A stretch of DNA of 64,000 nt, taken from positions 222,846 to 286,845 of IMG/VR virus record IMGVR_UViG_3300042892_002922; one strand, given 5' to 3'. Below the pieces are notes generated by a model. The model ran no database searches. It was not told the origin of the DNA and was given only the letters and a program-made list of their open reading frames with translations. Below, one piece after another: positions 1-64,000 of this stretch. How positions within the stretch are numbered: the stretch's first letter is position 1; the number at the start of each line of letters is the position of its first letter. The position numbers were made by a program, and so were the translations under genes. Origin of the DNA: a virus (lineage: Duplodnaviria > Caudoviricetes).

Positions 1-1467
1 TTAAAAGTACAAAGAGTTATTAATAATTCAAAAAAAGTTTTCCTTAAGACACCAATATATTCTATTAAGAGTGTATATAATGTTTTAAAGAACAAAAAAG
101 ATGTTAAGAAGAATTTAGCAAAAATATCTGATAAAGTTTTCTACTCTAAACATCACGACTCACATACATACTATTCATTTTATACATCACCATTTAATGA
201 CGCTGTTGTTTTATCGGTTGATGGTGTTGGTGAAAGTGAAACAATACAAATTGCCACAATCTATAATAATAAGTTATATCAAATACCACACACAGAATAC
301 CCAAACTCATTAGGGTTATTTTATTCTGCTATGACATCTTTCTTAGGGTTTAAACCCAATGAAGGTGAATATAAAGTAATGGGTTTGGCATCTTATGGAA
401 ACCCTAAAAAATATAGACAAAAAATAGATTCATTAATTTCATACAAACAAGGGTTTTTAACTTGCAATATGGATTGTTTTGTTTGGGATAGAAGTGACAA
501 GGTTATGTTCAACCATAATCTATCAAAAAAATTAGGGATTGAAAATAGATTACCAGATGAAAAACTAACAGTACAACATCACGATTTAGCGGCCGCGGTT
601 CAAGAAACCTACGAGGTTATTTTAAGTAAAATACTAGAAGAGATATCAATATTAACTAACACTAGAAATTTATGTCTTAGCGGTGGCTGTGCTTACAACG
701 GATCAGCAAATGGAAAGTTAACAAATAACGGTTGGTTTAAAAATTTATGGATACCTCCAGCACCATCTGATGCAGGATCGGCTATTGGTGCGTGTTTAAA
801 TTATCTGGACACTAATAATAAACTAACAAAAAAGATTGACACAACACCGTTCTTAGGCCCAGAATACACTAATGAGGAATACTTGTCGGTTATCGATGAA
901 GAAATAGTGAGATACAGTGAAATAAGTAGAGAAAAACTATTAAAATTAATTTCTACCGAATTATATAATGGCAAAGTTGTTGGATGGTTCCAAGGTAAAA
1001 TTGAATTTGGTTCTAGAGCATTGGGTAACAGGTCGATACTAGCAAATCCAATGATAATTGGTATGCAAAAGAAGATTAATCGTGTTATAAAGAAGCGAGA
1101 ACTTTTTAGACCATTTGCACCTATGGTGACAAAAGAAAATCAAACAAAATATTTTCTATATGACAAGGATGTGCCATATATGAATCAAGTTGTTAAGGTT
1201 AAAAAGGAATACGTTGGTAAGTTAATAGCAACAACTCACGTTGACGATACAGCTAGAATTCAAACAGTTACAAGTGAAAATAACGTATATGACTTATTAA
1301 TTGAATTTGAAAAGATTAGTGGTGTATCAGTATTATTGAACACATCGTTTAACGTTAAAGATAAAACAATGGTATTAACGCCACAAGATGCTATGGATAC
1401 ATTTTTAGACACGGAAATGGATATCTTAGTATTAGGTAATAACGTAATTTATAAAAAAACAATATGA
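1..1467 (+). CDS. Carbamoyltransferase (NodU/CmcH family), 5'-truncated by window edge
   Basis: Frame 1 is open from base 1 (KHHDSH, VDGVGE motifs upstream of the listed ATG); YKVMGLASYG, LCLSGGCAYN, PAPSDAG, EFGSRALGNRSILA, FRPFAP, LLNTSFN. Confidence 0.92.
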   Translation, partial: LKVQRVINNSKKVFLKTPIYSIKSVYNVLKNKKDVKKNLAKISDKVFYSKHHDSHTYYSFYTSPFNDAVVLSVDGVGESETIQIATIYNNKLYQIPHTEYPNSLGLFYSAMTSFLGFKPNEGEYKVMGLASYGNPKKYRQKIDSLISYKQGFLTCNMDCFVWDRSDKVMFNHNLSKKLGIENRLPDEKLTVQHHDLAAAVQETYEVILSKILEEISILTNTRNLCLSGGCAYNGSANGKLTNNGWFKNLWIPPAPSDAGSAIGACLNYLDTNNKLTKKIDTTPFLGPEYTNEEYLSVIDEEIVRYSEISREKLLKLISTELYNGKVVGWFQGKIEFGSRALGNRSILANPMIIGMQKKINRVIKKRELFRPFAPMVTKENQTKYFLYDKDVPYMNQVVKVKKEYVGKLIATTHVDDTARIQTVTSENNVYDLLIEFEKISGVSVLLNTSFNVKDKTMVLTPQDAMDTFLDTEMDILVLGNNVIYKKTI

Positions 1468-1580
1468 AAAAATTAATTAAATGGTTCTTAGATAAGATTG
1501 AAAGAATCAAAAGAGATCGTAAACTTAAAAAGAAAATTGCTGAGTTAAAGAAGAGAGACCCATTCATTTATAAACACTAA
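1464..1580 (+). CDS. Small basic hypothetical protein (38 aa, MKKLIKWFLDK...KRDPFIYKH)
   Basis: ATGA overlap with the carbamoyltransferase stop; fills the gap; translated by hand. Confidence 0.55.
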   Translation: MKKLIKWFLDKIERIKRDRKLKKKIAELKKRDPFIYKH

Positions 1581-1591
1581 AAACATTACAA

Positions 1592-2713
1592 TTGGAAAAC
1601 AAGGAAATATTAAAAGATTACGTTTGCTTAATGCCATTCTTATCCACCGACGTTCAGCAAGCATCACAATTCGTTTGTTGCCCATCTTGGTGCTTTAAAA
1701 GTTTAAGAGTAGATGAGAATGGCGAAGAAGAAGATTGGGCATCTTACTTTGACACTAGCGCAGACGTAATGAGGAACTGGACATCAACGCCAGCACATGA
1801 CATTAGAAAATCAATGGTTGATGGTTCATACAGACATTGCAATCATGTAGTATGTCCAAGATTAAATCAATTAATCAATGGTAGTGAGACCACGCCATAT
1901 ATGTTTATGAAGAAGGAAGAATTTCAAAAAACCTTTAACATATATAATGAGGACGATTTAAAAAAGTTTGACACGCCACCAGAAGAAATATTGTTTGGGT
2001 TTGATAGAAGTTGCAATCTTAAATGTCCGAGCTGTAGGGTAAACTTAATACCAAATGACAATGTCGAATCTGAGGATTATAAAAATAAATTACATCTACT
2101 AAACTCAATCGAGAAGAATTTTGCTAGTAATTTAAAAAGAATAATGATAACCGGTAGTGGTGATCCGTTCTATTCTAAAATCTATCGCGATTACTTAATA
2201 AATTTTGACAGTAGTAAGTATCCCAAGTTAGAAGCGTTACAGATTATAACCAATGGTAACCTATTAAATGAAAAAATGTGGAACTCAATGAAAGCAACTC
2301 CACACATTAAAATCATTGAGATTAGTATTGACGCCGGAACTAAAGACACATATGAGAACAAAACAAGGTTAAATGGTAAATGGGATGTGTTAATGGAAAA
2401 TCTACGTTTTTTAAGTACCCAGAATCACATTATTGAGGAATTTGTGTTATCAATGGTGGTTAGTAAACACAATTATAAAGAAATGTATACGTTCTATGAA
2501 TTGATAACTGACATATTTAAAAATTCAAATTTTAAATGGGGACTATCAATCAACTACAGACAATTGGTTGACTGGGGCACATTTTCAAAAGAAACGTTAG
2601 AAGAATTACAGGTCTTTAACACAGAACACCCTGAATATCAAGATTTTATGTCTGAATTAAAAAAGATACACAACCAACCGTTTGTTAATCATAATTTCAA
2701 CCATCTTCTATAG
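1592..2713 (+). CDS. Radical SAM protein with N-terminal twitch/SPASM-like Cys domain
   Basis: CNLKCPSC (CxxxCxxC), ITGSGDPF, SIDAG; N-terminal CLMPF...CCPSWC...CNHVVCP; TTG start. Confidence 0.85.
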   Translation: MENKEILKDYVCLMPFLSTDVQQASQFVCCPSWCFKSLRVDENGEEEDWASYFDTSADVMRNWTSTPAHDIRKSMVDGSYRHCNHVVCPRLNQLINGSETTPYMFMKKEEFQKTFNIYNEDDLKKFDTPPEEILFGFDRSCNLKCPSCRVNLIPNDNVESEDYKNKLHLLNSIEKNFASNLKRIMITGSGDPFYSKIYRDYLINFDSSKYPKLEALQIITNGNLLNEKMWNSMKATPHIKIIEISIDAGTKDTYENKTRLNGKWDVLMENLRFLSTQNHIIEEFVLSMVVSKHNYKEMYTFYELITDIFKNSNFKWGLSINYRQLVDWGTFSKETLEELQVFNTEHPEYQDFMSELKKIHNQPFVNHNFNHLL

Positions 2714-2745
2714 GTTTTTTGACTTTTTTTAGTTATATTAGTAAT

Positions 2746-3180
2746 ATGATATACTGGTTAACAGGCCAACCCGGCGCAGGAAAAACAACCTTAGCAAAAT
2801 ACTTAGTGGAATACTTTCCGAAAGATGAGGTTACTCACATCGATGGGGATGACTTAAGGGACATCTTTAAAAACAAGGACTATTCCATAACAGGTAGAAG
2901 ATTAAACATCCAAAGAGCACAATACATTGCACAATTTATGCATAGTAAGGGACATAATGTTATTGTGTCCTTAGTTTCACCATATAGAGACCAAAGAGAA
3001 GAATTTAAATTTAGTACATCGGTTGTCGAGATTTATGTACATACCACAGAAGATAGAGGTAGAAACCAATTCCATGTTGAGGAATATGAACCACCATTAG
3101 AAAATTTTATAGACATAGATACAACAATAAAAAACGAAACAGATTCGTATTTTGAACTATTAAAAAAATTATCATTATGA
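2746..3180 (+). CDS. cysC: Adenylyl-sulfate (APS) kinase
   Basis: WLTGQPGAGKTT P-loop, IDGDDLR, VSLVSPY, YEPP; start moved to ATG 2746 (ORF track starts at 2719). Confidence 0.85.
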   Translation: MIYWLTGQPGAGKTTLAKYLVEYFPKDEVTHIDGDDLRDIFKNKDYSITGRRLNIQRAQYIAQFMHSKGHNVIVSLVSPYRDQREEFKFSTSVVEIYVHTTEDRGRNQFHVEEYEPPLENFIDIDTTIKNETDSYFELLKKLSL

Positions 3181-3692
3181 TGACAAATGGTATTATCATT
3201 GACAATTTTTTAGACAATGTTGATGAAATAAGAGAGGAAGCGTTGTTATTAGATTATACTAAATCATTACCTGAAAGTGAAGGTTGGAAAGGGTTTAGGT
3301 GTTTAAATGGAAACATGTTGACACTTGATTTACATGAAAAGATTAAAGAAAAGTTAGTTGAAACTAATATAAAATTTGATAATTGTGATATGAGGTGTTT
3401 TTTTCATTATACATTGGAAGAACATAATGTAGGTAAAAAAAACACACATCGTGATTATGGTTTTGATTATGCTGGGGTTTTATACCTAGCACCAAACCCA
3501 CAAAAAAATTCAGGTACGTCTTTTTATAATGATTTAGGTGAAGAAACCGGTTACTTGGAAAACGTTTATAATAGATTAGTAATTTATCCAGCGAATGAGT
3601 TACACTCTTTAAAAGAATCTTTTGGTAACGATATTAATAATGGTAGATTAACTTTCACGTTTTTTTGTAAATTAAAAAATAACAATATATGA
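3177..3692 (+). CDS. 2OG-Fe(II) oxygenase-like protein
   Basis: IIDNF start, HRD, AGVLYL, GTSFY, NRLVIYPANELHS, GRLT. Confidence 0.7.
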   Translation: MMTNGIIIDNFLDNVDEIREEALLLDYTKSLPESEGWKGFRCLNGNMLTLDLHEKIKEKLVETNIKFDNCDMRCFFHYTLEEHNVGKKNTHRDYGFDYAGVLYLAPNPQKNSGTSFYNDLGEETGYLENVYNRLVIYPANELHSLKESFGNDINNGRLTFTFFCKLKNNNI

Positions 3693-4069
3693 GTAAGAAA
3701 TATGCAATGTACATCGGTAGGTGGCAAAATTGGCATAAAGGTCACGAATGGTTGATCCGTCAACAAATGGACCAAGGTAAGAACATATGGGTAGCTATTA
3801 GGGATGTTGAAGTTGACGAGAACAACCCTAAAACAGCTCAAGAGGTTTTTCAAATGTTAATCCAGGAGCCCTTTTTTAACGAGAATTTTGATAAGATTTT
3901 ACTATCAATTATCCCAGATATCGAATCGGTTAATTACGGTAGAGGTGTTGGTTACGATGTAATTTATCATGAGCCACCGGCGGATGTTGCGGTAATAAGT
4001 GGAACTGCGATTAGAACTGGACATATGACCGCTGATGGTTCAATAAAATATGACCAAACAAAAGGATAA
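3689..4069 (+). CDS. Minimal HxGH nucleotidyltransferase (cytidylyltransferase-like fold)
   Basis: IGRWQNWHKGH and C-terminal ISGTAIR motifs. Confidence 0.75.
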   Translation: MSKKYAMYIGRWQNWHKGHEWLIRQQMDQGKNIWVAIRDVEVDENNPKTAQEVFQMLIQEPFFNENFDKILLSIIPDIESVNYGRGVGYDVIYHEPPADVAVISGTAIRTGHMTADGSIKYDQTKG

Positions 4070-4284
4070 TGATTGTAGAACGTAAACGACATATTGCGAA
4101 AACAATATCCTATCGCATTATAAGCACTATAATAGGTTTCCTTATAATGTGGTGGGTTAGTGGATCAATTAAGATTGGCGCGACCTTTGGTGTGGCTGAA
4201 TTGGTGTACAAACCTATTCAATATTACCTACACGAAAGGATTTGGTATAGATGGATAAAGTTCGGGGTAAAAGATAAAAAATAA
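4069..4284 (+). CDS. DUF2061-like small membrane protein
   Basis: RHIAKTISYRII...YYLHERIW pattern with two hydrophobic segments. Confidence 0.7.
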   Translation: MIVERKRHIAKTISYRIISTIIGFLIMWWVSGSIKIGATFGVAELVYKPIQYYLHERIWYRWIKFGVKDKK

Positions 4285-4285
4285 G

Positions 4286-4292
4286 TATTTAT
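4286..4292 (+). promoter_or_regulatory. TATTTAT motif, candidate phage late promoter
   Basis: Intergenic, 16 nt before ATG 4309; same heptamer before several other unit-leading genes. Confidence 0.4.
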
Positions 4293-4308
4293 ATATAAAT
4301 TAGAAAAT

Positions 4309-5796
4309 ATGAGAACAGTATTGATAGGATCAGATTTTATGTACGATAAGGATGGTAATTTAAGACCCATCGAAATAAACACTGCGGTTGGTTGGGATGG
4401 TCCCGAAAAAGTGGAAGACGATGCAGATTGTTTGGATTTAACAAGTTTATATCAATTTGTTGAGGATAATAATTTCCAAACGATACATTATGTTGGTGAT
4501 ATTGGTCCATTACACGTGACATTAATGACACATTATAGCGGAAGTTCTGTTACATATGAATTTCATGGGGTTGGAGCTACTTCCATTACAGTTCCATACA
4601 TAGAAGATACTGAAACGACTTTAATTATTAGGAGTGCATATGACACAACAGCACTAGTGGATGACACATATTGTAAGGATAAAATAGAGTTCATGAATCT
4701 AATTAAAGATTCTTCTTTTGGCTCCCAATTTGCGTACATTGACGAAAATAACACATTGGTGTCAAATATCACATCTATAAATGATAACGGCGAACACCCT
4801 AATTTTATTTTAAAATCTAGATTTCCAGGTTATGACAAGTTAATTTATCCAAAATTTTTTAAAGTTACAACTCAATCTGAATTAGACACTATAATAGCAA
4901 ATAATGTTACAAGTGAGTATTTTTTAATGGAGTACCTATGTAACGTCAATAAACTATGGGAAGGGCATTTAACGGTTATAAGAAGTTTAAACATTTTAGT
5001 CCCACCAAATTTAGAATCAATTCAAATTGGCCAATATACAAAATTGAATCAAAATATGTTACTAGATAATGTGACATATGATTCAATCACATTTGAAGTA
5101 TATTCAGATTTCAAAGAGAGTTATAGTACAAACCCACCTACCGGTTTTCAACCTAAATTATTGAATACTGATATGGTAGAAATGGCAGATGGGACATTAA
5201 AAACTGCATTGGATTTACAAATTGGGGACGTTATTAAAACAATTGAAATACCAAATGAAAAGGGAACTAGTATAGATAGTTACGTATCCTCCGAATTTGG
5301 GCTTACGTACGATACGTTGGTAAGTGATGCAATATATACAACTAATGTCGTAACCAAAAAACAAAAAGTAAACACCTTAACTTTTATAAATGAATTAACA
5401 TTTGAAGATGCTAGTACCTGGGAAGATACTATGGGCTCAAAGTATTTGATAGACAGAGAAGGTGTGGTTATGTTTAAATCATTATGGGGGATATTTCCAG
5501 GAGATGTGGTTATATTATTAGATACTACTGATGATAATATAAATTTTGTAAGAAAAACAGTTACATCAAATATTCAAGTTAAGAGAGTGTTCTCTGGTTG
5601 GTTTATTTCAGTTGATACCGCTATGTTATTTTTAACTAAAACAGCCGGGTCAACCAATAACGAATCATATGTTTCAATTGAACATAACCTTATATCTTGT
5701 CCCAATTGGACATGTACAAACGTTTGCTGGTCCGTCTGTCCATCATGTCCGAAGTATATGTCTTGTCAATCTAATTACTGTTTTCCAGTATGTTAA
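4309..5796 (+). CDS. Circularly permuted ATP-grasp-like domain + Hint domain + 35-aa Cys-rich tail
   Basis: N-terminal GSDFMYDKDGNLRPIEINT, FILKSRFPG, FLMEY; Hint block A-like LNTDMVEMADGTLKTALDLQIGDVI; terminal EHN followed by an 8-Cys peptide. Confidence 0.6.
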   Translation: MRTVLIGSDFMYDKDGNLRPIEINTAVGWDGPEKVEDDADCLDLTSLYQFVEDNNFQTIHYVGDIGPLHVTLMTHYSGSSVTYEFHGVGATSITVPYIEDTETTLIIRSAYDTTALVDDTYCKDKIEFMNLIKDSSFGSQFAYIDENNTLVSNITSINDNGEHPNFILKSRFPGYDKLIYPKFFKVTTQSELDTIIANNVTSEYFLMEYLCNVNKLWEGHLTVIRSLNILVPPNLESIQIGQYTKLNQNMLLDNVTYDSITFEVYSDFKESYSTNPPTGFQPKLLNTDMVEMADGTLKTALDLQIGDVIKTIEIPNEKGTSIDSYVSSEFGLTYDTLVSDAIYTTNVVTKKQKVNTLTFINELTFEDASTWEDTMGSKYLIDREGVVMFKSLWGIFPGDVVILLDTTDDNINFVRKTVTSNIQVKRVFSGWFISVDTAMLFLTKTAGSTNNESYVSIEHNLISCPNWTCTNVCWSVCPSCPKYMSCQSNYCFPVC

Positions 5797-5825
5797 TAAC
5801 CTTCTTAAATAAATTTAAATAAAAA

Positions 5826-5915
5826 ATGGCAACAATTATATCAAATACAGACATCAATACTTTAAACACCACAATTACAACAATAGGTAGTTTAATTGTA
5901 ACAGCAAACAGTTAG
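5826..5915 (+). CDS. 29-aa Thr/Ile/Asn-rich small ORF (MATIISNTDINTLNTTITTIGSLIVTANS)
   Basis: A-rich initiation context (taaataaaaaATG); fills the gap; translated by hand. Confidence 0.4.
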   Translation: MATIISNTDINTLNTTITTIGSLIVTANS

Positions 5916-5938
5916 TATAAAATCTAATAAGTTATTTT

Positions 5939-6472
5939 ATGATACATTTCATACCAAATATTCTTACTAAGGATGAGTGTGAATACTTAACGAATCAATT
6001 TGATTTCGAAAGAAAATATCAAATCTCGGTGGATAATGAATATACTGGCACCAATATATCATATGGGTTTGCCCCTTCATTTGCGTTTAATACCTATTTA
6101 AATAAATTAAAATCAAAAGTGTTAGAATATAACAATAATTTTGATGATTTATTCAATGTAAACACATTTGTTAGGGAATATATGAACACCTCAATGTTAA
6201 AAAAACATTTAGATAGAAAAGACATTAGTGTTACTATGTCTATATGTTTAGAATCCACAATAAATAAAGAATGGCCGTTATGTGCGGAAATCGGAAATAA
6301 GGAATATTGTTTCAACACAAATATTGGTGACGGTATTTTATTATTTGATGCGGATAAAATCACACATTGGAGGGAACCCTTAATATGTCTGGAGAAAGAA
6401 AGAGTTGTCCAATTTTTTTTACATTGGAAACCTTCTGATTACGTCGCAAAAAAAACAAAATCATTATTATAA
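5939..6472 (+). CDS. 2OG-Fe(II) oxygenase
   Basis: LKKHLDR (HxD), GDGILF, HWREP, QFFLHW. Confidence 0.75.
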   Translation: MIHFIPNILTKDECEYLTNQFDFERKYQISVDNEYTGTNISYGFAPSFAFNTYLNKLKSKVLEYNNNFDDLFNVNTFVREYMNTSMLKKHLDRKDISVTMSICLESTINKEWPLCAEIGNKEYCFNTNIGDGILLFDADKITHWREPLICLEKERVVQFFLHWKPSDYVAKKTKSLL

Positions 6473-6483
6473 AAAAATAAATT

Positions 6484-7068
6484 ATGCCATTTACATATAC
6501 AATAGAGTCAACCTTTTTAACAAAAGAAGAATGTGATTTAATATTAGATTTTTCATTAAAAGAATTAAAATTAGTACCATCGGAAATTCTTACCAATTAC
6601 ACCGATGGTGGCGACGTTAATACCGATATTAGAAAATCAAATCAAGTATTTTACCCCTATTATAAAAAATTTCCATTTTTATTAGAAAAAATGAGTAAAT
6701 TATTAAATCAACATATTTTTGTTAAAGGGTTCGATTTAGATTTTAAAGAAAGTCAATTTCAGTTTACTGAGTATCATCCAGGCGGACATTTTGGCTGGCA
6801 TAGAGATGCTCATGGAAAAAAAATAACGGATTATGACAGGTATTGTTCATTAGTGATACAACTAAATGATGAGTATGGAGAGGGTGATTTACAAATAAAA
6901 GATGATCAGAATGGGACCCTAACAGTTGAAAAGGGTACAGGAAATTTGATATTATTTTTATCAAATATTGAACATAGAGTAGTGCCAGTAAAAAGTGGGA
7001 TTAGATATACACTAGTTAATTGGGTGAAATTAAAACAAAAAAAAGATTATAAAAAAACACTTTTATAG
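6484..7068 (+). CDS. 2OG-Fe(II) oxygenase (P4H/PKHD-like)
   Basis: FGWHRD, SLVIQL, GDLQI, HRVVPVKSGIRYTLVNW. Confidence 0.85.
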   Translation: MPFTYTIESTFLTKEECDLILDFSLKELKLVPSEILTNYTDGGDVNTDIRKSNQVFYPYYKKFPFLLEKMSKLLNQHIFVKGFDLDFKESQFQFTEYHPGGHFGWHRDAHGKKITDYDRYCSLVIQLNDEYGEGDLQIKDDQNGTLTVEKGTGNLILFLSNIEHRVVPVKSGIRYTLVNWVKLKQKKDYKKTLL

Positions 7069-7069
7069 T

Positions 7070-7387
7070 ATGAAAATAAATTTTAAAGAAATATTAAATG
7101 CGTGGTATAATGTTATAAATCACACACCAGAACAAAAGGAATTAGCAGATAAAAGATTCGCAATATGTTTAGAATGCCCCTCTAAAATAGAAATTTTAAA
7201 ATACAAGAAATGGCTTTTTAAATGTAAAGAATGTGGTTGCCCTTTAGGCGCAAAAGTTTACACTGAAACAACATATCTTACTAAAGACAAATCTTGTCCA
7301 CTTGATAAATGGAAAGAAGTTGAAATGGAATTTATGAGTAAACATAGTGACACGATTAAATATAAAACTAAAAAAACATTTCTTTAG
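7070..7387 (+). CDS. Small Cys-rich, probably metal-binding protein
   Basis: CLECP...CKECGCPL...CPLDKW. Confidence 0.65.
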   Translation: MKINFKEILNAWYNVINHTPEQKELADKRFAICLECPSKIEILKYKKWLFKCKECGCPLGAKVYTETTYLTKDKSCPLDKWKEVEMEFMSKHSDTIKYKTKKTFL

Positions 7388-7389
7388 TT

Positions 7390-8079
7390 ATGGGTTATTT
7401 AATAAACGATGACCTTTTATGGGTGATCACCCCTAAATGTGCTAGCGACTCAATAGAAACTGCATTATTAAACTCAAGTTTAAATTTAAAAAAATATAGC
7501 GAACACTTCGAACAACATACCCATATGCATATACCACTAAACGAGTGCTTAACTAAGTTTGGTAAAAAAGAAACAATATGTATCACTAGAGATTGGTTTG
7601 AAAAATGGTTAAGTTCATTAAATTTTATTTGGGATTATATAGAATTATATAGTGAATATGAACCAGTATGTAAATGGGAGGACATCAATAATAATGTTAT
7701 TTATGAGATATTTGATAGCGAATTTGTAAATAAACTTTACTCATTAAATCATACCTCTAATGAAGAATGTTTTTTGAAATTATTAAAAAGGAACACCGAA
7801 GATATTATAAACGTACCCAAAGAAATTTATGGAATAATAATAACTCTAATATCTGAACGCTATTGGAAAAGTAATGTAAAATGCACATATGAATTTGATA
7901 TTAAAAAATTAGACGATTTTGTCAATTTCATTGAAAATAGGTTTGGTGAAAAATTAATAATAGAAAAGAAAAACGTATCTACAAAAAGACCAAATAAATT
8001 AATAGTAAATAATGAATTGAAATCTTTTGTTTGGGAAAAATTTGAAAAAATATTTGAAAAAAGAAATCAATTAATTTAA
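7390..8079 (+). CDS. Sulfotransferase-fold-like protein
   Basis: VITPKCASDSI resembles the 5'-PSB loop; downstream ITRDWFEKWLS resembles the 3'-PB R..S motif. Confidence 0.5.
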   Translation: MGYLINDDLLWVITPKCASDSIETALLNSSLNLKKYSEHFEQHTHMHIPLNECLTKFGKKETICITRDWFEKWLSSLNFIWDYIELYSEYEPVCKWEDINNNVIYEIFDSEFVNKLYSLNHTSNEECFLKLLKRNTEDIINVPKEIYGIIITLISERYWKSNVKCTYEFDIKKLDDFVNFIENRFGEKLIIEKKNVSTKRPNKLIVNNELKSFVWEKFEKIFEKRNQLI

Positions 8080-8080
8080 T

Positions 8081-8749
8081 ATGGCAACTATTTGGACATT
8101 TGGGGATTCATTTACTTCTGGAGACGGGTGTGTAGAAAACCTAAGAATTAGAGACGGTGATTTTAGATATTATAACGAATATAAAAAACTAGGCAGTGAT
8201 ATATGGCCTAATTTATTAGGTAAAACTTTAGGATATGACGTAAAAAATCTAGGAAAAAGCGGTGCAAGTAATGACTATATTTTAGATTCTATTATTGATA
8301 ATTTTAACATGATAGAACCAAATGATGTGGTGATAATTGAAAAAACATTTTACCAAAGATTTGATATACCTAAATCAACGGGTGATGGGTTTCAAACAAT
8401 TTATGCTGAAGGACTTTATCAACTTTCTATTGATTTAAAAATGGAAAGATATTTTTGTGAAGATAAATTAGAAATTGAAACGGTATTAAATTATGGTGTT
8501 TTATTTTCCGACAATAAATTATTTAAAGAAAGACAAGATAAACGATTTGAATTTATACAAGCACAATTAAATAATAAAACAGATAAAATATTAATATGGG
8601 ATGTTTTAGATTTTTTAGACGGTAAAATTGAAACAATAGGTCAACACACTGAGGGTAATATAAAAGATTATCATTTTAGTTTTAATGGTCATAAAAGATT
8701 TAGCGAATTTCTATATAAAAAATTATATATTAAACCCTCATTAGTTTAA
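8081..8749 (+). CDS. SGNH/GDSL-like hydrolase or acyltransferase
   Basis: FGDSFT, NLGKSGASND, DYHFSFNGH. Confidence 0.7.
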   Translation: MATIWTFGDSFTSGDGCVENLRIRDGDFRYYNEYKKLGSDIWPNLLGKTLGYDVKNLGKSGASNDYILDSIIDNFNMIEPNDVVIIEKTFYQRFDIPKSTGDGFQTIYAEGLYQLSIDLKMERYFCEDKLEIETVLNYGVLFSDNKLFKERQDKRFEFIQAQLNNKTDKILIWDVLDFLDGKIETIGQHTEGNIKDYHFSFNGHKRFSEFLYKKLYIKPSLV

Positions 8750-9481
8750 ATGTTAGTCGATAAAAAATTTATTTTTATAAGTTTACCAAGATGCGCATCA
8801 ACATCATTTATGATTAGGTGTGTTAAAAACAAAATACCAATAGAGCATTTCAACTCAAACCATGATAATCAGTTGATTAAAATCAATGAATGGGAAAAAA
8901 TGGGTAATGAAGAATTGGCGGATAGATTAGTACATGCGCACGAACCATTACATATGTTACAAGAAAAATTTGGGACGAACAACCAAATTATTTCAATAAA
9001 ACGAAATAAGTACGATAGATTTTTATCTTTATGGAAACACATCATAGACGAATTACACAGAATTAACAAACTTGATATTGCTGACATCTTTTCAAAATTA
9101 ACAACTAATGATCTGTTTGTTAATATTAAACCAAATGACATTTATAATTCGGAAAATAGAATTAAAGTTATTGATAATTTTTTATCTAGGTTAGAAATTT
9201 CAAAAGAAGAATCTTACACTAAAAATATGTTAGATATATTGTTTATGCCAGTAGTTGAACTTACAAATAACGACCCAAATATTATCTGGTTTGATATTAA
9301 CAGTTTGAGAGATTTAGAAAATTGGGTGTCAAAAAAACTAAATAGAGATTTTAAAATGGAAAAAATAAATTCAAGTAAACATTTTAATTCAGTAATGGAG
9401 AACGATGATAATTTTAAACAGAAATATGATAATCTTTATAAAGAATTTGACCAAAGAAAAACAACTAAAACATTATTGTAA
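8750..9481 (+). CDS. Sulfotransferase family 2-like protein
   Basis: FISLPRCASTS; RNKYDRFLSLW (R.P..R..S-like). Confidence 0.6.
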   Translation: MLVDKKFIFISLPRCASTSFMIRCVKNKIPIEHFNSNHDNQLIKINEWEKMGNEELADRLVHAHEPLHMLQEKFGTNNQIISIKRNKYDRFLSLWKHIIDELHRINKLDIADIFSKLTTNDLFVNIKPNDIYNSENRIKVIDNFLSRLEISKEESYTKNMLDILFMPVVELTNNDPNIIWFDINSLRDLENWVSKKLNRDFKMEKINSSKHFNSVMENDDNFKQKYDNLYKEFDQRKTTKTLL

Positions 9482-10650
9482 TGGAAATTCAATTTTGGTA
9501 TAGCGATATTTTACCAAATACAAATATTAGAAATTCAATCGAAAAAATAGATAGTGACATCTTATTTAAAAATATCCACACCGATAAGGTAGATGTTACA
9601 AAATTAAATTTTTTATTTTTTTTGTTAGAAACTGAATGGACTAATTCCGATATCCCAAACATAGCGTATACTCATTCTAGTGAATTTATTGAATTACTAA
9701 TTAAGTTACAATCTGAAAATTTCTATTTTATGTGTAATAATTCTGGGGAAGCCGAACTTTGGGTGGATAATTTATCCTTGAATTTTTTTAATTTGTTAAA
9801 AAAAAATAAAATTGATTTTAACAGATTAATAATTGTAAATAACGATTCATCTAAAATTGGTATAGGTAAAACAAAATATGGGGATTTTATATTAAACACC
9901 TGTTTTTTTCCTAATTTCTTTTTATCTACCTATGAGCATTTAAAGTCATATGTAACTGAATTAAACCCTAACACCATACCTGATAAAAAATTCTTATGTT
10001 TAAATAGAAGAATGGGTTATGAAAAATATAAATTAATCGAGAGGTTATATCATATGGGGTTGTTAAATGACACCAGATTTTCTTGGGTAAAAAATAGCAC
10101 GAATAAAAATCTGTTAAATAAAGAATTACTTAATGAATTAAACATAGATGTTGATAACTTTAACCCTATTCAGTTAGAAGATGATGTAATGTATGGTGCT
10201 GATTTAGTTATGGAAAAGTATCTTTACACCATAAACCCCAAATGGTATTATAAAAGTAAAGTTAATATTATATTGGAAACAATGCTATACCCAAATTCAA
10301 TTCATCTGACAGAAAAAACCTGGAAAGCAATTTATTTAGGTGTCCCGTTTGTTATATATTCACCATCTAAACACTATCTTAAAACCTTAAGGGATATGGG
10401 ATTCAAGACATTTAATTCTGTGATTAATGAGGATTATGATGAGATGCTAGGTAAAGATAAAATAACACAAGTTATAAAAAGCGCTGAAGAACTGGCTAGT
10501 ATCTATGACACCCCCAAAGTATTAGATATATGTAGATTTAACCAAGAATTATATTTTAATTTTCAACACAGAAAAAAAATATATAATGAGTTTTTTTTAA
10601 ATAAAATTTGTGATGTTAAAAACTTAACAATTCCTAAAACATTAATTTAA
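9481..10650 (+). CDS. Conserved phage hypothetical protein, possibly glycosyltransferase-like
   Basis: FLCLNRR, ET...HLTEKTWKAI, PF, LRDMGFKTF, EDYD pattern; function not established. Confidence 0.5.
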   Translation: MEIQFWYSDILPNTNIRNSIEKIDSDILFKNIHTDKVDVTKLNFLFFLLETEWTNSDIPNIAYTHSSEFIELLIKLQSENFYFMCNNSGEAELWVDNLSLNFFNLLKKNKIDFNRLIIVNNDSSKIGIGKTKYGDFILNTCFFPNFFLSTYEHLKSYVTELNPNTIPDKKFLCLNRRMGYEKYKLIERLYHMGLLNDTRFSWVKNSTNKNLLNKELLNELNIDVDNFNPIQLEDDVMYGADLVMEKYLYTINPKWYYKSKVNIILETMLYPNSIHLTEKTWKAIYLGVPFVIYSPSKHYLKTLRDMGFKTFNSVINEDYDEMLGKDKITQVIKSAEELASIYDTPKVLDICRFNQELYFNFQHRKKIYNEFFLNKICDVKNLTIPKTLI

Positions 10651-11700
10651 ATGGGTAATAAAATTGATTTAAAAAATTATACGTGTAGTGTGCCATTTAC
10701 ATCATTAGAAATACATAACAATGTTTGTTTTGTGTGCTGTCCATCCTGGTTACCAAACAAAGTAGAACTTAGTGAAATTCCATTAAAAGATGTTTATAAT
10801 AGCGAACCAATTATTGATATAAGAAACTCGATATTAGATGGTTCATTTAGATATTGTAGTCAAGAGCTTTGTCCTTATTTAAGTAAATTAGTGAAGTATG
10901 GTGCGGAATCTGGGCCAGTCACTTTAAAATCAAATTCAAATGTTAATAGCCCTATTGTAAAAAATAACGCACCAGATTATTTGATGATGAATTTTGATAG
11001 AACATGTAACTACAAATGTCCATCATGTAGAGTTGATTTAATAGTTGAAAATAGTGAGGGTATAAAACGTGTAGAAAAAACAATAGAGGAGATTGATAAT
11101 CACTACTCGAAATATGTTAAAACCCTATATATTACTGGATCAGGGGATCCGTTTGTTTCTGTCGGATTCAGAAATTATCTAAGAAATTTTAACCCTAAAA
11201 AATACCCAAACTTAAATTCCATACACCTACACACAAATGCGTCTATGTGGAATAAAGAAATGTGGGATAGTATGCCAAACATACACGGATATGTCCACTC
11301 TTGTGAAATTAGCATCGACGCTGGTACAAAAGACACCTATGAAAATAAAACCAGGTTGGGTGGTAAATGGGATAATTTAATTGATAATTTAAAATTCATA
11401 AGCACTCTACCAATTTCAGTTAAAACATCATTTGTGGTTCAAGATTCCAATTACATGGAAATGGGTATTTTTTACAACTTAATGTACTCAATATTTGGTA
11501 AAAGAGTAAATGTGTTTTTTGGTAAGATAACTAATTGGGGGACATTTTCAGAAGGTGAATTTAAATTAAAACAAGTATGGGATACGGAACATCCAGAACA
11601 TGAGTTATTTAAAAAAGAGTTTAATAAAGTATGGAAAAATGAAAACCTTTTTCATAATTTATATGAGTTTATTGACAACACAAATAAAACTTTAATATAG
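10651..11700 (+). CDS. Radical SAM protein, paralog of 1592-2713
   Basis: CNYKCPSC, ITGSGDPF, EISIDAGTKDTYENKTRL shared with 1592-2713. Confidence 0.85.
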   Translation: MGNKIDLKNYTCSVPFTSLEIHNNVCFVCCPSWLPNKVELSEIPLKDVYNSEPIIDIRNSILDGSFRYCSQELCPYLSKLVKYGAESGPVTLKSNSNVNSPIVKNNAPDYLMMNFDRTCNYKCPSCRVDLIVENSEGIKRVEKTIEEIDNHYSKYVKTLYITGSGDPFVSVGFRNYLRNFNPKKYPNLNSIHLHTNASMWNKEMWDSMPNIHGYVHSCEISIDAGTKDTYENKTRLGGKWDNLIDNLKFISTLPISVKTSFVVQDSNYMEMGIFYNLMYSIFGKRVNVFFGKITNWGTFSEGEFKLKQVWDTEHPEHELFKKEFNKVWKNENLFHNLYEFIDNTNKTLI

Positions 11701-12261
11701 ATGAGAATTTTAATACTATCACATACAAGATGTGGTTCTACCACATTATGTAAATGGATATCAAAAGAATTGAATTTTGAAGTAGATTATGATCATTACG
11801 ATGCTAACACATTTAATTCAATTTTCATTAAAAATAATATAATAAAAAAAATTGTTATCGAAGAATACAATCCACCAAATGAAGTTATTGAAAAATTTGA
11901 TAAAGTTATTTGTTTAAGTAGGGAAAATAATATTGACAGTGCCATAAGTTTTATTAATGCTGATAACAAAAGCAGGTGGCACGACATATATGAAATAACA
12001 AATGAGTGGATTGAAGATAATAAAAATAAAATAATAGAAACTGTTTACAAATATGAACAATTAAAAACCTTATTAAAAAATAAAGATTTATTTCAAATAA
12101 CGTATGAAAATATGTATATTAATAAAATAGACGTTAATAGAGTTATTAGTTATTTAAACATTGAAAACCCAAAACATTTGGATATGCTTGATTATGATAA
12201 AAAATATAGAAAAGACACATATACTTTAACACATGATTTTAAGAGAAAAAATATCATTTAG
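11701..12261 (+). CDS. Sulfotransferase-fold-like protein
   Basis: ILSHTRCGSTTL, LSREN, ITYE. Confidence 0.55.
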   Translation: MRILILSHTRCGSTTLCKWISKELNFEVDYDHYDANTFNSIFIKNNIIKKIVIEEYNPPNEVIEKFDKVICLSRENNIDSAISFINADNKSRWHDIYEITNEWIEDNKNKIIETVYKYEQLKTLLKNKDLFQITYENMYINKIDVNRVISYLNIENPKHLDMLDYDKKYRKDTYTLTHDFKRKNII

Positions 12262-12763
12262 TAAAGATGAGTGTGATTACATAATAAATTTATCCAAAGA
12301 GTTGGATGAACTTAAACCATTTGGTTATGATGACAATGTTAATAAAGAAAAAATAACAATTAGATATTTTGTTTGGGTTATCAATAGAAACAATAAAACC
12401 CAATGGATATTTGATAAAATTCAAACGTATTTTATAAATAAAACTAATATAAAGATAAAAAAAGAATTAGATAAAATATATATACACAAATATGACACCG
12501 GCCAACAATTTGAAAAACATGCTGACACATATTATAAAACACAAATACACAATGTAGGGGTATGTTTAAACAATGATTATGATGGAGGTGAATTTGTTTT
12601 ATATAATCCAGAAGAACAATTACCAAAAGAAACGGGTAACATATATACTTTCCCTAGTCAAAGAATACATGAAGTAAAAAAAATAATAAAGGGTGAAAGG
12701 TGGAGCATTATTGGATTTTTACATATTGATAATTTAGATTTCCCTAAAAAATCACTAATATGA
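12233..12763 (+). CDS. 2OG-Fe(II) oxygenase
   Basis: EKHAD, CLNNDYDGGEF, HEVKKIIKGERWS. Confidence 0.85.
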   Translation: MILREKISFSKDECDYIINLSKELDELKPFGYDDNVNKEKITIRYFVWVINRNNKTQWIFDKIQTYFINKTNIKIKKELDKIYIHKYDTGQQFEKHADTYYKTQIHNVGVCLNNDYDGGEFVLYNPEEQLPKETGNIYTFPSQRIHEVKKIIKGERWSIIGFLHIDNLDFPKKSLI

Positions 12764-13317
12764 AAATTGGAATAACAGGACATTCTAACGGAATTGGAAA
12801 TGACATTTATTCAAATTTAATAAAAGAATATGATGTTATAGGATTTAGTAGAAGTAATGGTTTTGATATTAAAAATACGGATAAAATTATAGAACAATTG
12901 GATGATTGTGATATTTTTATAAACAACGCTTACGAAGGAAACTATCAAACAATATTATTTGAATTAATTTTTGATAAATGGAAATTTTTACCAAAAACAA
13001 TTATTAATATGAATAGCAGTTGTGTGTATCATTCATCCGATTGGTCGCCAGAATATGCAAATAATAAAAAAGAGTTAAAAGAAGTATCTTTAAATGCGAT
13101 TAGAAATAATAAAAATAAAAAAGTTAGGGTCATAAATTTATATCCATCCACCTTATCAACTCATATGGGGTTTGAAAGTTTAAATAAATTAGATACTGAA
13201 AATCTTGCAAAAATTATAAATTGGTTAATAAAACAACCACAAGAAATAGAAATTAGAGAGATGAGTATATATTGTACAACATTGGAGAAAGAATTTAAAA
13301 CAAATAAATTAATATGA
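12760..13317 (+). CDS. Short-chain dehydrogenase/reductase-like protein
   Basis: ITGHSNGIG Rossmann motif, INNA, Y..NKK. Confidence 0.7.
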   Translation: MKIGITGHSNGIGNDIYSNLIKEYDVIGFSRSNGFDIKNTDKIIEQLDDCDIFINNAYEGNYQTILFELIFDKWKFLPKTIINMNSSCVYHSSDWSPEYANNKKELKEVSLNAIRNNKNKKVRVINLYPSTLSTHMGFESLNKLDTENLAKIINWLIKQPQEIEIREMSIYCTTLEKEFKTNKLI

Positions 13318-14084
13318 AATCAATAAAATTTTGGAATAAAAGCGGATTCGATGTTGCAACTTATAAATGGAATTTATCAGAAAGACGTAATAAAACATTT
13401 AATGGCTCTGGTTCGGATGATAGTGAAACCAATACCTACACATATAATGAACTAGGATTCAGAGGTGATTCAATATACAAGGATGGTTTTAGAATTCTGT
13501 CTGTCGGTTGTTCACATACGGAAGGTGTGGGGGTAAATGACTGGGAAACTTGGCCGCATATATTTTCTAGGTTAATACCTAATGGTATTGATTTAAATGC
13601 TGGGTTTGGTGGTAGAAGTAATGATTACATTGCTAGGTGTATTGTGTCCTTAATTGACACCTTTAGACCCAATCTGGTTAATCTAATGTACACATACCCC
13701 TCAAGAAAAGAATACTACAAGTTTAATGGGGATTTAGAGCCCTTTCATATGACCCCCTGGGGATATTTCAAAGAAGATTCGGAAGGTGTTGATGAATACA
13801 AGGCAATCGCAAAGATAACCCATGATGAAAATGATTTGATTAATTGGTATAAAAATCATTTATTAATAACCAATTTCCTATCACTAAGAAAAATCCCATA
13901 TACTTGGAATGGTTCTTTTCTAATGGATGAAGTTATATCAGATAAACATCGTTTTGATGGTGACTATGGTAACTTCAGAGAGTTTTCCGTTGACGGTAAA
14001 CATGCAACAGGAAAACACAATGAAGAATATGCCAAAAATTTATATGACTTCATTAAGAAAAACTTCCCAACATATATCCCTTAG
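13314..14084 (+). CDS. SGNH-like protein
   Basis: VGCSHTEG, NAGFGGRSND, DGKHATG. Confidence 0.6.
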   Translation: MKSIKFWNKSGFDVATYKWNLSERRNKTFNGSGSDDSETNTYTYNELGFRGDSIYKDGFRILSVGCSHTEGVGVNDWETWPHIFSRLIPNGIDLNAGFGGRSNDYIARCIVSLIDTFRPNLVNLMYTYPSRKEYYKFNGDLEPFHMTPWGYFKEDSEGVDEYKAIAKITHDENDLINWYKNHLLITNFLSLRKIPYTWNGSFLMDEVISDKHRFDGDYGNFREFSVDGKHATGKHNEEYAKNLYDFIKKNFPTYIP

Positions 14085-14125
14085 GGGCTTGGTTTTCTTA
14101 CAAATTTTCCTTATTTTAGGTACTA

Positions 14126-16846
14126 ATGAATATATTAGCACATACGTCGTTTATTGGTACCACTGGGTATGCCAATCATGCAAGGTCGTTTTTCTGCGCC
14201 TTAAACAAGTATCACAAAGTAAGGGTTAGAAACCTTACCATTGGTAATAGTTGGAATGATTATAATGAAAAGCCACACGAAGGCGAATCATATATCACTG
14301 ATGAGATGAAGGATATGTTAATCCTTCAAAGTTTGTTTAACGCTGATGGTTCAACTAGTGATTATCCAATTTATAACTTTAAAAAAGATTTTGTTCCAGA
14401 TGTCCACATTGTTTTGGTGGAAACCGACAACATTTATTTTTATCATGATTATGATGGCTATAAAATAGCGTACAATGTTTGGGAATCAACATTATATCCA
14501 GATAATTTCTTCAAGCGACTATTTTACTTTGATGAGGTTTGGGTGCCGACCAAGTGGCAGTTTGATTGTTTAGTTGCGCAAGGGTATCCTGCTGAAAAAA
14601 TATCTATAGTTCCAGAAGGTGTTGATGTTGACACATTTAAACCAATAGAAAAATACCCACAAAGAGATAAGATTAGATTTGTGTATTTTGGTCGTTGGGA
14701 TTATAGAAAAGGAACGACTGAAGTACTCAGAGCTTTTGGTGAGGTCTTTAAAGATGTTGATGATGTAGAATTAATTGCATCTGTTGAGAACCCGTACCCG
14801 AACGATGGTTTAAAGTCAACAGAGGAACGAATTAAAAAACACGAAATTGATACAGAGAAAATAACGTTTCTTAATTTTCCATCGAGAGAAGAATATGTAA
14901 AATACTTACAAGAAGCACATGTATTTGTTTCTTGTGCTAGAAGCGAAGGTTGGAATCTACCGCTTATTGAAGCGATGGCTTGCGGTACGCCGGCCATTTA
15001 TTCTAATTGGGGTGGTCAACTAGAATTTGCTGAAGGTAAAGGTGTTCCGGTTAGTATCAAGGAATTAAGACCTGCTAACATAGAAAGAAAAGAATTTCCA
15101 GGTGAATATTGTGAACCAGATTGGGATGACCTTAAATGGAAAATGAGACAAGCGTACGATTATCAAACAGCTATGTGGATTAAATCCAGATCTGATGCTA
15201 AAGATATTCACAAGAACTTTAATTGGGAAACAATAGCTGAAAACGCATCAAAAATAATCAACTCTAGATTCAAGTCATTTGCATTTGTTACAACTGGTAA
15301 CTTACAATATATGCCGGTTATTGAAAAGTTGGTACAATCATTAATGATGTTTTCAAGACACAAGATAATTGTTTATGGTGTTGATTGTGAAGTGCCGTTT
15401 GATTATCCTAATGTGATTAGAAAAACAATCAATCCACCCAAAATATCAGAACACGATAAATGGTATTGGAAACAATGGGCTTGTTTGGAATCATTAAACG
15501 AAGATTTTGATTATTATATTTGGGTTGACGGTGATGTTGTTGTTAATTACAATATCGATACCGTTACAAAATATTTCAAACATGTTGGTAGATATCCATT
15601 GTCGGATATACATGTTCAAGAAGAATTCTTTGGAACATATGATGACGGTAAAACGCAATTGTTTAATGAAGAGTTAGCTAAAAGATGGGGTGTTGAAAAA
15701 CAACAACCATACATGCATATTTGTTTCTACATTTACAATCAAGGTTCAAGAGCATTTTTTGATGGTATATTGGGATATTATGACACAATGATGAAAGGTA
15801 GCCCTGAAGATTATAAACGATATTTTTTATGGAATGATGAAGGTATTGATAATGCAATAAGATGGAACCACGGTTTTACTAATCATTTACCTATATCAAA
15901 TTTTGACACATCATCATATGATGGGGATGAAGGGTTTATTGATAAAACGTTACATCAGTTTTATAAGTTCTGGAATGAAGATGGTCCACAAAACTTCAAT
16001 AGAATATTTGGGTATCAATTTATACCAGAAGATAAATCAAATATATTATATTTCCACGGGAATAAGAATGCTGAGATATCGGACAAGATGATTGAGTTTA
16101 TTAAAATGAAAAGAGATGATTCATTTTATAAGTCATATTGTTTTTATACTGACGTATATAAATTGGAAAACTTTAATCAATATTTCAATATTGAAGGGGG
16201 TACAATTGAGATAGCAAACAAACATGGTTGGTTTGTTGCCATATTTCACGAGATATTTAATCTTTTGGATTATTATAAAAATAGAGAGAGAAGAATCTTT
16301 GATGGCGACGTTGTAGTTGAGTTGGGTGGGAATATCGGCATCTTTAATAGATGGGCGTACAGTCAAGGTGCTAGCAAAGTTATTTCGTTTGAGCCAGATA
16401 AAAGATACTTTAAACTTCTCTCATTAAATGCTGATCCGCGTTCTGTATTATTCAATGCTGCGGGAAGTGATTCTATTGGTGAATTAAGTTTATTTGAGAG
16501 CACACACATAGGTGGATCTAATTTATTTGGAACACAGGAAGGTGCTAAAGAATATAAGGTAAGAACATATACGCTAGATTATCTTTTTGAAACGGGGTTA
16601 GTTGATAAAATAGATTTTCTAAAGGTAGACATTGAGGGAGCAGAACATCACGCGTTCAAAGGTATCAGCGATGAAAACCTAATGAAAGTTAAAAACATTT
16701 CAATGGAATATCACCATAGCCACTTTGATTATGACGAAGAATTGAGACAAGATTTAATTAATCGTATGGTTAGATTAGGTTTTAACCCCTACACATTGTT
16801 TATGGGTGACAATAACGCACTACAAATGATATATTTTACAAGATGA
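14126..16846 (+). CDS. GT4 glycosyltransferase + second GT-like domain + FkbM methyltransferase fusion
   Basis: GRWDYRKG, SEGWNLPLIEAMACG; middle WVDGD; C-terminal ELGGNIG, LKVDIEGAE. Confidence 0.8.
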   Translation: MNILAHTSFIGTTGYANHARSFFCALNKYHKVRVRNLTIGNSWNDYNEKPHEGESYITDEMKDMLILQSLFNADGSTSDYPIYNFKKDFVPDVHIVLVETDNIYFYHDYDGYKIAYNVWESTLYPDNFFKRLFYFDEVWVPTKWQFDCLVAQGYPAEKISIVPEGVDVDTFKPIEKYPQRDKIRFVYFGRWDYRKGTTEVLRAFGEVFKDVDDVELIASVENPYPNDGLKSTEERIKKHEIDTEKITFLNFPSREEYVKYLQEAHVFVSCARSEGWNLPLIEAMACGTPAIYSNWGGQLEFAEGKGVPVSIKELRPANIERKEFPGEYCEPDWDDLKWKMRQAYDYQTAMWIKSRSDAKDIHKNFNWETIAENASKIINSRFKSFAFVTTGNLQYMPVIEKLVQSLMMFSRHKIIVYGVDCEVPFDYPNVIRKTINPPKISEHDKWYWKQWACLESLNEDFDYYIWVDGDVVVNYNIDTVTKYFKHVGRYPLSDIHVQEEFFGTYDDGKTQLFNEELAKRWGVEKQQPYMHICFYIYNQGSRAFFDGILGYYDTMMKGSPEDYKRYFLWNDEGIDNAIRWNHGFTNHLPISNFDTSSYDGDEGFIDKTLHQFYKFWNEDGPQNFNRIFGYQFIPEDKSNILYFHGNKNAEISDKMIEFIKMKRDDSFYKSYCFYTDVYKLENFNQYFNIEGGTIEIANKHGWFVAIFHEIFNLLDYYKNRERRIFDGDVVVELGGNIGIFNRWAYSQGASKVISFEPDKRYFKLLSLNADPRSVLFNAAGSDSIGELSLFESTHIGGSNLFGTQEGAKEYKVRTYTLDYLFETGLVDKIDFLKVDIEGAEHHAFKGISDENLMKVKNISMEYHHSHFDYDEELRQDLINRMVRLGFNPYTLFMGDNNALQMIYFTR

Positions 16847-17499
16847 GTACACTAGATAAATTAGCAAAAATGCACGGAACTGATAAGAGTTCTGATATAC
16901 ACAATTACTGTGTTAAGTATGAAAAGTATCTACCATTTAATCGTTATGATAAGTTAATGATGATGGAGATTGGTGTGTTAGATGGTAAATCCTTATTAAC
17001 TTGGAAGGATTATTTTTATCGTTCACACATTCTAGGTATTGATATAAATCCTGAATGTAAAAAATACGAAGAAGAAAGAATTACAATTGAGATTGGTTCT
17101 CAAGCTGATGGTGGTTTCTTATCTAGAACCAGCGAACATTATGGGCCATTTGACATCATTTTAGATGATGGTTCACATATGAATGACCATGTAACTTATT
17201 CTTTCCAGCATTTATTTGATTCAGTAAAACCAGGTGGCGTTTATATTGTTGAAGATTGTGCCACGGCTTACTGGGATGAATATGGTGGCGGTTATTTAAA
17301 ACCAAGTACAAGTATAGAATATTTTAAATCCTTATCAGATGATTTAAACTTCCGTGGACTAATGAATCACAACAAACCAAATGTACACGCAAGAAGGGAA
17401 GATTGGTTAATTGAAAATTCAAAAAGCATCCCAACATGTAGAACGGATATTGAATCCATAAATTTCCTAAATGGAATTATTATTGTAACTAAGAGATAA
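16843..17499 (+). CDS. Class I SAM-dependent (sugar O-)methyltransferase, MycE/TylE-like
   Basis: HGTDKS...HNY, EIGV, GIDI, ILDDGSH, GGVYIVED. Confidence 0.75.
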   Translation: MSTLDKLAKMHGTDKSSDIHNYCVKYEKYLPFNRYDKLMMMEIGVLDGKSLLTWKDYFYRSHILGIDINPECKKYEEERITIEIGSQADGGFLSRTSEHYGPFDIILDDGSHMNDHVTYSFQHLFDSVKPGGVYIVEDCATAYWDEYGGGYLKPSTSIEYFKSLSDDLNFRGLMNHNKPNVHARREDWLIENSKSIPTCRTDIESINFLNGIIIVTKR

Positions 17500-19622
17500 T
17501 GTACACACAATTCACTGAAGATATATTTGTAATTGATTGTTGGCTTGACACTAAAGAGAAAGAGCTAGCACTAACTAATTTAATTGAAAGGGTTAAAGTT
17601 TATAATATACCAATAATACTATGTGGTCACTACCCAATTAAACCTGAGTTCCAAGAAATGGTTGATTATTGTATCTATGACAAGAACAATGACATTTTAG
17701 AAGAAAAGGATTTTGAAGAGTATGGTGTTGTTAGTGATAGATGGACAGAGACAGACGATTTTAAAATAAGTAACAAGGTTACATTTCACCATGATTATGC
17801 TATATGGTTAACAATGAAGAATGCTTTTAACCTAGCAAATCAATTGGGTAAGAAATACATACACTTTCTTGAGTACGATAACCTACCAGATGAGATTCAA
17901 TATCGTCAAGCGTTTATTGAATACATCAGACATCACGATGCGGTTGTTTATGAATATAGTGAAGGATCAACTAATGAACCATCACCCTTTTCGGCTACGT
18001 ACATATTTTCAATTAAAACTGACATCGCATTAAGTTTGGTTAATAAGATTAATAGTAAGAAGGAGTTCTTTTTACGAAAACAACATGAATGGCAATTAGA
18101 AAAAACATTCTACCAAACATTACAAACTGTAACTAAAAGAATATTTGTTACAAAATACATAGCAAATGATGACGAGTTAAATCTTTTTGCTGCTTGGAAT
18201 AGGGATGGTATTAATAGAAACGGCGCTAGATTTCAAACATATCTATGTGTTGATGATAATGAAGATTTGTCAATCCATTTTATATCTGGTTTTAATGATA
18301 AACCGGCCACACAAGATTATGTGGTTGAAATCAACTATGGTGATGTTAAAGAGTTTTACAAAATTATCATAGGTAATTTTCATTTAAAAAAACTTGGTAA
18401 ATACATTAAAGGATTACCTGTTATAGTTTATTATCAAGGCGTACAAGTATTTTCTGATTTACTTATTGATGATGTTAAAGAATTTAAACGAAAGAATAAT
18501 ATAACAAGAAAAAACAAAGAGATATCAAAAAACATTAATGTTAATTTTGTTGATGGACCATTCATTGAGATACTAGAAAAAACCGCCAAAGAATATCGTA
18601 TTGAATTTATTGATAATAAAAGTGGAAGAGTTTTACATGAAACAAATATTAAAAGTAATCACTGGGCGAAAGCATCAATAAAATATTATGTTGATTGGTT
18701 AATTAAGGTGAGTGGTGTTGATAACGATTTTTATTTTGAGCATAAATTTAACCCTAATGAAAATAGATTCTTCATTAGTTTTGAGAGCAAATCATTAGGT
18801 GACAGTTTAGCATTTATACCATATGTGGATGAGTTTAGAAAGAAACATAATTGTTCAGTTGTTTGTTCAACATTCTTTAACGATTTATTTAAAAATGAAT
18901 ACCCAGAAATTGAGTTTGTTTCACCTGGTTCAACTGTTAATAACATCTACGGTCTTTATCGAATCGGTATGTTCTATAATGATTCTAAAATGATTGATTA
19001 TGATAAACATTTGACCGACCCCAAAAAGGAGCCATTATTAAAAATTGCATCAGATATTTTAGGTTTAGATTATAAAGAGGTTAGACCTAAGTTACCAAAA
19101 ATTGGTAACACTAAACAGAAATTAGTAACTATAGCAATTCATTCTACAGCACAAGCGAAATATTGGAATAACCCAACTGGTTGGCAAGATGTTGTTGATT
19201 ACTTAATTGGTAAAGGATACGAGGTTAGGTTGTTATCAAAAGAAGAAGACGGTTACATGGGTAACATTCATCCAAAAGGTATAACACAACAACCTGCTGG
19301 TGATTTAAACAGCGTAATTAAGACAATACAAGAATCAGAATTCTTTATTGGGATTAGTAGCGGGTTGAGTTGGTTGGCGTGGGGATGTGGAACACCAACA
19401 ATATTAATATCCGGATTTACAGATGTATTTGCAGAACCATTTCAAAACATTTACCGAGTAATAAATAAAGAAGTTTGTAATAGTTGTTGGTCCGATTATG
19501 ATTTTGACGCCGGTAACTGGAAGTGGTGCCCAGTACATTCAAATACTGATAAACAATTTGAATGTTCTAAACAAATAACATCAAAACAAGTTATAGGGGA
19601 AATTGATAAATTAATTAACTAA
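17499..19622 (+). CDS. TibC/AAH-like (strand-loop-strand O-heptosyltransferase family) glycosyltransferase with N-terminal extension
   Basis: SLGDSLAFIP, HSTAQAKYWNN, FFIGISSGLSWLAW, SGFT, and Cys set CNSCW...WCPVH...FECS. Confidence 0.75.
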   Translation: MYTQFTEDIFVIDCWLDTKEKELALTNLIERVKVYNIPIILCGHYPIKPEFQEMVDYCIYDKNNDILEEKDFEEYGVVSDRWTETDDFKISNKVTFHHDYAIWLTMKNAFNLANQLGKKYIHFLEYDNLPDEIQYRQAFIEYIRHHDAVVYEYSEGSTNEPSPFSATYIFSIKTDIALSLVNKINSKKEFFLRKQHEWQLEKTFYQTLQTVTKRIFVTKYIANDDELNLFAAWNRDGINRNGARFQTYLCVDDNEDLSIHFISGFNDKPATQDYVVEINYGDVKEFYKIIIGNFHLKKLGKYIKGLPVIVYYQGVQVFSDLLIDDVKEFKRKNNITRKNKEISKNINVNFVDGPFIEILEKTAKEYRIEFIDNKSGRVLHETNIKSNHWAKASIKYYVDWLIKVSGVDNDFYFEHKFNPNENRFFISFESKSLGDSLAFIPYVDEFRKKHNCSVVCSTFFNDLFKNEYPEIEFVSPGSTVNNIYGLYRIGMFYNDSKMIDYDKHLTDPKKEPLLKIASDILGLDYKEVRPKLPKIGNTKQKLVTIAIHSTAQAKYWNNPTGWQDVVDYLIGKGYEVRLLSKEEDGYMGNIHPKGITQQPAGDLNSVIKTIQESEFFIGISSGLSWLAWGCGTPTILISGFTDVFAEPFQNIYRVINKEVCNSCWSDYDFDAGNWKWCPVHSNTDKQFECSKQITSKQVIGEIDKLIN

Positions 19623-19638
19623 CATTCAAACGAACAAG

Positions 19639-19645
19639 TATTTAT
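19639..19645 (+). promoter_or_regulatory. TATTTAT motif, candidate late promoter of the tail-fibre unit
   Basis: Intergenic, 22 nt before ATG 19668. Confidence 0.4.
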
Positions 19646-19667
19646 CTAAGTATAATACCATATTTAG

Positions 19668-22600
19668 ATGAATATATTTGACGCACACATATCGGGATCA
19701 TTATCCGTATCAAGTTCAGCCGAAATTTCGGGTGATTTAAAAGTTTTAGGAACAATTAGTGGTTCCTTTAGTGGTGATGGCTCTAATATCACAAACATCC
19801 CAGCGGGTGGTGTTGTTGGACTTAATTTAACACGAATAGCTGACGGTGCATCAACAGCATCAATTTCAAATACAGATGGTTTAAGAATTAATACAAATTC
19901 AGAAATTACTGGTTCATTAATTATAACCGGTGATTTAATTATAAGTGGAACATCTTTTAATGCCGCGACCTCAGGTACATCTGGTACATCAGGAACCTCA
20001 GGTACATCTGGAACCTCAGGGTCTTCAGGTTCAAGTGGAACATCAGGTACTAGTGGAACTAGCGGAACCTCAGGAAGTTCAGGATCAAGTGGAACATCGG
20101 GATCAAGTGGAAGTTCTGGTTCTAGCGGAACGTCAGGTACGAGTGGTTCTTCAGGTACATCTGGCACATCAGGAACCTCAGGTTCATCGGGAAGTTCGGG
20201 TACGTCTGGAACCAGCGGAAGTTCTGGGTCATCAGGTACAAGTGGAACATCTGGTTCATCCGGAAGTTCTGGTTCTAGTGGAACATCGGGATCAAGCGGT
20301 ACCTCAGGCACTAGTGGAACCTCAGGATCAAATGGTAGTTCGGGCACGAGTGGTTCTTCGGGTTCATCTGGAAGTTCGGGTACGTCAGGTACTAGTGGAA
20401 GTAGCGGTTCTTCAGGAACATCTGGTTCTTCAGGAACATCAGGTTCAAGTGGTAGTTCTGGTACTAGTGGAAGTAGTGGTTCTTCAGGAACCGCTGGAAC
20501 TTCAGGAACCTCAGGTTCTAGTGGTAGTTCTGGAACATCAGGTTCTAGTGGATCTAGCGGAACCGCTGGTACAAGTGGTACATCGGGATCTTCTGGTTCT
20601 AACGGGTCGTCAGGTACTTCAGGAACAAGCGGAACATCTGGTTCATCAGGAACTTCAGGTTCATCAGGTTCTAGTGGAACGAGCGGTAGTTCTGGTTCAT
20701 CAGGAACATCAGGTTCTAACGGGTCGTCAGGTACTTCAGGAACAAGCGGAACATCTGGTTCATCAGGAACTTCAGGTTCATCAGGTTCTAGTGGAACATC
20801 TGGGTCTTCAGGGTCAAGCGGTACATCAGGTTCAAGCGGAAGTTCAGGAACATCCGGAAGTTCAGGGTCTAGTGGTACAGCGGGGACATCAGGAACCTCA
20901 GGTTCTAGTGGATCTAGTGGATCTAGCGGAACCGTAACAATGAGCGGAACACAAGACAATGGTGTTCTAACACTTAATGGTTCCTCACCAAACGTAACTG
21001 CGGAAAATAATTTAAGATTTGATGGTTCACTTTTAACCGTTGTTGGTAACGAAACAATATCTGGTTCCTTAATTGTGACAAACAATTTTACAGTATTAGG
21101 TTCATCCTCAATAACATACGTAACATCATCTCAATTAAGAGTTGAAGACAATATTATCACAGTAAACACTGCTAGCCCTGGATCTAGATTTGGTGGACTA
21201 GAAGTTCATGATTCAGGATCGGTTGGTATTGCTACTGGTTCAATTCTTTGGGATTCTGTTAACAATAGATGGATTTATCAAAACTCAAGTGAGGCGGGTT
21301 ATGGTGGCGGTGTATTATTGTCAGGTCCTAGAAGTTCTGGTTCACTAGGTAGTGAATTAACATTAACTAGTGGTAGAGTTGCAAAGTCAGCGGGCGGAGA
21401 CCACTTAAATGATTCAAATATAACAGACAACGGTACAACCGTTTCGATAAATTCAAATACAGAAATCACTGGTTCATTAATTGTTACTGGTGGTAATAAA
21501 TTAGTTGTAAATGCTACTGGTGGTGATGAAGGTGGTGAAATTTTATTAGGGAAAGCGTTAACTAATACAACACTTGTTGGTGAGGGAGTTACAGTAGATA
21601 TTTGGCAAAATAGATTAAGATTTTTTGAACAAGGTGGAACTGCGAGAGGTGCATATATTGATATCTCAAGTTTAGCGGCAGGTGTTGGTACCAACCTGGT
21701 TGGTGCTGGTTCATCAGGTACTTCTGGAACTAGTGGTACCTCTGGCACATCGGGTTCTAGTGGAACATCAGGATCTAATGGTTCGTCTGGTACGTCAGGT
21801 TCATCAGGAACAAGTGGTACAAGTGGTAGTTCAGGATCTAATGGTTCATCTGGCACGTCAGGGTCTTCAGGGTCTAGCGGAACATCGGGATCTAATGGTT
21901 CATCTGGCACGTCAGGAACATCGGGTTCTAATGGTTCTAGTGGAACATCAGGTTCTTCAGGTTCTAGTGGAACATCTGGTTCATCCGGAAGTTCTGGTTC
22001 AAGTGGGACCTCAGGTTCTTCAGGTAGTTCAGGTTCATCCGGAACAAGTGGAAGTTCGGGAACATCAGGTTCTAATGGTTCTAGTGGAACATCAGGTTCT
22101 TCAGGTAGTTCAGGGTCAAGCGGAACGTCTGGGTCTTCAGGTTCTAGTGGTACTTCGGGTACTTCAGGAAGCTCAGGAACAAGTGGGTCTTCAGGTTCTT
22201 CTGGATCTAGTGGAACATCGGGTTCTAACGGATCTAGTGGTACGTCGGGTTCATCAGGTTCTAGCGGTTCTAGTGGAACTTCAGGTTCTTCTGGTTCTAG
22301 CGGAAGTTCAGGAACAAGTGGATCTTCAGGGTCTAGTGGTTCAAGTGGAACCAGTGGTAGTTCGGGGAGTTCTGGTTCAAGTGGAACATCTGGGTCTTCA
22401 GGAAGTTCTGGTTCTAGCGGGTCTTCTGGTACGTCAGGTACTTCTTTTGCTAATAGTTTTAATATAAATCAAAATTTAGGAACAAGTAACTCACCAACAT
22501 TTGGTGGTTTAACAATTACAGGTGGTGGTTCAGTTAGCACAGTATTAACAGGTGCTAACGTTGGTGACTTATTGTATGCATCAATTGCTGATAACGATTA

Positions 22601-23534
22601 TTTCAGATTAAGAGTTGGTGGTACAGCAACAAATGCCGGTTATGTTGAAATAGCAACTTCCGATGATGGTACCGAACCAATATATGTTAGACAATACACG
22701 GGTGTGTTTAGTAGTATAACTAGGACTGCAACATTACTAGATGGTAGTGGTAACACATCATTTCCAGGTACAATTACAGCCCCAACATTCTCAGGAGCAC
22801 TATCCGGAAACGCAACCACTGCAACCACTGCGGGCGCTTTAACATCAATGAACATTTCACAGTTCACAAATAATAGTGCTTACATCACAGGTATATCTTT
22901 TGCAAACGTTTCATCAAAACCAACAACAATAAGTGGATATGGAATTACAGATGCAATTACAACAGCTAACATTGGCTCTCAGTCCGTATCATTTGCAACA
23001 AGTGCTACAAGCGCAACTACTGCGGGTAGTGCACCAAACGCTAGTAATTTAAACGCATCTTATGGTGTATCAACGGGTAATGGAAACGGATTAAAATTTT
23101 GGGGAGGTTCCGACACGTATAAAATTCATATGGGTAGTTCATCTGAATATTATTATGGCCCTGTTACAGATTACTCCATAAAGTGTAATATAGATAGTAA
23201 TAGTTCGACAAGAGGTTTCACTTGGGGACAAAGTGGAGTAACACCAATTGCCGCGTTAAACGTAGGAAATGGAAATATGCAAATCGCAGGTACATTCACA
23301 TCAGGTGGAAGTATATTACCATTAAGTAATGGTACGTTAAACTTAGGTTCATCTGGAGCAAGATGGAACACATTATTTACATCGGATTTATCGTTATCAA
23401 ACGGTATTGGTGATTACACAATTGTTGAGGGTGAGGATGATTTGTTCTTATATAATAATAAAAGAAATAAAGTATATAAATTTATGTTGCAAGAAGTAAA
23501 ACCAGAAGATGCAACACCAAAGCGACCAGAATAA
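19668..23534 (+). CDS. Tail-fibre-like virion protein with two long Ser-Gly-Thr/Ser triplet repeat blocks
   Basis: G-x-x repeats, beta-rich spacers, phage-fibre-like C terminus (LGSSGARWNTLFTSDL...YTIVEGEDDLFL); next to LamG and Gly-rich genes. Confidence 0.7.
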   Translation: MNIFDAHISGSLSVSSSAEISGDLKVLGTISGSFSGDGSNITNIPAGGVVGLNLTRIADGASTASISNTDGLRINTNSEITGSLIITGDLIISGTSFNAATSGTSGTSGTSGTSGTSGSSGSSGTSGTSGTSGTSGSSGSSGTSGSSGSSGSSGTSGTSGSSGTSGTSGTSGSSGSSGTSGTSGSSGSSGTSGTSGSSGSSGSSGTSGSSGTSGTSGTSGSNGSSGTSGSSGSSGSSGTSGTSGSSGSSGTSGSSGTSGSSGSSGTSGSSGSSGTAGTSGTSGSSGSSGTSGSSGSSGTAGTSGTSGSSGSNGSSGTSGTSGTSGSSGTSGSSGSSGTSGSSGSSGTSGSNGSSGTSGTSGTSGSSGTSGSSGSSGTSGSSGSSGTSGSSGSSGTSGSSGSSGTAGTSGTSGSSGSSGSSGTVTMSGTQDNGVLTLNGSSPNVTAENNLRFDGSLLTVVGNETISGSLIVTNNFTVLGSSSITYVTSSQLRVEDNIITVNTASPGSRFGGLEVHDSGSVGIATGSILWDSVNNRWIYQNSSEAGYGGGVLLSGPRSSGSLGSELTLTSGRVAKSAGGDHLNDSNITDNGTTVSINSNTEITGSLIVTGGNKLVVNATGGDEGGEILLGKALTNTTLVGEGVTVDIWQNRLRFFEQGGTARGAYIDISSLAAGVGTNLVGAGSSGTSGTSGTSGTSGSSGTSGSNGSSGTSGSSGTSGTSGSSGSNGSSGTSGSSGSSGTSGSNGSSGTSGTSGSNGSSGTSGSSGSSGTSGSSGSSGSSGTSGSSGSSGSSGTSGSSGTSGSNGSSGTSGSSGSSGSSGTSGSSGSSGTSGTSGSSGTSGSSGSSGSSGTSGSNGSSGTSGSSGSSGSSGTSGSSGSSGSSGTSGSSGSSGSSGTSGSSGSSGSSGTSGSSGSSGSSGSSGTSGTSFANSFNINQNLGTSNSPTFGGLTITGGGSVSTVLTGANVGDLLYASIADNDYFRLRVGGTATNAGYVEIATSDDGTEPIYVRQYTGVFSSITRTATLLDGSGNTSFPGTITAPTFSGALSGNATTATTAGALTSMNISQFTNNSAYITGISFANVSSKPTTISGYGITDAITTANIGSQSVSFATSATSATTAGSAPNASNLNASYGVSTGNGNGLKFWGGSDTYKIHMGSSSEYYYGPVTDYSIKCNIDSNSSTRGFTWGQSGVTPIAALNVGNGNMQIAGTFTSGGSILPLSNGTLNLGSSGARWNTLFTSDLSLSNGIGDYTIVEGEDDLFLYNNKRNKVYKFMLQEVKPEDATPKRPE
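19968..20933 (+). repeat. Coding tandem repeat block 1, (S-G-T/S)n, about 322 codons
   Basis: Directly visible 9-nt periodicity with degenerate synonymous codons. Confidence 0.95.
20595..20797 (+). repeat. 86-bp exact direct repeat (20595-20680 and 20712-20797)
   Basis: ggttctaacgggtcgtcagg...ttctagtggaac occurs twice, offset 117 nt. Confidence 0.85.
21708..22445 (+). repeat. Coding tandem repeat block 2, (S-G-T/S, N-G-S)n, about 246 codons
   Basis: Directly visible. Confidence 0.95.
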
Positions 23535-23583
23535 TATTGATTAAATAAAAAATAATCATTATATTTTAACAAACCATAAACCA

Positions 23584-24357
23584 ATGCCTTTAGATATTAA
23601 TAGTAATATAATCAGTTCATCAGATATAACAAGTACTGGTATTTTTAAAACTAAAGTGCAGAGAGATGGGATGGTTTTACATTTAGATGCCGGTGATCTT
23701 GATTCATATCCAGGTAGTGGAACTGCGTGGAATGATTTAAGTGGTAATGGTTATAATTTTATTATAAACGCATCGGCTTACAATTCCTCTGGACCAAAAT
23801 ATATGGACTTTAATGGTTCATATGGTTGCGCAAAGAAAACAAGTTCAGATGTCCCTTTGTCTGGTAATGCAACATGTATTTGCTGGACTAGAGTTAAAAA
23901 TAGTACTGCGGAATGGAGAACTTTATTACGAGGTTTAAGTTCAGGAGCAGACCACCAAGTGATTATTCAATCAGGTGCGTGGGCAATCGGTATGTACGAT
24001 AACACAAATGGTACAGGTTTTAATAGTAACGGATTTAGCCAACAAAGTTTACCAGCATATGGCACATCTTCTTGGGATATGTTAGTTTGGAGATGGTACG
24101 ATGCTGAAGTTCCTTATCATCTCTTTAGTTATAATGAAACTGCGGGGGTTATACGAGGATCAATTTCAAGCTCAAATGCAAGATTTAAACATGGTTTTTG
24201 TTCTGTTGGCGCATACAACAACGGAGACCAAAATAACCCAAATGCATCAAGTCAACCTTGGGGTGACATTGGAATGATATCACTATATGATAGAGTTTTA
24301 CATCCTTACGAAATAAACGAATATTATCAAGCAACAAGAGCTAGATTTGGTAGATAA
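23584..24357 (+). CDS. LamG/concanavalin-like virion protein
   Basis: LHLDAGDLDSYPGSGTAWNDLSGNG; YDRVL...EINEYYQATRARFG. Confidence 0.7.
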   Translation: MPLDINSNIISSSDITSTGIFKTKVQRDGMVLHLDAGDLDSYPGSGTAWNDLSGNGYNFIINASAYNSSGPKYMDFNGSYGCAKKTSSDVPLSGNATCICWTRVKNSTAEWRTLLRGLSSGADHQVIIQSGAWAIGMYDNTNGTGFNSNGFSQQSLPAYGTSSWDMLVWRWYDAEVPYHLFSYNETAGVIRGSISSSNARFKHGFCSVGAYNNGDQNNPNASSQPWGDIGMISLYDRVLHPYEINEYYQATRARFGR

Positions 24358-24366
24358 AATAATTTT

Positions 24367-25194
24367 ATGGGTATAGATATTGGCGGAAACGTATTTGATG
24401 CAACTGATTTTAACCCAAGCGGTGAGGCGGCAAGCCCTGCGGTTGTGACCAGAGGATTGGTGTTATGGTTAGATAGTGGAAACAATGCATCATATATTAA
24501 CACATCCAACTATTATGATTGTGGATATGGATGTCAATACTACTCATCAAATCCCGGCTGTACGAATTGTAACACTCAATGGAAAGATATGAGTGGTAAT
24601 GGGTACGATGGAACATTCAACGGTGCTACGGCCATCTCATATAATGTTGGAGGTGGGTCAATTTATTTTAGTGGGTCTCCTGATTTTGTGAGTGCTGGTA
24701 ATATAGGTTCATTCTCAACATTTACTGTTGAAATTTGGTTTAAATCAGATTCAGTTTCTAACTATAAAAATCCAATCGATTGTAATTTTTTAGTGTTTAA
24801 TGGAGGGGCTAGTGGATATAGTAATATTGGACCAAGATTGGAACAAGATTCAAATGGAACACTAGGTTGGGTTGTTGGAGATGCTGCGGGAAACTATACT
24901 GGAGTTAATGTTGTACCATCAGGATTGAGTTCCTCTGGAATACATTGTGCCGTTATTACTAAAACAGGTGCAAGTAGTTTTTTAAGTTATTACAATGGGA
25001 CTAATGCATCAAGTTTAACTTTTTCAAATTGGACGGGAACTATGGGTAACGTAAATATTGGCAGAGGATTTAGCACAAGTGCGGAAAGATGGTTTAATGG
25101 TGGTGTGTCAATCGTAAGAATATATAATAGAGCATTATCCGCATCCGAAATTTTACAAAATTATAATAATGGAAGAGCAAGGTTTGGAGTTTAA
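24367..25194 (+). CDS. LamG-like virion protein with 4-Cys insert
   Basis: LVLWLDSG...WKDMSGNG; RIYNRALSASEILQNYNNGRARFG. Confidence 0.75.
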   Translation: MGIDIGGNVFDATDFNPSGEAASPAVVTRGLVLWLDSGNNASYINTSNYYDCGYGCQYYSSNPGCTNCNTQWKDMSGNGYDGTFNGATAISYNVGGGSIYFSGSPDFVSAGNIGSFSTFTVEIWFKSDSVSNYKNPIDCNFLVFNGGASGYSNIGPRLEQDSNGTLGWVVGDAAGNYTGVNVVPSGLSSSGIHCAVITKTGASSFLSYYNGTNASSLTFSNWTGTMGNVNIGRGFSTSAERWFNGGVSIVRIYNRALSASEILQNYNNGRARFGV

Positions 25195-25208
25195 AATATT
25201 TAATTTAT

Positions 25209-26852
25209 ATGCCAGTACAGTTTAGAAGAACAAACATTTTAGATCCATACTCTTGGGCGGTAGGTTCAGGGGGTACTGGTGCTTTTGGTCAAAATGGTAG
25301 TACTGATGAAAACGAAAGAGTAATCGGCACAGACCCTTTTGGTAATAGTTCAGTTGTCTGGGAATCTAGACCAAACGGTTCCGCAGCTGATGATGGTGGT
25401 TGGGGCACAGGATTCTATGATGTGGATGAATATTCATTATATAGATGGTCAGTTTGGGTTAAAAGAACAACATCAAGTGCTGGAGGAACATCATATCTGG
25501 GACTTTACGGTAGTCCTAATGCTGTTATTAGAATAGATAACGGAGCACAAGAAGGTAACCCATATTTTGAATGTAGTGGTACTGGTGCGTATACTCAAAA
25601 CGTTTGGTATCTACTTGTTGGACATTGTTTTCCATCTAATTACACTGGTGGTGCAACAACACACCCTGATTCTGGTAGATACATAACAAGTGGTAGAAAT
25701 GGTAGTGTTAATTTTTGTAACATTGGCGGTGACGTAAAATGGTATCCGGGAACAACAGGTGGATATCATAGAGTATATCATTATTATTGTGGTGATAACA
25801 CAACCAGATTACAATGGTTTGACCCAAGATTAGATAAATGTGATGGTTCAGAACCAACAATATCCGATTTATTAAACAACAGACAAGCAAAGTTAGAATC
25901 TACAACCGTGACAGTTGAAGGTGCCGCACTTAAACAACAAAAAGTAGTTGCAACAGGTGGTGTTATAACAACTGTTGGTGAGTATCGAGTTCATAGATTT
26001 AATAGTAGTGGAACATTTACCCTATCATCACTTAGATCGGGTTCAATAGAGGTTGAATATCTTATTGCTGCTGGTGGAGGTGGAGGTGGAACAAATATGG
26101 GTGGTGGCGGAGGTGGAGGAGGCGTTCTATTAGGAACAACAATTCTAACCCCAACTTCATATGTAATAACTGTTGGTGGAGGTGGCGCAGGTGCGCCCGC
26201 GGGAACCACAGGTGGACACCCAACCGTAACAGGTGCTAATGGTGGTAATTCTTCATTTAATGGTTTAACTGCTATAGGTGGTGGCTGGGGTGGCGTTTCA
26301 TATAACACACAAGGATTAGGTATACATTTTGGTAATTCAGGTGGTTCAGGTGGTGGAGCTTCGGGTTATAATAATGATGGTGCAGCACCTGGAGCATATG
26401 GTTCAGGAGCGGGTACTTCAGGACAAGGATTTAGAGGTGGTTATCAAGGTAACTCATACTACTCAGGTGGTGGTGGAGGTGCAGGCGCCGCAGGTGCAGA
26501 TGGAAACAATAGACCCGATGGTGGTGCCGGTAAATTAACGGGAATTTTAGGTAAACCATTTTATTTCGGAGGCGGTGGTGGTGGCGGAAGTTACTCACTA
26601 TCTACAGGTGGTTATGGTGGTGTTGGCGGAGGTGGTGGTGGTGCGTTAGGTACCGCACTTGGTGGAAGAAATGGTTTAGCGTGGGGTTCTGATGGTGGTG
26701 GAGGCGCATGTTGTTCATGGGCTAACACACCTGGCGGAAATGGCGCAACAAACACTGGTGGTGGCGGCGGAGGTGGTGCTCACTATAATGCAACAAATAA
26801 GGGTGGAGATGGTGGAAGTGGAATAGTTATAATAAGATACAAATATAGATAA
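25209..26852 (+). CDS. Glycine-rich domain virion protein
   Basis: ATGG...HRFNSSGTF, EYLIAAGGGGGG, GGSGIVIIRY. Confidence 0.75.
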   Translation: MPVQFRRTNILDPYSWAVGSGGTGAFGQNGSTDENERVIGTDPFGNSSVVWESRPNGSAADDGGWGTGFYDVDEYSLYRWSVWVKRTTSSAGGTSYLGLYGSPNAVIRIDNGAQEGNPYFECSGTGAYTQNVWYLLVGHCFPSNYTGGATTHPDSGRYITSGRNGSVNFCNIGGDVKWYPGTTGGYHRVYHYYCGDNTTRLQWFDPRLDKCDGSEPTISDLLNNRQAKLESTTVTVEGAALKQQKVVATGGVITTVGEYRVHRFNSSGTFTLSSLRSGSIEVEYLIAAGGGGGGTNMGGGGGGGGVLLGTTILTPTSYVITVGGGGAGAPAGTTGGHPTVTGANGGNSSFNGLTAIGGGWGGVSYNTQGLGIHFGNSGGSGGGASGYNNDGAAPGAYGSGAGTSGQGFRGGYQGNSYYSGGGGGAGAAGADGNNRPDGGAGKLTGILGKPFYFGGGGGGGSYSLSTGGYGGVGGGGGGALGTALGGRNGLAWGSDGGGGACCSWANTPGGNGATNTGGGGGGGAHYNATNKGGDGGSGIVIIRYKYR

Positions 26853-26853
26853 T

Positions 26854-27243
26854 ATGGCACATTTTGCACAAATAGATTCTAACAACGTAGTTGTTGATAT
26901 TTTAGTTGTTCCCGATGAACAACAACATAGAGGAAATGATTATTTATCCAGTGATTTACAATTAGGTGGAACATGGATTCAAACATCATATAATGGTAAT
27001 ATAAGAAAAATGTATGCCGGAATTGGGTATTGGTATTTACCTGAATTAGACATTTTTTTACCACCCAAACCATTTGAATCGTGGTCTTTAGATACAGTTA
27101 ATCAAATTTGGAAAGCACCAATTGAATGCCCTGAACAAGAAGAAGGTAAAGTTCATATTTGGGACGAAGAACCCCAACAATGGAGAACCGAAATTTTACC
27201 AATTGCAGATGTTAATAATTTACCAGAACAAGCATTACCTTAA
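26854..27243 (+). CDS. Tail-fibre-associated small protein
   Basis: MAHFAQID...WIQTSYNGNIRKMYAGIGY...F.PPKPFESW, a type that typically follows Gly-rich fibre genes. Confidence 0.6.
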   Translation: MAHFAQIDSNNVVVDILVVPDEQQHRGNDYLSSDLQLGGTWIQTSYNGNIRKMYAGIGYWYLPELDIFLPPKPFESWSLDTVNQIWKAPIECPEQEEGKVHIWDEEPQQWRTEILPIADVNNLPEQALP

Positions 27244-27256
27244 TTAGAAATTTAAA

Positions 27257-27418
27257 ATGGGAGAAGTAACAAACATAGAAATTTATTTAGAAAACCAATG
27301 TTGGTACGTAAAATACTTACAAGATGGTGAAACAATTATAAGTAATCCATTTATGGAAGAACAACACGCAATTAATTATTGTGCTAGGTACTTACATCAA
27401 ACAAATATAGATACATAA
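27257..27418 (+). CDS. Hypothetical protein (53 aa)
   Basis: Translated by hand MGEVTNIEIY...; not in the ORF track. Confidence 0.45.
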   Translation: MGEVTNIEIYLENQCWYVKYLQDGETIISNPFMEEQHAINYCARYLHQTNIDT

Positions 27419-27495
27419 AATCTCGTACCACTTGTTAATTTAAAACTTTACATTTAATAGAAAAATATTTACATTTATTATCAAGTTTATATAAA

Positions 27496-27762
27496 ATGAA
27501 ACAAGAAACTAAAGGTAAATTTATTAAATCAGAAAAAACTTTGGTAGTTCTAGAAACTATCGGTGTAATAATGAGAATTATGGCATTCGGTATGTTATCC
27601 ATATTAAACAAGGATACACCGTTTTTATTGATGTGGATATGGAATACTATCGATGCGTTAATATTAACTTATTGTGCCTGGGAAAGAAGCAACACACCAT
27701 ATATCATACTTAACATATTCTGGTTAATAGTTGGTGCTGTTGGGATTTATAACAGTATTTAA
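27496..27762 (+). CDS. Small membrane protein
   Basis: Three hydrophobic segments. Confidence 0.55.
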   Translation: MKQETKGKFIKSEKTLVVLETIGVIMRIMAFGMLSILNKDTPFLLMWIWNTIDALILTYCAWERSNTPYIILNIFWLIVGAVGIYNSI

Positions 27763-28862
27763 ACTTTTCTCTTAATCTCAATTTTCATATTACCAGTACG
27801 ATATTCACCCGGATCATATTGTGGTATACTTAATCTTAAACGATAAAGTGTCATAATATCTTCTGGTGTAAATTCACCTTCTTCATATACCATAACATCA
27901 ACAGTTTCAGCGAACAAGAATTTACTTCTTAAATCATAATTAGTTGTCTTCTGTTGAACTTCAATATAATCTTCTGGTATCTCACCCAAATCAATTTTGT
28001 CGAAGAATGGCTCTATCTCAAATAAGCGATTTCTATTTCTAGTTGTTAACCCCATTGAGAATGTTTTAAATACAAAAACAGAATCTTCCCAATATCTAAT
28101 TTCATTAAACATCGAAATAGGTAATCCCCATTTCCTCACAAAATTTCTATTAGAATTCATTTCGATTTGAATTCTATTGTGTTTAAATTCTTCGCTGAAT
28201 CTAGATGTTTGACTAACAAAATGATAAACAACCGCTCTATTAGTCGTCTTTAAATCATAACCCTTTAGTTTGGTTCTGATAATAAAATCATCATCTTCAC
28301 AAAACGCTGGGAAAAAACTAAATCCATCGAAGTGTCCAACATCCTCGAATAATTTTTTATATCCACTCATAAAGAATGTACCACCGCTAACAATCTTGCT
28401 CTCACGGTTTCTTTGTTCCAGATATTGATTAAATAAATCGTACCTAAAATCAAGAAATGATGAGCCGAGGTCCATGATTTCTTTCCCCGGCCTAATATGA
28501 CCTTTAAATATCGGGGGCTCAACAGTCGTGTAACATAATAATGTCTTTTCATCTAAATCTTCTTCTAATGCTTCTAAAAAACCATTACCAATAACCATAT
28601 CATTATGGATTAGAACCAATTTCTCGGTGTCTACCAGCTTGATTCCGGCGTTATATGTATCGGAGAATGGTAACTTATCATCGTCGTGAATAAATGACAA
28701 ATTTTCATCCATTAACGACTCTAACCATTCTTTGGTACCATCATTAGAACCACCACTACTAATCACTAATGGTGTTGTTGGATACAACTCCCTTAAGTAT
28801 TTATAACATTCTTTAGTTATAGATAGGTTATTGTAAACAGCTAATACGAAACTTATATTCAT
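27759..28862 (-). CDS. GT2 family glycosyltransferase
   Basis: ISFVLAVYN, LIHNDM, EDDDF, VYHF. Confidence 0.8.
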   Translation of the reverse strand: MNISFVLAVYNNLSITKECYKYLRELYPTTPLVISSGGSNDGTKEWLESLMDENLSFIHDDDKLPFSDTYNAGIKLVDTEKLVLIHNDMVIGNGFLEALEEDLDEKTLLCYTTVEPPIFKGHIRPGKEIMDLGSSFLDFRYDLFNQYLEQRNRESKIVSGGTFFMSGYKKLFEDVGHFDGFSFFPAFCEDDDFIIRTKLKGYDLKTTNRAVVYHFVSQTSRFSEEFKHNRIQIEMNSNRNFVRKWGLPISMFNEIRYWEDSVFVFKTFSMGLTTRNRNRLFEIEPFFDKIDLGEIPEDYIEVQQKTTNYDLRSKFLFAETVDVMVYEEGEFTPEDIMTLYRLRLSIPQYDPGEYRTGNMKIEIKRKV

Positions 28863-29691
28863 TTATGTAATCTTCAATATTTTTTTGTGGTTTCCACCCC
28901 AATAATTTTTTAGCTAACGAACTATCGCACAGTGTGTTTTGTGCTTCACCAGGTTTATCGTCCATGTATACTCTCTCACCGCCAAACATATCTGCAATTT
29001 GGTTAATGGAGTAATTTTTACCTCGACCAAGTTCAAAGGTATTCCCCCAAGATTCATTTTCTTTAATTTTAATTAAACCATCAACAATATCGTCAACGTG
29101 TGTAAAATCTCTTTTCTTTTTACCATTACCATAAATTGTTAATGGTTCATTCTTTTCTGTTAAGTTTTCCCATCTACCGATTAATGTTGTGTAACCACCA
29201 GTTTTAAGGTGATGTGGTCCGTATACATTATAAAACCTAGCTATGGATGATTTAAGATTATAATGTTCCTGATTCAATGCAATAATTTCTTCACCAATAC
29301 TTTTACTAAAGGTATAAGGGTTTTTAAATTTACCACTATGGTGTGAACTACTACCTGCATAAATTAATGGTATATTATACTCACCACAAAAATGCGCTAA
29401 TAGAAATGTAGCGGTAGCGTTATTGTTAAAATAAGTTACAGGTCTTTCAAATGATGGTTGAATTCTAGCGATAGCGGCTAAATGGTAAACAACATCTATT
29501 GTGTCACCAAAATACGCCTTACCGATGCTTTCTTTAATGTCATGTTCAATGTACTCAGCACCTTCAACATGATTTGATTTAACACCTGTTGTATAATTGT
29601 CGAATGATGTCACTGTGTGACCTTCAGCAATTAATCTTTTAATTAGATTAGTGCCAACAAAGCCGGCACCACCAGTTACAACTACATTCAT
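28828..29691 (-). CDS. NAD-dependent epimerase/dehydratase
   Basis: VTGGAGFVG, YHLAA, PYTFSK, RFYNVYGP, RDFTHVDD. Confidence 0.9.
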   Translation of the reverse strand: MNVVVTGGAGFVGTNLIKRLIAEGHTVTSFDNYTTGVKSNHVEGAEYIEHDIKESIGKAYFGDTIDVVYHLAAIARIQPSFERPVTYFNNNATATFLLAHFCGEYNIPLIYAGSSSHHSGKFKNPYTFSKSIGEEIIALNQEHYNLKSSIARFYNVYGPHHLKTGGYTTLIGRWENLTEKNEPLTIYGNGKKKRDFTHVDDIVDGLIKIKENESWGNTFELGRGKNYSINQIADMFGGERVYMDDKPGEAQNTLCDSSLAKKLLGWKPQKNIEDYINEYKFRISCLQ

Positions 29692-29697
29692 TATTTT

Positions 29698-30465
29698 TTA
29701 GATTAAGTTAAAATTTTTTAAACCACTATTTTCGCTATCAATGTTTGAGTTTTGAGTGCCAGATATATAACCTCTTTCACCTTCAACACAAAATTCTGAA
29801 ACTCTATAATATGGTGAACCCTGTAAAACTTTAATACGGTTTTTATTTATAAAATTCATTAATGGGTAAACAGTATTATTCCAGTCACTAACTTGATGTA
29901 CATCCCTATTACCAAATTTCTCACCAACCCTTGTTAATTTTACCATAGATAAATCAAATTTACCACCAATTTTCTCTATCATAGATTTTTTAAAAAATTC
30001 ACAAGAACCTCTTAACATACCAATTGGCGCACCCACACTGTTTGTCCATATTTCCCATTTGTCAAATAGTTCGTGTTCAATAACTTTTTTAAACCAATCA
30101 TCTTTAAGGATCAAATTATCGTCATGTGTAAATAACATGAACTCATAATTTTGATAATCATATTCTTCTAACCATTGATTGGAACATCCCCAATCACCAA
30201 CAGTGTTTGGATATTCTTTATAAGTCCAACCTAGATTTTCAATTTCTTCAATTGTTGCAATTTTAGAATATAGTTTTTCATCTAAATGTTTTCTATCACC
30301 TTTTAAAACCACATCTTTCTTTTCTATTTCAGAATATTGTGGATCTCTATGTGAAACACAAAACATATCCATTGACCAATCATCTGGAAGTATTTGTTTA
30401 GATATACTTTCATAAAAATGTAATGGGTAGTGCCACCCAGAACACACTACTGCAATTTTTTTCAT
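29698..30465 (-). CDS. Putative glycosyltransferase (GT-A-like)
   Basis: LFTHDDN DxD-like motif; inside the GT operon. Confidence 0.45.
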   Translation of the reverse strand: MKKIAVVCSGWHYPLHFYESISKQILPDDWSMDMFCVSHRDPQYSEIEKKDVVLKGDRKHLDEKLYSKIATIEEIENLGWTYKEYPNTVGDWGCSNQWLEEYDYQNYEFMLFTHDDNLILKDDWFKKVIEHELFDKWEIWTNSVGAPIGMLRGSCEFFKKSMIEKIGGKFDLSMVKLTRVGEKFGNRDVHQVSDWNNTVYPLMNFINKNRIKVLQGSPYYRVSEFCVEGERGYISGTQNSNIDSENSGLKNFNLI

Positions 30466-31019
30466 AATAATATTTTTGAAACTGATGGAAAATTTTGATT
30501 CAAAACCTCGTAGTTTATTTTATTCTTGATTGAATTTATTGGTATTTTATTATACTTTTTCATCCATTCAATATTATCTCTTTCTATAGAACCACCTTCA
30601 AATATCATTGTTGCACCATTCTCAAGATTATTTTTAACCTTATTAAAAACATCTGTTATTGTGTTACCATCATTTGATATGTCTAAATGAAGTAAATCAA
30701 AATCTTCAACATCCCAGTCACTTATATTCATTTGTTTTAATTCAATAAAATCAAGTAATGAATACTTTTTAAGCGATTCCTTTGTTTTATCAATTGTTGA
30801 ATGTTTATATGGATAGGCATCCCACAAATCATAACAGATTATTTTACCACCGTTATTAATTTCTTGTAACGCCATTCCCATACTAATTGCAGAATAACCA
30901 TTTAACGTACCGAATTCAATTATTTTCTTTGGTTTTAATTCTAAAACTAAATTATATAATGTTTGTCCGATATCATGTTCACTATACGAACTTTCAACCT
31001 CAGGATTTTTATAAATCAT
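30462..31019 (-). CDS. Class I SAM-dependent methyltransferase
   Basis: IIEFGTLNGYS, LLHLDI. Confidence 0.7.
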   Translation of the reverse strand: MIYKNPEVESSYSEHDIGQTLYNLVLELKPKKIIEFGTLNGYSAISMGMALQEINNGGKIICYDLWDAYPYKHSTIDKTKESLKKYSLLDFIELKQMNISDWDVEDFDLLHLDISNDGNTITDVFNKVKNNLENGATMIFEGGSIERDNIEWMKKYNKIPINSIKNKINYEVLNQNFPSVSKILL

Positions 31020-31020
31020 A

Positions 31021-32205
31021 CTACCAACCTTTTTTTATACAATCAACAATATATTCTCTTTCTTCTTTAGAAACCCACCAACCAACTGGTATTGATGACA
31101 CTTTTTTAATTGTGTTATCTAAATTAGGTAATATATTTTTATATTCTCTAACACAAGAATGAACATCATTTCTTTCATGAACCTGAGATGTTGCGATACC
31201 CTTTTCAGACATATATCTTTGAAAATCATCTCTGTTGTCAACAAGAACACTATAAATCCAAAAAGAAGATTCTCTGTCTTTATGTCTTTCTAATAACTCA
31301 ACACCACTAACATTTTTAAGTTCCTTATCGTAAAATTTAGCATTCTCCTTATGTTTAGATGTAATTTCGTCAACGTGTTTAAAATTCTCATTACCTATGG
31401 ATGCATTTATGTCATTCATATGGAATTTAAAACCCCATTCAGATATGTCAGATTCACATCTAAAATCTTTTCTGTTCCCATCTCTATCAATACCATACCA
31501 TCTTAATAACTTTGCTCTTTTGTAAAGATCATCATGTGGTAAAAATAATAAACCACCATCACCAGAAGTAATGTGCTTTATTGCTTGTAAACTAAAGGTA
31601 CATATATTTCCGTGAGTACCTATAAATTTATTTTTATATTTACTACCCATAGCATGTGCACAGTCCTCAATAATTGCTGGCTTAAATCCATATAACCTAT
31701 ATGATTGTTCTTGTATGTCTTTTAATTTATCTAAATCAATAGGATAACCACCCCAATGCACAACAAAAATCGCTTTAGTTTTTGGTGTGATTTTTCTTGC
31801 TAAGTCATCTAAATCCATATTTAATGTCTTTGGATCGATGTCTACCCATTTAATATTGAAGCCATTTGCAATTATAGGCCAATTAGTTGCGGTGCACGTT
31901 AATGGTGTTGTCAATATTTCATCACCAGGTTCAATCCCAGGCCAACTTGATTCGTATTGTGCGTATCCATCAATGCCTTTTAAAAATTTATTGGGTTTTT
32001 TTAATAAGTGTAACGCTAAATGTTCAGCAGATGTTGCTGAATTTAGAGTTAATATTTTATCATGTCTAAAATATTGTTTTACATTTTCTTCAAAAGCATC
32101 AACAACTGGACCCTGACCGATAAAACCACTTTTTAGCACCTCGGCTACTTTATCAGTTACGGTATCTGACATAAAAACCTTAAATAACGGTATACTTTTT
32201 TTCAT
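31021..32205 (-). CDS. DegT/DnrJ/EryC1/StrS sugar aminotransferase
   Basis: VHWGG, IEDCAHA, FSLQAIKHITSGDGG (PLP lysine). Confidence 0.92.
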   Translation of the reverse strand: MKKSIPLFKVFMSDTVTDKVAEVLKSGFIGQGPVVDAFEENVKQYFRHDKILTLNSATSAEHLALHLLKKPNKFLKGIDGYAQYESSWPGIEPGDEILTTPLTCTATNWPIIANGFNIKWVDIDPKTLNMDLDDLARKITPKTKAIFVVHWGGYPIDLDKLKDIQEQSYRLYGFKPAIIEDCAHAMGSKYKNKFIGTHGNICTFSLQAIKHITSGDGGLLFLPHDDLYKRAKLLRWYGIDRDGNRKDFRCESDISEWGFKFHMNDINASIGNENFKHVDEITSKHKENAKFYDKELKNVSGVELLERHKDRESSFWIYSVLVDNRDDFQRYMSEKGIATSQVHERNDVHSCVREYKNILPNLDNTIKKVSSIPVGWWVSKEEREYIVDCIKKGW

Positions 32206-32274
32206 TTACTATTTTATTTATTACAATTTAATTATTTTTTTTTATATTATAAAGGGGTTTAAATGCACCCCCAT

Positions 32275-32973
32275 TTAATACTTTAAATGTCTTCCTTGGT
32301 CGTCAAAGTAATCATTACCACTTTTCTGTCCTTCCATTGTGAAAAGATTGGCATATCCCTTTAATCGTTTTCTTTTTAGTTTATTACCCATCTTCCATAA
32401 GCAAAATGGTAAACTGATTTGATCCCTAGACGAGAATTTAGAAATCTGTTCCCACCACATTAGTTGAAATTCTTTTGTTGCGTTAGTTGTTTTAACTATA
32501 AATGTCGACATCTCGTACAACCCCAACTTCTCAGGTACCCCTAACGACTTATAATATCTAAATTGCAACTCAACTAACTCACGATAATCTAATTGCCACT
32601 GAGCAACAGCTTGCATTTCTTCATAGGTACACTTCCTATCTGGATGTTTAAATAAAAGAATATCATTGTCATCTCCGTACTCGTCAATTATAAGTTGTGG
32701 GTTCATCTTTAATTGATGATTACCATCTTCCCATATTATGTATTCATACTGTGGGAACATTATTGCTGATAATATTTTATACGTTTTAGCATTTCTTCTA
32801 TTAATGTATTTGTCTAAGGATGAGAATTTTAAAACCGGTCTTTGTTCCCAAACTTTAACATCGTATTCTTTATCAACAAATGCTATGTAATCACAGTTAT
32901 CAAAAACTTGAGGTGGATCTATTAGTTTATCCTTACCGTCTGTGATAGATGTTAAAACTAAAAATTTTTTCAT
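32275..32973 (-). CDS. DUF616/TOD1-MUCI70-like glycosyltransferase
   Basis: YIIWEDG, KHPDRKC.YEE, RDQISLPF. Confidence 0.7.
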   Translation of the reverse strand: MKKFLVLTSITDGKDKLIDPPQVFDNCDYIAFVDKEYDVKVWEQRPVLKFSSLDKYINRRNAKTYKILSAIMFPQYEYIIWEDGNHQLKMNPQLIIDEYGDDNDILLFKHPDRKCTYEEMQAVAQWQLDYRELVELQFRYYKSLGVPEKLGLYEMSTFIVKTTNATKEFQLMWWEQISKFSSRDQISLPFCLWKMGNKLKRKRLKGYANLFTMEGQKSGNDYFDDQGRHLKY

Positions 32974-33590
32974 ATTGAATTATAGTACTTATTTTGTTTT
33001 TCTTGCTTTGAAATTGTTTTGTGATGTTGGATGCAATATACAGAATTTGTTGGTAATGTTGAAAAATTCTGTCCACCAATAATCTTCTCATGAACTCTGC
33101 CATACCAAGACATATGTTTTCTATAAACTCTGCCTTGCCAATCAGGAAAGTTAACATAGTTGTTTTCATCTAAGCGCCACCCCCATTGTTTAATATGTTC
33201 TTCAGTTAAACCTTGAACTGTATTAATTCTTGGTACAAATATAAGGTCAACCTTGGGATTCATTTCTAATATGGTACTAATATTTTTAACCATATATTCA
33301 TCAATCATCTCATCTGCATCTAATTGAAACACATAGTCCCCAGTACAGTAATCATTTAATTTATTTTTCCAATCGGCAAAGTCATTATTCCAATCAATAC
33401 TTCTCCAGGTTTGAACATTTGGTTTAATGTTAAATGGTAATAAGAAATCTAAAACTTCTTTGGAACCATTCTTCTCATCAAATAAAATCACAATCTCATC
33501 TTCAATTCTTTTATTCTCTAAAAGAAAAGGTACTAATCTTTTAATTTCATCTAACTCATTACAAACTGTTATGGCAAAACTTATTTTCAA
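32970..33590 (-). CDS. GT2 family glycosyltransferase
   Basis: ISFAITVCNE, FQLDADE, PRIN, VHE. Confidence 0.8.
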   Translation of the reverse strand: MKISFAITVCNELDEIKRLVPFLLENKRIEDEIVILFDEKNGSKEVLDFLLPFNIKPNVQTWRSIDWNNDFADWKNKLNDYCTGDYVFQLDADEMIDEYMVKNISTILEMNPKVDLIFVPRINTVQGLTEEHIKQWGWRLDENNYVNFPDWQGRVYRKHMSWYGRVHEKIIGGQNFSTLPTNSVYCIQHHKTISKQEKQNKYYNSI

Positions 33591-34852
33591 TTGATTTTTT
33601 CTAATTTAGGTAGAACTAATTTAGTCATTTTTGGTTGACTTACCAAATTTTCAACCATATTTTTTAACTTATTCTTCATCGCCTCAAAACTAAAATTGGT
33701 ATGGTTTTGTTCTCTTAATTTTTCAGAACGTTCTGTGAAAGTGTCATAATCTTTGTGTACTATTTTAATCACTTGAGAAAACTCGTCATAATTTGCTGTG
33801 AACCACTTTGAATCCGCAAGGACGTAACTATCAACTGCACTTTGATGTACGGGTGTTAGTGAACCCCCGATTAAGATCGCTTTATCAATCGGTAGGAAAT
33901 CTCTATGACCAGACCAATTAGATGCTATGATTGGCTTTCCCGTCATTGAGAACTCTAACAACGGTCTACCAAACCCTTCCCCTTTCGTTAACGATACCAT
34001 TGATTTAACTTTTGGATGGTTATAAAGATTATTCATTTCATCGTCCGTAAGTTCGCCAAAAATTAAATAAACCGATGGTGGATTCTCAATACCAGCAACA
34101 ACTCCCTCGATTTTCTTACGCATCTCTTCTCTAGCTTTAACTGAGAAATTTGTTGATGATGTTTTAAGAATTAGTGCTGGTTTATTTTCGTGTTCACCTT
34201 TAAATGTTTCACAAAAAACTTTTATCAACATCCCCACATCCTTTCTATCTTGACCTGTAGAACCTTTTAACCAATGCCCAACAAACAAGTAACAGAAATC
34301 TTCTTTTACATTGATTTTCAATGGTTTATTTAATTTTGTTAATGTGTTTTTATAAATCGAAGTATCAACACCCTCAAATAGCACCTCAATGTTTTTTGTG
34401 ATTCTATGTTGTTTAACTAACTTACCAGTATTATTTTCGTTCTCGTTATAAACGGTTGAAACTAAAACCTCTTTAGAAAAATTAGAGGTTACAATAATTG
34501 AATCCATCCTATTGCAACCATCAATCCAATCTTTTGGTGCTATGGTTGTTTCAATACCCGCCGTAATTCCTATGTTGTATTTGCCGACTGGGTTGAATTC
34601 ATTCGGAACTGTTACCTGAACATAAACATCTGGTGTTGCATTGGTTGAATTAATTATGTTATTCTCAATCCAAATATGGAATGGTTTGTTTTTGTTTAAT
34701 GCGGTCATTGGCGTTACACCCCAAGCACAACTATCGATTTTAATATCAAATAAATCTAATTCGTACAATGCTTGTAAAATATCTCTTGAATGAGCACCAT
34801 AACCACTCATGGTTTTTACCGGCCCTCTAAATAATAAAAATGGTTTACTCAT
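33587..34852 (-). CDS. GT4 family glycosyltransferase
   Basis: SGYG, GEGFGRPLLEF. Confidence 0.8.
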   Translation of the reverse strand: MSKPFLLFRGPVKTMSGYGAHSRDILQALYELDLFDIKIDSCAWGVTPMTALNKNKPFHIWIENNIINSTNATPDVYVQVTVPNEFNPVGKYNIGITAGIETTIAPKDWIDGCNRMDSIIVTSNFSKEVLVSTVYNENENNTGKLVKQHRITKNIEVLFEGVDTSIYKNTLTKLNKPLKINVKEDFCYLFVGHWLKGSTGQDRKDVGMLIKVFCETFKGEHENKPALILKTSSTNFSVKAREEMRKKIEGVVAGIENPPSVYLIFGELTDDEMNNLYNHPKVKSMVSLTKGEGFGRPLLEFSMTGKPIIASNWSGHRDFLPIDKAILIGGSLTPVHQSAVDSYVLADSKWFTANYDEFSQVIKIVHKDYDTFTERSEKLREQNHTNFSFEAMKNKLKNMVENLVSQPKMTKLVLPKLEKIN

Positions 34853-36198
34853 ATTACTTTATATAATTCAAATCTTTTTCTTGGTTTATATTTTTTTAAT
34901 GTTGTTTCAATACCATCTATAATACCATCACACATTATTTTTGATGATAGGTTTTGTATCGCGAACTCACGACCCTCTAACCCAACTTCTTTTCTTTTTT
35001 CTTTACCCTGTTTGTATACCGTATAAATTGCTTCAGCAACATCATCATCATTCACTCTGTCGTCAAAAATATATGGCGTGAGCGGTGATCCGTTAAGGTT
35101 AATAGCCGCCGGCCAAACAGGAACAACCCAGCTACCTGGAACAGCATCCTTTGTTTTATGTAAGGTTTTTATATTGATGTAATCATCAGCGGTATAGTCA
35201 AAACCACATTGGTCTTGTAAACCACCGGTAACACTAACAATAATAGGTGTTCCAGCCATAATACTTTCTGCTGTTGCCAAACCAAAACCTTCATTATTTG
35301 CTATATTAATTGTACAATCAGATAAATTATATATTTGATTTAATGTGTCCTGTTCTATTTTTGTGTTAGTGAACCTAACATCATAGTTTGGACACAACGC
35401 ATCAACCACTGCTAATAAATCGGTTCCATTGTTATCTACTGGTGTTGTATGCATTAATAGTAAACATTTATTAGCTTCCTCTTTCGTTAATTTATCACAA
35501 AAAGTATTAAATGAATATATGACATCAGATGGTTGCTTTCTTCTAATATTTCTATTATTAAAGAATAATATAAAATCATATTCCTTACCACCTAAAATTG
35601 TTTTAGTTAGTTGTTCATCAATTACATCCAACGGCTTAAATACGTTTGGGTTAATACCGTGTGGAACATATGATACTTGCCAATCTTCGAATTGTGATTG
35701 TGTTGCTTTAGTGTTGATAGCCCCAACTCGCTTAACAATACCGTATGTTTGTTTAGAAATGCAACCAATCCAGTCACAGCTTTCATACGAATCTTTATTA
35801 TATTTAGGATCTGGTAAATCATCCCAAACATGGTAATATAAAATAGGGACCTGTTGTCTAATTTCATGCTCATTATCATATAACCATTGCCAGTAATGTG
35901 GATCGGTAAAATGTAGTATTGCATCTGGTTTTTCAAGTTCAATAATTCTTCTCAACATCGCAATATCACCGTAACCATTATATGTGTAAATTTTTGCACA
36001 CGCATCTTCAATACCAGTTCTTTTCCTAATGTCATCATTTAAATCTATAATCTTACCATTTTCTGGATGTGATATAGCGGCTCCTAATTGTACCCAATCA
36101 AATTTATGAATGGTTCCTAATACAATCTCTTTTGACATTGTTGAAATCCCAGAGGTCATTCTAATGTCATCAGATAATAATAATATCTTCTTCTTCAT
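34849..36198 (-). CDS. GT4 family glycosyltransferase
   Basis: NRNIRRKQP, NEGFGLATAESIMAGTPII. Confidence 0.85.
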   Translation of the reverse strand: MKKKILLLSDDIRMTSGISTMSKEIVLGTIHKFDWVQLGAAISHPENGKIIDLNDDIRKRTGIEDACAKIYTYNGYGDIAMLRRIIELEKPDAILHFTDPHYWQWLYDNEHEIRQQVPILYYHVWDDLPDPKYNKDSYESCDWIGCISKQTYGIVKRVGAINTKATQSQFEDWQVSYVPHGINPNVFKPLDVIDEQLTKTILGGKEYDFILFFNNRNIRRKQPSDVIYSFNTFCDKLTKEEANKCLLLMHTTPVDNNGTDLLAVVDALCPNYDVRFTNTKIEQDTLNQIYNLSDCTINIANNEGFGLATAESIMAGTPIIVSVTGGLQDQCGFDYTADDYINIKTLHKTKDAVPGSWVVPVWPAAINLNGSPLTPYIFDDRVNDDDVAEAIYTVYKQGKEKRKEVGLEGREFAIQNLSSKIMCDGIIDGIETTLKKYKPRKRFELYKVI

Positions 36199-36201
36199 TA
36201 A

Positions 36202-36399
36202 TTAAAACTTTTTCTCTGACCCATGATTTATTTTATGTGAGTTTACTTTAACCCTAAAACTCTCATCACAATTGTATAAATCCATTGCTCTATTTACTAA
36301 TTTCTGTAAGTTTATTGAACCGTCAATTACTTCAATCTTAAATTTTTTGTATAAGTCGTCAATGACGTGTACCGTAGTTAGTTTTGTTTTTGTTTTCAT
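36202..36399 (-). CDS. Small ribbon-helix-helix-like DNA-binding protein
   Basis: KLTTVHV strand followed by two helices (DLYKKFK...LQKLVNRAMDLY). Confidence 0.45.
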   Translation of the reverse strand: MKTKTKLTTVHVIDDLYKKFKIEVIDGSINLQKLVNRAMDLYNCDESFRVKVNSHKINHGSEKKF

Positions 36400-36430
36400 A
36401 ATATATGTATATCAATATATATCCTTATGG

Positions 36431-36455
36431 CAAAAAAAAGGGGAGTTAACCCCTC
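36431..36455 (-). terminator. Intrinsic terminator
   Basis: Minus strand AGGGG-TTAACT-CCCCT followed by a T7-8 tract, right after the 36456-36608 stop. Confidence 0.6.
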
Positions 36456-36608
36456 TTAATTTCCTGATTTAGTTGCCATTTCTTTTAGCACAGCGCTAAT
36501 TTTAATTACTTGATCTGAAGTTGTGTTTTCAGGTAGTGGCACCGAAGTTACTTGTGGTGTTTGTTGTGTTGTAACCGGGTTGTTCTTTTTTTTGCATCCG
36601 CAGGCCAT
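36456..36608 (-). CDS. 50-aa protein starting MACGCKKK
   Basis: Translated by hand; A-rich initiation context and a downstream terminator. Confidence 0.6.
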   Translation of the reverse strand: MACGCKKKNNPVTTQQTPQVTSVPLPENTTSDQVIKISAVLKEMATKSGN

Positions 36609-36674
36609 ATTTTTTGTGTTTTAAATAATTTTATTTATGTTCTATAATAACGATTTTTATTTTTATTTTAAATA

Positions 36675-37022
36675 TTAAACTGGATTTTTTTTCGTACCTA
36701 GATATAGGTTTGCGTAGTCCCCAGGTTTCCACCCATCACAGGTACCGGCCGGAAATTCAAAAACCATATTACCTGACGCTGTGTAGTGCTGACAATCTTC
36801 ATCAGAACATGGTTGACAATCATTAAACACCTTTGTTACCCTATCATTAGTAACAAAAACGATATCTAATGGTATCAAACAATCCTTCATCCAAAATGAA
36901 TGAAAACCTTTTTTGAGTTTAAAACCCATACACCCATCCAAGGACTCCCTACCCATCATACCCTGTTGGATATCTTGAGAAAATTCAACCTGAAAGGTTT
37001 TACCGTTAACAGTTAATTCCAT
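36675..37022 (-). CDS. DUF192 family protein
   Basis: GMMGR, SFWMKDCLIPLDIVF, VFEFPAG; start moved to ATG 37022. Confidence 0.8.
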   Translation of the reverse strand: MELTVNGKTFQVEFSQDIQQGMMGRESLDGCMGFKLKKGFHSFWMKDCLIPLDIVFVTNDRVTKVFNDCQPCSDEDCQHYTASGNMVFEFPAGTCDGWKPGDYANLYLGTKKNPV

Positions 37023-37045
37023 AACAATAAATATTAGGTATTTTT

Positions 37046-37076
37046 TTTGTTTTTTAAATAATTTCCCATATATTAG
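37046..37076 (+). promoter_or_regulatory. Bacteroidota-type sigma-A promoter (TTTG-N19-TATATTAG)
   Basis: Spacing matches the -33/-7 consensus, with one mismatch in the -7 box. Confidence 0.5.
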
Positions 37077-37080
37077 CCCC

Positions 37081-37317
37081 ATGGTATCAATATTTGGAGG
37101 TTTATTAGAGTTAAAAGACGAAAACCAATTAACTGGTTTAGCTGATAATTTAGACACAAAAATGGCTGTTAAGCTGTTAGAATTTGCGTTGGAAAATTGT
37201 ACAGATAAATTCACATTATTTGAGAACCATTTGATTTACAAGTGTTTAGAAACAATTAAATATGAAAATAAGACAAGTAACTTACGTAATGATGATCCTA
37301 ACGGGGATTCTAATTGA
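37081..37317 (+). CDS. Hypothetical protein
   Basis: ORF track. Confidence 0.55.
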   Translation: MVSIFGGLLELKDENQLTGLADNLDTKMAVKLLEFALENCTDKFTLFENHLIYKCLETIKYENKTSNLRNDDPNGDSN

Positions 37318-37435
37318 GCGGTACGGAATTAAGGGCGCTGACCCAGATATAGTTAAATACTTTGGATATGGTGCCATATCTTTGGGTTCGTTTAACATTA
37401 TATTAGATTATATTCGAAAACCTAAAAATAAATAA
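37262..37435 (+). CDS. Small membrane protein (57 aa)
   Basis: Translated by hand MKIRQVTYVM...; two hydrophobic segments. Confidence 0.45.
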   Translation: MKIRQVTYVMMILTGILIERYGIKGADPDIVKYFGYGAISLGSFNIILDYIRKPKNK

Positions 37436-37436
37436 C

Positions 37437-37727
37437 ATGGACTTAACAGCGGAAATGGAGAATTACAACAAGGTTAAAGACATAGTACTGAACAAATTAG
37501 TAAGCGAAGGTTTACTAGACCAATCAGATTCGGAAGAATTTTCTGAAAGATGTCAGGTTTTAGCTTACAAAGGTAAATGGTTTAGTAAATGGTTTGATAA
37601 GAACGTAAAGTCAGAAAACTCGGATGCAAATCCTAATGGCTATTATATTCGTATAATCGAAATGAAAGAAAAAGAAGATGAAGTTGATAGGTTATTAAGA
37701 AGAACAACTGGCAATTATGACGAATAA
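37437..37727 (+). CDS. Hypothetical protein
   Basis: ORF track, coupled to neighbours. Confidence 0.6.
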   Translation: MDLTAEMENYNKVKDIVLNKLVSEGLLDQSDSEEFSERCQVLAYKGKWFSKWFDKNVKSENSDANPNGYYIRIIEMKEKEDEVDRLLRRTTGNYDE

Positions 37728-37923
37728 AAAAGTATATCAAAAGGATTTTTTTATTTATAAAAAAAAGCATCACTGGTTTATTATACCAACAATTGTTTTT
37801 TTTTACAATAAAACAGAATTTCTTGAAACCGGAGTTACATCACCATCTTGGGGTTTAACTATAAGGTGGTTAACTTATATGATGGGGATTCAAATACAAG
37901 AAACATATGGACATGGAAAATAG
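37717..37923 (+). CDS. Hypothetical protein
   Basis: ORF track. Confidence 0.5.
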   Translation: MTNKKVYQKDFFIYKKKHHWFIIPTIVFFYNKTEFLETGVTSPSWGLTIRWLTYMMGIQIQETYGHGK

Positions 37924-38281
37924 AGATACAAGTGTATTAACATTTGGGGCAATTGTTTCCCTATTTGGTGTGTTAGTTTCGTTAATGTATTTTAACGATA
38001 AACCCACATCCGTTGTAACAACAAACATATGTAAGGAAGATTCGTTAATAAATTTAGTCAACGAATTACGAATGGATTTGAAAATGCAATCAGATGGGTT
38101 TGATTATAAAGAAAAAAGATATTCTGAAATTTTATTTGAATATGAATATGGGGTTGACCATTTAAAAAATTATCAACCACAGGCATATAGAGAGTTTCAT
38201 AGAATTTTATCCCATAAAGAAAATTTCAGCAGACAAGACGAACAAGATAATATAAAAAGGTTAGAAACACCAAAATGGTAA
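37907..38281 (+). CDS. Hypothetical protein with N-terminal TM helix
   Basis: VLTFGAIVSLFGVLVSLMYF. Confidence 0.55.
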   Translation: MDMENRDTSVLTFGAIVSLFGVLVSLMYFNDKPTSVVTTNICKEDSLINLVNELRMDLKMQSDGFDYKEKRYSEILFEYEYGVDHLKNYQPQAYREFHRILSHKENFSRQDEQDNIKRLETPKW

Positions 38282-39468
38282 ACATGAATACATTGGATTC
38301 CAAATATCAAGACCTATTGCAGGACATTTTAGATAACGGAGTTGTTAAAACAGATAGAACTGGAACTGGTACGATATCGGTATTCGGTAGACAAATTAAA
38401 CATAAAATGTCACAAGGGTTTCCATTACTTACAACCAAGAAAATAGCGTGGAAGACAATGGTAACGGAGTTGTTATGGTTCCTTAAAGGAGAAACCAACA
38501 TTAAGTATCTTGTTGATAATGGGTGTTATATTTGGAATGGTGATGCTTATAAGAACTACACTAAAGAAGTAAATGTTCTTATTGATGGTTATATGTGCGG
38601 TGATATAATGGGGATGCAATCACATATTGAAGATATGTTTAGCAACCCTGATGATTTAACACCATTAACTCAAGAAGAATTTATTGAGTTAATAAAAACA
38701 AATGATGAGTTCGCAAAAACATGGGGTGATTTAGGACCAATCTACGGTAAACAATGGAGAAGGTGGAGAGAAGGTGAGTACACTACTCCCTTAGGGTTAG
38801 ATGGCCCTTCAATATGGAAAGAAGGTATAGACCAAATTCAAAACTTAATCAATGAACTAAAAACAAATCCTGATAATAGAAGATTAATAGTATCTGCTTG
38901 GAATGTAGGTGAATTAGACCAAATGGTTTTACCACCTTGTCATTATGGATTTCAAGTATACACTAGAAAATTAACAGGTGAAGAGATGTGGGATTTATTA
39001 AAAAAGAAAGTTGGGGAAGATAAATTTAAATCTATGGTTGATGATGTTGTACCATTTGGTGGTGGGTTAAGTGAGGAATTAGAATCCCATAAGATACCTA
39101 AACGAGCAATATCATTAATGTGGAACCAACGTTCAGTCGATACATTCTTAGGTTTACCATTCAATATTGCATCATATGGTTTGTTATTAGAGATTCTTGC
39201 AAATGAAGTTAATATGACACCAGAAGACCTAATAGGTAACTTAGGAGATGTTCATTTGTATTCTAATCACATTGAACAAGCTAAAGAACAAATTGGTAGA
39301 GAACCATATAAGAATTTACCAACATTAAAGTTTAGTCCAATACAATTGGCACATTTTGAGCATCATATGGACACATTTGATACCTATATAAAAGAATCTC
39401 AGCCATATCAATTCATAATTGAGGGTTACGAATCACACCCGTCAATAAAAGCGCCATTAAGTAATTAA
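38275..39468 (+). CDS. thyA: Thymidylate synthase (with two insertions)
   Basis: DRTGTGT, FPLLTTKK, ELLWFL, LPPCHYGFQ, QRSVDTFLGLPFNIASY, HLYSNH. Confidence 0.95.
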   Translation: MVNMNTLDSKYQDLLQDILDNGVVKTDRTGTGTISVFGRQIKHKMSQGFPLLTTKKIAWKTMVTELLWFLKGETNIKYLVDNGCYIWNGDAYKNYTKEVNVLIDGYMCGDIMGMQSHIEDMFSNPDDLTPLTQEEFIELIKTNDEFAKTWGDLGPIYGKQWRRWREGEYTTPLGLDGPSIWKEGIDQIQNLINELKTNPDNRRLIVSAWNVGELDQMVLPPCHYGFQVYTRKLTGEEMWDLLKKKVGEDKFKSMVDDVVPFGGGLSEELESHKIPKRAISLMWNQRSVDTFLGLPFNIASYGLLLEILANEVNMTPEDLIGNLGDVHLYSNHIEQAKEQIGREPYKNLPTLKFSPIQLAHFEHHMDTFDTYIKESQPYQFIIEGYESHPSIKAPLSN

Positions 39469-39469
39469 C

Positions 39470-39709
39470 ATGTTTATCCACATTACACCAGATGAACTAG
39501 AACCTGAATTTAGAGAATCCTGGAAATTAGGATTTATAAGTCAGCCATCAATTGATTATGCTGATAACGCAATATACGCAAACTTTGAGGGTAAACTAGT
39601 TACAATATTCAGGTTTAAACAATATGGTTGGATAAACGATAATAGGTCTAATACATATAAAGTGAGTGCAGGATCTGCCGGAATCACTATTAACATAGTA
39701 AAATCATGA
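39470..39709 (+). CDS. Hypothetical protein
   Basis: ORF track. Confidence 0.55.
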   Translation: MFIHITPDELEPEFRESWKLGFISQPSIDYADNAIYANFEGKLVTIFRFKQYGWINDNRSNTYKVSAGSAGITINIVKS

Positions 39710-40197
39710 AAGAAAAAATAAAAGAAATTATTATATTAATAATAGTACTGTTATTGTTAACAGTGTCAGCATTTAGTCAAAATCAGTTTGACGATTACGT
39801 TAACAATTTAAAAGAGAAACCAATTAAATTGACACCACTATCTTCATTTGTTATGAGTTGGTATGGTGTTAAATATAAGTTAGGTGGCAGCACTAAAAGT
39901 GGTATTGATTGTTCACAATTTACCAAGAAATTGTATTGGGAAGTATACGGTAGAAAACTAGGTAACAACTGTGCGGAACAATGGAAACAAACAAAGAGAA
40001 TTGAAAAAGACAGTTTACTTGTCGGTGATATTATATTCTTTAGAAGTACCCAAAGTCCAAGTGGTTGGCATTGTGGATTGTATTTAGGTAACAGTACATT
40101 TGCTCACGCGGCAAATAGAAATGAAGGGGTCAAAATAAGTAGTTTATTCGAACCCCGTTACTTTAAATCATATAAAGGCGCTGGACGCCTTAATTAA
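39706..40197 (+). CDS. NlpC/P60 cell-wall endopeptidase with signal peptide
   Basis: YKLGG...GIDCS, GDIIFF, WHCGLY, FAHA; hydrophobic N terminus. Confidence 0.9.
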   Translation: MKEKIKEIIILIIVLLLLTVSAFSQNQFDDYVNNLKEKPIKLTPLSSFVMSWYGVKYKLGGSTKSGIDCSQFTKKLYWEVYGRKLGNNCAEQWKQTKRIEKDSLLVGDIIFFRSTQSPSGWHCGLYLGNSTFAHAANRNEGVKISSLFEPRYFKSYKGAGRLN

Positions 40198-40325
40198 CGA
40201 CCTTGTCCTTGATATCTTTTTGGTTTTTGAGCTTTTGGACCGTAACCTTTTTTAGCTTTACCTCTACGCTTTTTACCAAAACTAATCTTTATTGAATTGC
40301 TAGAAGAACCTTTTGCCTTTGCCAT
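40194..40325 (-). CDS. 43-aa Lys/Arg/Gly-rich peptide ending KRYQGQGR
   Basis: Translated by hand; TATTTAT upstream on the same strand. Confidence 0.6.
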   Translation of the reverse strand: MAKAKGSSSNSIKISFGKKRRGKAKKGYGPKAQKPKRYQGQGR

Positions 40326-40340
40326 AATACATTTTTAAAA

Positions 40341-40347
40341 ATAAATA
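40341..40347 (-). promoter_or_regulatory. TATTTAT motif, candidate late promoter
   Basis: 15 nt before ATG 40325 on the minus strand. Confidence 0.4.
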
Positions 40348-40400
40348 GTTTTTTTTTCTTTTTTTTCATTAATTTTGTTTTAACATCATAAAACACAAAT

Positions 40401-42311
40401 ATGGAGGACGTATTAACACAAAGAATAAATTATGCGGAAATCATACCATATCGCAATTACTGTCGATTAGATGATAAAAAATTAGATAATTTGGGTGTTT
40501 TTAACAATTCGTTAGATTCCCTAGACGATGATGTTTTTGAATCAGCAATTAGTAAAGCAACTAAAATTATTAATGGGGGTGGTGATGATAGATGGAGTCA
40601 TATTTTACCCAGTAAAACGGTTGGTCGAATTGTTGATTTACCTGAAAAAAGAGGTAAAAGAAAAGTCAATTTTTTCACTAGTAGTTTAGTTGGTTTAGAA
40701 GAAAGAATAGAAATAAACTACGCCGGGAAACTAGGGAATACATCTTTTTTTACAACAAAAAATAGGCACATTGTTGACCATTTTGCAAATTCTTTTTCAG
40801 AAATTGTAATCCATACGTTTGAACGTTCTATTAGATTACACGGCGAAAAAATTACTATAAAAATATATCATCAAATTAAAAGTCGGAGGTTTAACAACAT
40901 CTACTTTAAGAAAAGTTTTTATGTTTACTCTATAACTTTTAATATTAGAACCGGAAATTTTACAACTTTGATAATGCAAAAAAGTGCAAAGATTAGTAGT
41001 AAACAATTTAGAACTAATTGTTTTTTTTCTTTACATTCAATTTTATCAAAAGATAATGGACTCATATCTAATCATAATAGCTATGACAAAATGATTGAAC
41101 ATAAAACAAAAACCGAAATTCTTCAAAAACTTGACAACAAAATATTTTGCCAAAAGATTAATGAGGTTCTTGACTTAGGTTCACCGAACCCCGAATCCTG
41201 GATAAAAAATAATGATGATTTAATTAAAAGGGTCATTGAAAAATTTGTGTTAGTTAAAAAAATAAAAGTACCAAACGATTATCAAAAACTTTTAATTTCT
41301 TCGTACCCGACCGAAAAGTATTTAAAAAAGAATGATAGAAAATTAGTGGCATCAGTCCTTGATTTATTTAAAATAAAATCAAAAATAACAATTAAAATTC
41401 TACATTTAAATCCCAATATTCGCGTTGATTTGTTAGCTAATTTATGTTTTCTATTTGGTAAAGATTTTTCAAAATACGTTGCAAACATAGTTGATGAATT
41501 TTTTATGGATTCAAATCTTCACAGGGTTAGAAATTTACACACACCCATTTCAAAAGTAAAACCTAGTACTCAATTTGATTATGGAGTGTTTAATCTTTTT
41601 GACATTGAAAAGGAAAACTTAGTTAAACTTTTAAACACTAAACCAGAAGATGATATATCTGATACTATCGATTTAATTAATGACCATTTTAATATGATTA
41701 AAAAGGTTAGAGATTATGTACCAGAGACATCTCTTAAAGCAAAAAATTGGAATGACTTTAGGGCTGAACACAGTGAGTTGACTAAAATAATTAGCACCAT
41801 TAAAAAGGGTTGGGTTATAGAATATCTGTTCAACCCTAAAATGGTTAAAAAAGTTGAAGAAACAATAGTTTCAAGAATGTCTGAGGATAATTTTTATTTA
41901 ATCGAACATTACCCACACATATTAAAACGTGAGGAAGAATATATCGAAGAGGGTAGTCATATGCATCATTGTGTTGCAACTTATGCTGATAAAAACAGAT
42001 CAATAATAATTTCGTTAAGAAATAAAAATGGTACGGATAGGGTAACGTCTGAGTACGATACACAAACTGGCACTTGTTTACAATCAAGATATTATTGCAA
42101 CGCAAAACCGCCTGAAGAATATCTAAATGCGTTAGAAATTCTATCAGAACGTGTTGAGACATTTGCTAGATTAGGGATGCTTCATTCAACCGATATAAAG
42201 AAAGTTCCAGTAATGATAAATGGTGTTGAGGTTACTAGTTTACCAATTCATACTGCTGGTGGTGGTGTTTTCCATATTAACGCGGATATGAGAATTCCTT
42301 TACCATTCTAA
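40401..42311 (+). CDS. PcfJ-like domain protein
   Basis: C-terminal EEGSHMHHCVATY...IISLR...RVTSEY...QSRYYCN. Confidence 0.7.
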   Translation: MEDVLTQRINYAEIIPYRNYCRLDDKKLDNLGVFNNSLDSLDDDVFESAISKATKIINGGGDDRWSHILPSKTVGRIVDLPEKRGKRKVNFFTSSLVGLEERIEINYAGKLGNTSFFTTKNRHIVDHFANSFSEIVIHTFERSIRLHGEKITIKIYHQIKSRRFNNIYFKKSFYVYSITFNIRTGNFTTLIMQKSAKISSKQFRTNCFFSLHSILSKDNGLISNHNSYDKMIEHKTKTEILQKLDNKIFCQKINEVLDLGSPNPESWIKNNDDLIKRVIEKFVLVKKIKVPNDYQKLLISSYPTEKYLKKNDRKLVASVLDLFKIKSKITIKILHLNPNIRVDLLANLCFLFGKDFSKYVANIVDEFFMDSNLHRVRNLHTPISKVKPSTQFDYGVFNLFDIEKENLVKLLNTKPEDDISDTIDLINDHFNMIKKVRDYVPETSLKAKNWNDFRAEHSELTKIISTIKKGWVIEYLFNPKMVKKVEETIVSRMSEDNFYLIEHYPHILKREEEYIEEGSHMHHCVATYADKNRSIIISLRNKNGTDRVTSEYDTQTGTCLQSRYYCNAKPPEEYLNALEILSERVETFARLGMLHSTDIKKVPVMINGVEVTSLPIHTAGGGVFHINADMRIPLPF

Positions 42312-42357
42312 ACCATTTATTTAATTAAATAAATTCCATATACTACACAAAAGACAA

Positions 42358-43773
42358 GTGTTGTATATGGAATTATTGCATCATTATTATCAAGAAAAAA
42401 GAGAAAAGGATCGAGGTCTGTTATCTAGTTGTGAATTAAAAGTAGCAGAAGATTTTGAATATCTGGTTTACGCATCAGAATATCATTGTGAATATGTAAG
42501 GGTAGGGAAAACCAATGCAATAAAATTTATTCACCATTTAACATTGAATAAACTGACGGGTGAGTTTACTGTTACATATCGTATTGATAATGAACACCGT
42601 AACACTAGCGTTTTAAAACGTGCTGGTAATTGGGTTAAGAAAAACAATTTTGAATATCTTAATGAATTAACTGAAAGAGGGTTTTATTTTGGTGAGAAGC
42701 GAATAAACTATTGGGGTGTCAAATATAAGAAAGCTACTTCAGAGATTTTAGATTTATTTTTAAAATCATTAAAAGCTAATATGTCAACATCATATAACCA
42801 GGATAAGGATTACGTTTCGAAACCCTATGTCAACGCACTATATGATTTGATAGTTGATTTCCATTTAAATAAGAAGGGAATAAAACAACATGATGACATT
42901 TATAATGACATTATTTACGACTATCCAAAACCTAAATGGTTGAAAAATAATGAATTTAAGTTTATCCCGGCTGTCTTGGATTCATATGGTATTAAATGTA
43001 AGTACCTTGTTGGTGAATTATCGTTTAGGGTAACTGAACAACCAATCATTATACGTTCATTAAACTTTCTTTGTAAACTGTTTGGCGAAAACTATCTAGA
43101 GTATATTAAACGTTTGAACTGGATGAAAATATGCTCAGAGAAGATAACAGTAAAGAAGGTTTACCCATGTAAAAACGATGCTGAGAAAGAAAGTTTATTA
43201 AACACATTAAATAACTGGGATGAATCGGAGATAATGTTAGATGGTAGATTAAAATCTATAAATGATTTGTTTACTATGAGGTCATTTATAGAAGAAAGGG
43301 GTTATGTTTTAAAGTACAAATCAAAATCAAGCAGAGACACCTCTAATCTTTTAGAAAAATGGGGATTACTAAAGAAACACTTAAAACTTGGATATAAGAT
43401 TAGATATAATGTTCCGGATGATGTTATAATGGATCTTGAACAACCAATAAATTACAATGGTAATGTTTATAAACCAATGTTAATTTTGAGTGAGGATCAA
43501 TTTAAAATTGAAGCGATGACGATGAAAAATTGTATGGCTGGTCAGTTTAATTTAGGGTTTCATTATCTATACATAGCAATGTCATGTGGAAGTAAAAGAG
43601 TTAATGTTCAATACCGAAAAGGTAAATTAGTCCAGGCAAGAGGTAAAACCAACATTGATTTACCATCCGAATTTGAAAGGCCGGTGGAGATTTTAAGTAA
43701 TAGAGTGGTAAAATACGCTGATTTAAGTTGGAAAAGGGAAAAATACGATATCATCAATGGTATAAAAATTTAA
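42358..43773 (+). CDS. PcfJ-like domain protein (paralog of 40401-42311)
   Basis: EAMTMKNCM...QARGKTN; shared PKWLKNN.FKFIPAVLD / PEKYLKKNDRKLVASVLD segment. Confidence 0.65.
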   Translation: MLYMELLHHYYQEKREKDRGLLSSCELKVAEDFEYLVYASEYHCEYVRVGKTNAIKFIHHLTLNKLTGEFTVTYRIDNEHRNTSVLKRAGNWVKKNNFEYLNELTERGFYFGEKRINYWGVKYKKATSEILDLFLKSLKANMSTSYNQDKDYVSKPYVNALYDLIVDFHLNKKGIKQHDDIYNDIIYDYPKPKWLKNNEFKFIPAVLDSYGIKCKYLVGELSFRVTEQPIIIRSLNFLCKLFGENYLEYIKRLNWMKICSEKITVKKVYPCKNDAEKESLLNTLNNWDESEIMLDGRLKSINDLFTMRSFIEERGYVLKYKSKSSRDTSNLLEKWGLLKKHLKLGYKIRYNVPDDVIMDLEQPINYNGNVYKPMLILSEDQFKIEAMTMKNCMAGQFNLGFHYLYIAMSCGSKRVNVQYRKGKLVQARGKTNIDLPSEFERPVEILSNRVVKYADLSWKREKYDIINGIKI

Positions 43774-43799
43774 TATGTTAATAATTTTTTCTTAATATT

Positions 43800-43829
43800 T
43801 TTGTTTTTAATCATTGTTTCGTATATTAG
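43800..43829 (+). promoter_or_regulatory. Bacteroidota-type promoter (TTTG-N18-TATATTAG)
   Basis: Intergenic; near-consensus spacing. Confidence 0.45.
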
Positions 43830-43851
43830 TACCCAGAAACCAATCAAACAT

Positions 43852-43980
43852 ATGGACGCACGAACAAAATTAGAAGAAAAGTACAAAAATTATGAAAGAG
43901 TTAACACTTTTCGAGGGTGGATTAAACACTTTTACTTAGTTTTGCTATCATTATTCATTACAAAAAAATATTATAAATAA
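43852..43980 (+). CDS. Hypothetical protein (42 aa)
   Basis: Translated by hand MDARTKLEEK... Confidence 0.4.
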   Translation: MDARTKLEEKYKNYERVNTFRGWIKHFYLVLLSLFITKKYYK

Positions 43981-44144
43981 TGCAACAGAAAGAATCAAAA
44001 ACAAACACACATTTTTGGATAAGTTTATTCAAAAGTGGATTAAGATTTGGAGCATGTTATTTCTTATTTAACGAACAGTTTGGTAATGCCGCAATATTTT
44101 TCGGATTAGCCGAAGTGTTGGGCATTGCTGAAGAAATCTTTTAA
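43980..44144 (+). CDS. Small membrane protein (54 aa)
   Basis: Translated by hand: HFWISLFKSGLRFGA...AEVLGIAEEIF. Confidence 0.6.
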   Translation: MQQKESKTNTHFWISLFKSGLRFGACYFLFNEQFGNAAIFFGLAEVLGIAEEIF

Positions 44145-44189
44145 TTATGAATTACTTTTTAACACGAGCATTCGTACAAAAACTTAAAT

Positions 44190-44489
44190 ATGAACACAAC
44201 TACAAGACCAACAAACAACCTAAACGCGACAACGTTTCAAGAGTTGAACTTCCAAGCACACCCAGCGGGAATCGGAAAACAATGTATAGTACAATTCTCA
44301 AATGGTTATGGGGCTAGTATTGTACAAGGGCCACACACATATGGTGGATCATCTGGGCTTTACGAGTTAGCTGTATTTGGTAAAAATGGTGAGATTAGTT
44401 ATGAAACACCAATTACCAATGATGTGCTCGGTTACCTTTCAGAACAAGAAGTTGAAAAAACATTATCTGATATAAAAAATCTAGATTAA
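44190..44489 (+). CDS. Conserved phage hypothetical protein
   Basis: FSNGYGASIV...YG...LYELAV. Confidence 0.65.
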   Translation: MNTTTRPTNNLNATTFQELNFQAHPAGIGKQCIVQFSNGYGASIVQGPHTYGGSSGLYELAVFGKNGEISYETPITNDVLGYLSEQEVEKTLSDIKNLD

Positions 44490-44490
44490 A

Positions 44491-44742
44491 ATGACAACTG
44501 AAACTAAATTAAGAGGTGGCATCGCTTTATCCTTATTATGTTTAATCATGATGACATTTGAATATTTTGAGAAAGATAGGGTTTATCAAGAACTTAAAGT
44601 ATCGTCGTCAACACAAATTGATAGTTTACGAGATGAATTAAATGTTCAACACATGATTAATGGAGAACTTTCATATAATTGGGAAATATTACGCGAAATA
44701 AATCCGATTCTTGCGGATAGTATTGATAATCAAACAGAATAA
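44491..44742 (+). CDS. Hypothetical protein with N-terminal TM helix
   Basis: ORF track. Confidence 0.5.
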   Translation: MTTETKLRGGIALSLLCLIMMTFEYFEKDRVYQELKVSSSTQIDSLRDELNVQHMINGELSYNWEILREINPILADSIDNQTE

Positions 44743-44743
44743 T

Positions 44744-45040
44744 ATGGATACAGATTTTCACATTGGTAATGGAAATTACATAAACCTACAAACAAGTAGT
44801 TTAGTTAAATTACAGGAGCAGTTTATAATATACACTGAAGATGGTCCAGTAAAATTAAATGTTGATGTTGTTGCAGATTTTGCAAGCATAGACAAAAAAT
44901 ACCATGAAATATTTTTTAATGTCCTATCTTCTAAATATCTAAATAAGGTTGCCTTTGGGGATAATCCATTCTCTGAATGTAAACCAATTGTTAAAAGAAA
45001 ATGGTGGGAGTTTTGGAAATCAAAATACATTCAATTATGA
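44744..45040 (+). CDS. Hypothetical protein
   Basis: Start moved to ATG 44744; ends KRKWWEFWK. Confidence 0.55.
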   Translation: MDTDFHIGNGNYINLQTSSLVKLQEQFIIYTEDGPVKLNVDVVADFASIDKKYHEIFFNVLSSKYLNKVAFGDNPFSECKPIVKRKWWEFWKSKYIQL

Positions 45041-45186
45041 CAACCGAACAAATTATTGGAACACTTCTTATTATTTTTGGATTTTGGTTTGCCTATGAAA
45101 TTTATCGGGCACCAATGGTTGACGAAAATAACAGAATAACTAAACCAGGTAAAAAACTCAGTGACTTATGGCGAAAGCGACGTTAG
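45037..45186 (+). CDS. Small membrane protein
   Basis: Start moved to ATG 45037; one TM helix. Confidence 0.5.
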   Translation: MTTEQIIGTLLIIFGFWFAYEIYRAPMVDENNRITKPGKKLSDLWRKRR

Positions 45187-45413
45187 AATATGATTTAAAT
45201 GAACCAGATGATGTGTTAGCACATCTAAGAGCGGTCAAATCTTTAGATTTGGCATTGGCTTTATGGGATATTGTACATAACACAAAAAAAGGGTTAGAAT
45301 GGTCAATGGAAGGTAAAGAAATTGACAAATATGACGCCCTAGAATTGGTTTATGAGAAGATACACGAAATATTAGATAACCATAACATCAATACGGACGA
45401 ACTAATTAACTGA
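45168..45413 (+). CDS. Conserved phage hypothetical protein
   Basis: MAKATLEYDL.EPDD pattern. Confidence 0.6.
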   Translation: MAKATLEYDLNEPDDVLAHLRAVKSLDLALALWDIVHNTKKGLEWSMEGKEIDKYDALELVYEKIHEILDNHNINTDELIN

Positions 45414-45420
45414 TATTTAT
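45414..45420 (+). promoter_or_regulatory. TATTTAT motif upstream of iscU
   Basis: Intergenic, 16 nt before ATG 45437. Confidence 0.35.
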
Positions 45421-45436
45421 CATATAAACAAATACT

Positions 45437-45907
45437 ATGGCATACGGAGATAAGGTAATAGACCATTTCAATAACCCACGAAATGTAGGAACTTTGGATA
45501 AAAGTAAATCCAATGTAGGTACGGGATTGGTTGGTGCACCTGAATGTGGTGATGTCATGAGATTACAAATAGAAGTGATTGACAACATCATTGTTGATGC
45601 AAAATTTAAAACCTTCGGATGTGGTTCAGCAATCGCCTCTTCTTCAGTAGCCACTGAATGGTTGAAAGGAAAGAGTATCGATGATGCGTTGACGATTGAT
45701 AACATGGATTTAGTGGAGGAACTATCGTTACCTCCAGTTAAGATACATTGTTCGGTATTAGCTGAAGATGCTATTAAATCCGCAATAAATGACTATAGAA
45801 AGAAGCAAGGATTACAAGAAATTAAATTCGAGGATATCTTTAATGACGAAAAAAGAGAAAGTGTTAAACAGTTTATTTTAGAAAACAAACAAAAAAATAA
45901 GTTATGA
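45437..45907 (+). CDS. iscU: Fe-S cluster scaffold IscU
   Basis: DHFNNPRNVG, GAPECGDVMRLQI, FKTFGCGSAIASSS, LPPVKIHCSVLAEDA. Confidence 0.95.
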   Translation: MAYGDKVIDHFNNPRNVGTLDKSKSNVGTGLVGAPECGDVMRLQIEVIDNIIVDAKFKTFGCGSAIASSSVATEWLKGKSIDDALTIDNMDLVEELSLPPVKIHCSVLAEDAIKSAINDYRKKQGLQEIKFEDIFNDEKRESVKQFILENKQKNKL

Positions 45908-46212
45908 GTTTTATCATTGGTAGGGCTTGTGTTGATTGTATGGATACTGCATGTGCAAATGTGTGTCCTGTTGATTGTATTCACGGACCAATTGATATAG
46001 AGGGTTCAGGTTCGGAAGTTGGGAAACAAGGTAAAGATGCGTTCCCTGGTGGACAACTTTACATAAATCCAGATATATGTATCAATTGTGGTGCATGTGT
46101 ACCTGAATGTCCCGTTAGTGCTATTTATGAGGACGAAGATTTAGCAATAAAAGCAGGTGATGAAGAGTATGTTCATAAGAACTACGAATTCTTTGGTTTA
46201 AAATATAATTAA
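45904..46212 (+). CDS. Dicluster ferredoxin (FdxA-like)
   Basis: CVDCMDTACANVCPVDCI and CINCGACVPECPV. Confidence 0.9.
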   Translation: MSFIIGRACVDCMDTACANVCPVDCIHGPIDIEGSGSEVGKQGKDAFPGGQLYINPDICINCGACVPECPVSAIYEDEDLAIKAGDEEYVHKNYEFFGLKYN

Positions 46213-46213
46213 G

Positions 46214-46543
46214 ATGGTTACAGTATCGGATAAAGCACTTGAACACGTTGTTGAATTAATGATGCAACAGGGAATGACACCAGACACCCATTTTCTTCGT
46301 GTTGGCGTTAAAGGAGGTGGTTGTAGTGGATTATCATATGCGATGGATTTTGATGACACAATCACAGACATGGATGAAGTCGTTGATTTAAACGCGTTGA
46401 AGGTGATTATAGATAAAAAATCGGTTTTATATCTCTACGGTACTGAATTAGATTATTCCGATGGATTAAACGGAAAAGGTTTTAATTGGATTAACCCACA
46501 GGCAAGTCGAACTTGTGGATGTGGAGAAAGTTTCGCTCTTTAA
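46214..46543 (+). CDS. iscA: A-type Fe-S carrier (IscA/HesB)
   Basis: GVKGGGCSGLSY, SDGLNGKGF, NPQASRTCGCGESF. Confidence 0.92.
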   Translation: MVTVSDKALEHVVELMMQQGMTPDTHFLRVGVKGGGCSGLSYAMDFDDTITDMDEVVDLNALKVIIDKKSVLYLYGTELDYSDGLNGKGFNWINPQASRTCGCGESFAL

Positions 46544-46570
46544 TTTTTTTTAACAATAAAACATATCACT

Positions 46571-46759
46571 ATGCTGGATCTTACACCAGATGACATCGAA
46601 ATCAACCCTAAAGAAAGTAATGACACTAAAAAACCCAAACCTCAAGACGTAACATTTTGGGAAAGTTTAGATTATCTAAAAAAGTGTAGAGATATGTTAT
46701 CTATACACGAGGAGAATTACATTAACAACATGGCTTACAAATATAAACACTTAAGATAA
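46571..46759 (+). CDS. Hypothetical protein
   Basis: ORF track. Confidence 0.5.
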   Translation: MLDLTPDDIEINPKESNDTKKPKPQDVTFWESLDYLKKCRDMLSIHEENYINNMAYKYKHLR

Positions 46760-47391
46760 TGAAGGTATTAGAATTATTTGCTGGTAGTAGATCAATAGGT
46801 AAAGCTGCCGAAGAAATTGGTATGGAAGTATTTTCATGTGATCTAATTGATTTTGGTGGTATAAACTATGTCGCAGATATCAGAGAGTTTGATTACTCTA
46901 AAATACCATTTGTGCCAGATGTTATCTGGGCGTCACCACCTTGTACTGGATTTAGTGTTGCAGCTATTGGTCGTAATTGGAATCACGATAAGACACCCAA
47001 GACGGACACCGCTAGATTAGGTATTGAATTGGTAAAAAAAACCATTGAGATTATAAATCATTATAACCCCAAACATTTCTTTATTGAAAACCCAAGAGGT
47101 ATGTTAAGAAAGATGCCGATTATGGAGCAATTCAAAAGACATACTGTCACTTATTGTCAGTATGGTGATGACAGAATGAAACCAACAGACATCTGGACTA
47201 ATAGCGATATATGGGCACCAAAACCAGCGTGTAAAAATGGTGACCCTTGTCACGTTGCAGCACCTAGGGGATCTGTCACAGGAACCCAGGGTTTAAAGGG
47301 TGCATATGAAAGAAGTAAAATTCCTCACGAACTTTGTTCAGAAGTTTTAAAAAGTTGTCTCGTATATGAAAATCAAACATCCGTTAGTTAA
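46759..47391 (+). CDS. Short C5-cytosine DNA methyltransferase
   Basis: LELFAGS (motif I), WASPPC (IV), IENP (VI). Confidence 0.85.
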   Translation: MKVLELFAGSRSIGKAAEEIGMEVFSCDLIDFGGINYVADIREFDYSKIPFVPDVIWASPPCTGFSVAAIGRNWNHDKTPKTDTARLGIELVKKTIEIINHYNPKHFFIENPRGMLRKMPIMEQFKRHTVTYCQYGDDRMKPTDIWTNSDIWAPKPACKNGDPCHVAAPRGSVTGTQGLKGAYERSKIPHELCSEVLKSCLVYENQTSVS

Positions 47392-48049
47392 AGGTAGGGT
47401 TGTTGAAATAAAACCAAGAATATATTGTGTTGAAGTAGATGACAATTATGATAGAGCAATGTTGTTCTGTCGTTATCAAGAGTTCTACGAATCACCATAT
47501 AAAGAATTCAGAGGTAAACCATTCACGTGGATGGAGTATATGCGTTTTTATAAAAATGCGTGGAAGAAAAATGTGTTTACATATCCACATGATTGGGTAG
47601 GTTACAACATACCCAGTAATATTGTTGAAAAAGCTAACAACGTTTTTTACAAAGAAACTGAATACGATGGAATAATGAACGACATTTATTTTCATTGTAC
47701 TATAGATTCACAGAATAAAAACGATGGAACTATGTGTGATTGGTATTTGATTGGTGCAAGTAGTAAGGATGTAAGAACCCTAGACCACGAAATTGCTCAT
47801 GGTTTATACTTCACAAATAAAGAATATAAGAAGTCGGTTGATAAACTTATTAAAACAATTAAATCCAAAAATTACGATTCATTAAGAAAGAAATTAATGA
47901 AAATGGGTTATGCTGATGATAAGAAAATCATCGATGATGAAATTCAAGCATTCATGTCCACTGGATTGTATAATACACTAGATAAAAAATGCTTTCAACA
48001 GTACGAAAAGGTGTTTATGAAGAATTTTAAATTATTTAATAAATCTTAA
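47366..48049 (+). CDS. Hypothetical protein with HExxH motif
   Basis: LDHEIAHG. Confidence 0.55.
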   Translation: MKIKHPLVKGRVVEIKPRIYCVEVDDNYDRAMLFCRYQEFYESPYKEFRGKPFTWMEYMRFYKNAWKKNVFTYPHDWVGYNIPSNIVEKANNVFYKETEYDGIMNDIYFHCTIDSQNKNDGTMCDWYLIGASSKDVRTLDHEIAHGLYFTNKEYKKSVDKLIKTIKSKNYDSLRKKLMKMGYADDKKIIDDEIQAFMSTGLYNTLDKKCFQQYEKVFMKNFKLFNKS

Positions 48050-48095
48050 AAAAATACTATTTTCTTGATATATATGTATTAGAAAAAACATATCA

Positions 48096-48509
48096 ATGCA
48101 AGAAGAGTTCGTTCCTTATCATCAGCACCTGTTACTTAAATGCTGGATAACAAACCCACCAAAAGAGGTTGAGGTTCTTAATAAATGGTTTATCGATTTA
48201 GTACACAAAGTCGGTATGGTTGTTGTCGGTGGACCAACTAGTGTTTATGTGGATTATCCTGGAAATGAAGGTTTGACTGGAACAGTTACATTAGCAACAT
48301 CACATTCATCTATTCACATATGGGACCACTATGAATTACCAATGGCTCAGTTCGACATTTACAGTTGCAAGTGTTTCACGTTAGAAGATGTTTTAAACCA
48401 ATTTAAACCATGGGGTATTGTTAAAGCTGAATGGGTTATGATTGATAGAAACACAAAGCCAACAATAACCCACGAAGGTGTTTGGGTGTGCGGGCCATCC
48501 GATTTATAG
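48096..48509 (+). CDS. speD: Pyruvoyl-dependent S-adenosylmethionine decarboxylase-like proenzyme
   Basis: GLTGTVTLATSHSSIHIW, FDIYSCK. Confidence 0.75.
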   Translation: MQEEFVPYHQHLLLKCWITNPPKEVEVLNKWFIDLVHKVGMVVVGGPTSVYVDYPGNEGLTGTVTLATSHSSIHIWDHYELPMAQFDIYSCKCFTLEDVLNQFKPWGIVKAEWVMIDRNTKPTITHEGVWVCGPSDL

Positions 48510-48561
48510 ATTTATATTGTCTGGTATTTTACGTATCTTTGACATATTAACAAATAAAAAT

Positions 48562-49146
48562 ATGAAAGTTATATTTCTGGATCACGATGGTGTGATTTGT
48601 TTATCGACCGAATGGGGTGGTAGACACAAGAAACAAAAAAAGGTTGGTAGGAAACTAACCCAATCGGTGGAGTCGTTACCTGTCGATGCACGCTTTGATA
48701 ACTTTAATAAAAAAGCTATTGATGTATTAAATGAAATATTGGAAGAAACTAGCGCTGAAATTGTTATCTCATCTGATTGGAAAAGATGGGCCACTGTTGA
48801 GGAGATGGGTGAATATTATGAGTCACAGGGAATCAAAAAGAAACCTATAGCGTTCACTAAGAATTTAGCTGAATGCGATGTTCCTCAAAACTTCATATGG
48901 TCCCGTCAATGGGACCTAGAACAGTCAAGATCCTTAGAGATTAACCAGTACCTACAAGACCATAAAGAAATCACACATTGGGTTGCTGTGGATGACCTGA
49001 ATATGGGTATCCCACAAACACACGATACTTGGGGAGATATGGTTATGGACTGGGGATTAACTAACTTCGTGTTAACACCAAAAAGTATTGAAGGAATTAA
49101 ACAAACAGGAATTAAAGATAAAATTTTAAACTTTTTAAACAATTAA
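48562..49146 (+). CDS. HAD-family protein (Swiss-army-knife RNA-repair-like)
   Basis: KVIFLDHDGVI, VISSDW, VAVDD; start moved to ATG 48562. Confidence 0.75.
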   Translation: MKVIFLDHDGVICLSTEWGGRHKKQKKVGRKLTQSVESLPVDARFDNFNKKAIDVLNEILEETSAEIVISSDWKRWATVEEMGEYYESQGIKKKPIAFTKNLAECDVPQNFIWSRQWDLEQSRSLEINQYLQDHKEITHWVAVDDLNMGIPQTHDTWGDMVMDWGLTNFVLTPKSIEGIKQTGIKDKILNFLNN

Positions 49147-49151
49147 ATTAT

Positions 49152-49316
49152 ATGGAATATATTCTACCATTTGCTATTATGTTTATCATCGTCGGGTTCA
49201 TCTCTTGGAGATGGGTTGTCGGTATTGACTATATGAAAGAAAACCATCCCGATTATAAGGGAGAAGATTTTTTAAATTGGGGTGATGACGATAATGACAA
49301 GAATCAAATCATGTAA
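49152..49316 (+). CDS. Small membrane protein (54 aa)
   Basis: Translated by hand MEYILPFAIM...HPDYKGEDF. Confidence 0.55.
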   Translation: MEYILPFAIMFIIVGFISWRWVVGIDYMKENHPDYKGEDFLNWGDDDNDKNQIM

Positions 49317-49998
49317 TTAAATCAATTTCTTTTTCTAGATATTCTTTTAGAACACTATTACCATATGGCGATAAGTGTTGATCGTTTATATCGGAGCCAT
49401 CACAAATCCTTAATTTCTTTTCTTCAGCAATTCTACCAAATAAAAATTGTCTAGGTTCAAATTCGATAAAATTAAGTTCTTTTAATTTATCATATAGAAT
49501 ATTATCTTTTCTTTTTATCAGTGTTTCCTCAACACATAATGAATCCCAAAGATAGTTTATATATTTATATCCTTTCTTCTCAATATAAGCGTTAAAAATT
49601 TCAACATCCTTCATAAATTTTTTAAGATACACTTCTTCATCATATATGTTCATTATGTAATATTGATAAAACCCTCCCAATGTTTTATCTGTAAATTCCA
49701 ATCCAAATTCACAGTATTCATTAGGTGGTGAATGGAAGTTACCATCAAATCTCAATTTATTTTCACCAATTGGTAAATATAAACGTGAAATATAAGAATA
49801 TTGGATAACCAATACTGTATCTTTTACTTCTGTATGGAATGGTTTATCCGAATCACATATAAAATCATAAACATCTTCCATAATTTTATATGGTCCAGCA
49901 CCACTATGTCCGGCTAAATGGTTTTTTGTTTTTGTAAATGAACTAAAGAAACCACTCCTAGCTGTGTGGGAATCTCCAAAAAAAACTAGATTTTTCAT
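49309..49998 (-). CDS. SGNH-like protein
   Basis: FFGDSHT, DQHLSPYGN; start moved to ATG 49998. Confidence 0.6.
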   Translation of the reverse strand: MKNLVFFGDSHTARSGFFSSFTKTKNHLAGHSGAGPYKIMEDVYDFICDSDKPFHTEVKDTVLVIQYSYISRLYLPIGENKLRFDGNFHSPPNEYCEFGLEFTDKTLGGFYQYYIMNIYDEEVYLKKFMKDVEIFNAYIEKKGYKYINYLWDSLCVEETLIKRKDNILYDKLKELNFIEFEPRQFLFGRIAEEKKLRICDGSDINDQHLSPYGNSVLKEYLEKEIDLIT

Positions 49999-50020
49999 AT
50001 AACATATATATCTTTGGTCA

Positions 50021-50027
50021 TATTTAT
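50021..50027 (+). promoter_or_regulatory. TATTTAT motif, candidate late promoter
   Basis: 5 nt before ATG 50033. Confidence 0.45.
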
Positions 50028-50032
50028 ATACT

Positions 50033-51523
50033 ATGAGAGTAATAATATCAGAAAACCAATTAAAAAAGGTCCTTAAATCATCTTTAAACGAGAATGATGG
50101 TAAGGAAATTTTGGATAAAATACTATCTTGGACCAAAGATAAGATAAATCAAGTAGAAAAACTATTTGATGACCCTAAAAAAGCGGATAAATTAGATGTT
50201 GATGTTGATAGTTATTACAACAAATTGGAAGCAATTAGTGGACCAATCGACCAGCAACAACGCGGTGGTTTTAAGTTTCAAGAAAGTGTTGAAGCGGTTC
50301 AAATAGGTTTAATTTTATTAGATTATAAATTACCTAGATTTGGTGTGGATGGTTTATTTGGACCAGAAACAGCAGAAGCGGTAAATAAATTCAAAGAAGA
50401 TAATAATATAGCGGACATTTCATTGAACGAAGGGTTCATTAACGCTGGGTCAACAAACTATTCAAACTTAAAATTCTCATCAAAATCTAGTGGCGACAAT
50501 CTTAGTCAAGCATTATTAGATGATATTCAAACTGCAGCATCAAGTGTTAATGTGGTTGCAAAGGTAACAACAGCAAATACTGGTCACAGTTATTTAACAA
50601 CAACCGGAAATGTGAGTAGACACACCAAAAACATTGCGGTAGATATTGGTTATTTAAATGGTAAAGTTTGTAGTGCTAAGGGACCAGAATATGATTGTGG
50701 TTCATTTAAAACCGACGGTGACAAATTAAAAGACGCTTTGGTTTCTATGGGCTACGTTTGGAACAAAGAAAAAGGTAATCAAAAAGCCGTATTGTGGCAG
50801 ACATATATTGGTGGTAATCACTATAACCATTTACACGTTTCTAACAACGGCGAAGCTAGCGATGGACCTGTAGATGTTGCATCTGCTGCTGTTGGAGGTG
50901 CCGCTGTTGCAATAATTACTGTTGATATGGTTAAGACCATGATTAGTAAATTACAAGCCGGGAATTTGGTTACAAGAGAAACATTAAAAACACATGTTGA
51001 CCCTGCAAAAGTAACTGGTGGCAATGAAGTTTTCACCGACTTAGATTTAACAACACCAGAAGGTTATAGTGCTTATAGAAAAATATGCGATAACTATATT
51101 GCAACAAGAAACCCATCAGGACCAATCACTGGAACAATGATGGCTGACGGTGCAAAAATGGCTATGGAGAAATATAGAAAGTATGTTCCACCAGAATTAG
51201 CGTTAGCTCAAATTACTGTTGAAGGTGGGTTAGCTACCGATTATACTAACAAACCACATAGAACCAAGAATCCGTTTAACGTTGGTCAAAACAAAACAAT
51301 CAGTAATCCACAACCAACTTACCAAGCAGGTATTGATATCTACTATTCATTAATTGCTAGAAGATACATGACGAATGGTAAAACTGCTAGTAATTTGATT
51401 ATGGACTTTAAAAACGATGAAGGATCTGCATATGCGGACGCCGGCTACGAAAGAGCACTTACAAGTTTAATCGCTAGCATAAGAAAGAAAAATGAATCAA
51501 TTTACAAAGAATTAGCCGTATAA
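50033..51523 (+). CDS. Modular peptidoglycan hydrolase (PG-binding + M15-like Zn peptidase + lysozyme/glucosaminidase-like)
   Basis: GVDGLFGPETAEAVNKFK; SRHTKNIAVDI...HYNHLHVS; PELALAQITVEGG...NPFNV. Confidence 0.65.
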   Translation: MRVIISENQLKKVLKSSLNENDGKEILDKILSWTKDKINQVEKLFDDPKKADKLDVDVDSYYNKLEAISGPIDQQQRGGFKFQESVEAVQIGLILLDYKLPRFGVDGLFGPETAEAVNKFKEDNNIADISLNEGFINAGSTNYSNLKFSSKSSGDNLSQALLDDIQTAASSVNVVAKVTTANTGHSYLTTTGNVSRHTKNIAVDIGYLNGKVCSAKGPEYDCGSFKTDGDKLKDALVSMGYVWNKEKGNQKAVLWQTYIGGNHYNHLHVSNNGEASDGPVDVASAAVGGAAVAIITVDMVKTMISKLQAGNLVTRETLKTHVDPAKVTGGNEVFTDLDLTTPEGYSAYRKICDNYIATRNPSGPITGTMMADGAKMAMEKYRKYVPPELALAQITVEGGLATDYTNKPHRTKNPFNVGQNKTISNPQPTYQAGIDIYYSLIARRYMTNGKTASNLIMDFKNDEGSAYADAGYERALTSLIASIRKKNESIYKELAV

Positions 51524-53079
51524 TGAGATTAATACTATCAGAACAACAATATCAAAGGTTAATCCTTGAAGCCGACAAAAGAAGTGTCATAATGAGTTCA
51601 CTTGGTTTTAACCAGGCATGGGCAGATGCATTTCACCGTATAAGTGACAAGGTATCTGTTTGGATTGCTGACGCATATCTAAAAGAAATGTTACAACAAG
51701 TTCCAAAACTATCTGAGATGGATGATGCTGAACATAGAACAATGGTTATTGGAAGGATAAACGAACATTCACCACAAAACGAGAGATTTTGGTCAGAGAT
51801 GATGCCAAATTTCAGATATATAATGGACTGGTTAAGAGGTACTAATGGCACTGTTAATTTAAGAAACTACAACTACCGTAATGCTTTAGAAGGTGCAACT
51901 GATTGGCACAATAGTTTAAGCGTGGAAGTTCAAATTAATTTCAACGAAACCAATGAAATATTTATTGACTATAGAGATAGTAGAGGTATTGGTTTTTATT
52001 GGGCTAACTTAGGAACTAGAGAATGTTCAGATGAAAAAGCTAGAATGGCTCATTGTGGTAGAGCTTCTCACGGTGTTTTATTATCATTGAGAGAGATTAC
52101 GTCAAATGGTAATGGTGAATCACATGTGACCATAGATTATGATCAAGGTATTTTATATGATTTTCATGGGAGAGCTAATAGTAAACCATCATCAAGATAC
52201 CATAGATACATTGTTGATTTCTTAAAGAACACAATATATCCAGTTAACAAATTAAGTTCTAGTGGTGTTCATAGATACCAAGATAACTTCCATTTAGCAG
52301 ATTTAACTGACGAACAAAGAAGAGATGTTTATGCTAGTAACCCATCATTGAAATATGATATTGAAAATGAAAACACTTGGCCGGAGATTATTGCAGCCAT
52401 TCGTTCTGGTGAATTAAATATAAACAACTACACATTCCTTATCGCGTTAGCTTTAATGCGTTTATCTGAATATGACCCAGAATTTATTGCAAAATATGAT
52501 GTAGAAATGCAAACATTATTTAATGCATTTGATACTAGTGAAAACGTGTTACCAACTGAGGAGGCAAAGAAAATATTTATGAAGATATATGGTGAGCGTC
52601 TTATTAATTATATGAACACCGATGAAGGTTTTGAAGAATTAATACCTACCACTAGTAAGTTTAAAGGTATTCTTAGAAGAATTAGTATGGAGTTCATTAA
52701 CGTTTACCAACAGTTCTGCCCATTAATTGATAAAGGTTTTAGAAAGTGGGAAAGCGAGTTAGCTGATTTATTATCCACACCTAGATTAAGAAAGAAAATA
52801 TTAAGATGTACCAATGTTGTTGATTTTTTAAATCAATACTCTGACTTCTCAACATTTGATAGTGAAGGTAATGCTTTAGTTAGAATTGACGATGAAAGTG
52901 GTGAATGGGGAATGGTTAACAGCCAAAACGAATTCATTGTTGAACCAGATTACATTGCATTAAACTATAGTCCAATGGATAGAGATAAATTAATATTAAT
53001 TGGTAAAAAACGTGACGGGTCTTTCTGGAAGATTAACTTAAGAACAAATGAAATAAAGCAATTAGCTGCTCGTTCTTAA
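51523..53079 (+). CDS. PcfJ-like domain protein with C-terminal WG repeat
   Basis: EKARMAHCG...LLSLR...HVTI...FHGRANSKP; WGMVNSQNEFIVEPDY. Confidence 0.55.
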   Translation: MRLILSEQQYQRLILEADKRSVIMSSLGFNQAWADAFHRISDKVSVWIADAYLKEMLQQVPKLSEMDDAEHRTMVIGRINEHSPQNERFWSEMMPNFRYIMDWLRGTNGTVNLRNYNYRNALEGATDWHNSLSVEVQINFNETNEIFIDYRDSRGIGFYWANLGTRECSDEKARMAHCGRASHGVLLSLREITSNGNGESHVTIDYDQGILYDFHGRANSKPSSRYHRYIVDFLKNTIYPVNKLSSSGVHRYQDNFHLADLTDEQRRDVYASNPSLKYDIENENTWPEIIAAIRSGELNINNYTFLIALALMRLSEYDPEFIAKYDVEMQTLFNAFDTSENVLPTEEAKKIFMKIYGERLINYMNTDEGFEELIPTTSKFKGILRRISMEFINVYQQFCPLIDKGFRKWESELADLLSTPRLRKKILRCTNVVDFLNQYSDFSTFDSEGNALVRIDDESGEWGMVNSQNEFIVEPDYIALNYSPMDRDKLILIGKKRDGSFWKINLRTNEIKQLAARS

Positions 53080-53519
53080 TAACTTAATCGTCCCTTAACT
53101 GGGGCTGAAACGTGCCCATCAGAAAGTACTAACATACCATCTTGATATGGTAATGTTTCGTTAGTGCCGGCAATAAACCAATCACCTTTTTTCTGGAAGA
53201 TGTAAACATTACGACAACCTAAAAATTGATTTAATCTGTCTTTAGTTGTCCTTGTTTCCCAACCACCAGTGCTAACAGTTAAAACACCAGTTGGGTCCAT
53301 CTTAACAATATATGTTCTGTGGTATTTTATACCGATTGTAAACTCATCAATTTGTTCAACAAAAGTATTGTGTCCAATTTTCTTGGACGATTTTCCGCCT
53401 AGATATTCAACTAAATCGTTGAAATCGGTATAATGACATGCTAATTTAGCTTCATTTAAATGAATTTTACCCACCAAATTCATTACTTGCTCTTCTGTTA
53501 AAATGATTTTTTTGCCCAT
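53076..53519 (-). CDS. Conserved phage hypothetical protein with IILTEEQ leader
   Basis: YHRT.IV, TGGWETRTTKDRLN. Confidence 0.6.
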   Translation of the reverse strand: MGKKIILTEEQVMNLVGKIHLNEAKLACHYTDFNDLVEYLGGKSSKKIGHNTFVEQIDEFTIGIKYHRTYIVKMDPTGVLTVSTGGWETRTTKDRLNQFLGCRNVYIFQKKGDWFIAGTNETLPYQDGMLVLSDGHVSAPVKGRLSY

Positions 53520-53525
53520 AATAAT

Positions 53526-53532
53526 ATAAATA
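53526..53532 (-). promoter_or_regulatory. TATTTAT motif, candidate late promoter
   Basis: 6 nt before ATG 53519 on the minus strand. Confidence 0.45.
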
Positions 53533-53542
53533 TCACAACATT

Positions 53543-53574
53543 TTTGTTTTTTAAAGTATTTTCCTATATATTAG
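53543..53574 (+). promoter_or_regulatory. Bacteroidota-type promoter (TTTG-N20-TATATTAG)
   Basis: Consensus spacing; ATG 4 nt downstream. Confidence 0.5.
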
Positions 53575-53578
53575 TCAA

Positions 53579-54070
53579 ATGATAGAAAAAATAGACAAAA
53601 TATATGTTTATTTGGATGATATTCGAACACCTACATCCAATAATTGGATTGTTGTAAGAAATTACAAGGAATTTGTTGATATCATTAATGAACATGGATT
53701 GGATAACATTGAAGTTATCTCATTGGATCATGATCTTGGTGAGACGGCTATGATTGAATATTACAACAATGTAAAAAAGAATTATGTTTTAGAGTATAGT
53801 AATATTGAGGAGAAAACCGGATATGATGCTTGCAAATACCTTGTGAGTAAAAGTATGGAAACGGGAATACCACTTCCTCAAATATATGTTCACTCCGCAA
53901 ATCCAATCGGTAGCGCTAATATGATGGGGTATATTAACAATTACTTTAAGAATTGCAGAACCCCTCAAACATGTATACAAGCAAGTACGCCACACACAGT
54001 TGATGAATCCTTATACTTATCCCCTGAAGCTAGAAAAGCAAAATGGGATAGAACCAAAACAGAAGAATAA
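53579..54070 (+). CDS. Cyclic-phosphate-processing receiver-like domain protein
   Basis: YLDDIRTP, ISLDHDLG, TGYD, HSANPIG. Confidence 0.7.
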   Translation: MIEKIDKIYVYLDDIRTPTSNNWIVVRNYKEFVDIINEHGLDNIEVISLDHDLGETAMIEYYNNVKKNYVLEYSNIEEKTGYDACKYLVSKSMETGIPLPQIYVHSANPIGSANMMGYINNYFKNCRTPQTCIQASTPHTVDESLYLSPEARKAKWDRTKTEE

Positions 54071-55098
54071 TGACACATGGATCGTTTTTTAGTGGTATAG
54101 GTGGCTTTGATTTAGCCGCTGAATGGGTTGGGTGGGAAAATAAATTTCATTGCGAAATTGAGCCCTTCTGTCAAAAAGTTTTAAATCATTATTGGCCGGA
54201 TGCGGAATTATTTGAAAACATAAAAACAGCAAATTTTGAAAAATATAGAAATAAAGTCCGAGTTATTAGTGGAGGATTCCCATGTCAACCATATTCAATC
54301 GCGGGTAAGCGACTTGGTAAGGAAGACGATCGTCACCTCTGGCCTTTCATGCTTGAAGGTATTAGACAAATCAACCCAGATTACGTCGTGGGCGAAAATG
54401 TTTTTGGCCTCACTAGTTGGAATGAAGGATTGGTCCTCGAAGAGGTGTGTCTTGACCTGGAAAACGAAGGTTACCAAGTACAACCGATTATTGTTCCAGC
54501 TGCAGGTGTCGGTGCTCCGCACAAAAGAGATAGAATCTGGATCGTGGCTTCTAAAAACACCAACAAAAATGGATGGGGAAGTTTCAAGCGGAAAATCCAA
54601 TCCAGTTTCGGGGAACAGTGGGACCTTAGCACAGGAGATTATGAGTGGTTATCAACCGACGATGAAGAAGTTGGGGCTACTACCGACGCCAACAACACAG
54701 GAGATAGAACATCCGAACGCAATATTATCACCAACGGGTCGCAGAGTAGCGCGCAATGGGGAAACTCACAGCTTGAATCTGGCGGACATGGCGATAAGAG
54801 GAATGTTACCGACAGTAATGGCGAGAGATTTCAGGGGAGCGAGATCATTGGAAGCGTTGGAGAAATCGGGCAGAGGGAAAAACAATTCCCTCCCAGATTA
54901 TTACGCACAAACTGGGAAGAGTTCCCAACTCAATCCCCGATTTGTACTGGAGATGATGGGCTTCCCAGCGAATTGGACGGAATTGCCGTTTCAAAATGGA
55001 AAAAACAAACAATAATGGCATCTGGTAATGCTATTGTTCCTAACATCGCATACAATATATTTCAAGTAATTCAACAAATGGATAAATTAACAGTATGA
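54070..55098 (+). CDS. C5-cytosine DNA methyltransferase, alpha polypeptide
   Basis: FFSGIGG (I), GGFPCQ (IV), ENV (VI), APHKRDRIWI (VIII), GNAIVP (X). Confidence 0.9.
   Translation: MTHGSFFSGIGGFDLAAEWVGWENKFHCEIEPFCQKVLNHYWPDAELFENIKTANFEKYRNKVRVISGGFPCQPYSIAGKRLGKEDDRHLWPFMLEGIRQINPDYVVGENVFGLTSWNEGLVLEEVCLDLENEGYQVQPIIVPAAGVGAPHKRDRIWIVASKNTNKNGWGSFKRKIQSSFGEQWDLSTGDYEWLSTDDEEVGATTDANNTGDRTSERNIITNGSQSSAQWGNSQLESGGHGDKRNVTDSNGERFQGSEIIGSVGEIGQREKQFPPRLLRTNWEEFPTQSPICTGDDGLPSELDGIAVSKWKKQTIMASGNAIVPNIAYNIFQVIQQMDKLTV
54398..55015 (+). CDS. Overlapping alternative-frame beta polypeptide of the C5-MTase (start uncertain; frame open from 54236)
   Basis: LLKTP/LLPTP/MLPT repeats and motif IX-like QLNPRFVLEMMGFPANWT, which the alpha frame lacks. 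Confidence 0.65.
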   Translation: MFLASLVGMKDWSSKRCVLTWKTKVTKYNRLLFQLQVSVLRTKEIESGSWLLKTPTKMDGEVSSGKSNPVSGNSGTLAQEIMSGYQPTMKKLGLLPTPTTQEIEHPNAILSPTGRRVARNGETHSLNLADMAIRGMLPTVMARDFRGARSLEALEKSGRGKNNSLPDYYAQTGKSSQLNPRFVLEMMGFPANWTELPFQNGKNKQ

Positions 55099-55289
55099 AA
55101 AAAATCATTGGCTTGTTTCTCATAACACTATTCTTTTCTTCTTGTAATCCCCGTTTGTATATTATTGGTAGTGGTATGAGATATCACAATCTTTCACAAA
55201 ACAAATATCAACCCAGTAAACATAGAAAGAAAGTAAATGTTGGCTCAAGTCGATATTCACCAGTATGGTTTATACTAAGAAAATTTTAA
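55095..55289 (+). CDS. Small lipoprotein-like protein
   Basis: MKK + hydrophobic stretch + FSSC lipobox. Confidence 0.5.
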   Translation: MKKIIGLFLITLFFSSCNPRLYIIGSGMRYHNLSQNKYQPSKHRKKVNVGSSRYSPVWFILRKF

Positions 55290-55300
55290 AATAAAAAAAT

Positions 55301-55972
55301 ATGATTTACGTATCAATAGACATCGAGACATCAGGTCTTGACCACGAGAAACACAAAGTACTATCTATCGGTGCAATCATCGAAGATACTGAAAAGAAAT
55401 TACCATTCGATGAGTGTCCCAAGTTCAACGCCATTGTTCTTCAAAATGATATTGTTGGTTCACCTAGAGCGTTGGATATGAACGCTGAAATCATTCACTA
55501 TATGAGTGAGTATATGGAAGCAAACAAACACACTGAACTGCAAGCTGAATACAGAAGATTATCTGGGTATGAATTTTATAAGGAAGATGAAGTGGTTGCG
55601 GAATTTTATCGTTTCCTTTTTGGAAATGGATTTGGGTATGAATTAGGACCTGGTGATTTTGTTAACACCATTTATGGTGTTGATTATCCTGCGATAGGTG
55701 GTAAAACAAAACCAATTACATTAAATGTTGCGGGTAAGAACTTTGGAACCTTTGATAAATTATTCTTACAAGAACTTCCTTGGTGGCAGAAGTTAATTCG
55801 TACTCGTCAAAGAGTATTAGACCCAGCAATTTTAATGGTTGATTGGAAGAATGATACGTCATTACCAAACTTAATGACTTGTAAAGAACGTGCTGATATT
55901 CAAGGCATTGTGACACATAATGCATTGGAAGATGCTTGGGATGTTATTGAGGTTCTAAGAAAATTTTATTAA
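55301..55972 (+). CDS. DEDD-family 3'-5' exonuclease
   Basis: IDIETSG, GKNFGTFD, HNALEDA. Confidence 0.85.
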   Translation: MIYVSIDIETSGLDHEKHKVLSIGAIIEDTEKKLPFDECPKFNAIVLQNDIVGSPRALDMNAEIIHYMSEYMEANKHTELQAEYRRLSGYEFYKEDEVVAEFYRFLFGNGFGYELGPGDFVNTIYGVDYPAIGGKTKPITLNVAGKNFGTFDKLFLQELPWWQKLIRTRQRVLDPAILMVDWKNDTSLPNLMTCKERADIQGIVTHNALEDAWDVIEVLRKFY

Positions 55973-56035
55973 TAATAATATTTTTTTTGTTTTTAATAAA
56001 AAAATAATAATTTTACACCATAAACAAATTTAATT

Positions 56036-56707
56036 ATGCAACAAGTAACATTAAACAAAAACAGTTGGCACTACAAGTATTATTCTACAGTCGTAGGTGA
56101 TTACGCACCAAAATCTTTATGTCCATATTTCTGGACTATGGTTATTTTAATCATATTATCTCCACTTTTTCTTATTGTAATAGGGTCAATAAAATTTATG
56201 GATAAACTCATTAATTTTTTTGATAAAATAACAATCATTAAAAGTAAAAAAGAAGTAAGAGAGGTTAAAATAAAAACCGAACAAGAGTGGGATGTGTGGT
56301 TTGATGAACAAGAAAAAATAGCATTAGCAAAGAGAAAAAGATGGGATAATATATCACATAAATTTTCGTTAGTATTTGGATGGGTTATAGTTCCATTAAT
56401 ATTTGCCTGTGCGATTTGGCAGGGTTACAATTTAATTGTAAAGCACGGTATAGTACCAATTATAGTTGTTCTTTTAATTATATTAGTATTTGTTGGCGTT
56501 ATATGGGGGTTCATCTGGGTTGCAAATACATATGCGAACAAAACTGGTAAACATTTAATGACATTTTTTAAGTTTATAAATCCACTCAGATTTAAATTCG
56601 TACAAATCATTGGTGAAATGATTAAAGCGTGGTATACTAAAGCGTGCCCATTAATTACTTGGGAAGGTAAAAGTCAGGACGAATTAAATTTTATTGGCAA
56701 TGACTAA
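56036..56707 (+). CDS. Membrane protein, hypothetical
   Basis: Three hydrophobic segments; SLCPYFW motif. Confidence 0.6.
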   Translation: MQQVTLNKNSWHYKYYSTVVGDYAPKSLCPYFWTMVILIILSPLFLIVIGSIKFMDKLINFFDKITIIKSKKEVREVKIKTEQEWDVWFDEQEKIALAKRKRWDNISHKFSLVFGWVIVPLIFACAIWQGYNLIVKHGIVPIIVVLLIILVFVGVIWGFIWVANTYANKTGKHLMTFFKFINPLRFKFVQIIGEMIKAWYTKACPLITWEGKSQDELNFIGND

Positions 56708-56906
56708 ATTTTTTGAATACAAAGAAGTTAAGCACGTTGATTATATCAAGATTGACGAGATGAATTTATTGGGTCGAGAAGGATGGGAACTTATTTTATG
56801 TGATGCTGGTTCGTATATCTTTAAAAGAGAAATCACAGACACACTAAAAAATGATCCATGGGGTGATATTGGTATAGAAAAAAATAAACCATTTCAATAT
56901 GAATAA
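56694..56906 (+). CDS. Hypothetical protein
   Basis: FEYK...LNxLGREGWEL...YIFKR pattern. Confidence 0.55.
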   Translation: MAMTKFFEYKEVKHVDYIKIDEMNLLGREGWELILCDAGSYIFKREITDTLKNDPWGDIGIEKNKPFQYE

Positions 56907-57135
56907 GCGAAACTACGATGGTGTTGATTGTGCCTGTGGATTTTTTACAATGTCCGCAATTATTTTAACAATCATAAAAATGAATTTCTATGATGAGTTA
57001 TCTTGGTGGACTGTTACACTACCAATCTGGGGACCAACTGTTTTAGTTAGTTCAGTTGTTCTTTATTTTTATTGTTTAACAAAACTAAGTGATTTAGCTA
57101 AAAGGGAATATAAGATAAAAAACAATGGGAATTAA
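56899..57135 (+). CDS. Small membrane protein
   Basis: SWWTVTLPIWGP; TM segments. Confidence 0.55.
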   Translation: MNKRNYDGVDCACGFFTMSAIILTIIKMNFYDELSWWTVTLPIWGPTVLVSSVVLYFYCLTKLSDLAKREYKIKNNGN

Positions 57136-57628
57136 TTACTATCGCATACCAACACACGAGGAGATGGAAGCTCGTAAACAAACCTTAATTGGTTTTATAA
57201 CTAATCTTGAACTATCTCCCGAGAATATTGAAGGTGGGTTTAAATTAATCAGTCCAAGAAAAGAATGGGAATGGTTTTCACCCTGGGATATGTTTTTAGA
57301 AGATACCAATATACATCTAGGTAAGAGAAGTGCTGGTTGGAAATTCTGTTGGAATTTTCATAAAGATAAACACTATCATGATAAAGAAAGTTTATTGGAG
57401 TTCATTCGTTCTGGTAGAGTTGTTGATGAATATGGTGAAGAACAAAATGTTGAGGAGTTCATTACGATGGCACTTGAATGGGGTCAACCAGATGGTTGGG
57501 TTGTAAATGAAATTTATCGTTTAAAAGAAAGGGCTAAAGGTCATGGTTCTTATTGGACCGATAATGAGAAATATGATGATTTAATGATTGATGGGTTAAG
57601 AGTTTCATCAGCAACAGATTTTTGTTAA
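57125..57628 (+). CDS. Conserved phage hypothetical protein
   Basis: MGINYY, HLGKRSAGWKF, VVDEYG. Confidence 0.6.
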   Translation: MGINYYRIPTHEEMEARKQTLIGFITNLELSPENIEGGFKLISPRKEWEWFSPWDMFLEDTNIHLGKRSAGWKFCWNFHKDKHYHDKESLLEFIRSGRVVDEYGEEQNVEEFITMALEWGQPDGWVVNEIYRLKERAKGHGSYWTDNEKYDDLMIDGLRVSSATDFC

Positions 57629-57646
57629 AAATATTTTTTTTGATTA

Positions 57647-58303
57647 ATGATAAAGATAGATAAAGATATAAAAGTTTGGATAACATCCGACACGCATTAT
57701 TCACACAAGAATATTTGTAGAGGAACAACTAACTGGAGATTACCTGATGGTTCAAAACCAGAAGAACAAACACGCCCATTTGAGACCATTGATAAAATGA
57801 ATGCAGCAATCGTCAACAACATTAATAGTGTTGTTGGTCAAGACGATGTGCTAATACATTTAGGTGATTGGTCCTTTGGTGGGTTTGAAAACATCGAGGA
57901 ATTCTATCATAGATTAATCTGTAAGAATATTCATTTAATATTGGGTAACCACGACCATCACATCGATAGAAATAGGTCCGATATAAAGAAATTATTTACT
58001 AGTGTTAGTTGGTTCGAGCAATTCGAATACCAAGGTGAAACACTTGAGTGTATGCATTATCCAATTAGTTCTTGGAACGCGCTTAGAAAGGGTAGAATAC
58101 ACCTTCACGGTCATTGTCATCTACCTAACCATCTAAAGATAAGTAATGGTAGGAGAATGGACGTTGGTTTAGATGGTCATCTAGAGTTCCGACCATATGA
58201 TTTGCATCGTGAGGTAATCAATCCATTAAAGAGATTACAGATAGGATCTGAGTTAGGTGCATTAGACCACCATATCGATTTATTAGGACACGAGAAACAA
58301 TGA
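57647..58303 (+). CDS. Calcineurin-like metallophosphoesterase
   Basis: SDTHYSH, HLGD, GNHD, HYP, HLHGHCH. Confidence 0.9.
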   Translation: MIKIDKDIKVWITSDTHYSHKNICRGTTNWRLPDGSKPEEQTRPFETIDKMNAAIVNNINSVVGQDDVLIHLGDWSFGGFENIEEFYHRLICKNIHLILGNHDHHIDRNRSDIKKLFTSVSWFEQFEYQGETLECMHYPISSWNALRKGRIHLHGHCHLPNHLKISNGRRMDVGLDGHLEFRPYDLHREVINPLKRLQIGSELGALDHHIDLLGHEKQ

Positions 58304-58473
58304 GAGAGTTCCCCAAACCATTAGCCAATATTATGGCTATTTTGGCTGCGTTTACATTAGGTGGATATGTTACCCAAGAGTATATGTTCAACCAACCAGT
58401 TGAGGTGTCCCGCTACGTATTAACATTTGTATTCGGGTTTATATTTTATTTGTACGCAAACAAAGAGTCCTGA
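58300..58473 (+). CDS. Small membrane protein (57 aa)
   Basis: Translated by hand; two TM segments; ATGA overlap. Confidence 0.5.
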   Translation: MREFPKPLANIMAILAAFTLGGYVTQEYMFNQPVEVSRYVLTFVFGFIFYLYANKES

Positions 58474-58480
58474 TATTTAT
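58474..58480 (+). promoter_or_regulatory. TATTTAT motif, candidate late promoter
   Basis: 4 nt before ATG 58485. Confidence 0.45.
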
Positions 58481-58484
58481 TGGT

Positions 58485-58745
58485 ATGAAATTAATTATCA
58501 CAGAATCCCAACTATCATTAATCCAAGAATCATCCTACAATGGTTTGTTCGAGGGTGATAGTATCCGTGTAGCATCATTTCATAGAAGAAAGATGCCAAA
58601 AGCGGTTGAAAAGAACGTATTAGCATCTATTTCAAAGCAGGTCCCAGGTAACGCAACCTCATTTAAATTAAGGGCCGGTGAATACAATGATCTCGAAATT
58701 AATTTATTCGGACAATTATTAGTATTTTTAAGGGGAGATTATTAA
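58485..58745 (+). CDS. Hypothetical protein with IITESQ leader
   Basis: ORF track; shared N-terminal motif. Confidence 0.55.
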   Translation: MKLIITESQLSLIQESSYNGLFEGDSIRVASFHRRKMPKAVEKNVLASISKQVPGNATSFKLRAGEYNDLEINLFGQLLVFLRGDY

Positions 58746-58749
58746 TCCA

Positions 58750-58781
58750 TTTGTTTTTCTGGGCTTTTTTATGTATATTTG
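58750..58781 (+). promoter_or_regulatory. Perfect Bacteroidota sigma-A promoter (TTTG-N20-TATATTTG)
   Basis: Exact -33 TTTG and -7 TAnnTTTG consensus, intergenic. Confidence 0.65.
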
Positions 58782-58799
58782 AGTATCTAAACTTAAAAT

Positions 58800-59198
58800 A
58801 TGCAAAACACACAAGTGCTTATCAGTCCCTACGTATTTCCAGGTTTAAAACTTAACGGATTATCCAAAAAACAGTTTGCATTTCTTAAAAAAGCCGTCGT
58901 AACAATTACGAGGGAAGAAATTGTTAACATCGTATTAGAAGGATGTGAAGTTACATTAGAACAATTGGTTTCCAGATGTCGTGAACGCGATATTGTTGAC
59001 GCAAGAAAAATAACCTGCAAAGTTTTAAAAACAAAGTTTAACTATTCATTAAAATCTATCGGTGATTTTATTGGTGGTAGAGATCACACAACTGTGATTC
59101 ATTCTATCACTGAGTTTGATTCATTGTATAGTAACAATGATGCGTTTAAAGCAAAGGCGGATAGAATTCTTGACAAGGTTGGTATTGAGATTAGATAA
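58800..59198 (+). CDS. Stand-alone DnaA C-terminal (domain IV) HTH protein
   Basis: RERDIVDAR...SLKSIGDFIGGRDHTTVIHSI; no AAA+ domain. Confidence 0.85.
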   Translation: MQNTQVLISPYVFPGLKLNGLSKKQFAFLKKAVVTITREEIVNIVLEGCEVTLEQLVSRCRERDIVDARKITCKVLKTKFNYSLKSIGDFIGGRDHTTVIHSITEFDSLYSNNDAFKAKADRILDKVGIEIR

Positions 59199-59229
59199 AA
59201 ATAAAAGTTAGTATAATGTAAAATTACGC

Positions 59230-59748
59230 ATGCAAACAAAAATGATTAAAGTACATCTTAAAGATGGTAAAATTTGTACAGATTTATTTGAAACCCCATC
59301 ACAAGCAATAAAAAAATACGGCATAACAAACATCGCGAAACTAGAAGAAGTTAATGATAAAAAACTTATCATCACTAAACCTAGAGATTCGCAAATCATT
59401 TTAGAAGTTAGCAAGCGAACCGAAGAAGATTTAAAGTTATCTAAAGAATGTGGTTACACATTAGCATATACCAAACCATCAATGGATAAAATCTATAGCG
59501 GTATGGTGTTTGTTGAATCATCTGATAAAAATGTGTTGGTATCAGAATTCCAACGCTTAGAGAAGTTCGATAAACTAGTACATTATCACTGGAAGAACAT
59601 TGGTTACAAGCCGGCTAAAACTTGGAAGGTTGCTTTGTATCATAAGAATGCGAAGTTAATCACTAAAGAAGAAGCGGAGAAACAATATGGTAAATTAACT
59701 AACACCATCGGTGGTATTGGTTACATCAATAGAACAAAGGCAAAGTAA
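59230..59748 (+). CDS. Hypothetical protein
   Basis: ORF track. Confidence 0.55.
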   Translation: MQTKMIKVHLKDGKICTDLFETPSQAIKKYGITNIAKLEEVNDKKLIITKPRDSQIILEVSKRTEEDLKLSKECGYTLAYTKPSMDKIYSGMVFVESSDKNVLVSEFQRLEKFDKLVHYHWKNIGYKPAKTWKVALYHKNAKLITKEEAEKQYGKLTNTIGGIGYINRTKAK

Positions 59749-59749
59749 T

Positions 59750-60367
59750 ATGAAAATATTAAACCTATATGCTGGCATCGGCGGAAACAGAAAACTCTGG
59801 GGTGATGAACATCAAGTAACTGCGGTTGAATTAAACCCTTTGATGGCAAACATTTACAAGGATTTGTTTCCGAATGATGAATTGGTTATTGGAGATGCTC
59901 ACGAATATTTGCGTTTACATTATAAAGAATTTGATTTTATCTGGACATCTCCGCCATGTCAAAGTCACTCATCATTTCGCCATAACATATGTGTTCGCTT
60001 TAGAGGAACCGAAGCTCATTACCCTGACATGAAATTGTACGAGGAGATTATATTCCTTAAACATCATGCACAGGGATTATGGGTTGTTGAGAATGTTAAA
60101 CCATACTATGAACCGCTTATCAAAGGTAATCTTATTCAGCGACATTTGTTCTGGAGTAATTTTGATATCCCAAATATTGAAATGAAGAAGGATGTAATTA
60201 GAAAAGCACAGATACCCGACCTAGAGAAGCATCATGGTTATGATTTATCAATGTACAAGTTACCGAATAAACGTCAAGTGTTAAGGAACTGTGTATACCC
60301 AGAACTAGGTAAGCACGTATTTGATTCAGCACTTGTTAAAACCGTGGAAAATGTTACCCAAGCGTAA
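59750..60367 (+). CDS. Short C5-cytosine DNA methyltransferase
   Basis: LNLYAGIGG, WTSPPCQ, VENV, RNCV; start moved to ATG 59750. Confidence 0.85.
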   Translation: MKILNLYAGIGGNRKLWGDEHQVTAVELNPLMANIYKDLFPNDELVIGDAHEYLRLHYKEFDFIWTSPPCQSHSSFRHNICVRFRGTEAHYPDMKLYEEIIFLKHHAQGLWVVENVKPYYEPLIKGNLIQRHLFWSNFDIPNIEMKKDVIRKAQIPDLEKHHGYDLSMYKLPNKRQVLRNCVYPELGKHVFDSALVKTVENVTQA

Positions 60368-60572
60368 AAGATTTTTCTTTCACTATTTTAAACAACGTAA
60401 TTGTATGAGTATTCACTTTGATAAAAAATGCACACAGGTAGATGACGTTATATGTTTTGTTCCGACCGAAACAAAATGGAATAAAACACAACCTCATTTA
60501 GTTTTGCGTGGGTTTGCACATTCAGTTGAGATTATTCAAGAAGATAACCATACAGTTGCTCACATCCGTTAA
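60351..60572 (+). CDS. Conserved phage hypothetical protein
   Basis: FFFHY...MSIHF...C...VPTETK.NK.QP; start moved to ATG 60351. Confidence 0.55.
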   Translation: MLPKRKRFFFHYFKQRNCMSIHFDKKCTQVDDVICFVPTETKWNKTQPHLVLRGFAHSVEIIQEDNHTVAHIR

Positions 60573-60706
60573 TACTTTTATATGAAAAGCAAAACAAAAA
60601 AACAAAAACCGAAGGTAGAACCAATTAATCCAATTAATTATTCTCATAGAATAAAACTTATGGATCAGTTGCTGATGGATATCGCAATGATGAAAAAACA
60701 AAAAAG

Positions 60707-60991
60707 ATGAAAAAGTTAATTATATTTTTAATGTTATTGGGAGTGGTAACATTAGAGGCAAAACCAAAGTATCGAATAGAAACTTGGTATTTGAATGGAC
60801 AAAAACAATACTTAGCACAAAGAAAAGTTTGGGCTAGTACAAATTATTTCCCATTACCCTATAAAATATGGGTATCTGGGGCTTACCCTTTTAATTATCA
60901 ATCACAAGCTGAAGATGTTATTAGAAATTGGGAAGAAAACGAACAAAATAGAAAAAAAAATAAAAAATCTGAATTTATTTATATGAATTAA
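60707..60991 (+). CDS. Hypothetical secreted protein
   Basis: MKK + hydrophobic stretch + LEA signal peptide. Confidence 0.55.
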   Translation: MKKLIIFLMLLGVVTLEAKPKYRIETWYLNGQKQYLAQRKVWASTNYFPLPYKIWVSGAYPFNYQSQAEDVIRNWEENEQNRKKNKKSEFIYMN

Positions 60992-61061
60992 AAATTCAGT
61001 ACTTATACTGAATTTATTTCAAAATATTTTGTATATTTTTGTGATATAAAAAGTAAATATT

Positions 61062-61712
61062 ATGACTAACACACAATCACACGCGGAAAAAGAATTAGAA
61101 ATTCTAGCTGATAACACACCAGACGCTGTTATATTGGAATTTAAGGATGAACTATTGGCGTTGTGTGAAAAGTTTGGTAACAGTGGGCAAAGCGGTGGAT
61201 CTGCGCCGTATGTTGCTGGAGCATTATCTTCTGCGGTAAAGAAGTTATGCTTACAACAAACCATCGCGCCATTAACTGGTGAAGATAGTGAATGGTGTGA
61301 TGTTACTGAGCAAAGTAATGGTGAAATGTTATATCAGAACAAAAGAAACTCCGCAGTATTCAAAGATGAACAAGGTGTATGGTATCTAGATGCAATTGTA
61401 TGGTGTGCTGATACACCTGGTGATAGCGGAAACAATTGGGACAACTTCAGTGGTACTGTTGAAGGCATTAAAAGTAGAGGTTACATTAAAGAGTTTCCAT
61501 TTGAACCTAAAACGTTTCGTATCAACGTAACAAGAGAGATGCTTCCATCTGATTGGGACCAAGAACCATTTTATCAAGATAGTGATTATTATATCACATC
61601 TGAGTTTGAGGAAACTGGTATAAGGAGATGGATTCCAGGTGACAAATATCGTTATATCATTAAAGATATGAAGCAATTGGATGAAGTATTTGAATACTAT
61701 CAAAAGAAATAA
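61062..61712 (+). CDS. Conserved phage hypothetical protein
   Basis: GQSGGSA, PLTGED.EW, QNKR.S.VFKD. Confidence 0.6.
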   Translation: MTNTQSHAEKELEILADNTPDAVILEFKDELLALCEKFGNSGQSGGSAPYVAGALSSAVKKLCLQQTIAPLTGEDSEWCDVTEQSNGEMLYQNKRNSAVFKDEQGVWYLDAIVWCADTPGDSGNNWDNFSGTVEGIKSRGYIKEFPFEPKTFRINVTREMLPSDWDQEPFYQDSDYYITSEFEETGIRRWIPGDKYRYIIKDMKQLDEVFEYYQKK

Positions 61713-61714
61713 CT

Positions 61715-62137
61715 ATGGAAATTAATAATAAGATATTTTACTTTAGTATTAAGAAAGCCAAGGACTGTTTGTTTTCTAGAAGAAACGGCTATCAAGGTAT
61801 ATTATTGTTTGGGTATTCAATCTTTCTTAGTATCAAATATATCGAACAAAGAAAAACTGATAAGCGTTTTAATGCTGCGGTGATAGAACCATTATCAAAA
61901 AAGATACAAGAAGAAATAGACAGACAGGTAGTTGAAGAAGTAACTAACTTAGCTATTCAATATAAAAGATATGTGGAGCATTGGGGTGATCCTATTGACC
62001 CTATTAATTATAAGTTATATAGTATGGAAACGGACATGCCATGCTTTCATACTGAGAATAGATTATTCACTATAAAGGAGTTTGAATGCCAGCGCTTCAG
62101 TAATAAAGCATTTAGAGAGATGTGGGAATTAAAATGA
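61715..62137 (+). CDS. Hypothetical protein
   Basis: ORF track. Confidence 0.5.
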   Translation: MEINNKIFYFSIKKAKDCLFSRRNGYQGILLFGYSIFLSIKYIEQRKTDKRFNAAVIEPLSKKIQEEIDRQVVEEVTNLAIQYKRYVEHWGDPIDPINYKLYSMETDMPCFHTENRLFTIKEFECQRFSNKAFREMWELK

Positions 62138-62143
62138 TAACCA

Positions 62144-62341
62144 ATGAAAACAGCAGTACAGTGGTTAAAAGAACAATATATTGACCGTGGTGAAACAATA
62201 CCATCAGGTGTATTCCAAGAAGCACTTGAAAAAGAAAAAGAGCAGATAATAGATGCGGCAAAGTCCTGTAATTATATTGGTGGTGCAACAAATATAGAAG
62301 CCGAAGAATACTACAACCAAACCTATAACCAAAACAAATAA
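62144..62341 (+). CDS. Conserved phage hypothetical protein
   Basis: KTAVQWL...A.EKEKEQIIDA...AEEYYNQTY. Confidence 0.6.
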   Translation: MKTAVQWLKEQYIDRGETIPSGVFQEALEKEKEQIIDAAKSCNYIGGATNIEAEEYYNQTYNQNK

Positions 62342-62344
62342 CCT

Positions 62345-62590
62345 ATGACACCTAAAGAAGAAGCGAGAAAGGTAACTCTTAAAAACTTAAAAGGGATCAG
62401 AGATAGTACTTCGCTAGAAACCAGTATAAGAATCGGCATATCAATGGCTGATTATGATAACTGGGACAATGGTGATTACAATGGTGATAGAGATTTAATT
62501 AATAGACAGGTTGATATTGTTTTATCTAATATTGAAGAATGGGTAAAAAACAATTATATTAATCCAATAAGAAAAAAAGATGAACTATGA
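62345..62590 (+). CDS. Hypothetical protein
   Basis: ORF track. Confidence 0.5.
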   Translation: MTPKEEARKVTLKNLKGIRDSTSLETSIRIGISMADYDNWDNGDYNGDRDLINRQVDIVLSNIEEWVKNNYINPIRKKDEL

Positions 62591-62669
62591 TAAAACAATT
62601 TTTCAAGGATTTTCTGCTTGGCTTAAAAATTGCAGAGGAAAACCGTCACAAATGTCAAATAGGTAAAAT

Positions 62670-62879
62670 ATGATCTTCATTAAGAATAGGTTCAAGGATA
62701 GATGTCGATTAGGGATTGGCTCGAGCTTTATTTTTTCTGGGGATTATTGCACGGTGGTTAAAATGGGATATAATGGATTTAAGTACACCAATCAATCCAA
62801 ACCCAATGCCGATTGCTATATGGAGTATCAATTTTATTTAAAAACCCCGTCTGCTGCCGGCAGACAATTAAATCGATAA
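62670..62879 (+). CDS. Hypothetical protein
   Basis: ORF track. Confidence 0.45.
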   Translation: MIFIKNRFKDRCRLGIGSSFIFSGDYCTVVKMGYNGFKYTNQSKPNADCYMEYQFYLKTPSAAGRQLNR

Positions 62880-62883
62880 TAAC

Positions 62884-62991
62884 ATGAAAATTATTTCAAC
62901 AATTGCATTAGTAGCGGTCGCAGGTTGTGTATTAACAGCAATCTATTGGGTTGTTAAAGAGTTACCAATACACAGAGACCTCGAAGAATAA
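62884..62991 (+). CDS. Small membrane peptide (35 aa)
   Basis: Translated by hand MKIISTIALVAVAGCVLTAIYWVV... Confidence 0.45.
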   Translation: MKIISTIALVAVAGCVLTAIYWVVKELPIHRDLEE

Positions 62992-62992
62992 T

Positions 62993-63808
62993 ATGAGAAT
63001 TTTAATAACAGGGACAAATGGTTTTATTGGTAAAAATCTATTAAACGAACTTATAAATAACCATATAATTTTAGAAATAAATGAAGATTATTTTAATTTA
63101 CCTAAATGGCATGATGAAATATTTCATTTATTAAAAGATTTTATTCCCGATGTTATATTTCACGTAGGTGCTTGTTCCAATACGTTGGAAACAGATGTTA
63201 ATTACATGATGACCAGAAACTATGAATTTACTCGTTGTTTATCTGAATGGGCAAATGATATGGATAGTAAACTTATTTATTCATCATCCGCAGCTAATTA
63301 CGGAACCAATGGTGTACATCCTTCTAACCTATATGGTTGGAGTAAGTATGTTGCGGAACAATTAGTAATTAAAAATGGTGGAATTGCTTTACGCTATTTT
63401 AATGTGTATGGTCCACTAGAACATAATAAAGGAAAGATGGCGTCAGTTGCATATCAAATGTTACAAAAACAAAAAGAAGGTTTGGATATTAAATTATTTC
63501 CACTTAAACCTAAACGAGATTTTGTTTACATAAAAGATATTATAAATGCCAACATATTTGCTATGGAAAATTATGAAGAAAATTCTGGTGATTGGTATGA
63601 AGTTGGTAGCGGTATTTCAAGAACTTTTGAAGATGTGCTAGATAATTTAAACATACAATACACATATCATGATGAAAAAGATATTCCTAATGGATATCAG
63701 TTCCATACTGAAAGTAAATCACATAAATGGATGTTTGGTTGGGAATCTAAATGGAATTTAGAAGACGGTCTTAAAGATTATATTTTTAACCTAAAAAATA
63801 AAAGATAA
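62993..63808 (+). CDS. hldD: ADP-L-glycero-D-manno-heptose 6-epimerase-like extended SDR
   Basis: ITGTNGFIG, FHVGACSNT, MMTRNYEFT, YSSSAANYG, NLYGWSK, LRYFNVYGP.EHNKGKMASV, RDFVYIKD; start moved to ATG 62993. Confidence 0.8.
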   Translation: MRILITGTNGFIGKNLLNELINNHIILEINEDYFNLPKWHDEIFHLLKDFIPDVIFHVGACSNTLETDVNYMMTRNYEFTRCLSEWANDMDSKLIYSSSAANYGTNGVHPSNLYGWSKYVAEQLVIKNGGIALRYFNVYGPLEHNKGKMASVAYQMLQKQKEGLDIKLFPLKPKRDFVYIKDIINANIFAMENYEENSGDWYEVGSGISRTFEDVLDNLNIQYTYHDEKDIPNGYQFHTESKSHKWMFGWESKWNLEDGLKDYIFNLKNKR

Positions 63809-63809
63809 T

Positions 63810-64000
63810 ATGAAAACGCTATTTTTAATCTATTGGTTGCTAACAACCATCGCCGGTGTTTATTTGATTATTAAAACCCCACCAGATAGAAAATATCAGG
63901 ATGATGAGTTTTCATTGCTGGATGTTATGGCGTGTATTTTTCCATGTGCATGTATCGCCTGGGCTGTGGTTCCAATGGTATTATTACACAAAGTTAAATT
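63810..64000 (+). CDS. Membrane protein, 3'-truncated
   Basis: ATG 63810, frame open to the window end, hydrophobic. Confidence 0.45.
   Translation, partial: MKTLFLIYWLLTTIAGVYLIIKTPPDRKYQDDEFSLLDVMACIFPCACIAWAVVPMVLLHKVK

Follow-up and report, generated by a model that had tools for sequence, protein, structure and literature searches.

A candidate third, minimal family of ATP sulfurylase encoded with APS kinase in phages and cells

A 126-aa HxGH nucleotidyltransferase (here NT), encoded together with a compact APS kinase in a freshwater phage, is likely to represent a third, minimal family of ATP sulfurylase, which in this phage would feed PAPS to sulfotransferases. The evidence is that of genomic context, and the activity is inferred from it. 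Only two types of ATP sulfurylase are recognized, Sat and CysDN (PMC6286981). The reaction and the protein superfamily are already known, while the NT family is new relative to the literature searched.

The cysC/NT module and its setting in the phage

The window, i.e., the whole stretch of 64,000 nucleotides analyzed, comes from a virus record that is an 80.6-kb phage fragment, about 20% complete. Its habitat is lake and freshwater metagenomes, and related phage contigs reach up to 316 kb. The features at issue are the following.

2746..3180, + strand: compact APS kinase, cysC, 144 aa (PF01583, E 3.6e-17)
3177..3692, + strand: DUF6445/2OG-Fe(II) oxygenase-like protein, 171 aa, inserted (PF20043, E 1.9e-9)
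3689..4069, + strand: NT, 126-aa HxGH nucleotidyltransferase, candidate minimal ATP sulfurylase (motifs, context, and fold)
4069..4284, + strand: DUF2061 small membrane protein, 71 aa (PF09834, E 1.5e-15)
7390..8079, + strand: sulfotransferase-like protein (Sulfotransfer_2/HS2ST-like), likely PAPS consumer (profile and embedding)
8750..9481, + strand: sulfotransferase-like paralogue of the 7390 product (phrog_3347 match and HS2ST profile)
11701..12261, + strand: sulfotransferase-like protein of a second type (Sulfotransfer_3/Stf0-like), with weaker support (CurM and PF13469)

Each of the first four genes overlaps the next at start/stop codons, the oxygenase-like gene being translationally coupled on both sides. 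In two close relatives (loci L001 and L002), cysC abuts NT directly, indicating that the oxygenase-like gene is a local insertion; its absence from this place in these relatives puts it outside the conserved module. A preliminary description of the window had reported cysC, a small nucleotidyltransferase with HxGH and SxTxxR motifs, and a DUF2061 gene at these positions. This held, except that the 171-aa insertion was omitted and cysC and NT are thus not adjacent here.

CysC retains the P-loop, DGD, and SxxSPY motifs, with a much shortened lid region (last strand to YEPP), and its APS kinase activity is inferred from sequence. It falls under the NCBIfam apsK cut-off (60 versus 138.7 bits), and all 19 of its PDB matches at E<1e-5 are APS kinases. 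Of 80 phage loci, 77 have a DUF2061 gene near NT, and among 80 GTDB loci four, all from Bacteroidota, have it fused to the APS kinase gene. No description of DUF2061 function was found in the literature searched, which left out most subscription papers. The protein could conceivably import sulfate or anchor the NT/CysC pair, a guess with nothing beyond gene linkage behind it.

None of the three sulfotransferase-like ORFs gave a Pfam match as a single sequence. The family profile of the 7390 and 8750 products matches heparan sulfate 2-O-sulfotransferase (HS2ST) at E 0.002, both PAPS-binding motifs (5'-PSB and 3'-PB) of the 8750 product align with those of HS2ST, and the 7390 product has embedding scores of 0.96 to 0.97 to Sulfotransfer_2 clusters. 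For the 11701 ORF the evidence is weak, consisting of a match to the CurM sulfotransferase at E 0.04 and PF13469 in 2 of 13 relatives. The earlier assignment of all three as sulfotransferase-like is hence supported for the first two and only weakly for the third.

The module sits within an extended cluster of co-oriented genes for tailoring enzymes (window 331 to 19622), comprising an NAD-dependent epimerase/dehydratase, a carbamoyltransferase, radical SAM enzymes, 2OG oxygenases, a GDSL-like protein, and methyl- and glycosyltransferases. The cluster abuts collagen-like tail-fibre genes, which run from 19668 onward. A promoter scan of the stretch was at chance level (28 versus 27.3), and no RNA holder is on record for it, an absence that carries no information on expression. 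Rhizobial nodPQ, nodH, and nodU provide a dedicated PAPS supply, a sulfotransferase, and a carbamoyltransferase that tailor a glycan. Compared with this nod logic, the window's genes are phage borne, NT stands in place of NodP/NodQ, and the acceptor is not identified.

Neither the contig nor any of 21 related phage records gave a match to Sat (PF01747) or CysD/CysH (PF01507), upholding for Sat and CysD the earlier statement that a sulfurylase gene is missing. One of these 22 records is 95% complete and the window's own contig about 20%. The same records gave no match to an APS/PAPS reductase, which favors sulfation over an assimilatory role for the phage cysC.

An unnamed family distinct from Sat and NadM

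NT carries the motifs H16-K-G-H19 and S104-G-T-x-x-R109 and belongs to a large, unnamed family with 5,420 relatives of like length, 826 representatives (50% identity) scoring E<1e-10 against the family profile. It passed no Pfam or NCBIfam cut-off, and in PHROGs it is known only as part of a "kinase." No description of the family was found in the literature searched, again with most subscription papers outside the search. The HxGH and SxTxxR motifs are 91 to 100% conserved overall (H16 98%, H19 100%, S104 99%, R109 99%), and the ATP-binding half (R11, H16, H19, S104-x-T106, and R109) is nearly invariant. Other near-invariant residues, R38 and G84-R85-x-V87-G88 (93 to 99% conserved), are new with respect to NadM.

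AlphaFold2 (AF2) gave a pLDDT of 42 from the single sequence and 92.6 from a 138-sequence alignment; the latter model predicts a Rossmann-like nucleotidyltransferase fold. Foldseek returned nothing at E<=0.001 with this model, and VIA-align was therefore used for fold comparison. The matches were NadM (Z 9.6), PPAT (Z 9.4), and Sat (Z 7.8).

NadM-type, archaeal NMN adenylyltransferase (MJ0541, 1F9A; also 1EJ2 and 2QJT) is the closest known protein (1F9A: E 8.5e-14, rmsd 2.5, 109 residues aligned). The two share a GRxQPxHxGH start, the NP loop, an aspartate before the deleted helix discussed next, and SxTxxR. Against three NadM sequences, NT shows a 17-residue gap that removes the helix between strands 3 and 4, which is also absent from the AF2 model, and a further 9 residues are lost after strand 4. 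In addition, RD stands where NadM has GSA and YGR where it has SGN/SNN, and an NAD-pathway context is lacking. The missing helix carries the nicotinamide-binding Asn/Trp (NxxxW) of NadM.

These matches raise the possibility that NT is a NadM-like NMN/NaMN adenylyltransferase, e.g., for phage NAD reconstitution, or one acting on another cofactor, the neighboring P-loop kinase then mimicking NadR (NMNAT plus NR kinase). In its favor, the best sequence and fold matches are NMNATs (1F9A as above; PRK01153, E 1e-7). We nonetheless consider this very unlikely. NT scores far under the NadM cut-offs (31.5 versus 127 bits for PRK01153 and 24.2 versus 181 for TIGR01527), the nicotinamide helix is deleted, and NT is paired with an APS kinase rather than an NR kinase. 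Moreover, no NAD-salvage gene cluster was seen among the recurrent neighbors of NT in 79 cellular loci, and true NadM is encoded separately in NT-bearing archaea.

Sat (1V47, from T. thermophilus) has the HxxH superfamily fold in common with NT (rmsd 3.1, 116 residues aligned). Each has an SGTxxR helix, in each strand 4 leads into a G-R loop and then G-V-G (GRDHAGVG in Sat), both are fused to APS kinase in either order (known Sat fusions being Sat-CysC/PAPS synthase, 2GKS and 1X6V), and both occur upstream of aprMBA. NT, in contrast, has 126 aa versus about 390 and no PUA-like N-terminal domain. The sulfate-binding QxRN (RNP) loop of Sat and its GRD loop, which follows strand 4 (PMC3779200), are also missing; NT has GRWQ and YGRxVG, with neither QxRN nor GRD-H-A. 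It does not match PF01747, and hhalign to Sat gave a probability of 22.6% with only the SGT helix aligning. CysD is more remote still, with a PP-loop fold that requires the CysN GTPase; it has no similarity to NT, for which no GTPase partner was seen.

A trimmed Sat, the origin initially suggested as a "stripped-down" sulfurylase, is accordingly ruled against by the missing motifs, the poor profile match, and the closer sequence and fold likeness to NadM. The same evidence makes NT better seen as a separate family, and by the motif, profile, cut-off, and helix tests it belongs to neither Sat nor NadM. Descent directly from Sat lacks support. When NadM sequences served as outgroups, NT proteins from all contexts formed one family in the tree, with the window's NT among members from Bacteroidota and Marinimicrobia. 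As NadM supplied the only outgroups, and branches were long and support moderate (89/88), the root is unsure and the origin remains undecided. The window's NT is 33% identical to Nitrospirales members and 44% to those of SAR11.

In the monomer model, residues 77 to 97 are unpaired, and without a crossover helix strand 4 cannot rejoin its own sheet. The dimer prediction inserts residues 78 to 83 into the partner chain, flanked there by strands 5-9 and 90-94, with a score of 0.85 versus 0.42 for the best control. In a benchmark, the dimer mark was met by 20 of 30 solved pairs and by 1 of 23 single chains. Contact agreement between runs was >=97% and pLDDT >=84. NT is thus predicted, with no measurement to support it, to form a strand-swapped homodimer. 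The swap would build each active site from two chains, unlike in Sat, with the G84-R85 loop following strand 4.

NT and APS-using enzymes across genomes

In phage loci, cysC lies near NT in 56 of 80, the other 24 having no kinase nearby. In GTDB cellular loci, an APS kinase accompanies NT in 72 of 80, fused to it in 40 in both orders (NT-kinase and kinase-NT), and some of the fused kinases pass the TIGR00455 cut-off. APS kinase-NT loci span Bacteroidota, Omnitrophota, Planctomycetota, Acidobacteriota, CPR, and archaea. Sulfotransferases and CysQ are recurrent cellular neighbors. These counts, which are inflated by related genomes, show the co-occurrence with APS kinase that the preliminary description had proposed as a check. 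Sat or CysD is also present in 13 of 50 NT-bearing genomes, and one locus (L096) has cysDN next door. A genome-wide test for anti-correlation in Chitinophagaceae was uninformative, NT occurring in just 1 of 121 genomes.

Many cellular NT loci sit in polysaccharide islands, and Atlas clusters near NT are labelled CTP_transf_like at 12 to 33% of members. Both observations would suit a sugar- or polyol-phosphate cytidylyl- or adenylyltransferase that serves the glycan cluster and is linked to cysC merely by shared residence in glycan islands. This reading, which we rank below even the NMNAT alternative, leaves the 40 APS kinase fusions unexplained, and the sir-cysH and aprMBA operons described next are not glycan loci.

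Contexts lacking the kinase are the most telling for NT function. In the Nitrospirales sir-APS reductase operon, whose reductase exceeds the TIGR02055 cut-off for the assimilatory, CysH-type APS reductase, the next gene is NT in 5 of the 25 loci and cysD in 18, and no locus has the two together. NT occurs in 5 of 41 Nitrospirales genomes, exactly those with NT after the reductase; all five lack CysD and have a Sat-CysC fusion elsewhere in the genome. Since these genomes are close kin, the case amounts to about one evolutionary event.

Among 61 SAR11 genomes, 29 have NT, 22 have aprA, and 3 have Sat; NT is present in 21 of the 22 with aprA. Directly before aprM, 7 genomes have NT and 12 have a gene for a HIT protein; of the remaining aprM loci, two have kinase plus NT a few genes upstream and one is unresolved. 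In Allochromatium, the position directly upstream of aprMBA is occupied by sat (PMC3779200), while P. ubique of SAR11 is reported to have AprBA and cysC but neither sat nor cysDN (PMC5069961). NT is hence linked to APS-using enzymes where sat or cysDN normally sits. The Fisher p value of 9e-9 is overstated, the Nitrospirales and SAR11 cases each being about one evolutionary event. APS kinase, CysH-type APS reductase, and AprBA have only APS in common, so the contexts of NT point to APS.

That the evidence indicates APS and not the exact reaction leaves room for other APS chemistry. NT could, for example, be an ADP-forming APS:phosphate adenylyltransferase, hydrolyze APS or PAPS, or bind APS without catalysis as a partner of the kinase or reductase. 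The HIT fold is known for APS phosphorolysis or hydrolysis, and its presence before aprM in the 12 SAR11 genomes favors this alternative, as do those genomes that encode NT alongside Sat or CysDN. It appears unlikely, because HxGH/SxTxxR, which bind the ATP beta/gamma phosphates and PPi, are 91 to 100% conserved, and because kinase fusion, the position after APS reductase, and nearby sulfotransferases call for production of APS, not its removal.

Proposed function and implications

On the sulfurylase reading, NT, apparently derived from a NadM/NMNAT-like ancestor, would catalyze ATP + sulfate <-> APS + PPi, with HxGH/SxTxxR holding ATP and R38 and R85 putatively binding sulfate. CysC and host pyrophosphatase would pull the unfavorable sulfurylase reaction on to PAPS, and the three sulfotransferases may then sulfate a glycan made by the phage or the glycosylated surface of its virion or tail fibres, the acceptor not being identified. 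The module would thus be a sulfation supply rather than one for sulfur assimilation. In SAR11, NT is envisaged to follow AprBA and to work in the direction of ATP formation. The earlier proposal that the small protein makes APS for CysC therefore has strong comparative support, the activity being inferred from context. Against the reading stand the lack of Sat's sulfate-binding motifs and the poor profile match to Sat, the co-occurrence with Sat or CysD, the near-single evolutionary events, the low identity to SAR11 and Nitrospirales members, and the kinase-free phages.

A bolder reading, which as a joint claim we favor only by a narrow margin, is that NT is a widespread, unannotated ATP sulfurylase from the NMNAT lineage, a strand-swapped dimer of 125-residue chains. 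It would provide the APS-to-ATP step that is reported to be missing in SAR11, replace cysDN in some Nitrospirales, and give phages autonomous PAPS for sulfating virion or host-surface glycans, phage cysC being then a gene for sulfation and not for assimilation.

Genome surveys infer sulfur metabolism from Sat and CysDN, and a third, tiny type, if true, would mean revising what is inferred for thousands of genomes. In SAR11 it would close the gap of AprBA and cysC without sat (PMC5069961). Phage cysC genes are widespread, transcribed, and now interpreted as assimilatory sulfate reduction (PMC10914622); they would then be one of the two halves of an autonomous system that supplies PAPS for sulfation. 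NT is a 14-kDa protein, its fused form is available in cultured phages, and a PAPS synthase of 250 aa could serve enzymatic sulfation.

Kinase-NT fusions occur in cultured Xylella, Xanthomonas, and Stenotrophomonas phages. Those of PHROG 10255 "kinase" (gp32 of Xylella phage Salvo and gp227 of Stenotrophomonas phage DLP6), annotated merely as kinase or hypothetical, form a distant branch of the NT family. Salvo (55 kb; L163:5233-7324) encodes a sulfotransferase-like gp29 (PF17784, E 6e-4) three genes upstream of gp32 and is a tractable system for finding the sulfation acceptor.

A second phage group (L020, L023, L024, L027, L069, L075, and L078) has NT and DUF2061, with no kinase nearby, between UV-endonuclease-like and peptide deformylase-like genes. 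In a 137-kb phage record (L066), NT lies beside sulfotransferases and no APS kinase match was found in the whole record; this phage may rely on host CysC or use APS itself as donor. Stand-alone NT genes amid housekeeping genes, with no APS-related neighbor, were seen in Marinoscillum (L088:8004-8342) and Nanoarchaeota (L136:7995-8390).

The SAR11 HIT protein that alternates with NT before aprM (132 aa, L191-L202) is a candidate APS phosphorylase or hydrolase. A CADD/PqqC-like gene (TIGR04305; L172:1895-2560, L203-L207) regularly precedes NT-aprMBA, and pab-like genes stand in its place in the HIT-type loci.

Within the window, many ORFs of the tailoring cluster end in a similar K-T/S-L-I/L C-terminal tail. 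A 495-aa ORF (4309-5796) without a family match is conserved in the vicinity of NT in 32 of the 80 phage loci. By eye, it is ATP-grasp-like at the N terminus, contains a Hint-like segment, and ends in a Cys-rich tail; in 39 loci it is accompanied by a small ORF, also Cys-rich (7070-7387). Also by eye, positions 45437-46543 carry phage Fe-S genes (iscU-like, ferredoxin, and iscA-like) that possibly serve the radical SAM enzymes.

Follow-up and report, generated by a model that had tools for sequence, protein, structure and literature searches.

Autoproteolytic Hint domains that end in His-Asn and lie directly upstream of a variable C-terminal cargo are known from two settings, the Pretoxin-HINT domains (PF07591) and the A-type BIL domains. 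Asn cyclisation is possible without the earlier steps of splicing, and around 5% of functional inteins carry a penultimate residue other than His (PMC4031507). The circularly permuted ATP-grasp ligases, such as glutathione synthetase, GspS, YgiC, 3k1t and 3n6x, form an acyl-phosphate on the C-terminal carboxylate of a peptide, which is then attacked by an amine. In the LysW/LysX-ArgX systems, an ATP-grasp ligase accepts the flexible C-terminal tail of its partner, a small zinc-ribbon protein. Among ribosomal peptides, graspetides are cross-linked by an ATP-grasp ligase and show a hypervariable core in a fixed framework, and borosins (OphMA type) carry the core peptide as the C-terminal end of the enzyme that modifies it. 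We searched the literature for a combination of ligase, Hint domain and peptide and found nothing relevant. A survey of jumbo phages reports other ATP-grasp enzymes and a cyanophage carbamoyltransferase/2OG cluster, without a ligase-Hint fusion (PMC7824862).

Here we analyse such a fusion, encoded by an uncultured marine giant phage in a window of 64,000 nucleotides (the whole stretch of DNA that was studied). The gene, P0001, is an open frame at positions 4309-5796 on the plus strand with a product of 495 aa, and translation confirmed its initial annotation, namely the limits of the frame, a His-Asn pair at 5683-5688 and a 35-aa tail with eight Cys from 5689. The protein is predicted to consist of a permuted ATP-grasp ligase, a C-cleaving Hint domain and a Cys-rich cargo; an AF2 model of its whole length reached a pLDDT of 87.6 and a pTM of 0.84, with low confidence in the tail part. 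In a set of 5.8 billion proteins we found 767 homologues at E <= 0.001, and the family, which falls into 257 representative clusters at 50% identity, shares one three-part layout, a recurrence far above chance. Searched by sequence against Pfam, PHROGs and the PDB, P0001 gave no match above chance level: hits to Adeno_hexon_C (E 0.011), phrog_36795 (E 0.083), Ataxin-1 AXH (E 0.67) and ExpZ (E 0.033) were treated as noise. No match was obtained by tblastn of P0001 and its 28%-identical relative P0174 against 50,697 GenBank phage records. Our preferred reading, to which we would give somewhat less than an even chance, is a RiPP-like pathway in which the ligase-Hint part acts as a 'leader' that recruits tailoring enzymes and then removes itself without a protease.

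Residues 1-278 (4309-5142, plus strand) are predicted, from fold and invariant residues, to be a minimal circularly permuted ATP-grasp carboxylate-amine ligase of the glutathione-synthetase/glutathionylspermidine-synthetase kind, with its Mg and ATP residues intact. Modelled in isolation, this domain reached a pLDDT of 93.8, and the high-confidence prediction over residues 1-278 bears out the ATP-grasp fold first proposed from sequence. In VIA, the 17 best matches to the isolated domain are without exception ATP-grasp enzymes, at Z values of just 5-8, and a Z of about 8 lies in the range where VIA warns of a mere common arrangement. The best nine matches were all permuted ligases, aligned over model residues 1-278 (GSS22, Z 8.2; 3k1t, 7.8; YgiC, 7.7; GspS, 7.5), whereas canonical ATP-grasp enzymes aligned to residues 55-279 only, as expected if the domain is circularly permuted, which the initial annotation had suggested. 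Foldseek retrieved yeast glutathione synthetase (probability 1.0, E 7e-6), and ArgX and LysX, both solved with LysW, were also among the fold matches; the graspetide ligase PsnB matched with an E of 0.81 only. The domain nevertheless differs from the known permuted ligases in its length (about 280 aa against 370-590), its low identity to them (9-14%), the lack of a Pfam match and its fusion to a Hint domain.

The permuted order shows at the extreme N terminus, where the E-x-N strand comes first, as in the permuted ligases, at residues 9-24 of 278 and ahead of the pre-ATP-grasp and central subdomains. The candidate Mg-binding motif, D9-x12-E22-x-N24 (4333-4380, plus strand), follows the acidic-x(11-12)-E-x-N pattern and, together with the ATP-binding Lys, K169, is invariant or nearly so: E22 and N24 are invariant and D9 is present in at least 90% of 99 aligned sequences. 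Residues 9-32 were aligned by profile to the E...E-M-N-T segment at 274-297 of biotin/pyruvate carboxylases, a motif-level match whose E-values (0.65-1.4) are non-significant alone; its position late in the carboxylases and first in P0001 is a further point in favour of the permutation. The EIN motif first noted at this end is thus real, but its acidic partner is D9, 12 residues upstream, and not an Asp 6-7 residues upstream as had been described; the K...G and ME motifs stood as described, at K169 (F-I-L-K) and M207-E208. Invariant residues of the domain are E22, N24, T25, R108, D118, P164, N165, K169, P181 and R225.

The second domain, a Hint domain at residues 283-460 (5155-5688, plus strand), was predicted with high confidence, and its boundaries in structure comparison match the Hint-like stretch recognised from sequence. 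Over model residues 279-460, VIA returned Z values of 14.8-12 for more than 20 inteins, BIL2 and Hedgehog 1at0, led by the TvoVMA intein (14.8), NpuDnaB (14.6), BIL2 (14.4) and Hedgehog 1at0 (14.0), so that a BIL domain is among the top matches. The fold limits were set at 283-460 against Hedgehog 1at0 and the RadA intein, and structural alignments end at 458-460; Foldseek matches reached an E of 3.5e-7 and a TM by target of about 0.7. In the VIA alignments of several inteins, intein residue 1 falls on Lys283 (or Pro282), and the family has no conserved Cys, Ser or Thr in columns 281-284, in keeping with the absence of an N-terminal nucleophile noted at the outset. The +1 residue is Leu here and F, Y, L, G, S, A, V, D or E, among others, elsewhere, with no preference for a nucleophile across homologues. 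No splicing is therefore expected, as had been anticipated, and a true intein was rejected for want of a residue-1 or +1 nucleophile. As neither nucleophile is conserved, only C-terminal cleavage is possible, and the only reaction predicted to be left to the domain is succinimide formation at Asn460, cutting the Asn460-Leu461 bond. Cleavage would thus presumably occur at Asn460 itself.

Conservation at this predicted scissile site (His459-Asn460, CAT AAC, 5683-5688, plus strand) exceeds that of the surrounding domain. Across 99 aligned homologues, some of them only 22% identical, N460 never varies and H459 is present in at least 90%; the only Hint residues kept family-wide are Asn460, G398 and H459. 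Over the whole protein, D9, E22, N24, K169, R225, H459 and N460 are kept down to 22% identity, the Hint domain being otherwise nearly unconserved. His-Asn is found in 116 of the 121 close homologues, the others having Q, L or A before the Asn, and 99 of 111 full-length representatives have it in the same alignment column. The penultimate His is thus absent in about 4% of close homologues, near the share reported for functional inteins, and its conservation, together with that of the Asn, is as the initial annotation would predict. The block B stretch reads T-W-E-D by sequence, without a conserved His, and the assisting residues of intein blocks F and B appear unconserved in the P0001 family, so the rate of cleavage could be low.

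In a distant homologue, P0196, the equivalent domain gave a sub-threshold PT-HINT match (E 3.4e-4). Unlike Pretoxin-HINT and BIL proteins, P0001 lacks an N-terminal Cys/Ser, a trafficking or secretion domain, a recognisable toxin and an immunity gene; instead it has an ATP-grasp ligase upstream, a phage setting and a cargo that is mostly a cysteine peptide of about 35 aa. Membership of the Pretoxin-HINT polymorphic toxins was rejected, given the lack of a Pfam match, the ligase N terminus, a cargo that matches no toxin family and the tailoring-enzyme neighbours.

The cargo begins directly after His-Asn in all architectures, and across relatives the domain architecture switches exactly at this point. 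In P0001 it comprises residues 461-495 (35 aa; 5689-5793, plus strand), with Cys at tail positions 4, 9, 13, 17, 20, 26, 31 and 35, a single Lys (K482, 5752-5754) and no acidic residue. The Cys framework and one Lys are kept and the rest is hypervariable: mean pairwise identity is 0.28 at non-Cys tail positions, as compared to 0.72 in the ligase and 0.65 in the Hint domain, which upholds the hypervariability for which the tail was checked. An even number of Cys is found in 180 of 181 tails. Lys is never missing (0 of 184 tails, with 24-50 expected) and is present exactly once in 144 of the 184; it persists in mini-cargos of 5-7 aa and, in distant clades, often lies at the end of a Gly-rich arm. 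Five isolated tails searched against Pfam matched no known Cys-rich peptide family. As 65 of 205 tails, like that of P0001, contain neither Asp nor Glu, graspetide-type cross-links are excluded and a microviridin-type graspetide was rejected; the ligase is not of the MdnB/MdnC type, and the core is without the Asp/Glu residues and the Thr/Ser/Lys pattern on which graspetides depend, although the P0001 family shares with them a hypervariable core in a fixed framework and an ATP-grasp ligase.

These observations also bear on the question of whether the tail is released at all. It is conceivable, though in our view improbable, that the Hint domain is a structural spacer which retains His-Asn for the sake of its fold, that the Cys-rich end stays attached for good as a zinc-binding or disulfide module, and that the ligase acts on a small molecule or on the surrounding glycan pathway. 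The gene does lie within a cluster of glycan and tailoring genes (carbamoyltransferase, glycosyltransferases, APS kinase and sugar dehydrogenases), the assisting residues of blocks B and F appear to be missing, and eight Cys could make two Zn(Cys)4 sites. Against this, Asn460 would be hard to account for as one of so few residues kept throughout the domain, the segment that follows it is swapped freely among unrelated cargos and other autoproteases, and tails with six Cys (38 of 205) misfit pairs of Zn(Cys)4 sites.

In some relatives the cargo is bounded at its other end as well, either by a second, canonical Hint domain that starts with Cys (Intein_splicing, 41 bits) or by an S74-like autoprotease that cuts after Lys. 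The first of these arrangements raises a further alternative, macrocyclisation, in which the ligase would activate the C-terminal carboxylate of the cargo and close a ring with either the Lys side chain or, head-to-tail, the alpha-amine exposed by Hint cleavage, giving a cyclic cystine-knotted peptide. A peptide set between a Hint domain ending in His-Asn and one starting with Cys would carry both an alpha-amine and a C-terminal thioester on some 30 aa, and a fresh alpha-amine and a C-terminal thioester on one peptide is the topology of engineered intein cyclisation. Cyclotides, at about 30-40 aa with 6-8 Cys, are of similar size, glutathione-synthetase-type enzymes activate a C-terminal Cys carboxylate, and cargos in the P0001 clade end in Cys (59 of 184 tails). 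We nevertheless give this alternative little credence. Lys is the last or second-last residue in 38 of 184 tails, across many clades, so a ring from Lys to the C terminus is not general; large cargos are left unexplained; a +1 residue other than Cys excludes native-chemical-ligation-type chemistry; and the complex prediction described below has the C-terminal tag of a partner protein, not the cargo, in the ligase cleft. Macrocyclisation would need these tags merely to mimic the C terminus of the substrate in order to dock.

This partner is encoded by P0272 (7070-7387, plus strand), a 105-aa zinc-ribbon-like protein ending in K-T-F-L. All 68 of the related viral loci examined encode a homologue of about 90-105 aa, usually adjacent to the ligase gene; it lies directly next to that gene in the tier below 60% identity and is also adjacent in three more distant loci (L003, L073 and L074). 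Invariant residues are W12, R29, C36, C52, C55, C57, K62, C76 and W81, with a zinc-ribbon-like Cys pattern. P0272 gave only weak matches, to DUF6171 and phrog_13558, and none by tblastn against the same 50,697 GenBank phage records. The ligase-Hint gene is thereby one half of an obligate pair with the zinc-ribbon partner.

We modelled the two proteins together, and the complex of P0001 with its partner scored 0.40 (best of three controls, 0.00), a result that the tool calls 'weak support': the mark is reached by 58 of 80 solved complexes and 2 of 110 mismatched pairs, and scores at or below 0.60 hold just 7 of the 80 solved complexes but both of the passing mismatches. The prediction used custom alignments and may echo solved ArgX-LysW complexes. 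In the predicted interface, the last nine residues of the partner contact ligase residues 2-4, 94-98, R108, 112, 114-117, 230 and 232, such that the tag may sit in the ligase cleft. The pairing resembles that of LysW with LysX or ArgX, but the LysW tail is acidic (EDWGE, ending in Glu), whereas the K-T-F-L tail is common to many full-size enzymes, and the ligase differs from LysX and ArgX in being permuted, in carrying a Hint domain and cargo and in having no amino-acid biosynthesis genes nearby. The partner was not assigned to the LysW-type carriers, its K-T-F-L tail being non-acidic and present on enzymes.

The same kind of C terminus recurs across the neighbourhood. A tag of the form K-[TSN]-[LI]-[LIF] ends the partner and 1-13 neighbouring enzymes per locus, and tags were found in every locus. 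In the window, 11 consecutive plus-strand genes at 5939-13317 end in K/N-[TSNKQ]-[LIF]-[LIV], and by family this run includes 2OG oxygenases, sulfotransferase-like, SGNH and radical SAM proteins, among others; only one other ORF fits the tag between 14.1 and 64 kb. Within 6 kb of the ligase gene, 220 of 749 unique co-directional ORFs carry the tag, against a background of 9/122 ORFs beyond 6 kb and 7/324 in reverse frames. Tag endings lean to L-F in L074 and to L-V in L073. The tagged classes comprise 2OG oxygenases of the P4H and Asp/Asn-hydroxylase types, sulfotransferase-like proteins, a Trp halogenase and radical SAM enzymes, with a PAPS kinase gene near the sulfotransferase-like genes. 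The tagged proteins are thus enzyme classes that modify peptides. The link to tagged neighbours that the initial annotation had raised has gained evidence, in that the tag is kept family-wide and its placement in the cleft is predicted, at the support given above.

A different reading of the tag is that it marks substrates. In a conjugation system of this kind, pupylation-like or LysW/ArgX-like, the ligase would phosphorylate the C-terminal alpha-carboxylate of tagged proteins, foremost the zinc-ribbon partner, and join it to an amine of the cargo, either the single Lys or the alpha-amine freed by Asn cyclisation; cleavage by the Hint domain would then free a protein-cargo conjugate, each molecule being a single-turnover donor of its own tail. 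We consider this a serious but doubtful possibility. Each of the nearest structural relatives starts from a peptide (gamma-Glu-Cys, glutathione), whose C-terminal carboxylate it activates and couples to an amine; a zinc-ribbon protein with a flexible tail beside an ATP-grasp enzyme is the LysW/ArgX arrangement; and the persistence of Lys in every tail, mini-cargos included, and its frequent place on a Gly-rich arm would suit an acceptor amine. The tag is strictly C-terminal, and its predicted position in the cleft beside invariant R108 and D118 makes it look more like a substrate than a docking peg, which favours conjugation. Likewise, the substrate-side subdomain of the ligase has invariant residues despite the hypervariable cargo, and such residues fit a conserved substrate, the tag, better than they fit the cargo. 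Conjugation does not, however, give a reason why peptide-tailoring classes should be tagged or why cysteine-knot caps should be placed on 1 to 13 different enzymes; it would need one ligase molecule per conjugate, and the tag is basic and hydrophobic where the LysW tail is acidic. In its fullest form, phage tagging would be ATP-driven and free of any E1/E2/E3-like cascade: a four-residue tag would be recognised, the carboxylate of the target joined to the cargo Lys or the new alpha-amine, and a self-cut made, grafting a cysteine-knot peptide or a whole domain. This we regard as unlikely.

The RiPP-like pathway that we tentatively prefer would use the same parts in another order. The ligase domain would act as a receptor for the C-terminal tags, so that hydroxylases, sulfotransferases, halogenases and the like would reach a cargo that is still tethered. 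The cargo would be decorated, the ligase would make one amide bond on it, most likely at the single Lys or the C-terminal carboxylate, and Asn cyclisation would then free a disulfide-rich peptide. We count in favour of this reading the fixed Cys framework, the even Cys count and the variable remainder, which together are peptide-like in their evolution, and the relatives in which the cargo is bounded on both sides, as a discrete excised product would be. The two predicted folds with their conserved catalytic residues, the partner gene in every locus, the concentration of tags near the ligase gene, the peptide-modifying classes that bear them and the weakly supported complex point the same way. 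As in borosins, the cargo is the C terminus of its putative modifying enzyme. Release would differ from that of borosin and graspetide RiPPs in being carried out by a built-in Hint domain and not by a separate protease, and recruitment in relying on a common C-terminal tag of the tailoring enzymes and not on leader recognition. Several points count against the RiPP-like reading: the possibly low rate of cleavage, the substrate-like position predicted for the tag, the fit of the invariant substrate-side residues to the tag, the tails without acidic residues, the low complex score, the modest ATP-grasp Z values and the large cargos (150-1240 aa) of some relatives, among them BACON-domain proteins encoded beside a tail-sheath gene, which are not peptide natural products. 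On balance a RiPP-like pathway seems only slightly more probable than a conjugation-like one.

Taken together, the ligase-Hint-peptide protein, with its partner and its tag, looks like an undescribed way to make, decorate and release a peptide. If release and decoration are true, this would be a new route to ribosomal peptide natural products, in which an enzyme leader recruits by means of a tag and removes itself through its Hint domain, and it would mean that abundant uncultured aquatic phages produce conotoxin-like hypervariable cysteine peptides. If instead the cargo is grafted onto tagged proteins, the family would be a new protein-conjugation system, a natural device for post-translational protein-protein ligation with a swappable payload and a ready-made tool for site-specific C-terminal ligation. 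Either way, the family is large and undescribed, with hundreds of clusters, no counterpart in Pfam or PHROGs and an obligate partner. Under either reading, a four-residue tag links otherwise unrelated enzymes, and the many 'orphan' 2OG oxygenases found in marine phage genomes acquire a meaning that can be tested.

Translation confirmed that window positions 4309-5796 (+ strand) form an open ORF encoding the 495-aa protein P0001, in which His459-Asn460 (CAT AAC, 5683-5688, +) precedes a tail of 35 residues with eight Cys that ends at the stop codon, in agreement with all coordinates of the initial annotation. The window belongs to an 80.6-kb IMG/VR viral record with a CheckV completeness of 20%, figures which suggest that the source virus is a very large uncultured phage. 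It also carries genes for a collagen-like tail fibre and glycosyltransferases, and the sole cultured relative found for it, by a weak match, was the 440-kb Salicola phage SCTP-2. P0001 gave no significant match in Pfam, PHROGs or PDB sequences, and no homologue was found in 50,697 GenBank phage records. It is common in metagenomes, with 767 proteins at E <= 0.001 by word-indexed search and 257 clusters at 50% identity, 91 of these below 1e-30, by exhaustive search; its language-model neighbours are almost all viral. Across 99 aligned full-length family members, with identity down to 22%, E22, N24, R108, D118, P181, R225 and N460 are invariant, and D9, T25, D100, K169, H459 and five tail Cys are kept in at least 90%. 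Just upstream of the gene, TATATATAAATT (window 4290-4301, +) resembles a T4-type late promoter box; it lies only 8 nt before the ATG, too close for a ribosome-binding site to fit between them.

The N-terminal part of P0001 had been read as an ATP-grasp-like ligase with a permuted motif order, and structure prediction bore this out. The AlphaFold2 model of the whole protein (99-member alignment) had a pLDDT of 87.6 and a pTM of 0.84 and was uncertain in the tail only, while the N-domain folded on its own reached a pLDDT of 93.8. The top structure matches of this domain were glutathione-synthetase-like proteins, 3k1t, YgiC, GspS, 3n6x and Cp1B, all over model residues 1-278 at Z 8.2-6.9, moderate values within the range for which the comparison tool carries a warning; despite this, the match list is uniform and the catalytic motif set complete. 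The canonical ATP-grasp enzymes TTLL, ArgX/LysX, RimK, Ddl and PurD, in contrast, matched residues 55-279 only. Foldseek agreed, finding yeast glutathione synthetase at E 7e-6; the eukaryotic enzyme has a circularly permuted ATP-grasp fold. In the N-domain profile, residues 9-32 align with the Mg-binding E...E-M-N-T at 274-297 in biotin/pyruvate carboxylases at E 0.65-1.4, values meaningless alone; this alignment does identify the motif in P0001, and shows it shifted from the C-terminal part to the very start of the chain.

Residues 279-460 matched inteins, a bacterial-intein-like domain and the Hedgehog autoprocessing domain (Z 14.8-12; Foldseek E 3.5e-7), and the structural alignments, in which Lys283 aligns with residue 1 of several inteins, stop at 458-460. 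This upholds the proposal of a Hint domain at residues 283-460 that lacks the N-terminal nucleophile, keeps its terminal His-Asn and is not expected to splice. Sequence and structure alignments revealed no conserved Cys, Ser or Thr at the position of intein residue 1, and the +1 residue after Asn460 varies freely across homologues, which together exclude splicing and N-terminal thioester chemistry. N460 is invariant in the 99 members and the penultimate His is kept in 116 of 121 close homologues; its replacement in the other 5 is similar to the situation in functional inteins, about 5% of which carry another residue there (PMC4031507). Cutting of the C-terminal junction by Asn cyclisation is possible without the preceding steps (PMC4031507). 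Since almost no other Hint-domain residue is conserved family-wide, retention of His-Asn points to function, and the pair is probably functional; a reading in which the Hint domain does not cleave seems to us improbable.

We gathered 68 related viral loci and searched them with the proteins neighbouring P0001 in the window. All 68 contain a homologue of P0272, a 105-aa protein encoded at window 7070-7387. In relatives below 60% identity this homologue directly adjoins the ligase gene, on its downstream (107-254 nt) or its upstream side; the two genes are also adjacent in three more distant loci, among them those of a relative with a 224-aa cargo after the His-Asn and of a relative, 28% identical, from a T4-like genome. 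Six Cys, in a pattern like that of a zinc ribbon, are conserved in the P0272 family, as is the terminal K-[TSN]-[LI]-[LIF], and the linker varies; database matches were faint only (DUF6171, phrog_13558). Downstream of P0001, the products of 11 consecutive window genes end in the same C-terminal tag, as do those of 1-13 neighbouring genes at every locus examined. Counted over unique ORFs, it occurs in 220/749 co-directional ORFs within 6 kb, 9/122 beyond 6 kb, 7/324 in reverse frames and 1/62 in the rest of the window. Tagged classes comprise 2OG oxygenases (prolyl-hydroxylase and Asp/Asn-hydroxylase kinds), sulfotransferase-like, SGNH and radical SAM proteins, and a Trp halogenase. An upstream radical SAM protein (1592-2713, +) ends N-H-L-L and may be a twelfth tagged protein: N-H-L-I counts as tag in other loci, and its paralogue at 10651-11700 ends K-T-L-I.

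Complex prediction for P0001 with P0272, run on alignments made in this analysis, reached a score of 0.40, where the best of three controls had 0.00, and the tool rates this as 'weak support'; the mark was passed by 58/80 solved complexes and 2/110 mismatched pairs, and passing scores of 0.60 or under came from only 7 of the 80 solved complexes and from both passing mismatches. The confident contacts join the last nine P0272 residues to P0001 residues 2-4, 94-98, 108, 112, 114-117, 230 and 232, a region that, by homology to canonical ATP-grasp enzymes, would be the cleft that separates the substrate-side subdomain from the Mg-binding strands. A strictly C-terminal tag predicted in this cleft, the invariant substrate-side residues of the ligase and the chemistry of its nearest structural relatives are best accounted for by conjugation, in which the tag carboxylate would be ligated to a cargo Lys or to the new alpha-amine, a possible if somewhat doubtful reading.

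Several further features surround the gene. Window 2719-4284 (+) encodes an APS kinase, a 126-aa nucleotidyltransferase-like protein and a 71-aa DUF2061 membrane protein, each with homologues in 30-35 of the 68 loci, of which the latter two usually precede the ligase gene directly and were not found in the remaining loci; a PAPS supply adjoining the sulfotransferase-like tagged enzymes is plausible. Between the ligase gene and the tagged gene that comes first after it is a 29-aa Thr/Ile/Asn-rich ORF (5826-5915, +), which had no homologue by tblastn in the 68 loci; in L003, L004, L073 and L074 the homologue of the ligase gene is also flanked by short ORFs of 30-45 aa, with no obvious mutual similarity. 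Several prolyl-hydroxylase-type 2OG oxygenases may have an alternative substrate in a 1288-aa collagen-like tail-fibre protein (19668-23534, +), which is encoded about 6 kb downstream of them.

The tail is hypervariable: mean pairwise identity in the close family is 0.72 for the ligase, 0.65 for the Hint domain and 0.28 for tail positions other than the shared Cys. The Cys number is even in 180/181 tails (8 or 6 in most), and acidic residues are often absent. Lys occurs in 184/184 tails, where 24-50 would be expected without one, and exactly one Lys in 144/184 against 64 expected; conjugation best accounts for this universal single Lys, and macrocyclisation of the cargo is a further, improbable, reading. 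Among 111 full-length cluster representatives, the His-Asn is followed by a short Cys-rich tail (65), 81-300 aa (18), more than 300 aa (8), a Cys peptide of about 30 aa and then a second, canonical Hint (9), a Cys-rich segment and then an S74-like autoprotease (6), or a few residues only (about 5; 7 residues in the clearest case). These classes swap exactly after the His-Asn, which makes the junction after Asn a true module boundary. The second Hint has Cys at its start and His-Asn plus Lys-Lys at its end (Intein_splicing 41 bits in P0179); six metagenomic relatives (P0179, P0194, P0211, P0232, P0244, P0248) carry it after a 27-35-aa Cys peptide, in the place of the Gly-rich linker and Lys of single-Hint relatives. 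This second domain may be an insertion of the BIL kind, or it may serve to activate the peptide C terminus as a thioester. The S74-like motif, a sub-threshold match, directly follows a Lys. In some lineages the peptide is flanked on both sides by putative self-cutting domains, the strongest indirect evidence for excision. BACON-domain proteins encoded beside a tail-sheath gene are among the largest cargos: in a 1667-aa relative (L004:150-5153), encoded directly upstream of tail-sheath gene L004:5583-7562, the same ligase and Hint are followed by 1242 aa that contain BACON domains, an arrangement suggesting that a virion protein is processed by some members of the family.

The system comprises a protein of three-part architecture with conserved catalytic residues, an obligate partner and a tag network. 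We infer that the ligase would be active and receive the tags, and that Asn460 cyclisation would free the cargo. A RiPP-like reading, in which tailoring enzymes would be recruited by their tags to the tethered peptide, which would then be released, best accounts for the kinds of enzyme, the hypervariable peptide with its Cys framework and the autoprotease boundaries on both sides; we hold this reading tentatively, as a real possibility short of probable, and about as good as conjugation. Features that define inteins, polymorphic toxins, graspetides and the LysW system were looked for in the P0001 system and not found. Pretoxin-HINT/BIL autoprocessing modules, permuted glutathione-synthetase/GspS ligases, the LysW/ArgX carrier pair and RiPP-pathway enzyme-core fusions are the nearest known systems; each has one feature in common with the P0001 system, and the whole combination is absent from all four. 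In the libraries and papers searched, no account was found of the ligase-Hint-cargo fusion, of its partner or of the tag. Each domain belongs to a known kind, and freeing a C-terminal cargo by means of a Hint domain is an established principle; taken as a whole, the system has a substantial chance of being a new kind.

Follow-up and report, generated by a model that had tools for sequence, protein, structure and literature searches.

Why should a run of neighbouring phage genes encoding enzymes of unrelated folds end, one after another, in almost the same few residues? The question is raised by eleven successive ORFs at positions 5939-13317 of the 64,000-nucleotide stretch analysed here (the window), for which the original prediction, made from the sequence, had proposed a phage-encoded address label.

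The tagged island

All eleven translated ORFs close with the strict pattern [K/N]-[T/S/N/Q/K]-[L/I/F]-[L/I/V] (hereafter, the tag), and all lie on the (+) strand. The run opens with a 177-residue protein of family F19 (5939..6472; ends KTKSLL), a family with the tag on all 13 of its members, and a P4H-like 2OG-Fe(II) oxygenase of 194 residues (6484..7068; YKKTLL; Pfam PF13640). These are followed by a small Cys-rich, Zn-ribbon-like protein of 105 residues (7070..7387; TKKTFL) from family F7, which is found in 35 of 46 tag-rich genome groups and ends with two hydrophobic residues in 95% of its members. The next protein, of 229 residues (7390..8079; KRNQLI; family F5), is putatively sulfotransferase-like; it has a PKCASDS motif in its sequence and no Pfam match. 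Then come an SGNH/GDSL hydrolase-like protein of 222 residues with weak Pfam GDSL matches (8081..8749; IKPSLV; family F21), a second, paralogous sulfotransferase-like F5 protein of 243 residues (8750..9481; TTKTLL), and a 389-residue protein of unassigned function (9481..10650; IPKTLI; family F3). The run is completed by a 349-residue radical SAM enzyme (10651..11700; TNKTLI; Pfam PF04055) of family F1, all members of which have two hydrophobic terminal residues; a P-loop/sulfotransferase-like protein of 186 residues (11701..12261; KRKNII; family F6); a 176-residue 2OG-Fe(II) oxygenase (12233..12763; PKKSLI; Pfam PF13640), whose start lies 29 nt upstream of the preceding stop; and an SDR-like protein of 185 residues with a weak adh_short match (12760..13317; KTNKLI). 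Immediately beyond is an SGNH-like gene of family F2 (13314..14084, (+) strand) that is untagged here (ends FPTYIP); its orthologs elsewhere are mostly tagged (KQSLI, PKSLI, SKLI), and 78% of F2 proteins have hydrophobic residues at both final positions.

Translation bore out the predicted endings along with the varied stop codons (TAA, TAG, and TGA) and stop-to-next-ATG distances (-29 to +11), and paralogs beyond the island lack the tag as had been claimed: a radical SAM protein (1592/1631-2713) ends NFNHLL and an SGNH protein (49309-49998, (-) strand) ends EIDLIT. Across the whole 80.6 kb record, the strict tag closes 11/11 ORFs in the island vs. 4/104 outside (Fisher 1.9e-12), and the enrichment also holds when the outside set is confined to tightly coupled genes (3/58; Fisher 2.0e-10) or when only two hydrophobic terminal residues are scored (11/11 vs. 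11/104; 1e-9). In a complete relative of 335.6 kb (G001), 7-9 of the 10 genes of the homologous island are tagged, compared with 14-47 of 407 elsewhere (3e-8 to 7e-8). Internal, non-terminal background in these proteomes is 1.1% for the strict pattern and 8% for two hydrophobics, and control islands from AT-rich phages with distant homologs of one family sit at the background rate (10/379). The consensus, [K/N]-[T/S/K/N]-[L/I]-[I/L]-COOH, is a genuine short linear motif of the C terminus that is under selection. Its penultimate Leu is the most conserved position, Lys occurs at -4 in 48% and Thr/Ser at -3 in 46% of tails, and the motif rides on a flexible, lysine-rich extension (net charge of the last 12 residues +1.3 in tagged vs. 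+0.8 in untagged proteins). The flavour of the tag does not co-vary by genome.

Several lines of evidence strongly support the earlier claim that the label acts at the protein level and is not the initiation signal of the next gene. Codon usage at the tag matches background (Ser at -3, TCA 0.38 and AGT 0.35; Thr, ACA 0.48 and ACT 0.33), with the Leu codon TTA at 0.73 vs. 0.66 in gene bodies. Codons at the last two positions differ in 62%-64% of ortholog pairs, and the synonymous share of codon differences there is 37%-45% vs. 5%-8% in the linker, while entropy drops from ~3 bits over the 8-12 residues before the terminal pair to 0.4-1.0 bit within it. The tag is kept in orthologs down to ~30% identity despite altered gene order and spacing, and also in genes with no coupled downstream gene; when the next gene is 41-100 nt away, 29% of such genes are still tagged. 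Further, four translationally coupled genes of the same operon, all on the (+) strand, named from Pfam and taken as internal controls, are untagged: an APS-kinase-like gene (2746-3180; tail KKLSL), a DUF6445 gene (3177-3692; KNNNI), an HxGH nucleotidyltransferase-like gene (3689-4069; DQTKG), and a gene for a DUF2061 membrane protein (4069-4284; KDKK). Coupling therefore does not require the tag, which is likewise never present on coupled genes of families F9, F10, F15, and F4 in the same operon.

Linkage of the tag to an ATP-grasp-Hint gene

Upstream of the island lies a gene (4309..5796, (+) strand; family F4) for a protein that is never itself tagged. Using this family as the sole anchor, we collected 55 unique loci, in which 79%-87% of genes at positions +1 to +4 downstream are tagged, the rate returns to background by +12, upstream genes are 12%-35% tagged, and the anchor family itself is 0% tagged. 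The family is held by 42 of 46 tag-rich genome groups vs. none of 22 tag-poor groups, and the linkage persists down to 29% identity among its homologs. The tag thus marks enzymes encoded just downstream from this family. In family F3, distant homologs are untagged in phages lacking the anchor (tagged-versus-F4 contingency, 10/1 vs. 9/32; p = 5e-5). Other genes recur in these operons: radical SAM family F1 is in 43/46 tag-rich groups, a count biased by F1 having been a query, and DUF2061, a two-helix membrane protein with 84% mean column identity, is in 23/46 tag-rich groups and occurs once in a tag-free group.

Pfam gave 0 hits and there was no sequence-level family match for the anchor protein; its description draws on an AF2 model (pLDDT 82.5) and fold comparison (Foldseek, VIA). 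Residues 1-278 are predicted to form a circularly permuted ATP-grasp domain of the GspS/YgiC/glutathione-synthetase type (YgiC Z 8.4, GspS 7.8, glutathione synthetases 7.3-8.3), a fold that also matches TTLL, ArgX/LysX, and RimK; residues ~280-460 resemble Hint/BIL domains and inteins (Z 12-14) and close with an invariant H459-N460; and the C terminus is a hypervariable Cys-rich peptide of ~35 aa. An alignment of 39 members shows this variable tail together with invariant residues, including an E22-x-N24 motif, among proteins that are 24%-77% identical. Long variants carry tandem Hint domains and no Cys-rich peptide, and their neighbours are tagged all the same. The original link between the tag and an ATP-grasp-like ligase encoded just upstream is therefore strengthened by strict positional co-occurrence and by a predicted fold shared with ligases of peptide C-terminal carboxylates.

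Within the same operons, protein families are either ~75%-100% tagged or 0% tagged (F15, F9, and F10 being among the latter). Enzymes of the tailoring kind carry the tag (radical SAM, 2OG oxygenases, SGNH, sulfotransferase-like, and SDR-like proteins, and the Zn-ribbon protein), whereas enzymes whose products are diffusible cofactors or sugars do not (an epimerase, a DegT aminotransferase, APS kinase, and the HxGH nucleotidyltransferase-like protein), a division that speaks for docking. Glycosyltransferases of these islands are untagged, and in G001 a few tags occur at a great distance from the island, on a UDP-glucose dehydrogenase and two GDSL proteins; both observations count against a role in docking.

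The 2OG oxygenases indicate how the tag is attached. The KKTLL end of the 6484 protein recurs in 93 of 120 close homologs, and the tag is present in 34 of the 35 nearest cluster representatives at 50% identity, whereas distant homologs stop at VxWxxGPxF[KR], right after the last strand, without an extension. The tag of this family sits on a ~12-residue flexible extension; the model of the 6484 protein places the end of the last strand at residue 185 and shows the tail as coil (pLDDT ~60). From the cluster survey and the modelled tail, the tag in these oxygenases is an appended module.

Possible readers of the tag

What might read such a tail? The class I PDZ-ligand pattern invoked originally fits the third-last S/T of 8/11 island ORFs, but the penultimate position, variable in PDZ ligands, is here a conserved Leu, and S/T is third from last in only ~46% of tails, and the PDZ reading finds no support. 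The search that had been suggested for a PDZ, TPR, or shell gene came up empty: neither this record nor G001 yielded a domain of the PDZ, S41, TPR_8, or encapsulin-shell type.

We tentatively favour, at somewhat less than even confidence, a docking handle that a single, invariant partner would read; the most plausible candidate is the 4309 protein's ATP-grasp domain. A tag flavour that does not co-vary by genome fits an unchanging reader, and the structural relatives of this domain (YgiC, GspS, and glutathione synthetases) bind and activate a peptide's free C-terminal carboxylate. Against this candidate, the anchor family evolves fast (24%-77% identity) while the tag is nearly constant, and the reader could instead come from the host or be a better conserved protein of the phage, for example DUF2061. 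Precedents for the arrangement exist. In PTS1 ([SAC]-[KRH]-[LM]-COOH, read by Pex5) and KDEL, the signal likewise consists of 3-5 terminal residues on a flexible tail with a free end, common to many enzymes of unrelated fold and served by one receptor; these are, however, eukaryotic organelle systems, and the phage tag has K, then T/S/K/N, with two hydrophobics last. In T4 (gp43, gp33, and gp55 tails on the gp45 clamp) and T7 (gp2.5 and gp4 tails on the polymerase), a shared short tail docks on a phage hub, although those tails are acidic or aromatic and belong to DNA-handling proteins, whereas the tag is basic-aliphatic, on tailoring enzymes, and its hub is a candidate.

The gene content also recalls RiPP biosynthesis, in which RRE domains of the tailoring enzymes recognise a leader peptide: a gene whose product ends in a hypervariable Cys-rich peptide precedes genes for radical SAM, oxygenase, and further tailoring enzymes, and a common recognition element would link enzymes to substrate. 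Here the polarity is reversed, the common element being on the enzymes and not on the precursor, and the "leader" would be a 460-residue ATP-grasp-Hint protein. Because long variants without the Cys-rich peptide still have tagged neighbours, recruitment to a Cys-rich substrate cannot be the whole story. Cyanophage genomes contain tandem 2OG-dioxygenase arrays and dioxygenase-sulfotransferase-PAPS synthetase operons, in islands where many unrelated 2OG dioxygenases, sulfotransferases, and PAPS genes adjoin fibre genes and the enzymes are predicted to modify peptides or fibre proteins (Iyer, Abhiman, de Souza, and Aravind 2010, PMC2938197). The likeness lies in this gene content; passages retrieved from the paper by term search make no mention of a shared tail, the ATP-grasp-Hint anchor gene does not belong to those arrays, and the distant 2OG homologs found here are without the extension.

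An unlikely alternative is that the tag is a degron for a host Clp-type unfoldase-protease or a phage ClpC-like/ClpP pair, by which tailoring enzymes would be turned over quickly or on schedule. Signals for ClpX and ClpA, such as the MuA-type RRKKAI and the ssrA-type LAA, similarly place basic residues before small or nonpolar ones on an exposed tail with a free carboxylate, and nonpolar C-termini destabilise proteins. The tag is likewise basic, then doubly nonpolar, exposed, and flexible, and its lack of co-variation fits an invariant reader. G001 has genes for a true ClpP (194 bits) and for a two-ring ClpC-like ATPase that lacks the N domain and bears a VGF loop for ClpP docking; this ATPase is widespread in viral contigs, including another that has the 4309 family. 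Degrons, however, are not confined to one operon, and the tag is limited to neighbours of 4309 (14/407 outside the island in G001), not being found on regulators or other unstable proteins; the exemption of cofactor makers in the same operons is hard to explain by timing; and the steep fall in tagging with distance from 4309 favours a role specific to the pathway.

Rather improbable, in our view, is that the tag is a site of covalent modification or ligation. In one version, the ATP-grasp domain would activate the terminal carboxylate and join it to an amine, which might be a polyamine, the tag's own Lys (giving cyclisation), or the amino end of the Hint-released peptide; in another, the ever-present radical SAM enzyme would modify the tag. 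The ATP-grasp relatives (YgiC/YjfC, GspS, glutathione synthetase, TTL/TTLL, RimK, and LysX/ArgX) acylate amines using peptide or protein carboxylates, C-terminal or side-chain, and YgiC and YjfC are peptide-spermidine ligases (Pederick 2023, as cited in PMC12568646). The 4309 domain shares their permuted order and E-x-N metal motif, its putative catalytic residues are invariant, the conserved nucleophiles at -4 and -3 adjoin the free carboxylate, and the Hint domain with its invariant His-Asn should release a peptide amino terminus. It differs from these ligases in its fused Hint domain and Cys-rich tail, the likeness being one of predicted fold. Nor is it obvious why 6-15 different enzymes should be modified; each 4309 protein would have a single peptide to give, some tags are without Lys or Thr/Ser, and the radical SAM enzyme is itself tagged.

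More doubtful still is another form of localisation, either a weak polybasic-plus-hydrophobic inner-membrane anchor, possibly placing the enzymes beside DUF2061, or a signal for import or loading into a phage compartment or capsid. Net basic tails with two terminal hydrophobics, the conserved membrane protein of many operons, the tag's presence in jumbo phages, and the existence of C-terminal cargo peptides in encapsulins and PTS1 speak for it. Two hydrophobic residues would nevertheless make a very weak anchor; a specific Leu followed by Ile/Leu, with K and T/S conserved, suggests a pocket and not lipid; DUF2061 is present in only half of the tag-rich groups; no encapsulin-like shell was seen in the two records searched; and the tag is carried by enzymes of biosynthesis and not by proteins of the virion or of DNA metabolism. 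Scarcely credible, finally, is a by-product of nucleotide constraint, either from next-gene initiation in an AT-rich operon or from recombination sites for cassette shuffling: although the genome lacks SD sequences, carries an A-rich run at -13 to -10 ahead of its start codons that overlaps codons -4/-3 of an abutting upstream gene, slightly favours ATA as last codon through ATGA overlaps, and belongs to phages with shuffled gene order, this reading is already contradicted by the codon, coupled-gene, and AT-rich control data above.

The tag has the look of a protein address or docking label that has yet to be described, and the tag-plus-anchor layout is seen in several hundred or more contigs of uncultivated phages, jumbo phages among them. 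The tagged enzymes constitute an exchangeable toolbox for tailoring; if the tag does serve as a docking handle, any enzyme cassette bearing the tail would be brought to one common assembly or substrate.

Eleven tagged genes and their relatives

Eleven consecutive plus-strand genes between 5939 and 13317 encode proteins ending, in order, in KTKSLL, YKKTLL, TKKTFL, KRNQLI, IKPSLV, TTKTLL, IPKTLI, TNKTLI, KRKNII, PKKSLI, and KTNKLI; translation of the ORFs reproduced the endings listed in the original prediction letter for letter. We refer to this shared ending, approximately [K/N]-[T/S/K/N]-[L/I]-[I/L]-COOH, as the tag. All three stop codons (TAA, TAG, and TGA) are in use in the cluster, and stop-to-next-ATG distances range from -29 to +11 nt. 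Pfam matches among the 11 proteins are limited to two 2OG-Fe(II) oxygenases (6484 and 12233; genes are named by their start coordinates), one radical SAM protein (10651), and weak GDSL and SDR assignments, and three more appear to be sulfotransferase-like according to P-loop motifs that we read in their sequences. The region is very AT-rich (25%-28% G+C), a scan of the window found no tRNAs, and the cluster had no megablast match among GenBank phages.

Within the 80.6-kb viral source record (CheckV completeness 20%, genes called by simple ORF picking), the strict tag pattern is present on 11 of 11 cluster genes versus four of 104 others (Fisher test, P = 1.9e-12), and the enrichment persists when gene spacing is controlled for (11/11 vs. 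3/58 equally tightly coupled genes outside the cluster, P = 2.0e-10). Inside proteins, the background frequency of the strict pattern is 1.1% of positions, and that of two successive hydrophobic residues is 8%. In a complete 335.6-kb relative (G001), seven to nine of the 10 genes of the homologous island are tagged, versus 14-47 of 407 in the rest of the genome; the tagged proteins beyond the island include two GDSL proteins, a UDP-glucose dehydrogenase, an SNF2 helicase, and several of no assigned class, and because these classes are mixed, they decide little. Control islands from other phages, in which the 9481 family (389 aa, no assigned function) has distant homologs only, carried the tag at the background rate (10/379).

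An IMG/VR search with the products of 9481 and 10651 yielded 131 related loci, a set with a selection bias, as both queries belong to tagged families. Across orthologs, the ending is kept from 90% down to ∼30% identity despite altered gene order and spacing. The observation of the tag is confirmed, and its reach widened to hundreds of phage contigs. When 1504 unique ORFs of related loci were clustered into families, tagging was bimodal. About 16 families are 75%-100% tagged, including 2OG oxygenases, radical SAM proteins, two SGNH families, two sulfotransferase-like families, a Zn-ribbon family, the 5939 family, and an SDR-like family. In the same operons, the families of 4309, of the HxGH nucleotidyltransferase-like protein 3689, of the DUF2061 protein 4069, of APS kinase, and of GT+FkbM fusions are 0% tagged, and the carbamoyltransferase family never shows the strict pattern, with two hydrophobic end residues in one third of its members. 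Likewise untagged are the nucleotide-sugar enzymes and most glycosyltransferases in the minus-strand cluster at 27.7-36.2 kb. This second glycan cluster (27759-36198), most of whose products lack the tag, encodes a GT2, an NAD-dependent epimerase/dehydratase, a DegT aminotransferase, a TOD1/MUCI70-like protein, two GT1 proteins, and a methyltransferase; tag-like ends occur there on the methyltransferase (SKILL) and on a 255-aa protein (KNFNLI). As we interpret the annotation, tags would mark tailoring enzymes, whereas makers of diffusible cofactors and sugars would go without.

Directly beyond the run, the SGNH-like protein encoded at 13314-14084 ends in FPTYIP; related phages mostly have tagged orthologs of it (KQSLI, PKSLI, and SKLI), and it is a natural tag-loss variant.

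The tag as a feature of the protein

Codon usage in the tag follows the background of the same genes, both for Ser (TCA 0.38, AGT 0.35) and for Thr (ACA 0.48, ACT 0.33, ACC 0.11, ACG 0.07), and the Leu codon TTA is used at 0.73 against a background of 0.66. At the last two positions, 62%-64% of family-member pairs have different codons, and 37%-45% of these differences are synonymous, versus 5%-8% in the linker. Entropy is ∼3 bits over the 8-12 residues that precede the tag, drops to 1-2.4 bits at -3 and -4, and is lowest, 0.4-1.0 bit, at -2 and -1. Tagging does not depend on a close neighbor, with 29% of genes still tagged where the next gene lies 41-100 nt away, and the coupled families F4 (that of 4309), F9, F10, and F15 of the same operons are 0% tagged. 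Background codon usage, synonymous change, spacing, and untagged coupled families therefore lead us to reject an initiation signal for the next gene and to hold, with the original prediction, that the tag is a protein label; that it is a nucleotide-level artifact of any sort is contradicted by the same evidence and is very improbable. The start regions themselves have no Shine-Dalgarno sequence, either in the record or upstream of any start codon in the window, and are depleted in G and enriched in A at -13 to -10 before the ATG. Such an A-rich pattern without Shine-Dalgarno sequences is typical of SD-poor hosts such as Bacteroidota.

In a logo of 890 tagged proteins, position -4 is mostly K (0.48) or N (0.18); -3 is T (0.30), K (0.21), S (0.16), or N (0.13); -2 is L (0.68) or I (0.22); and -1 is I (0.63) or L (0.26), with Lys also enriched at -5 to -7. 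When 1.8 billion cluster representatives were searched exhaustively for 2OG oxygenase homologs, 34 of the 35 nearest clusters bore the tag; among 120 close homologs of the oxygenase, 93 end exactly in KKTLL. Remoter homologs are without the extension and terminate directly behind the last strand (VxWxxGPxF[K/R]). In the AF2 model of the oxygenase (pLDDT 89), this strand runs to residue 185, and residues 186-194 are coil with pLDDT ∼60. Because remote homologs are without it and the modeled tail is coil, we take the tag to be an appended, exposed short linear motif. Testing whether genomes have flavors of the tag of their own, by within-family shuffling over 75 genome groups, gave no signal save z = 2.4 at the last residue. 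This uniformity suggests a reader that hardly changes.

The original prediction had likened the endings to class I PDZ ligands, a reading contradicted by the conserved penultimate Leu and by the lack of any PDZ protein in the two phage records searched. The penultimate residue, variable in PDZ ligands, is here the most constrained (L 68%, I 22%; entropy 0.35-1.0 bit); S or T occupies the third-last position in eight of the 11 endings in the window and in 46% overall (K 21%, N 13%), and the hydrophobic last residue holds by the definition of the set. In the source record and the complete relative, there was no significant match to PDZ, PDZ_2, or PDZ_6, the sole PDZ_2 match in the source record being below cut-off (E = 0.02, 11.6 bits), and no match to Peptidase_S41; positive controls of this domain search were matched in 11-14 of 14 genomes. 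Nor did a TPR or shell gene of the sort that had been envisaged come to light in these two records, where neither TPR_8 nor Linocin_M18 (encapsulin) was matched.

Association with an ATP-grasp and Hint gene

The link that the original prediction drew from the tag to the ATP-grasp gene just upstream (4309-5796, plus strand) is borne out both by gene position and by presence across genome groups. An IMG/VR search with the 4309 family alone, free of the bias that comes from querying with two tagged families, recovered at least 268 relatives. In the 55 unique loci anchored on this family, genes +1 to +4 are tagged in 79%-87% of cases and background is reached by +12, with the tag on 12%-35% of upstream genes and never on the anchor itself; neighbors are tagged by the same rule even where the 4309 homolog is 29% identical. 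The family is present in the fetched stretch of 42 of 46 genome groups with at least five tags, the four exceptions being short or end-truncated stretches, versus none of the 22 groups that have one tag or no tag. Further, tagged members of the 9481 family associate with 4309-bearing loci (P = 5e-5). Among 185,579 prokaryotic genomes, the 4309 family matched once, at 44% identity, in a MAG labeled “Candidatus Diapherotrites archaeon”; the contig in question (L226) is 2 kb long and in all likelihood a piece of phage DNA that was mis-binned.

The model of the 4309 product (pLDDT 82.5) resolves an N-terminal domain, a Hint domain, and a hypervariable Cys-rich peptide of ∼35 residues. Residues 1-278 resemble permuted ATP-grasp enzymes, with moderate Z values to YgiC (8.4), GspS (7.8), and glutathione synthetases (7.3-8.3), a resemblance also to Cp1B, and weaker matches to TTLL, ArgX/LysX, and RimK. 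Foldseek matched the domain to the yeast and soybean glutathione synthetases, the domain order is permuted, and E22 and N24 of the Mg-binding E-x-N motif are invariant. A profile search of the family against PDB sequences returned non-significant matches only, and there were no Pfam or PHROGs matches. Enzymes of the YgiC, GspS, glutathione synthetase, TTLL, ArgX/LysX, and RimK types join a carboxylate to an amine. YgiC/YjfC and GspS use a peptide's C-terminal carboxylate for this (Pederick et al. 2023, as cited in PMC12568646). ATP-dependent ligation of a peptide's C-terminal carboxylate to an amine is a candidate function of the domain.

Residues 280-460 form a Hint or bacterial-intein-like domain (Z 12-14 to inteins, BIL domains, and hedgehog Hint) with an invariant terminal His459-Asn460. 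Position 1 is Lys rather than a Cys, Ser, or Thr nucleophile (PKLLDTD..., in short forms that fit the junction pattern), so cleavage would be expected at the C-terminal end only. Long variants of 616-913 aa (e.g., L114:1230-3968, 912 aa; L125:10210-12060; L130:4075-5937) are without the Cys-rich peptide and end in ...VHNK, and their neighbors are still tagged; what stays constant in the system is therefore the ATP-grasp domain, the Hint chemistry, and the tagged enzymes, and not the Cys-rich peptide. In these variants, the degenerate Hint domain is followed by canonical ones, one to three in tandem, which begin with Cys and end in HN, an unusual arrangement behind an ATP-grasp domain. The idea that the long variants are fused to a tagged enzyme, as a Rosetta stone, was ruled out, as their extra length is these tandem domains. 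A hypervariable core peptide after an invariant His-Asn, followed by radical SAM, 2OG oxygenase, and other enzyme genes, is RiPP-like; the ever-present precursor peptide of such clusters is missing from the peptide-less 616-913-aa variants.

Several features of these loci deserve mention in their own right. A 71-aa DUF2061 membrane protein (4069-4284) is encoded between the HxGH nucleotidyltransferase-like gene, which itself follows an APS-kinase-like gene, and 4309. Its mean column identity across these phages is 84%, far above that of any adjoining enzyme, and it may be part of a PAPS module or a hub. One 211-kb IMG/VR phage contig has two copies of the 4309 family ∼38 kb apart (L188 and L202), with two tagged neighbors at one copy and about ten at the other. 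In several related phages, the run of tagged genes is followed by a conserved intergenic sequence, approximately ATTTGGTAATGTCAAATATTTGTCGTATAT (e.g., in L090 just after 5718, in L073 after 10344, and in L122 after 9062); it could be a promoter or other regulatory site.

Possible readers and roles of the tag

The protein label and its linkage to 4309 stand from the original prediction, and its PDZ reading does not; docking, degradation, and ligation remain rivals and are weighed here in decreasing order of probability. That the tag is a docking handle read by one invariant partner is a serious possibility, at somewhat less than an even chance, and we favor it because the motif needs a free end on a linker, is pathway-specific, and spares enzymes with diffusible products. 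The most plausible reader, by analogy, would be the ATP-grasp domain of the 4309 protein, because the chemistry of its family begins by binding the terminal carboxylate of a peptide. A nearly unchanging reader would fit the invariant ATP-grasp active-site residues, a host factor, or the conserved DUF2061 protein equally well. Co-folding of 4309, DUF2061, and the tagged 2OG oxygenase gave a median score of 0.23, where the mark is 0.32, although one run reached 0.54; these scores speak neither for binding nor against it.

A Clp-type degron is an unlikely alternative, though one that fits an exposed tail (coil, pLDDT ∼60) with K at -4 to -7 and L or I at -2 and -1, much like MuA and ssrA signals. 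The complete relative encodes a bona fide ClpP (L143:12530-13204, plus strand, G001 212.5-213.2 kb, 194 bits) and a two-ring ClpC/ClpA-like ATPase (L138:9705-11714, minus strand, G001 109.7-111.7 kb) with a GGGVGF ClpP-docking loop, a UVR motif, and no N-terminal domain; this ATPase has at least 587 relatives in IMG/VR.

It is similarly doubtful that the 4309 protein reads or ligates protein C-termini for the phage, in which case it would bind the ...K-T/S-L-I-COOH end of every tagged enzyme and might join it covalently to an amine. Under such a mechanism, the ATP-grasp domain would bind each terminal carboxylate, and the bound end may then be ligated to the protein's own peptide freed by Hint cleavage, to a polyamine, or to a lysine of the tag. 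The covalent version by itself, whether ligation or another modification of the tail, we regard as improbable. A membrane or compartment signal, with weak support, is less probable again.

Eukaryotic organelles provide well-known cases of short C-terminal address labels common to unrelated enzymes, and a few phage replisome proteins have such labels too. The format of the tag is most like that of PTS1/Pex5 and of the C-terminal tails on replisome proteins from T4 and T7, its sequence style most like that of MuA/ssrA-type Clp signals, and its genomic logic most like that of RiPP clusters, although the polarity of recognition is reversed here. The gene content most resembles that of the cyanophage dioxygenase arrays and the dioxygenase-sulfotransferase-PAPS operons in Iyer et al. 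(2010; PMC2938197); the distant 2OG homologs found in this analysis have no tail. Searches of the open-access literature turned up no description of this tag, or of such a label organizing viral biosynthetic or tailoring enzymes, and nothing specific on DUF2061 function or on this phage group. The tag is of a known kind, that of C-terminal address or docking motifs, and we think it rather unlikely that it represents something new in kind, a viral protein that reads or ligates the C-termini of other proteins.

The tag is under strong selection and widespread: IMG/VR has at least 268 relatives of the anchor gene, and tagged protein clusters number in the hundreds. The tag provides a simple rule for picking out the genes of one functional unit in hypervariable phage islands, and ties those genes to a peculiar ATP-grasp-Hint-peptide gene. 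If a reader is found, the five-residue tail could serve as a portable recruitment handle. Should 4309 read or ligate C-termini, the virus would encode a new chemistry for tagging or assembling proteins, in which five residues let any enzyme cassette plug in. The tag system would also help to explain why aquatic phages have large arrays of 2OG oxygenases, radical SAM enzymes, and sulfotransferases.
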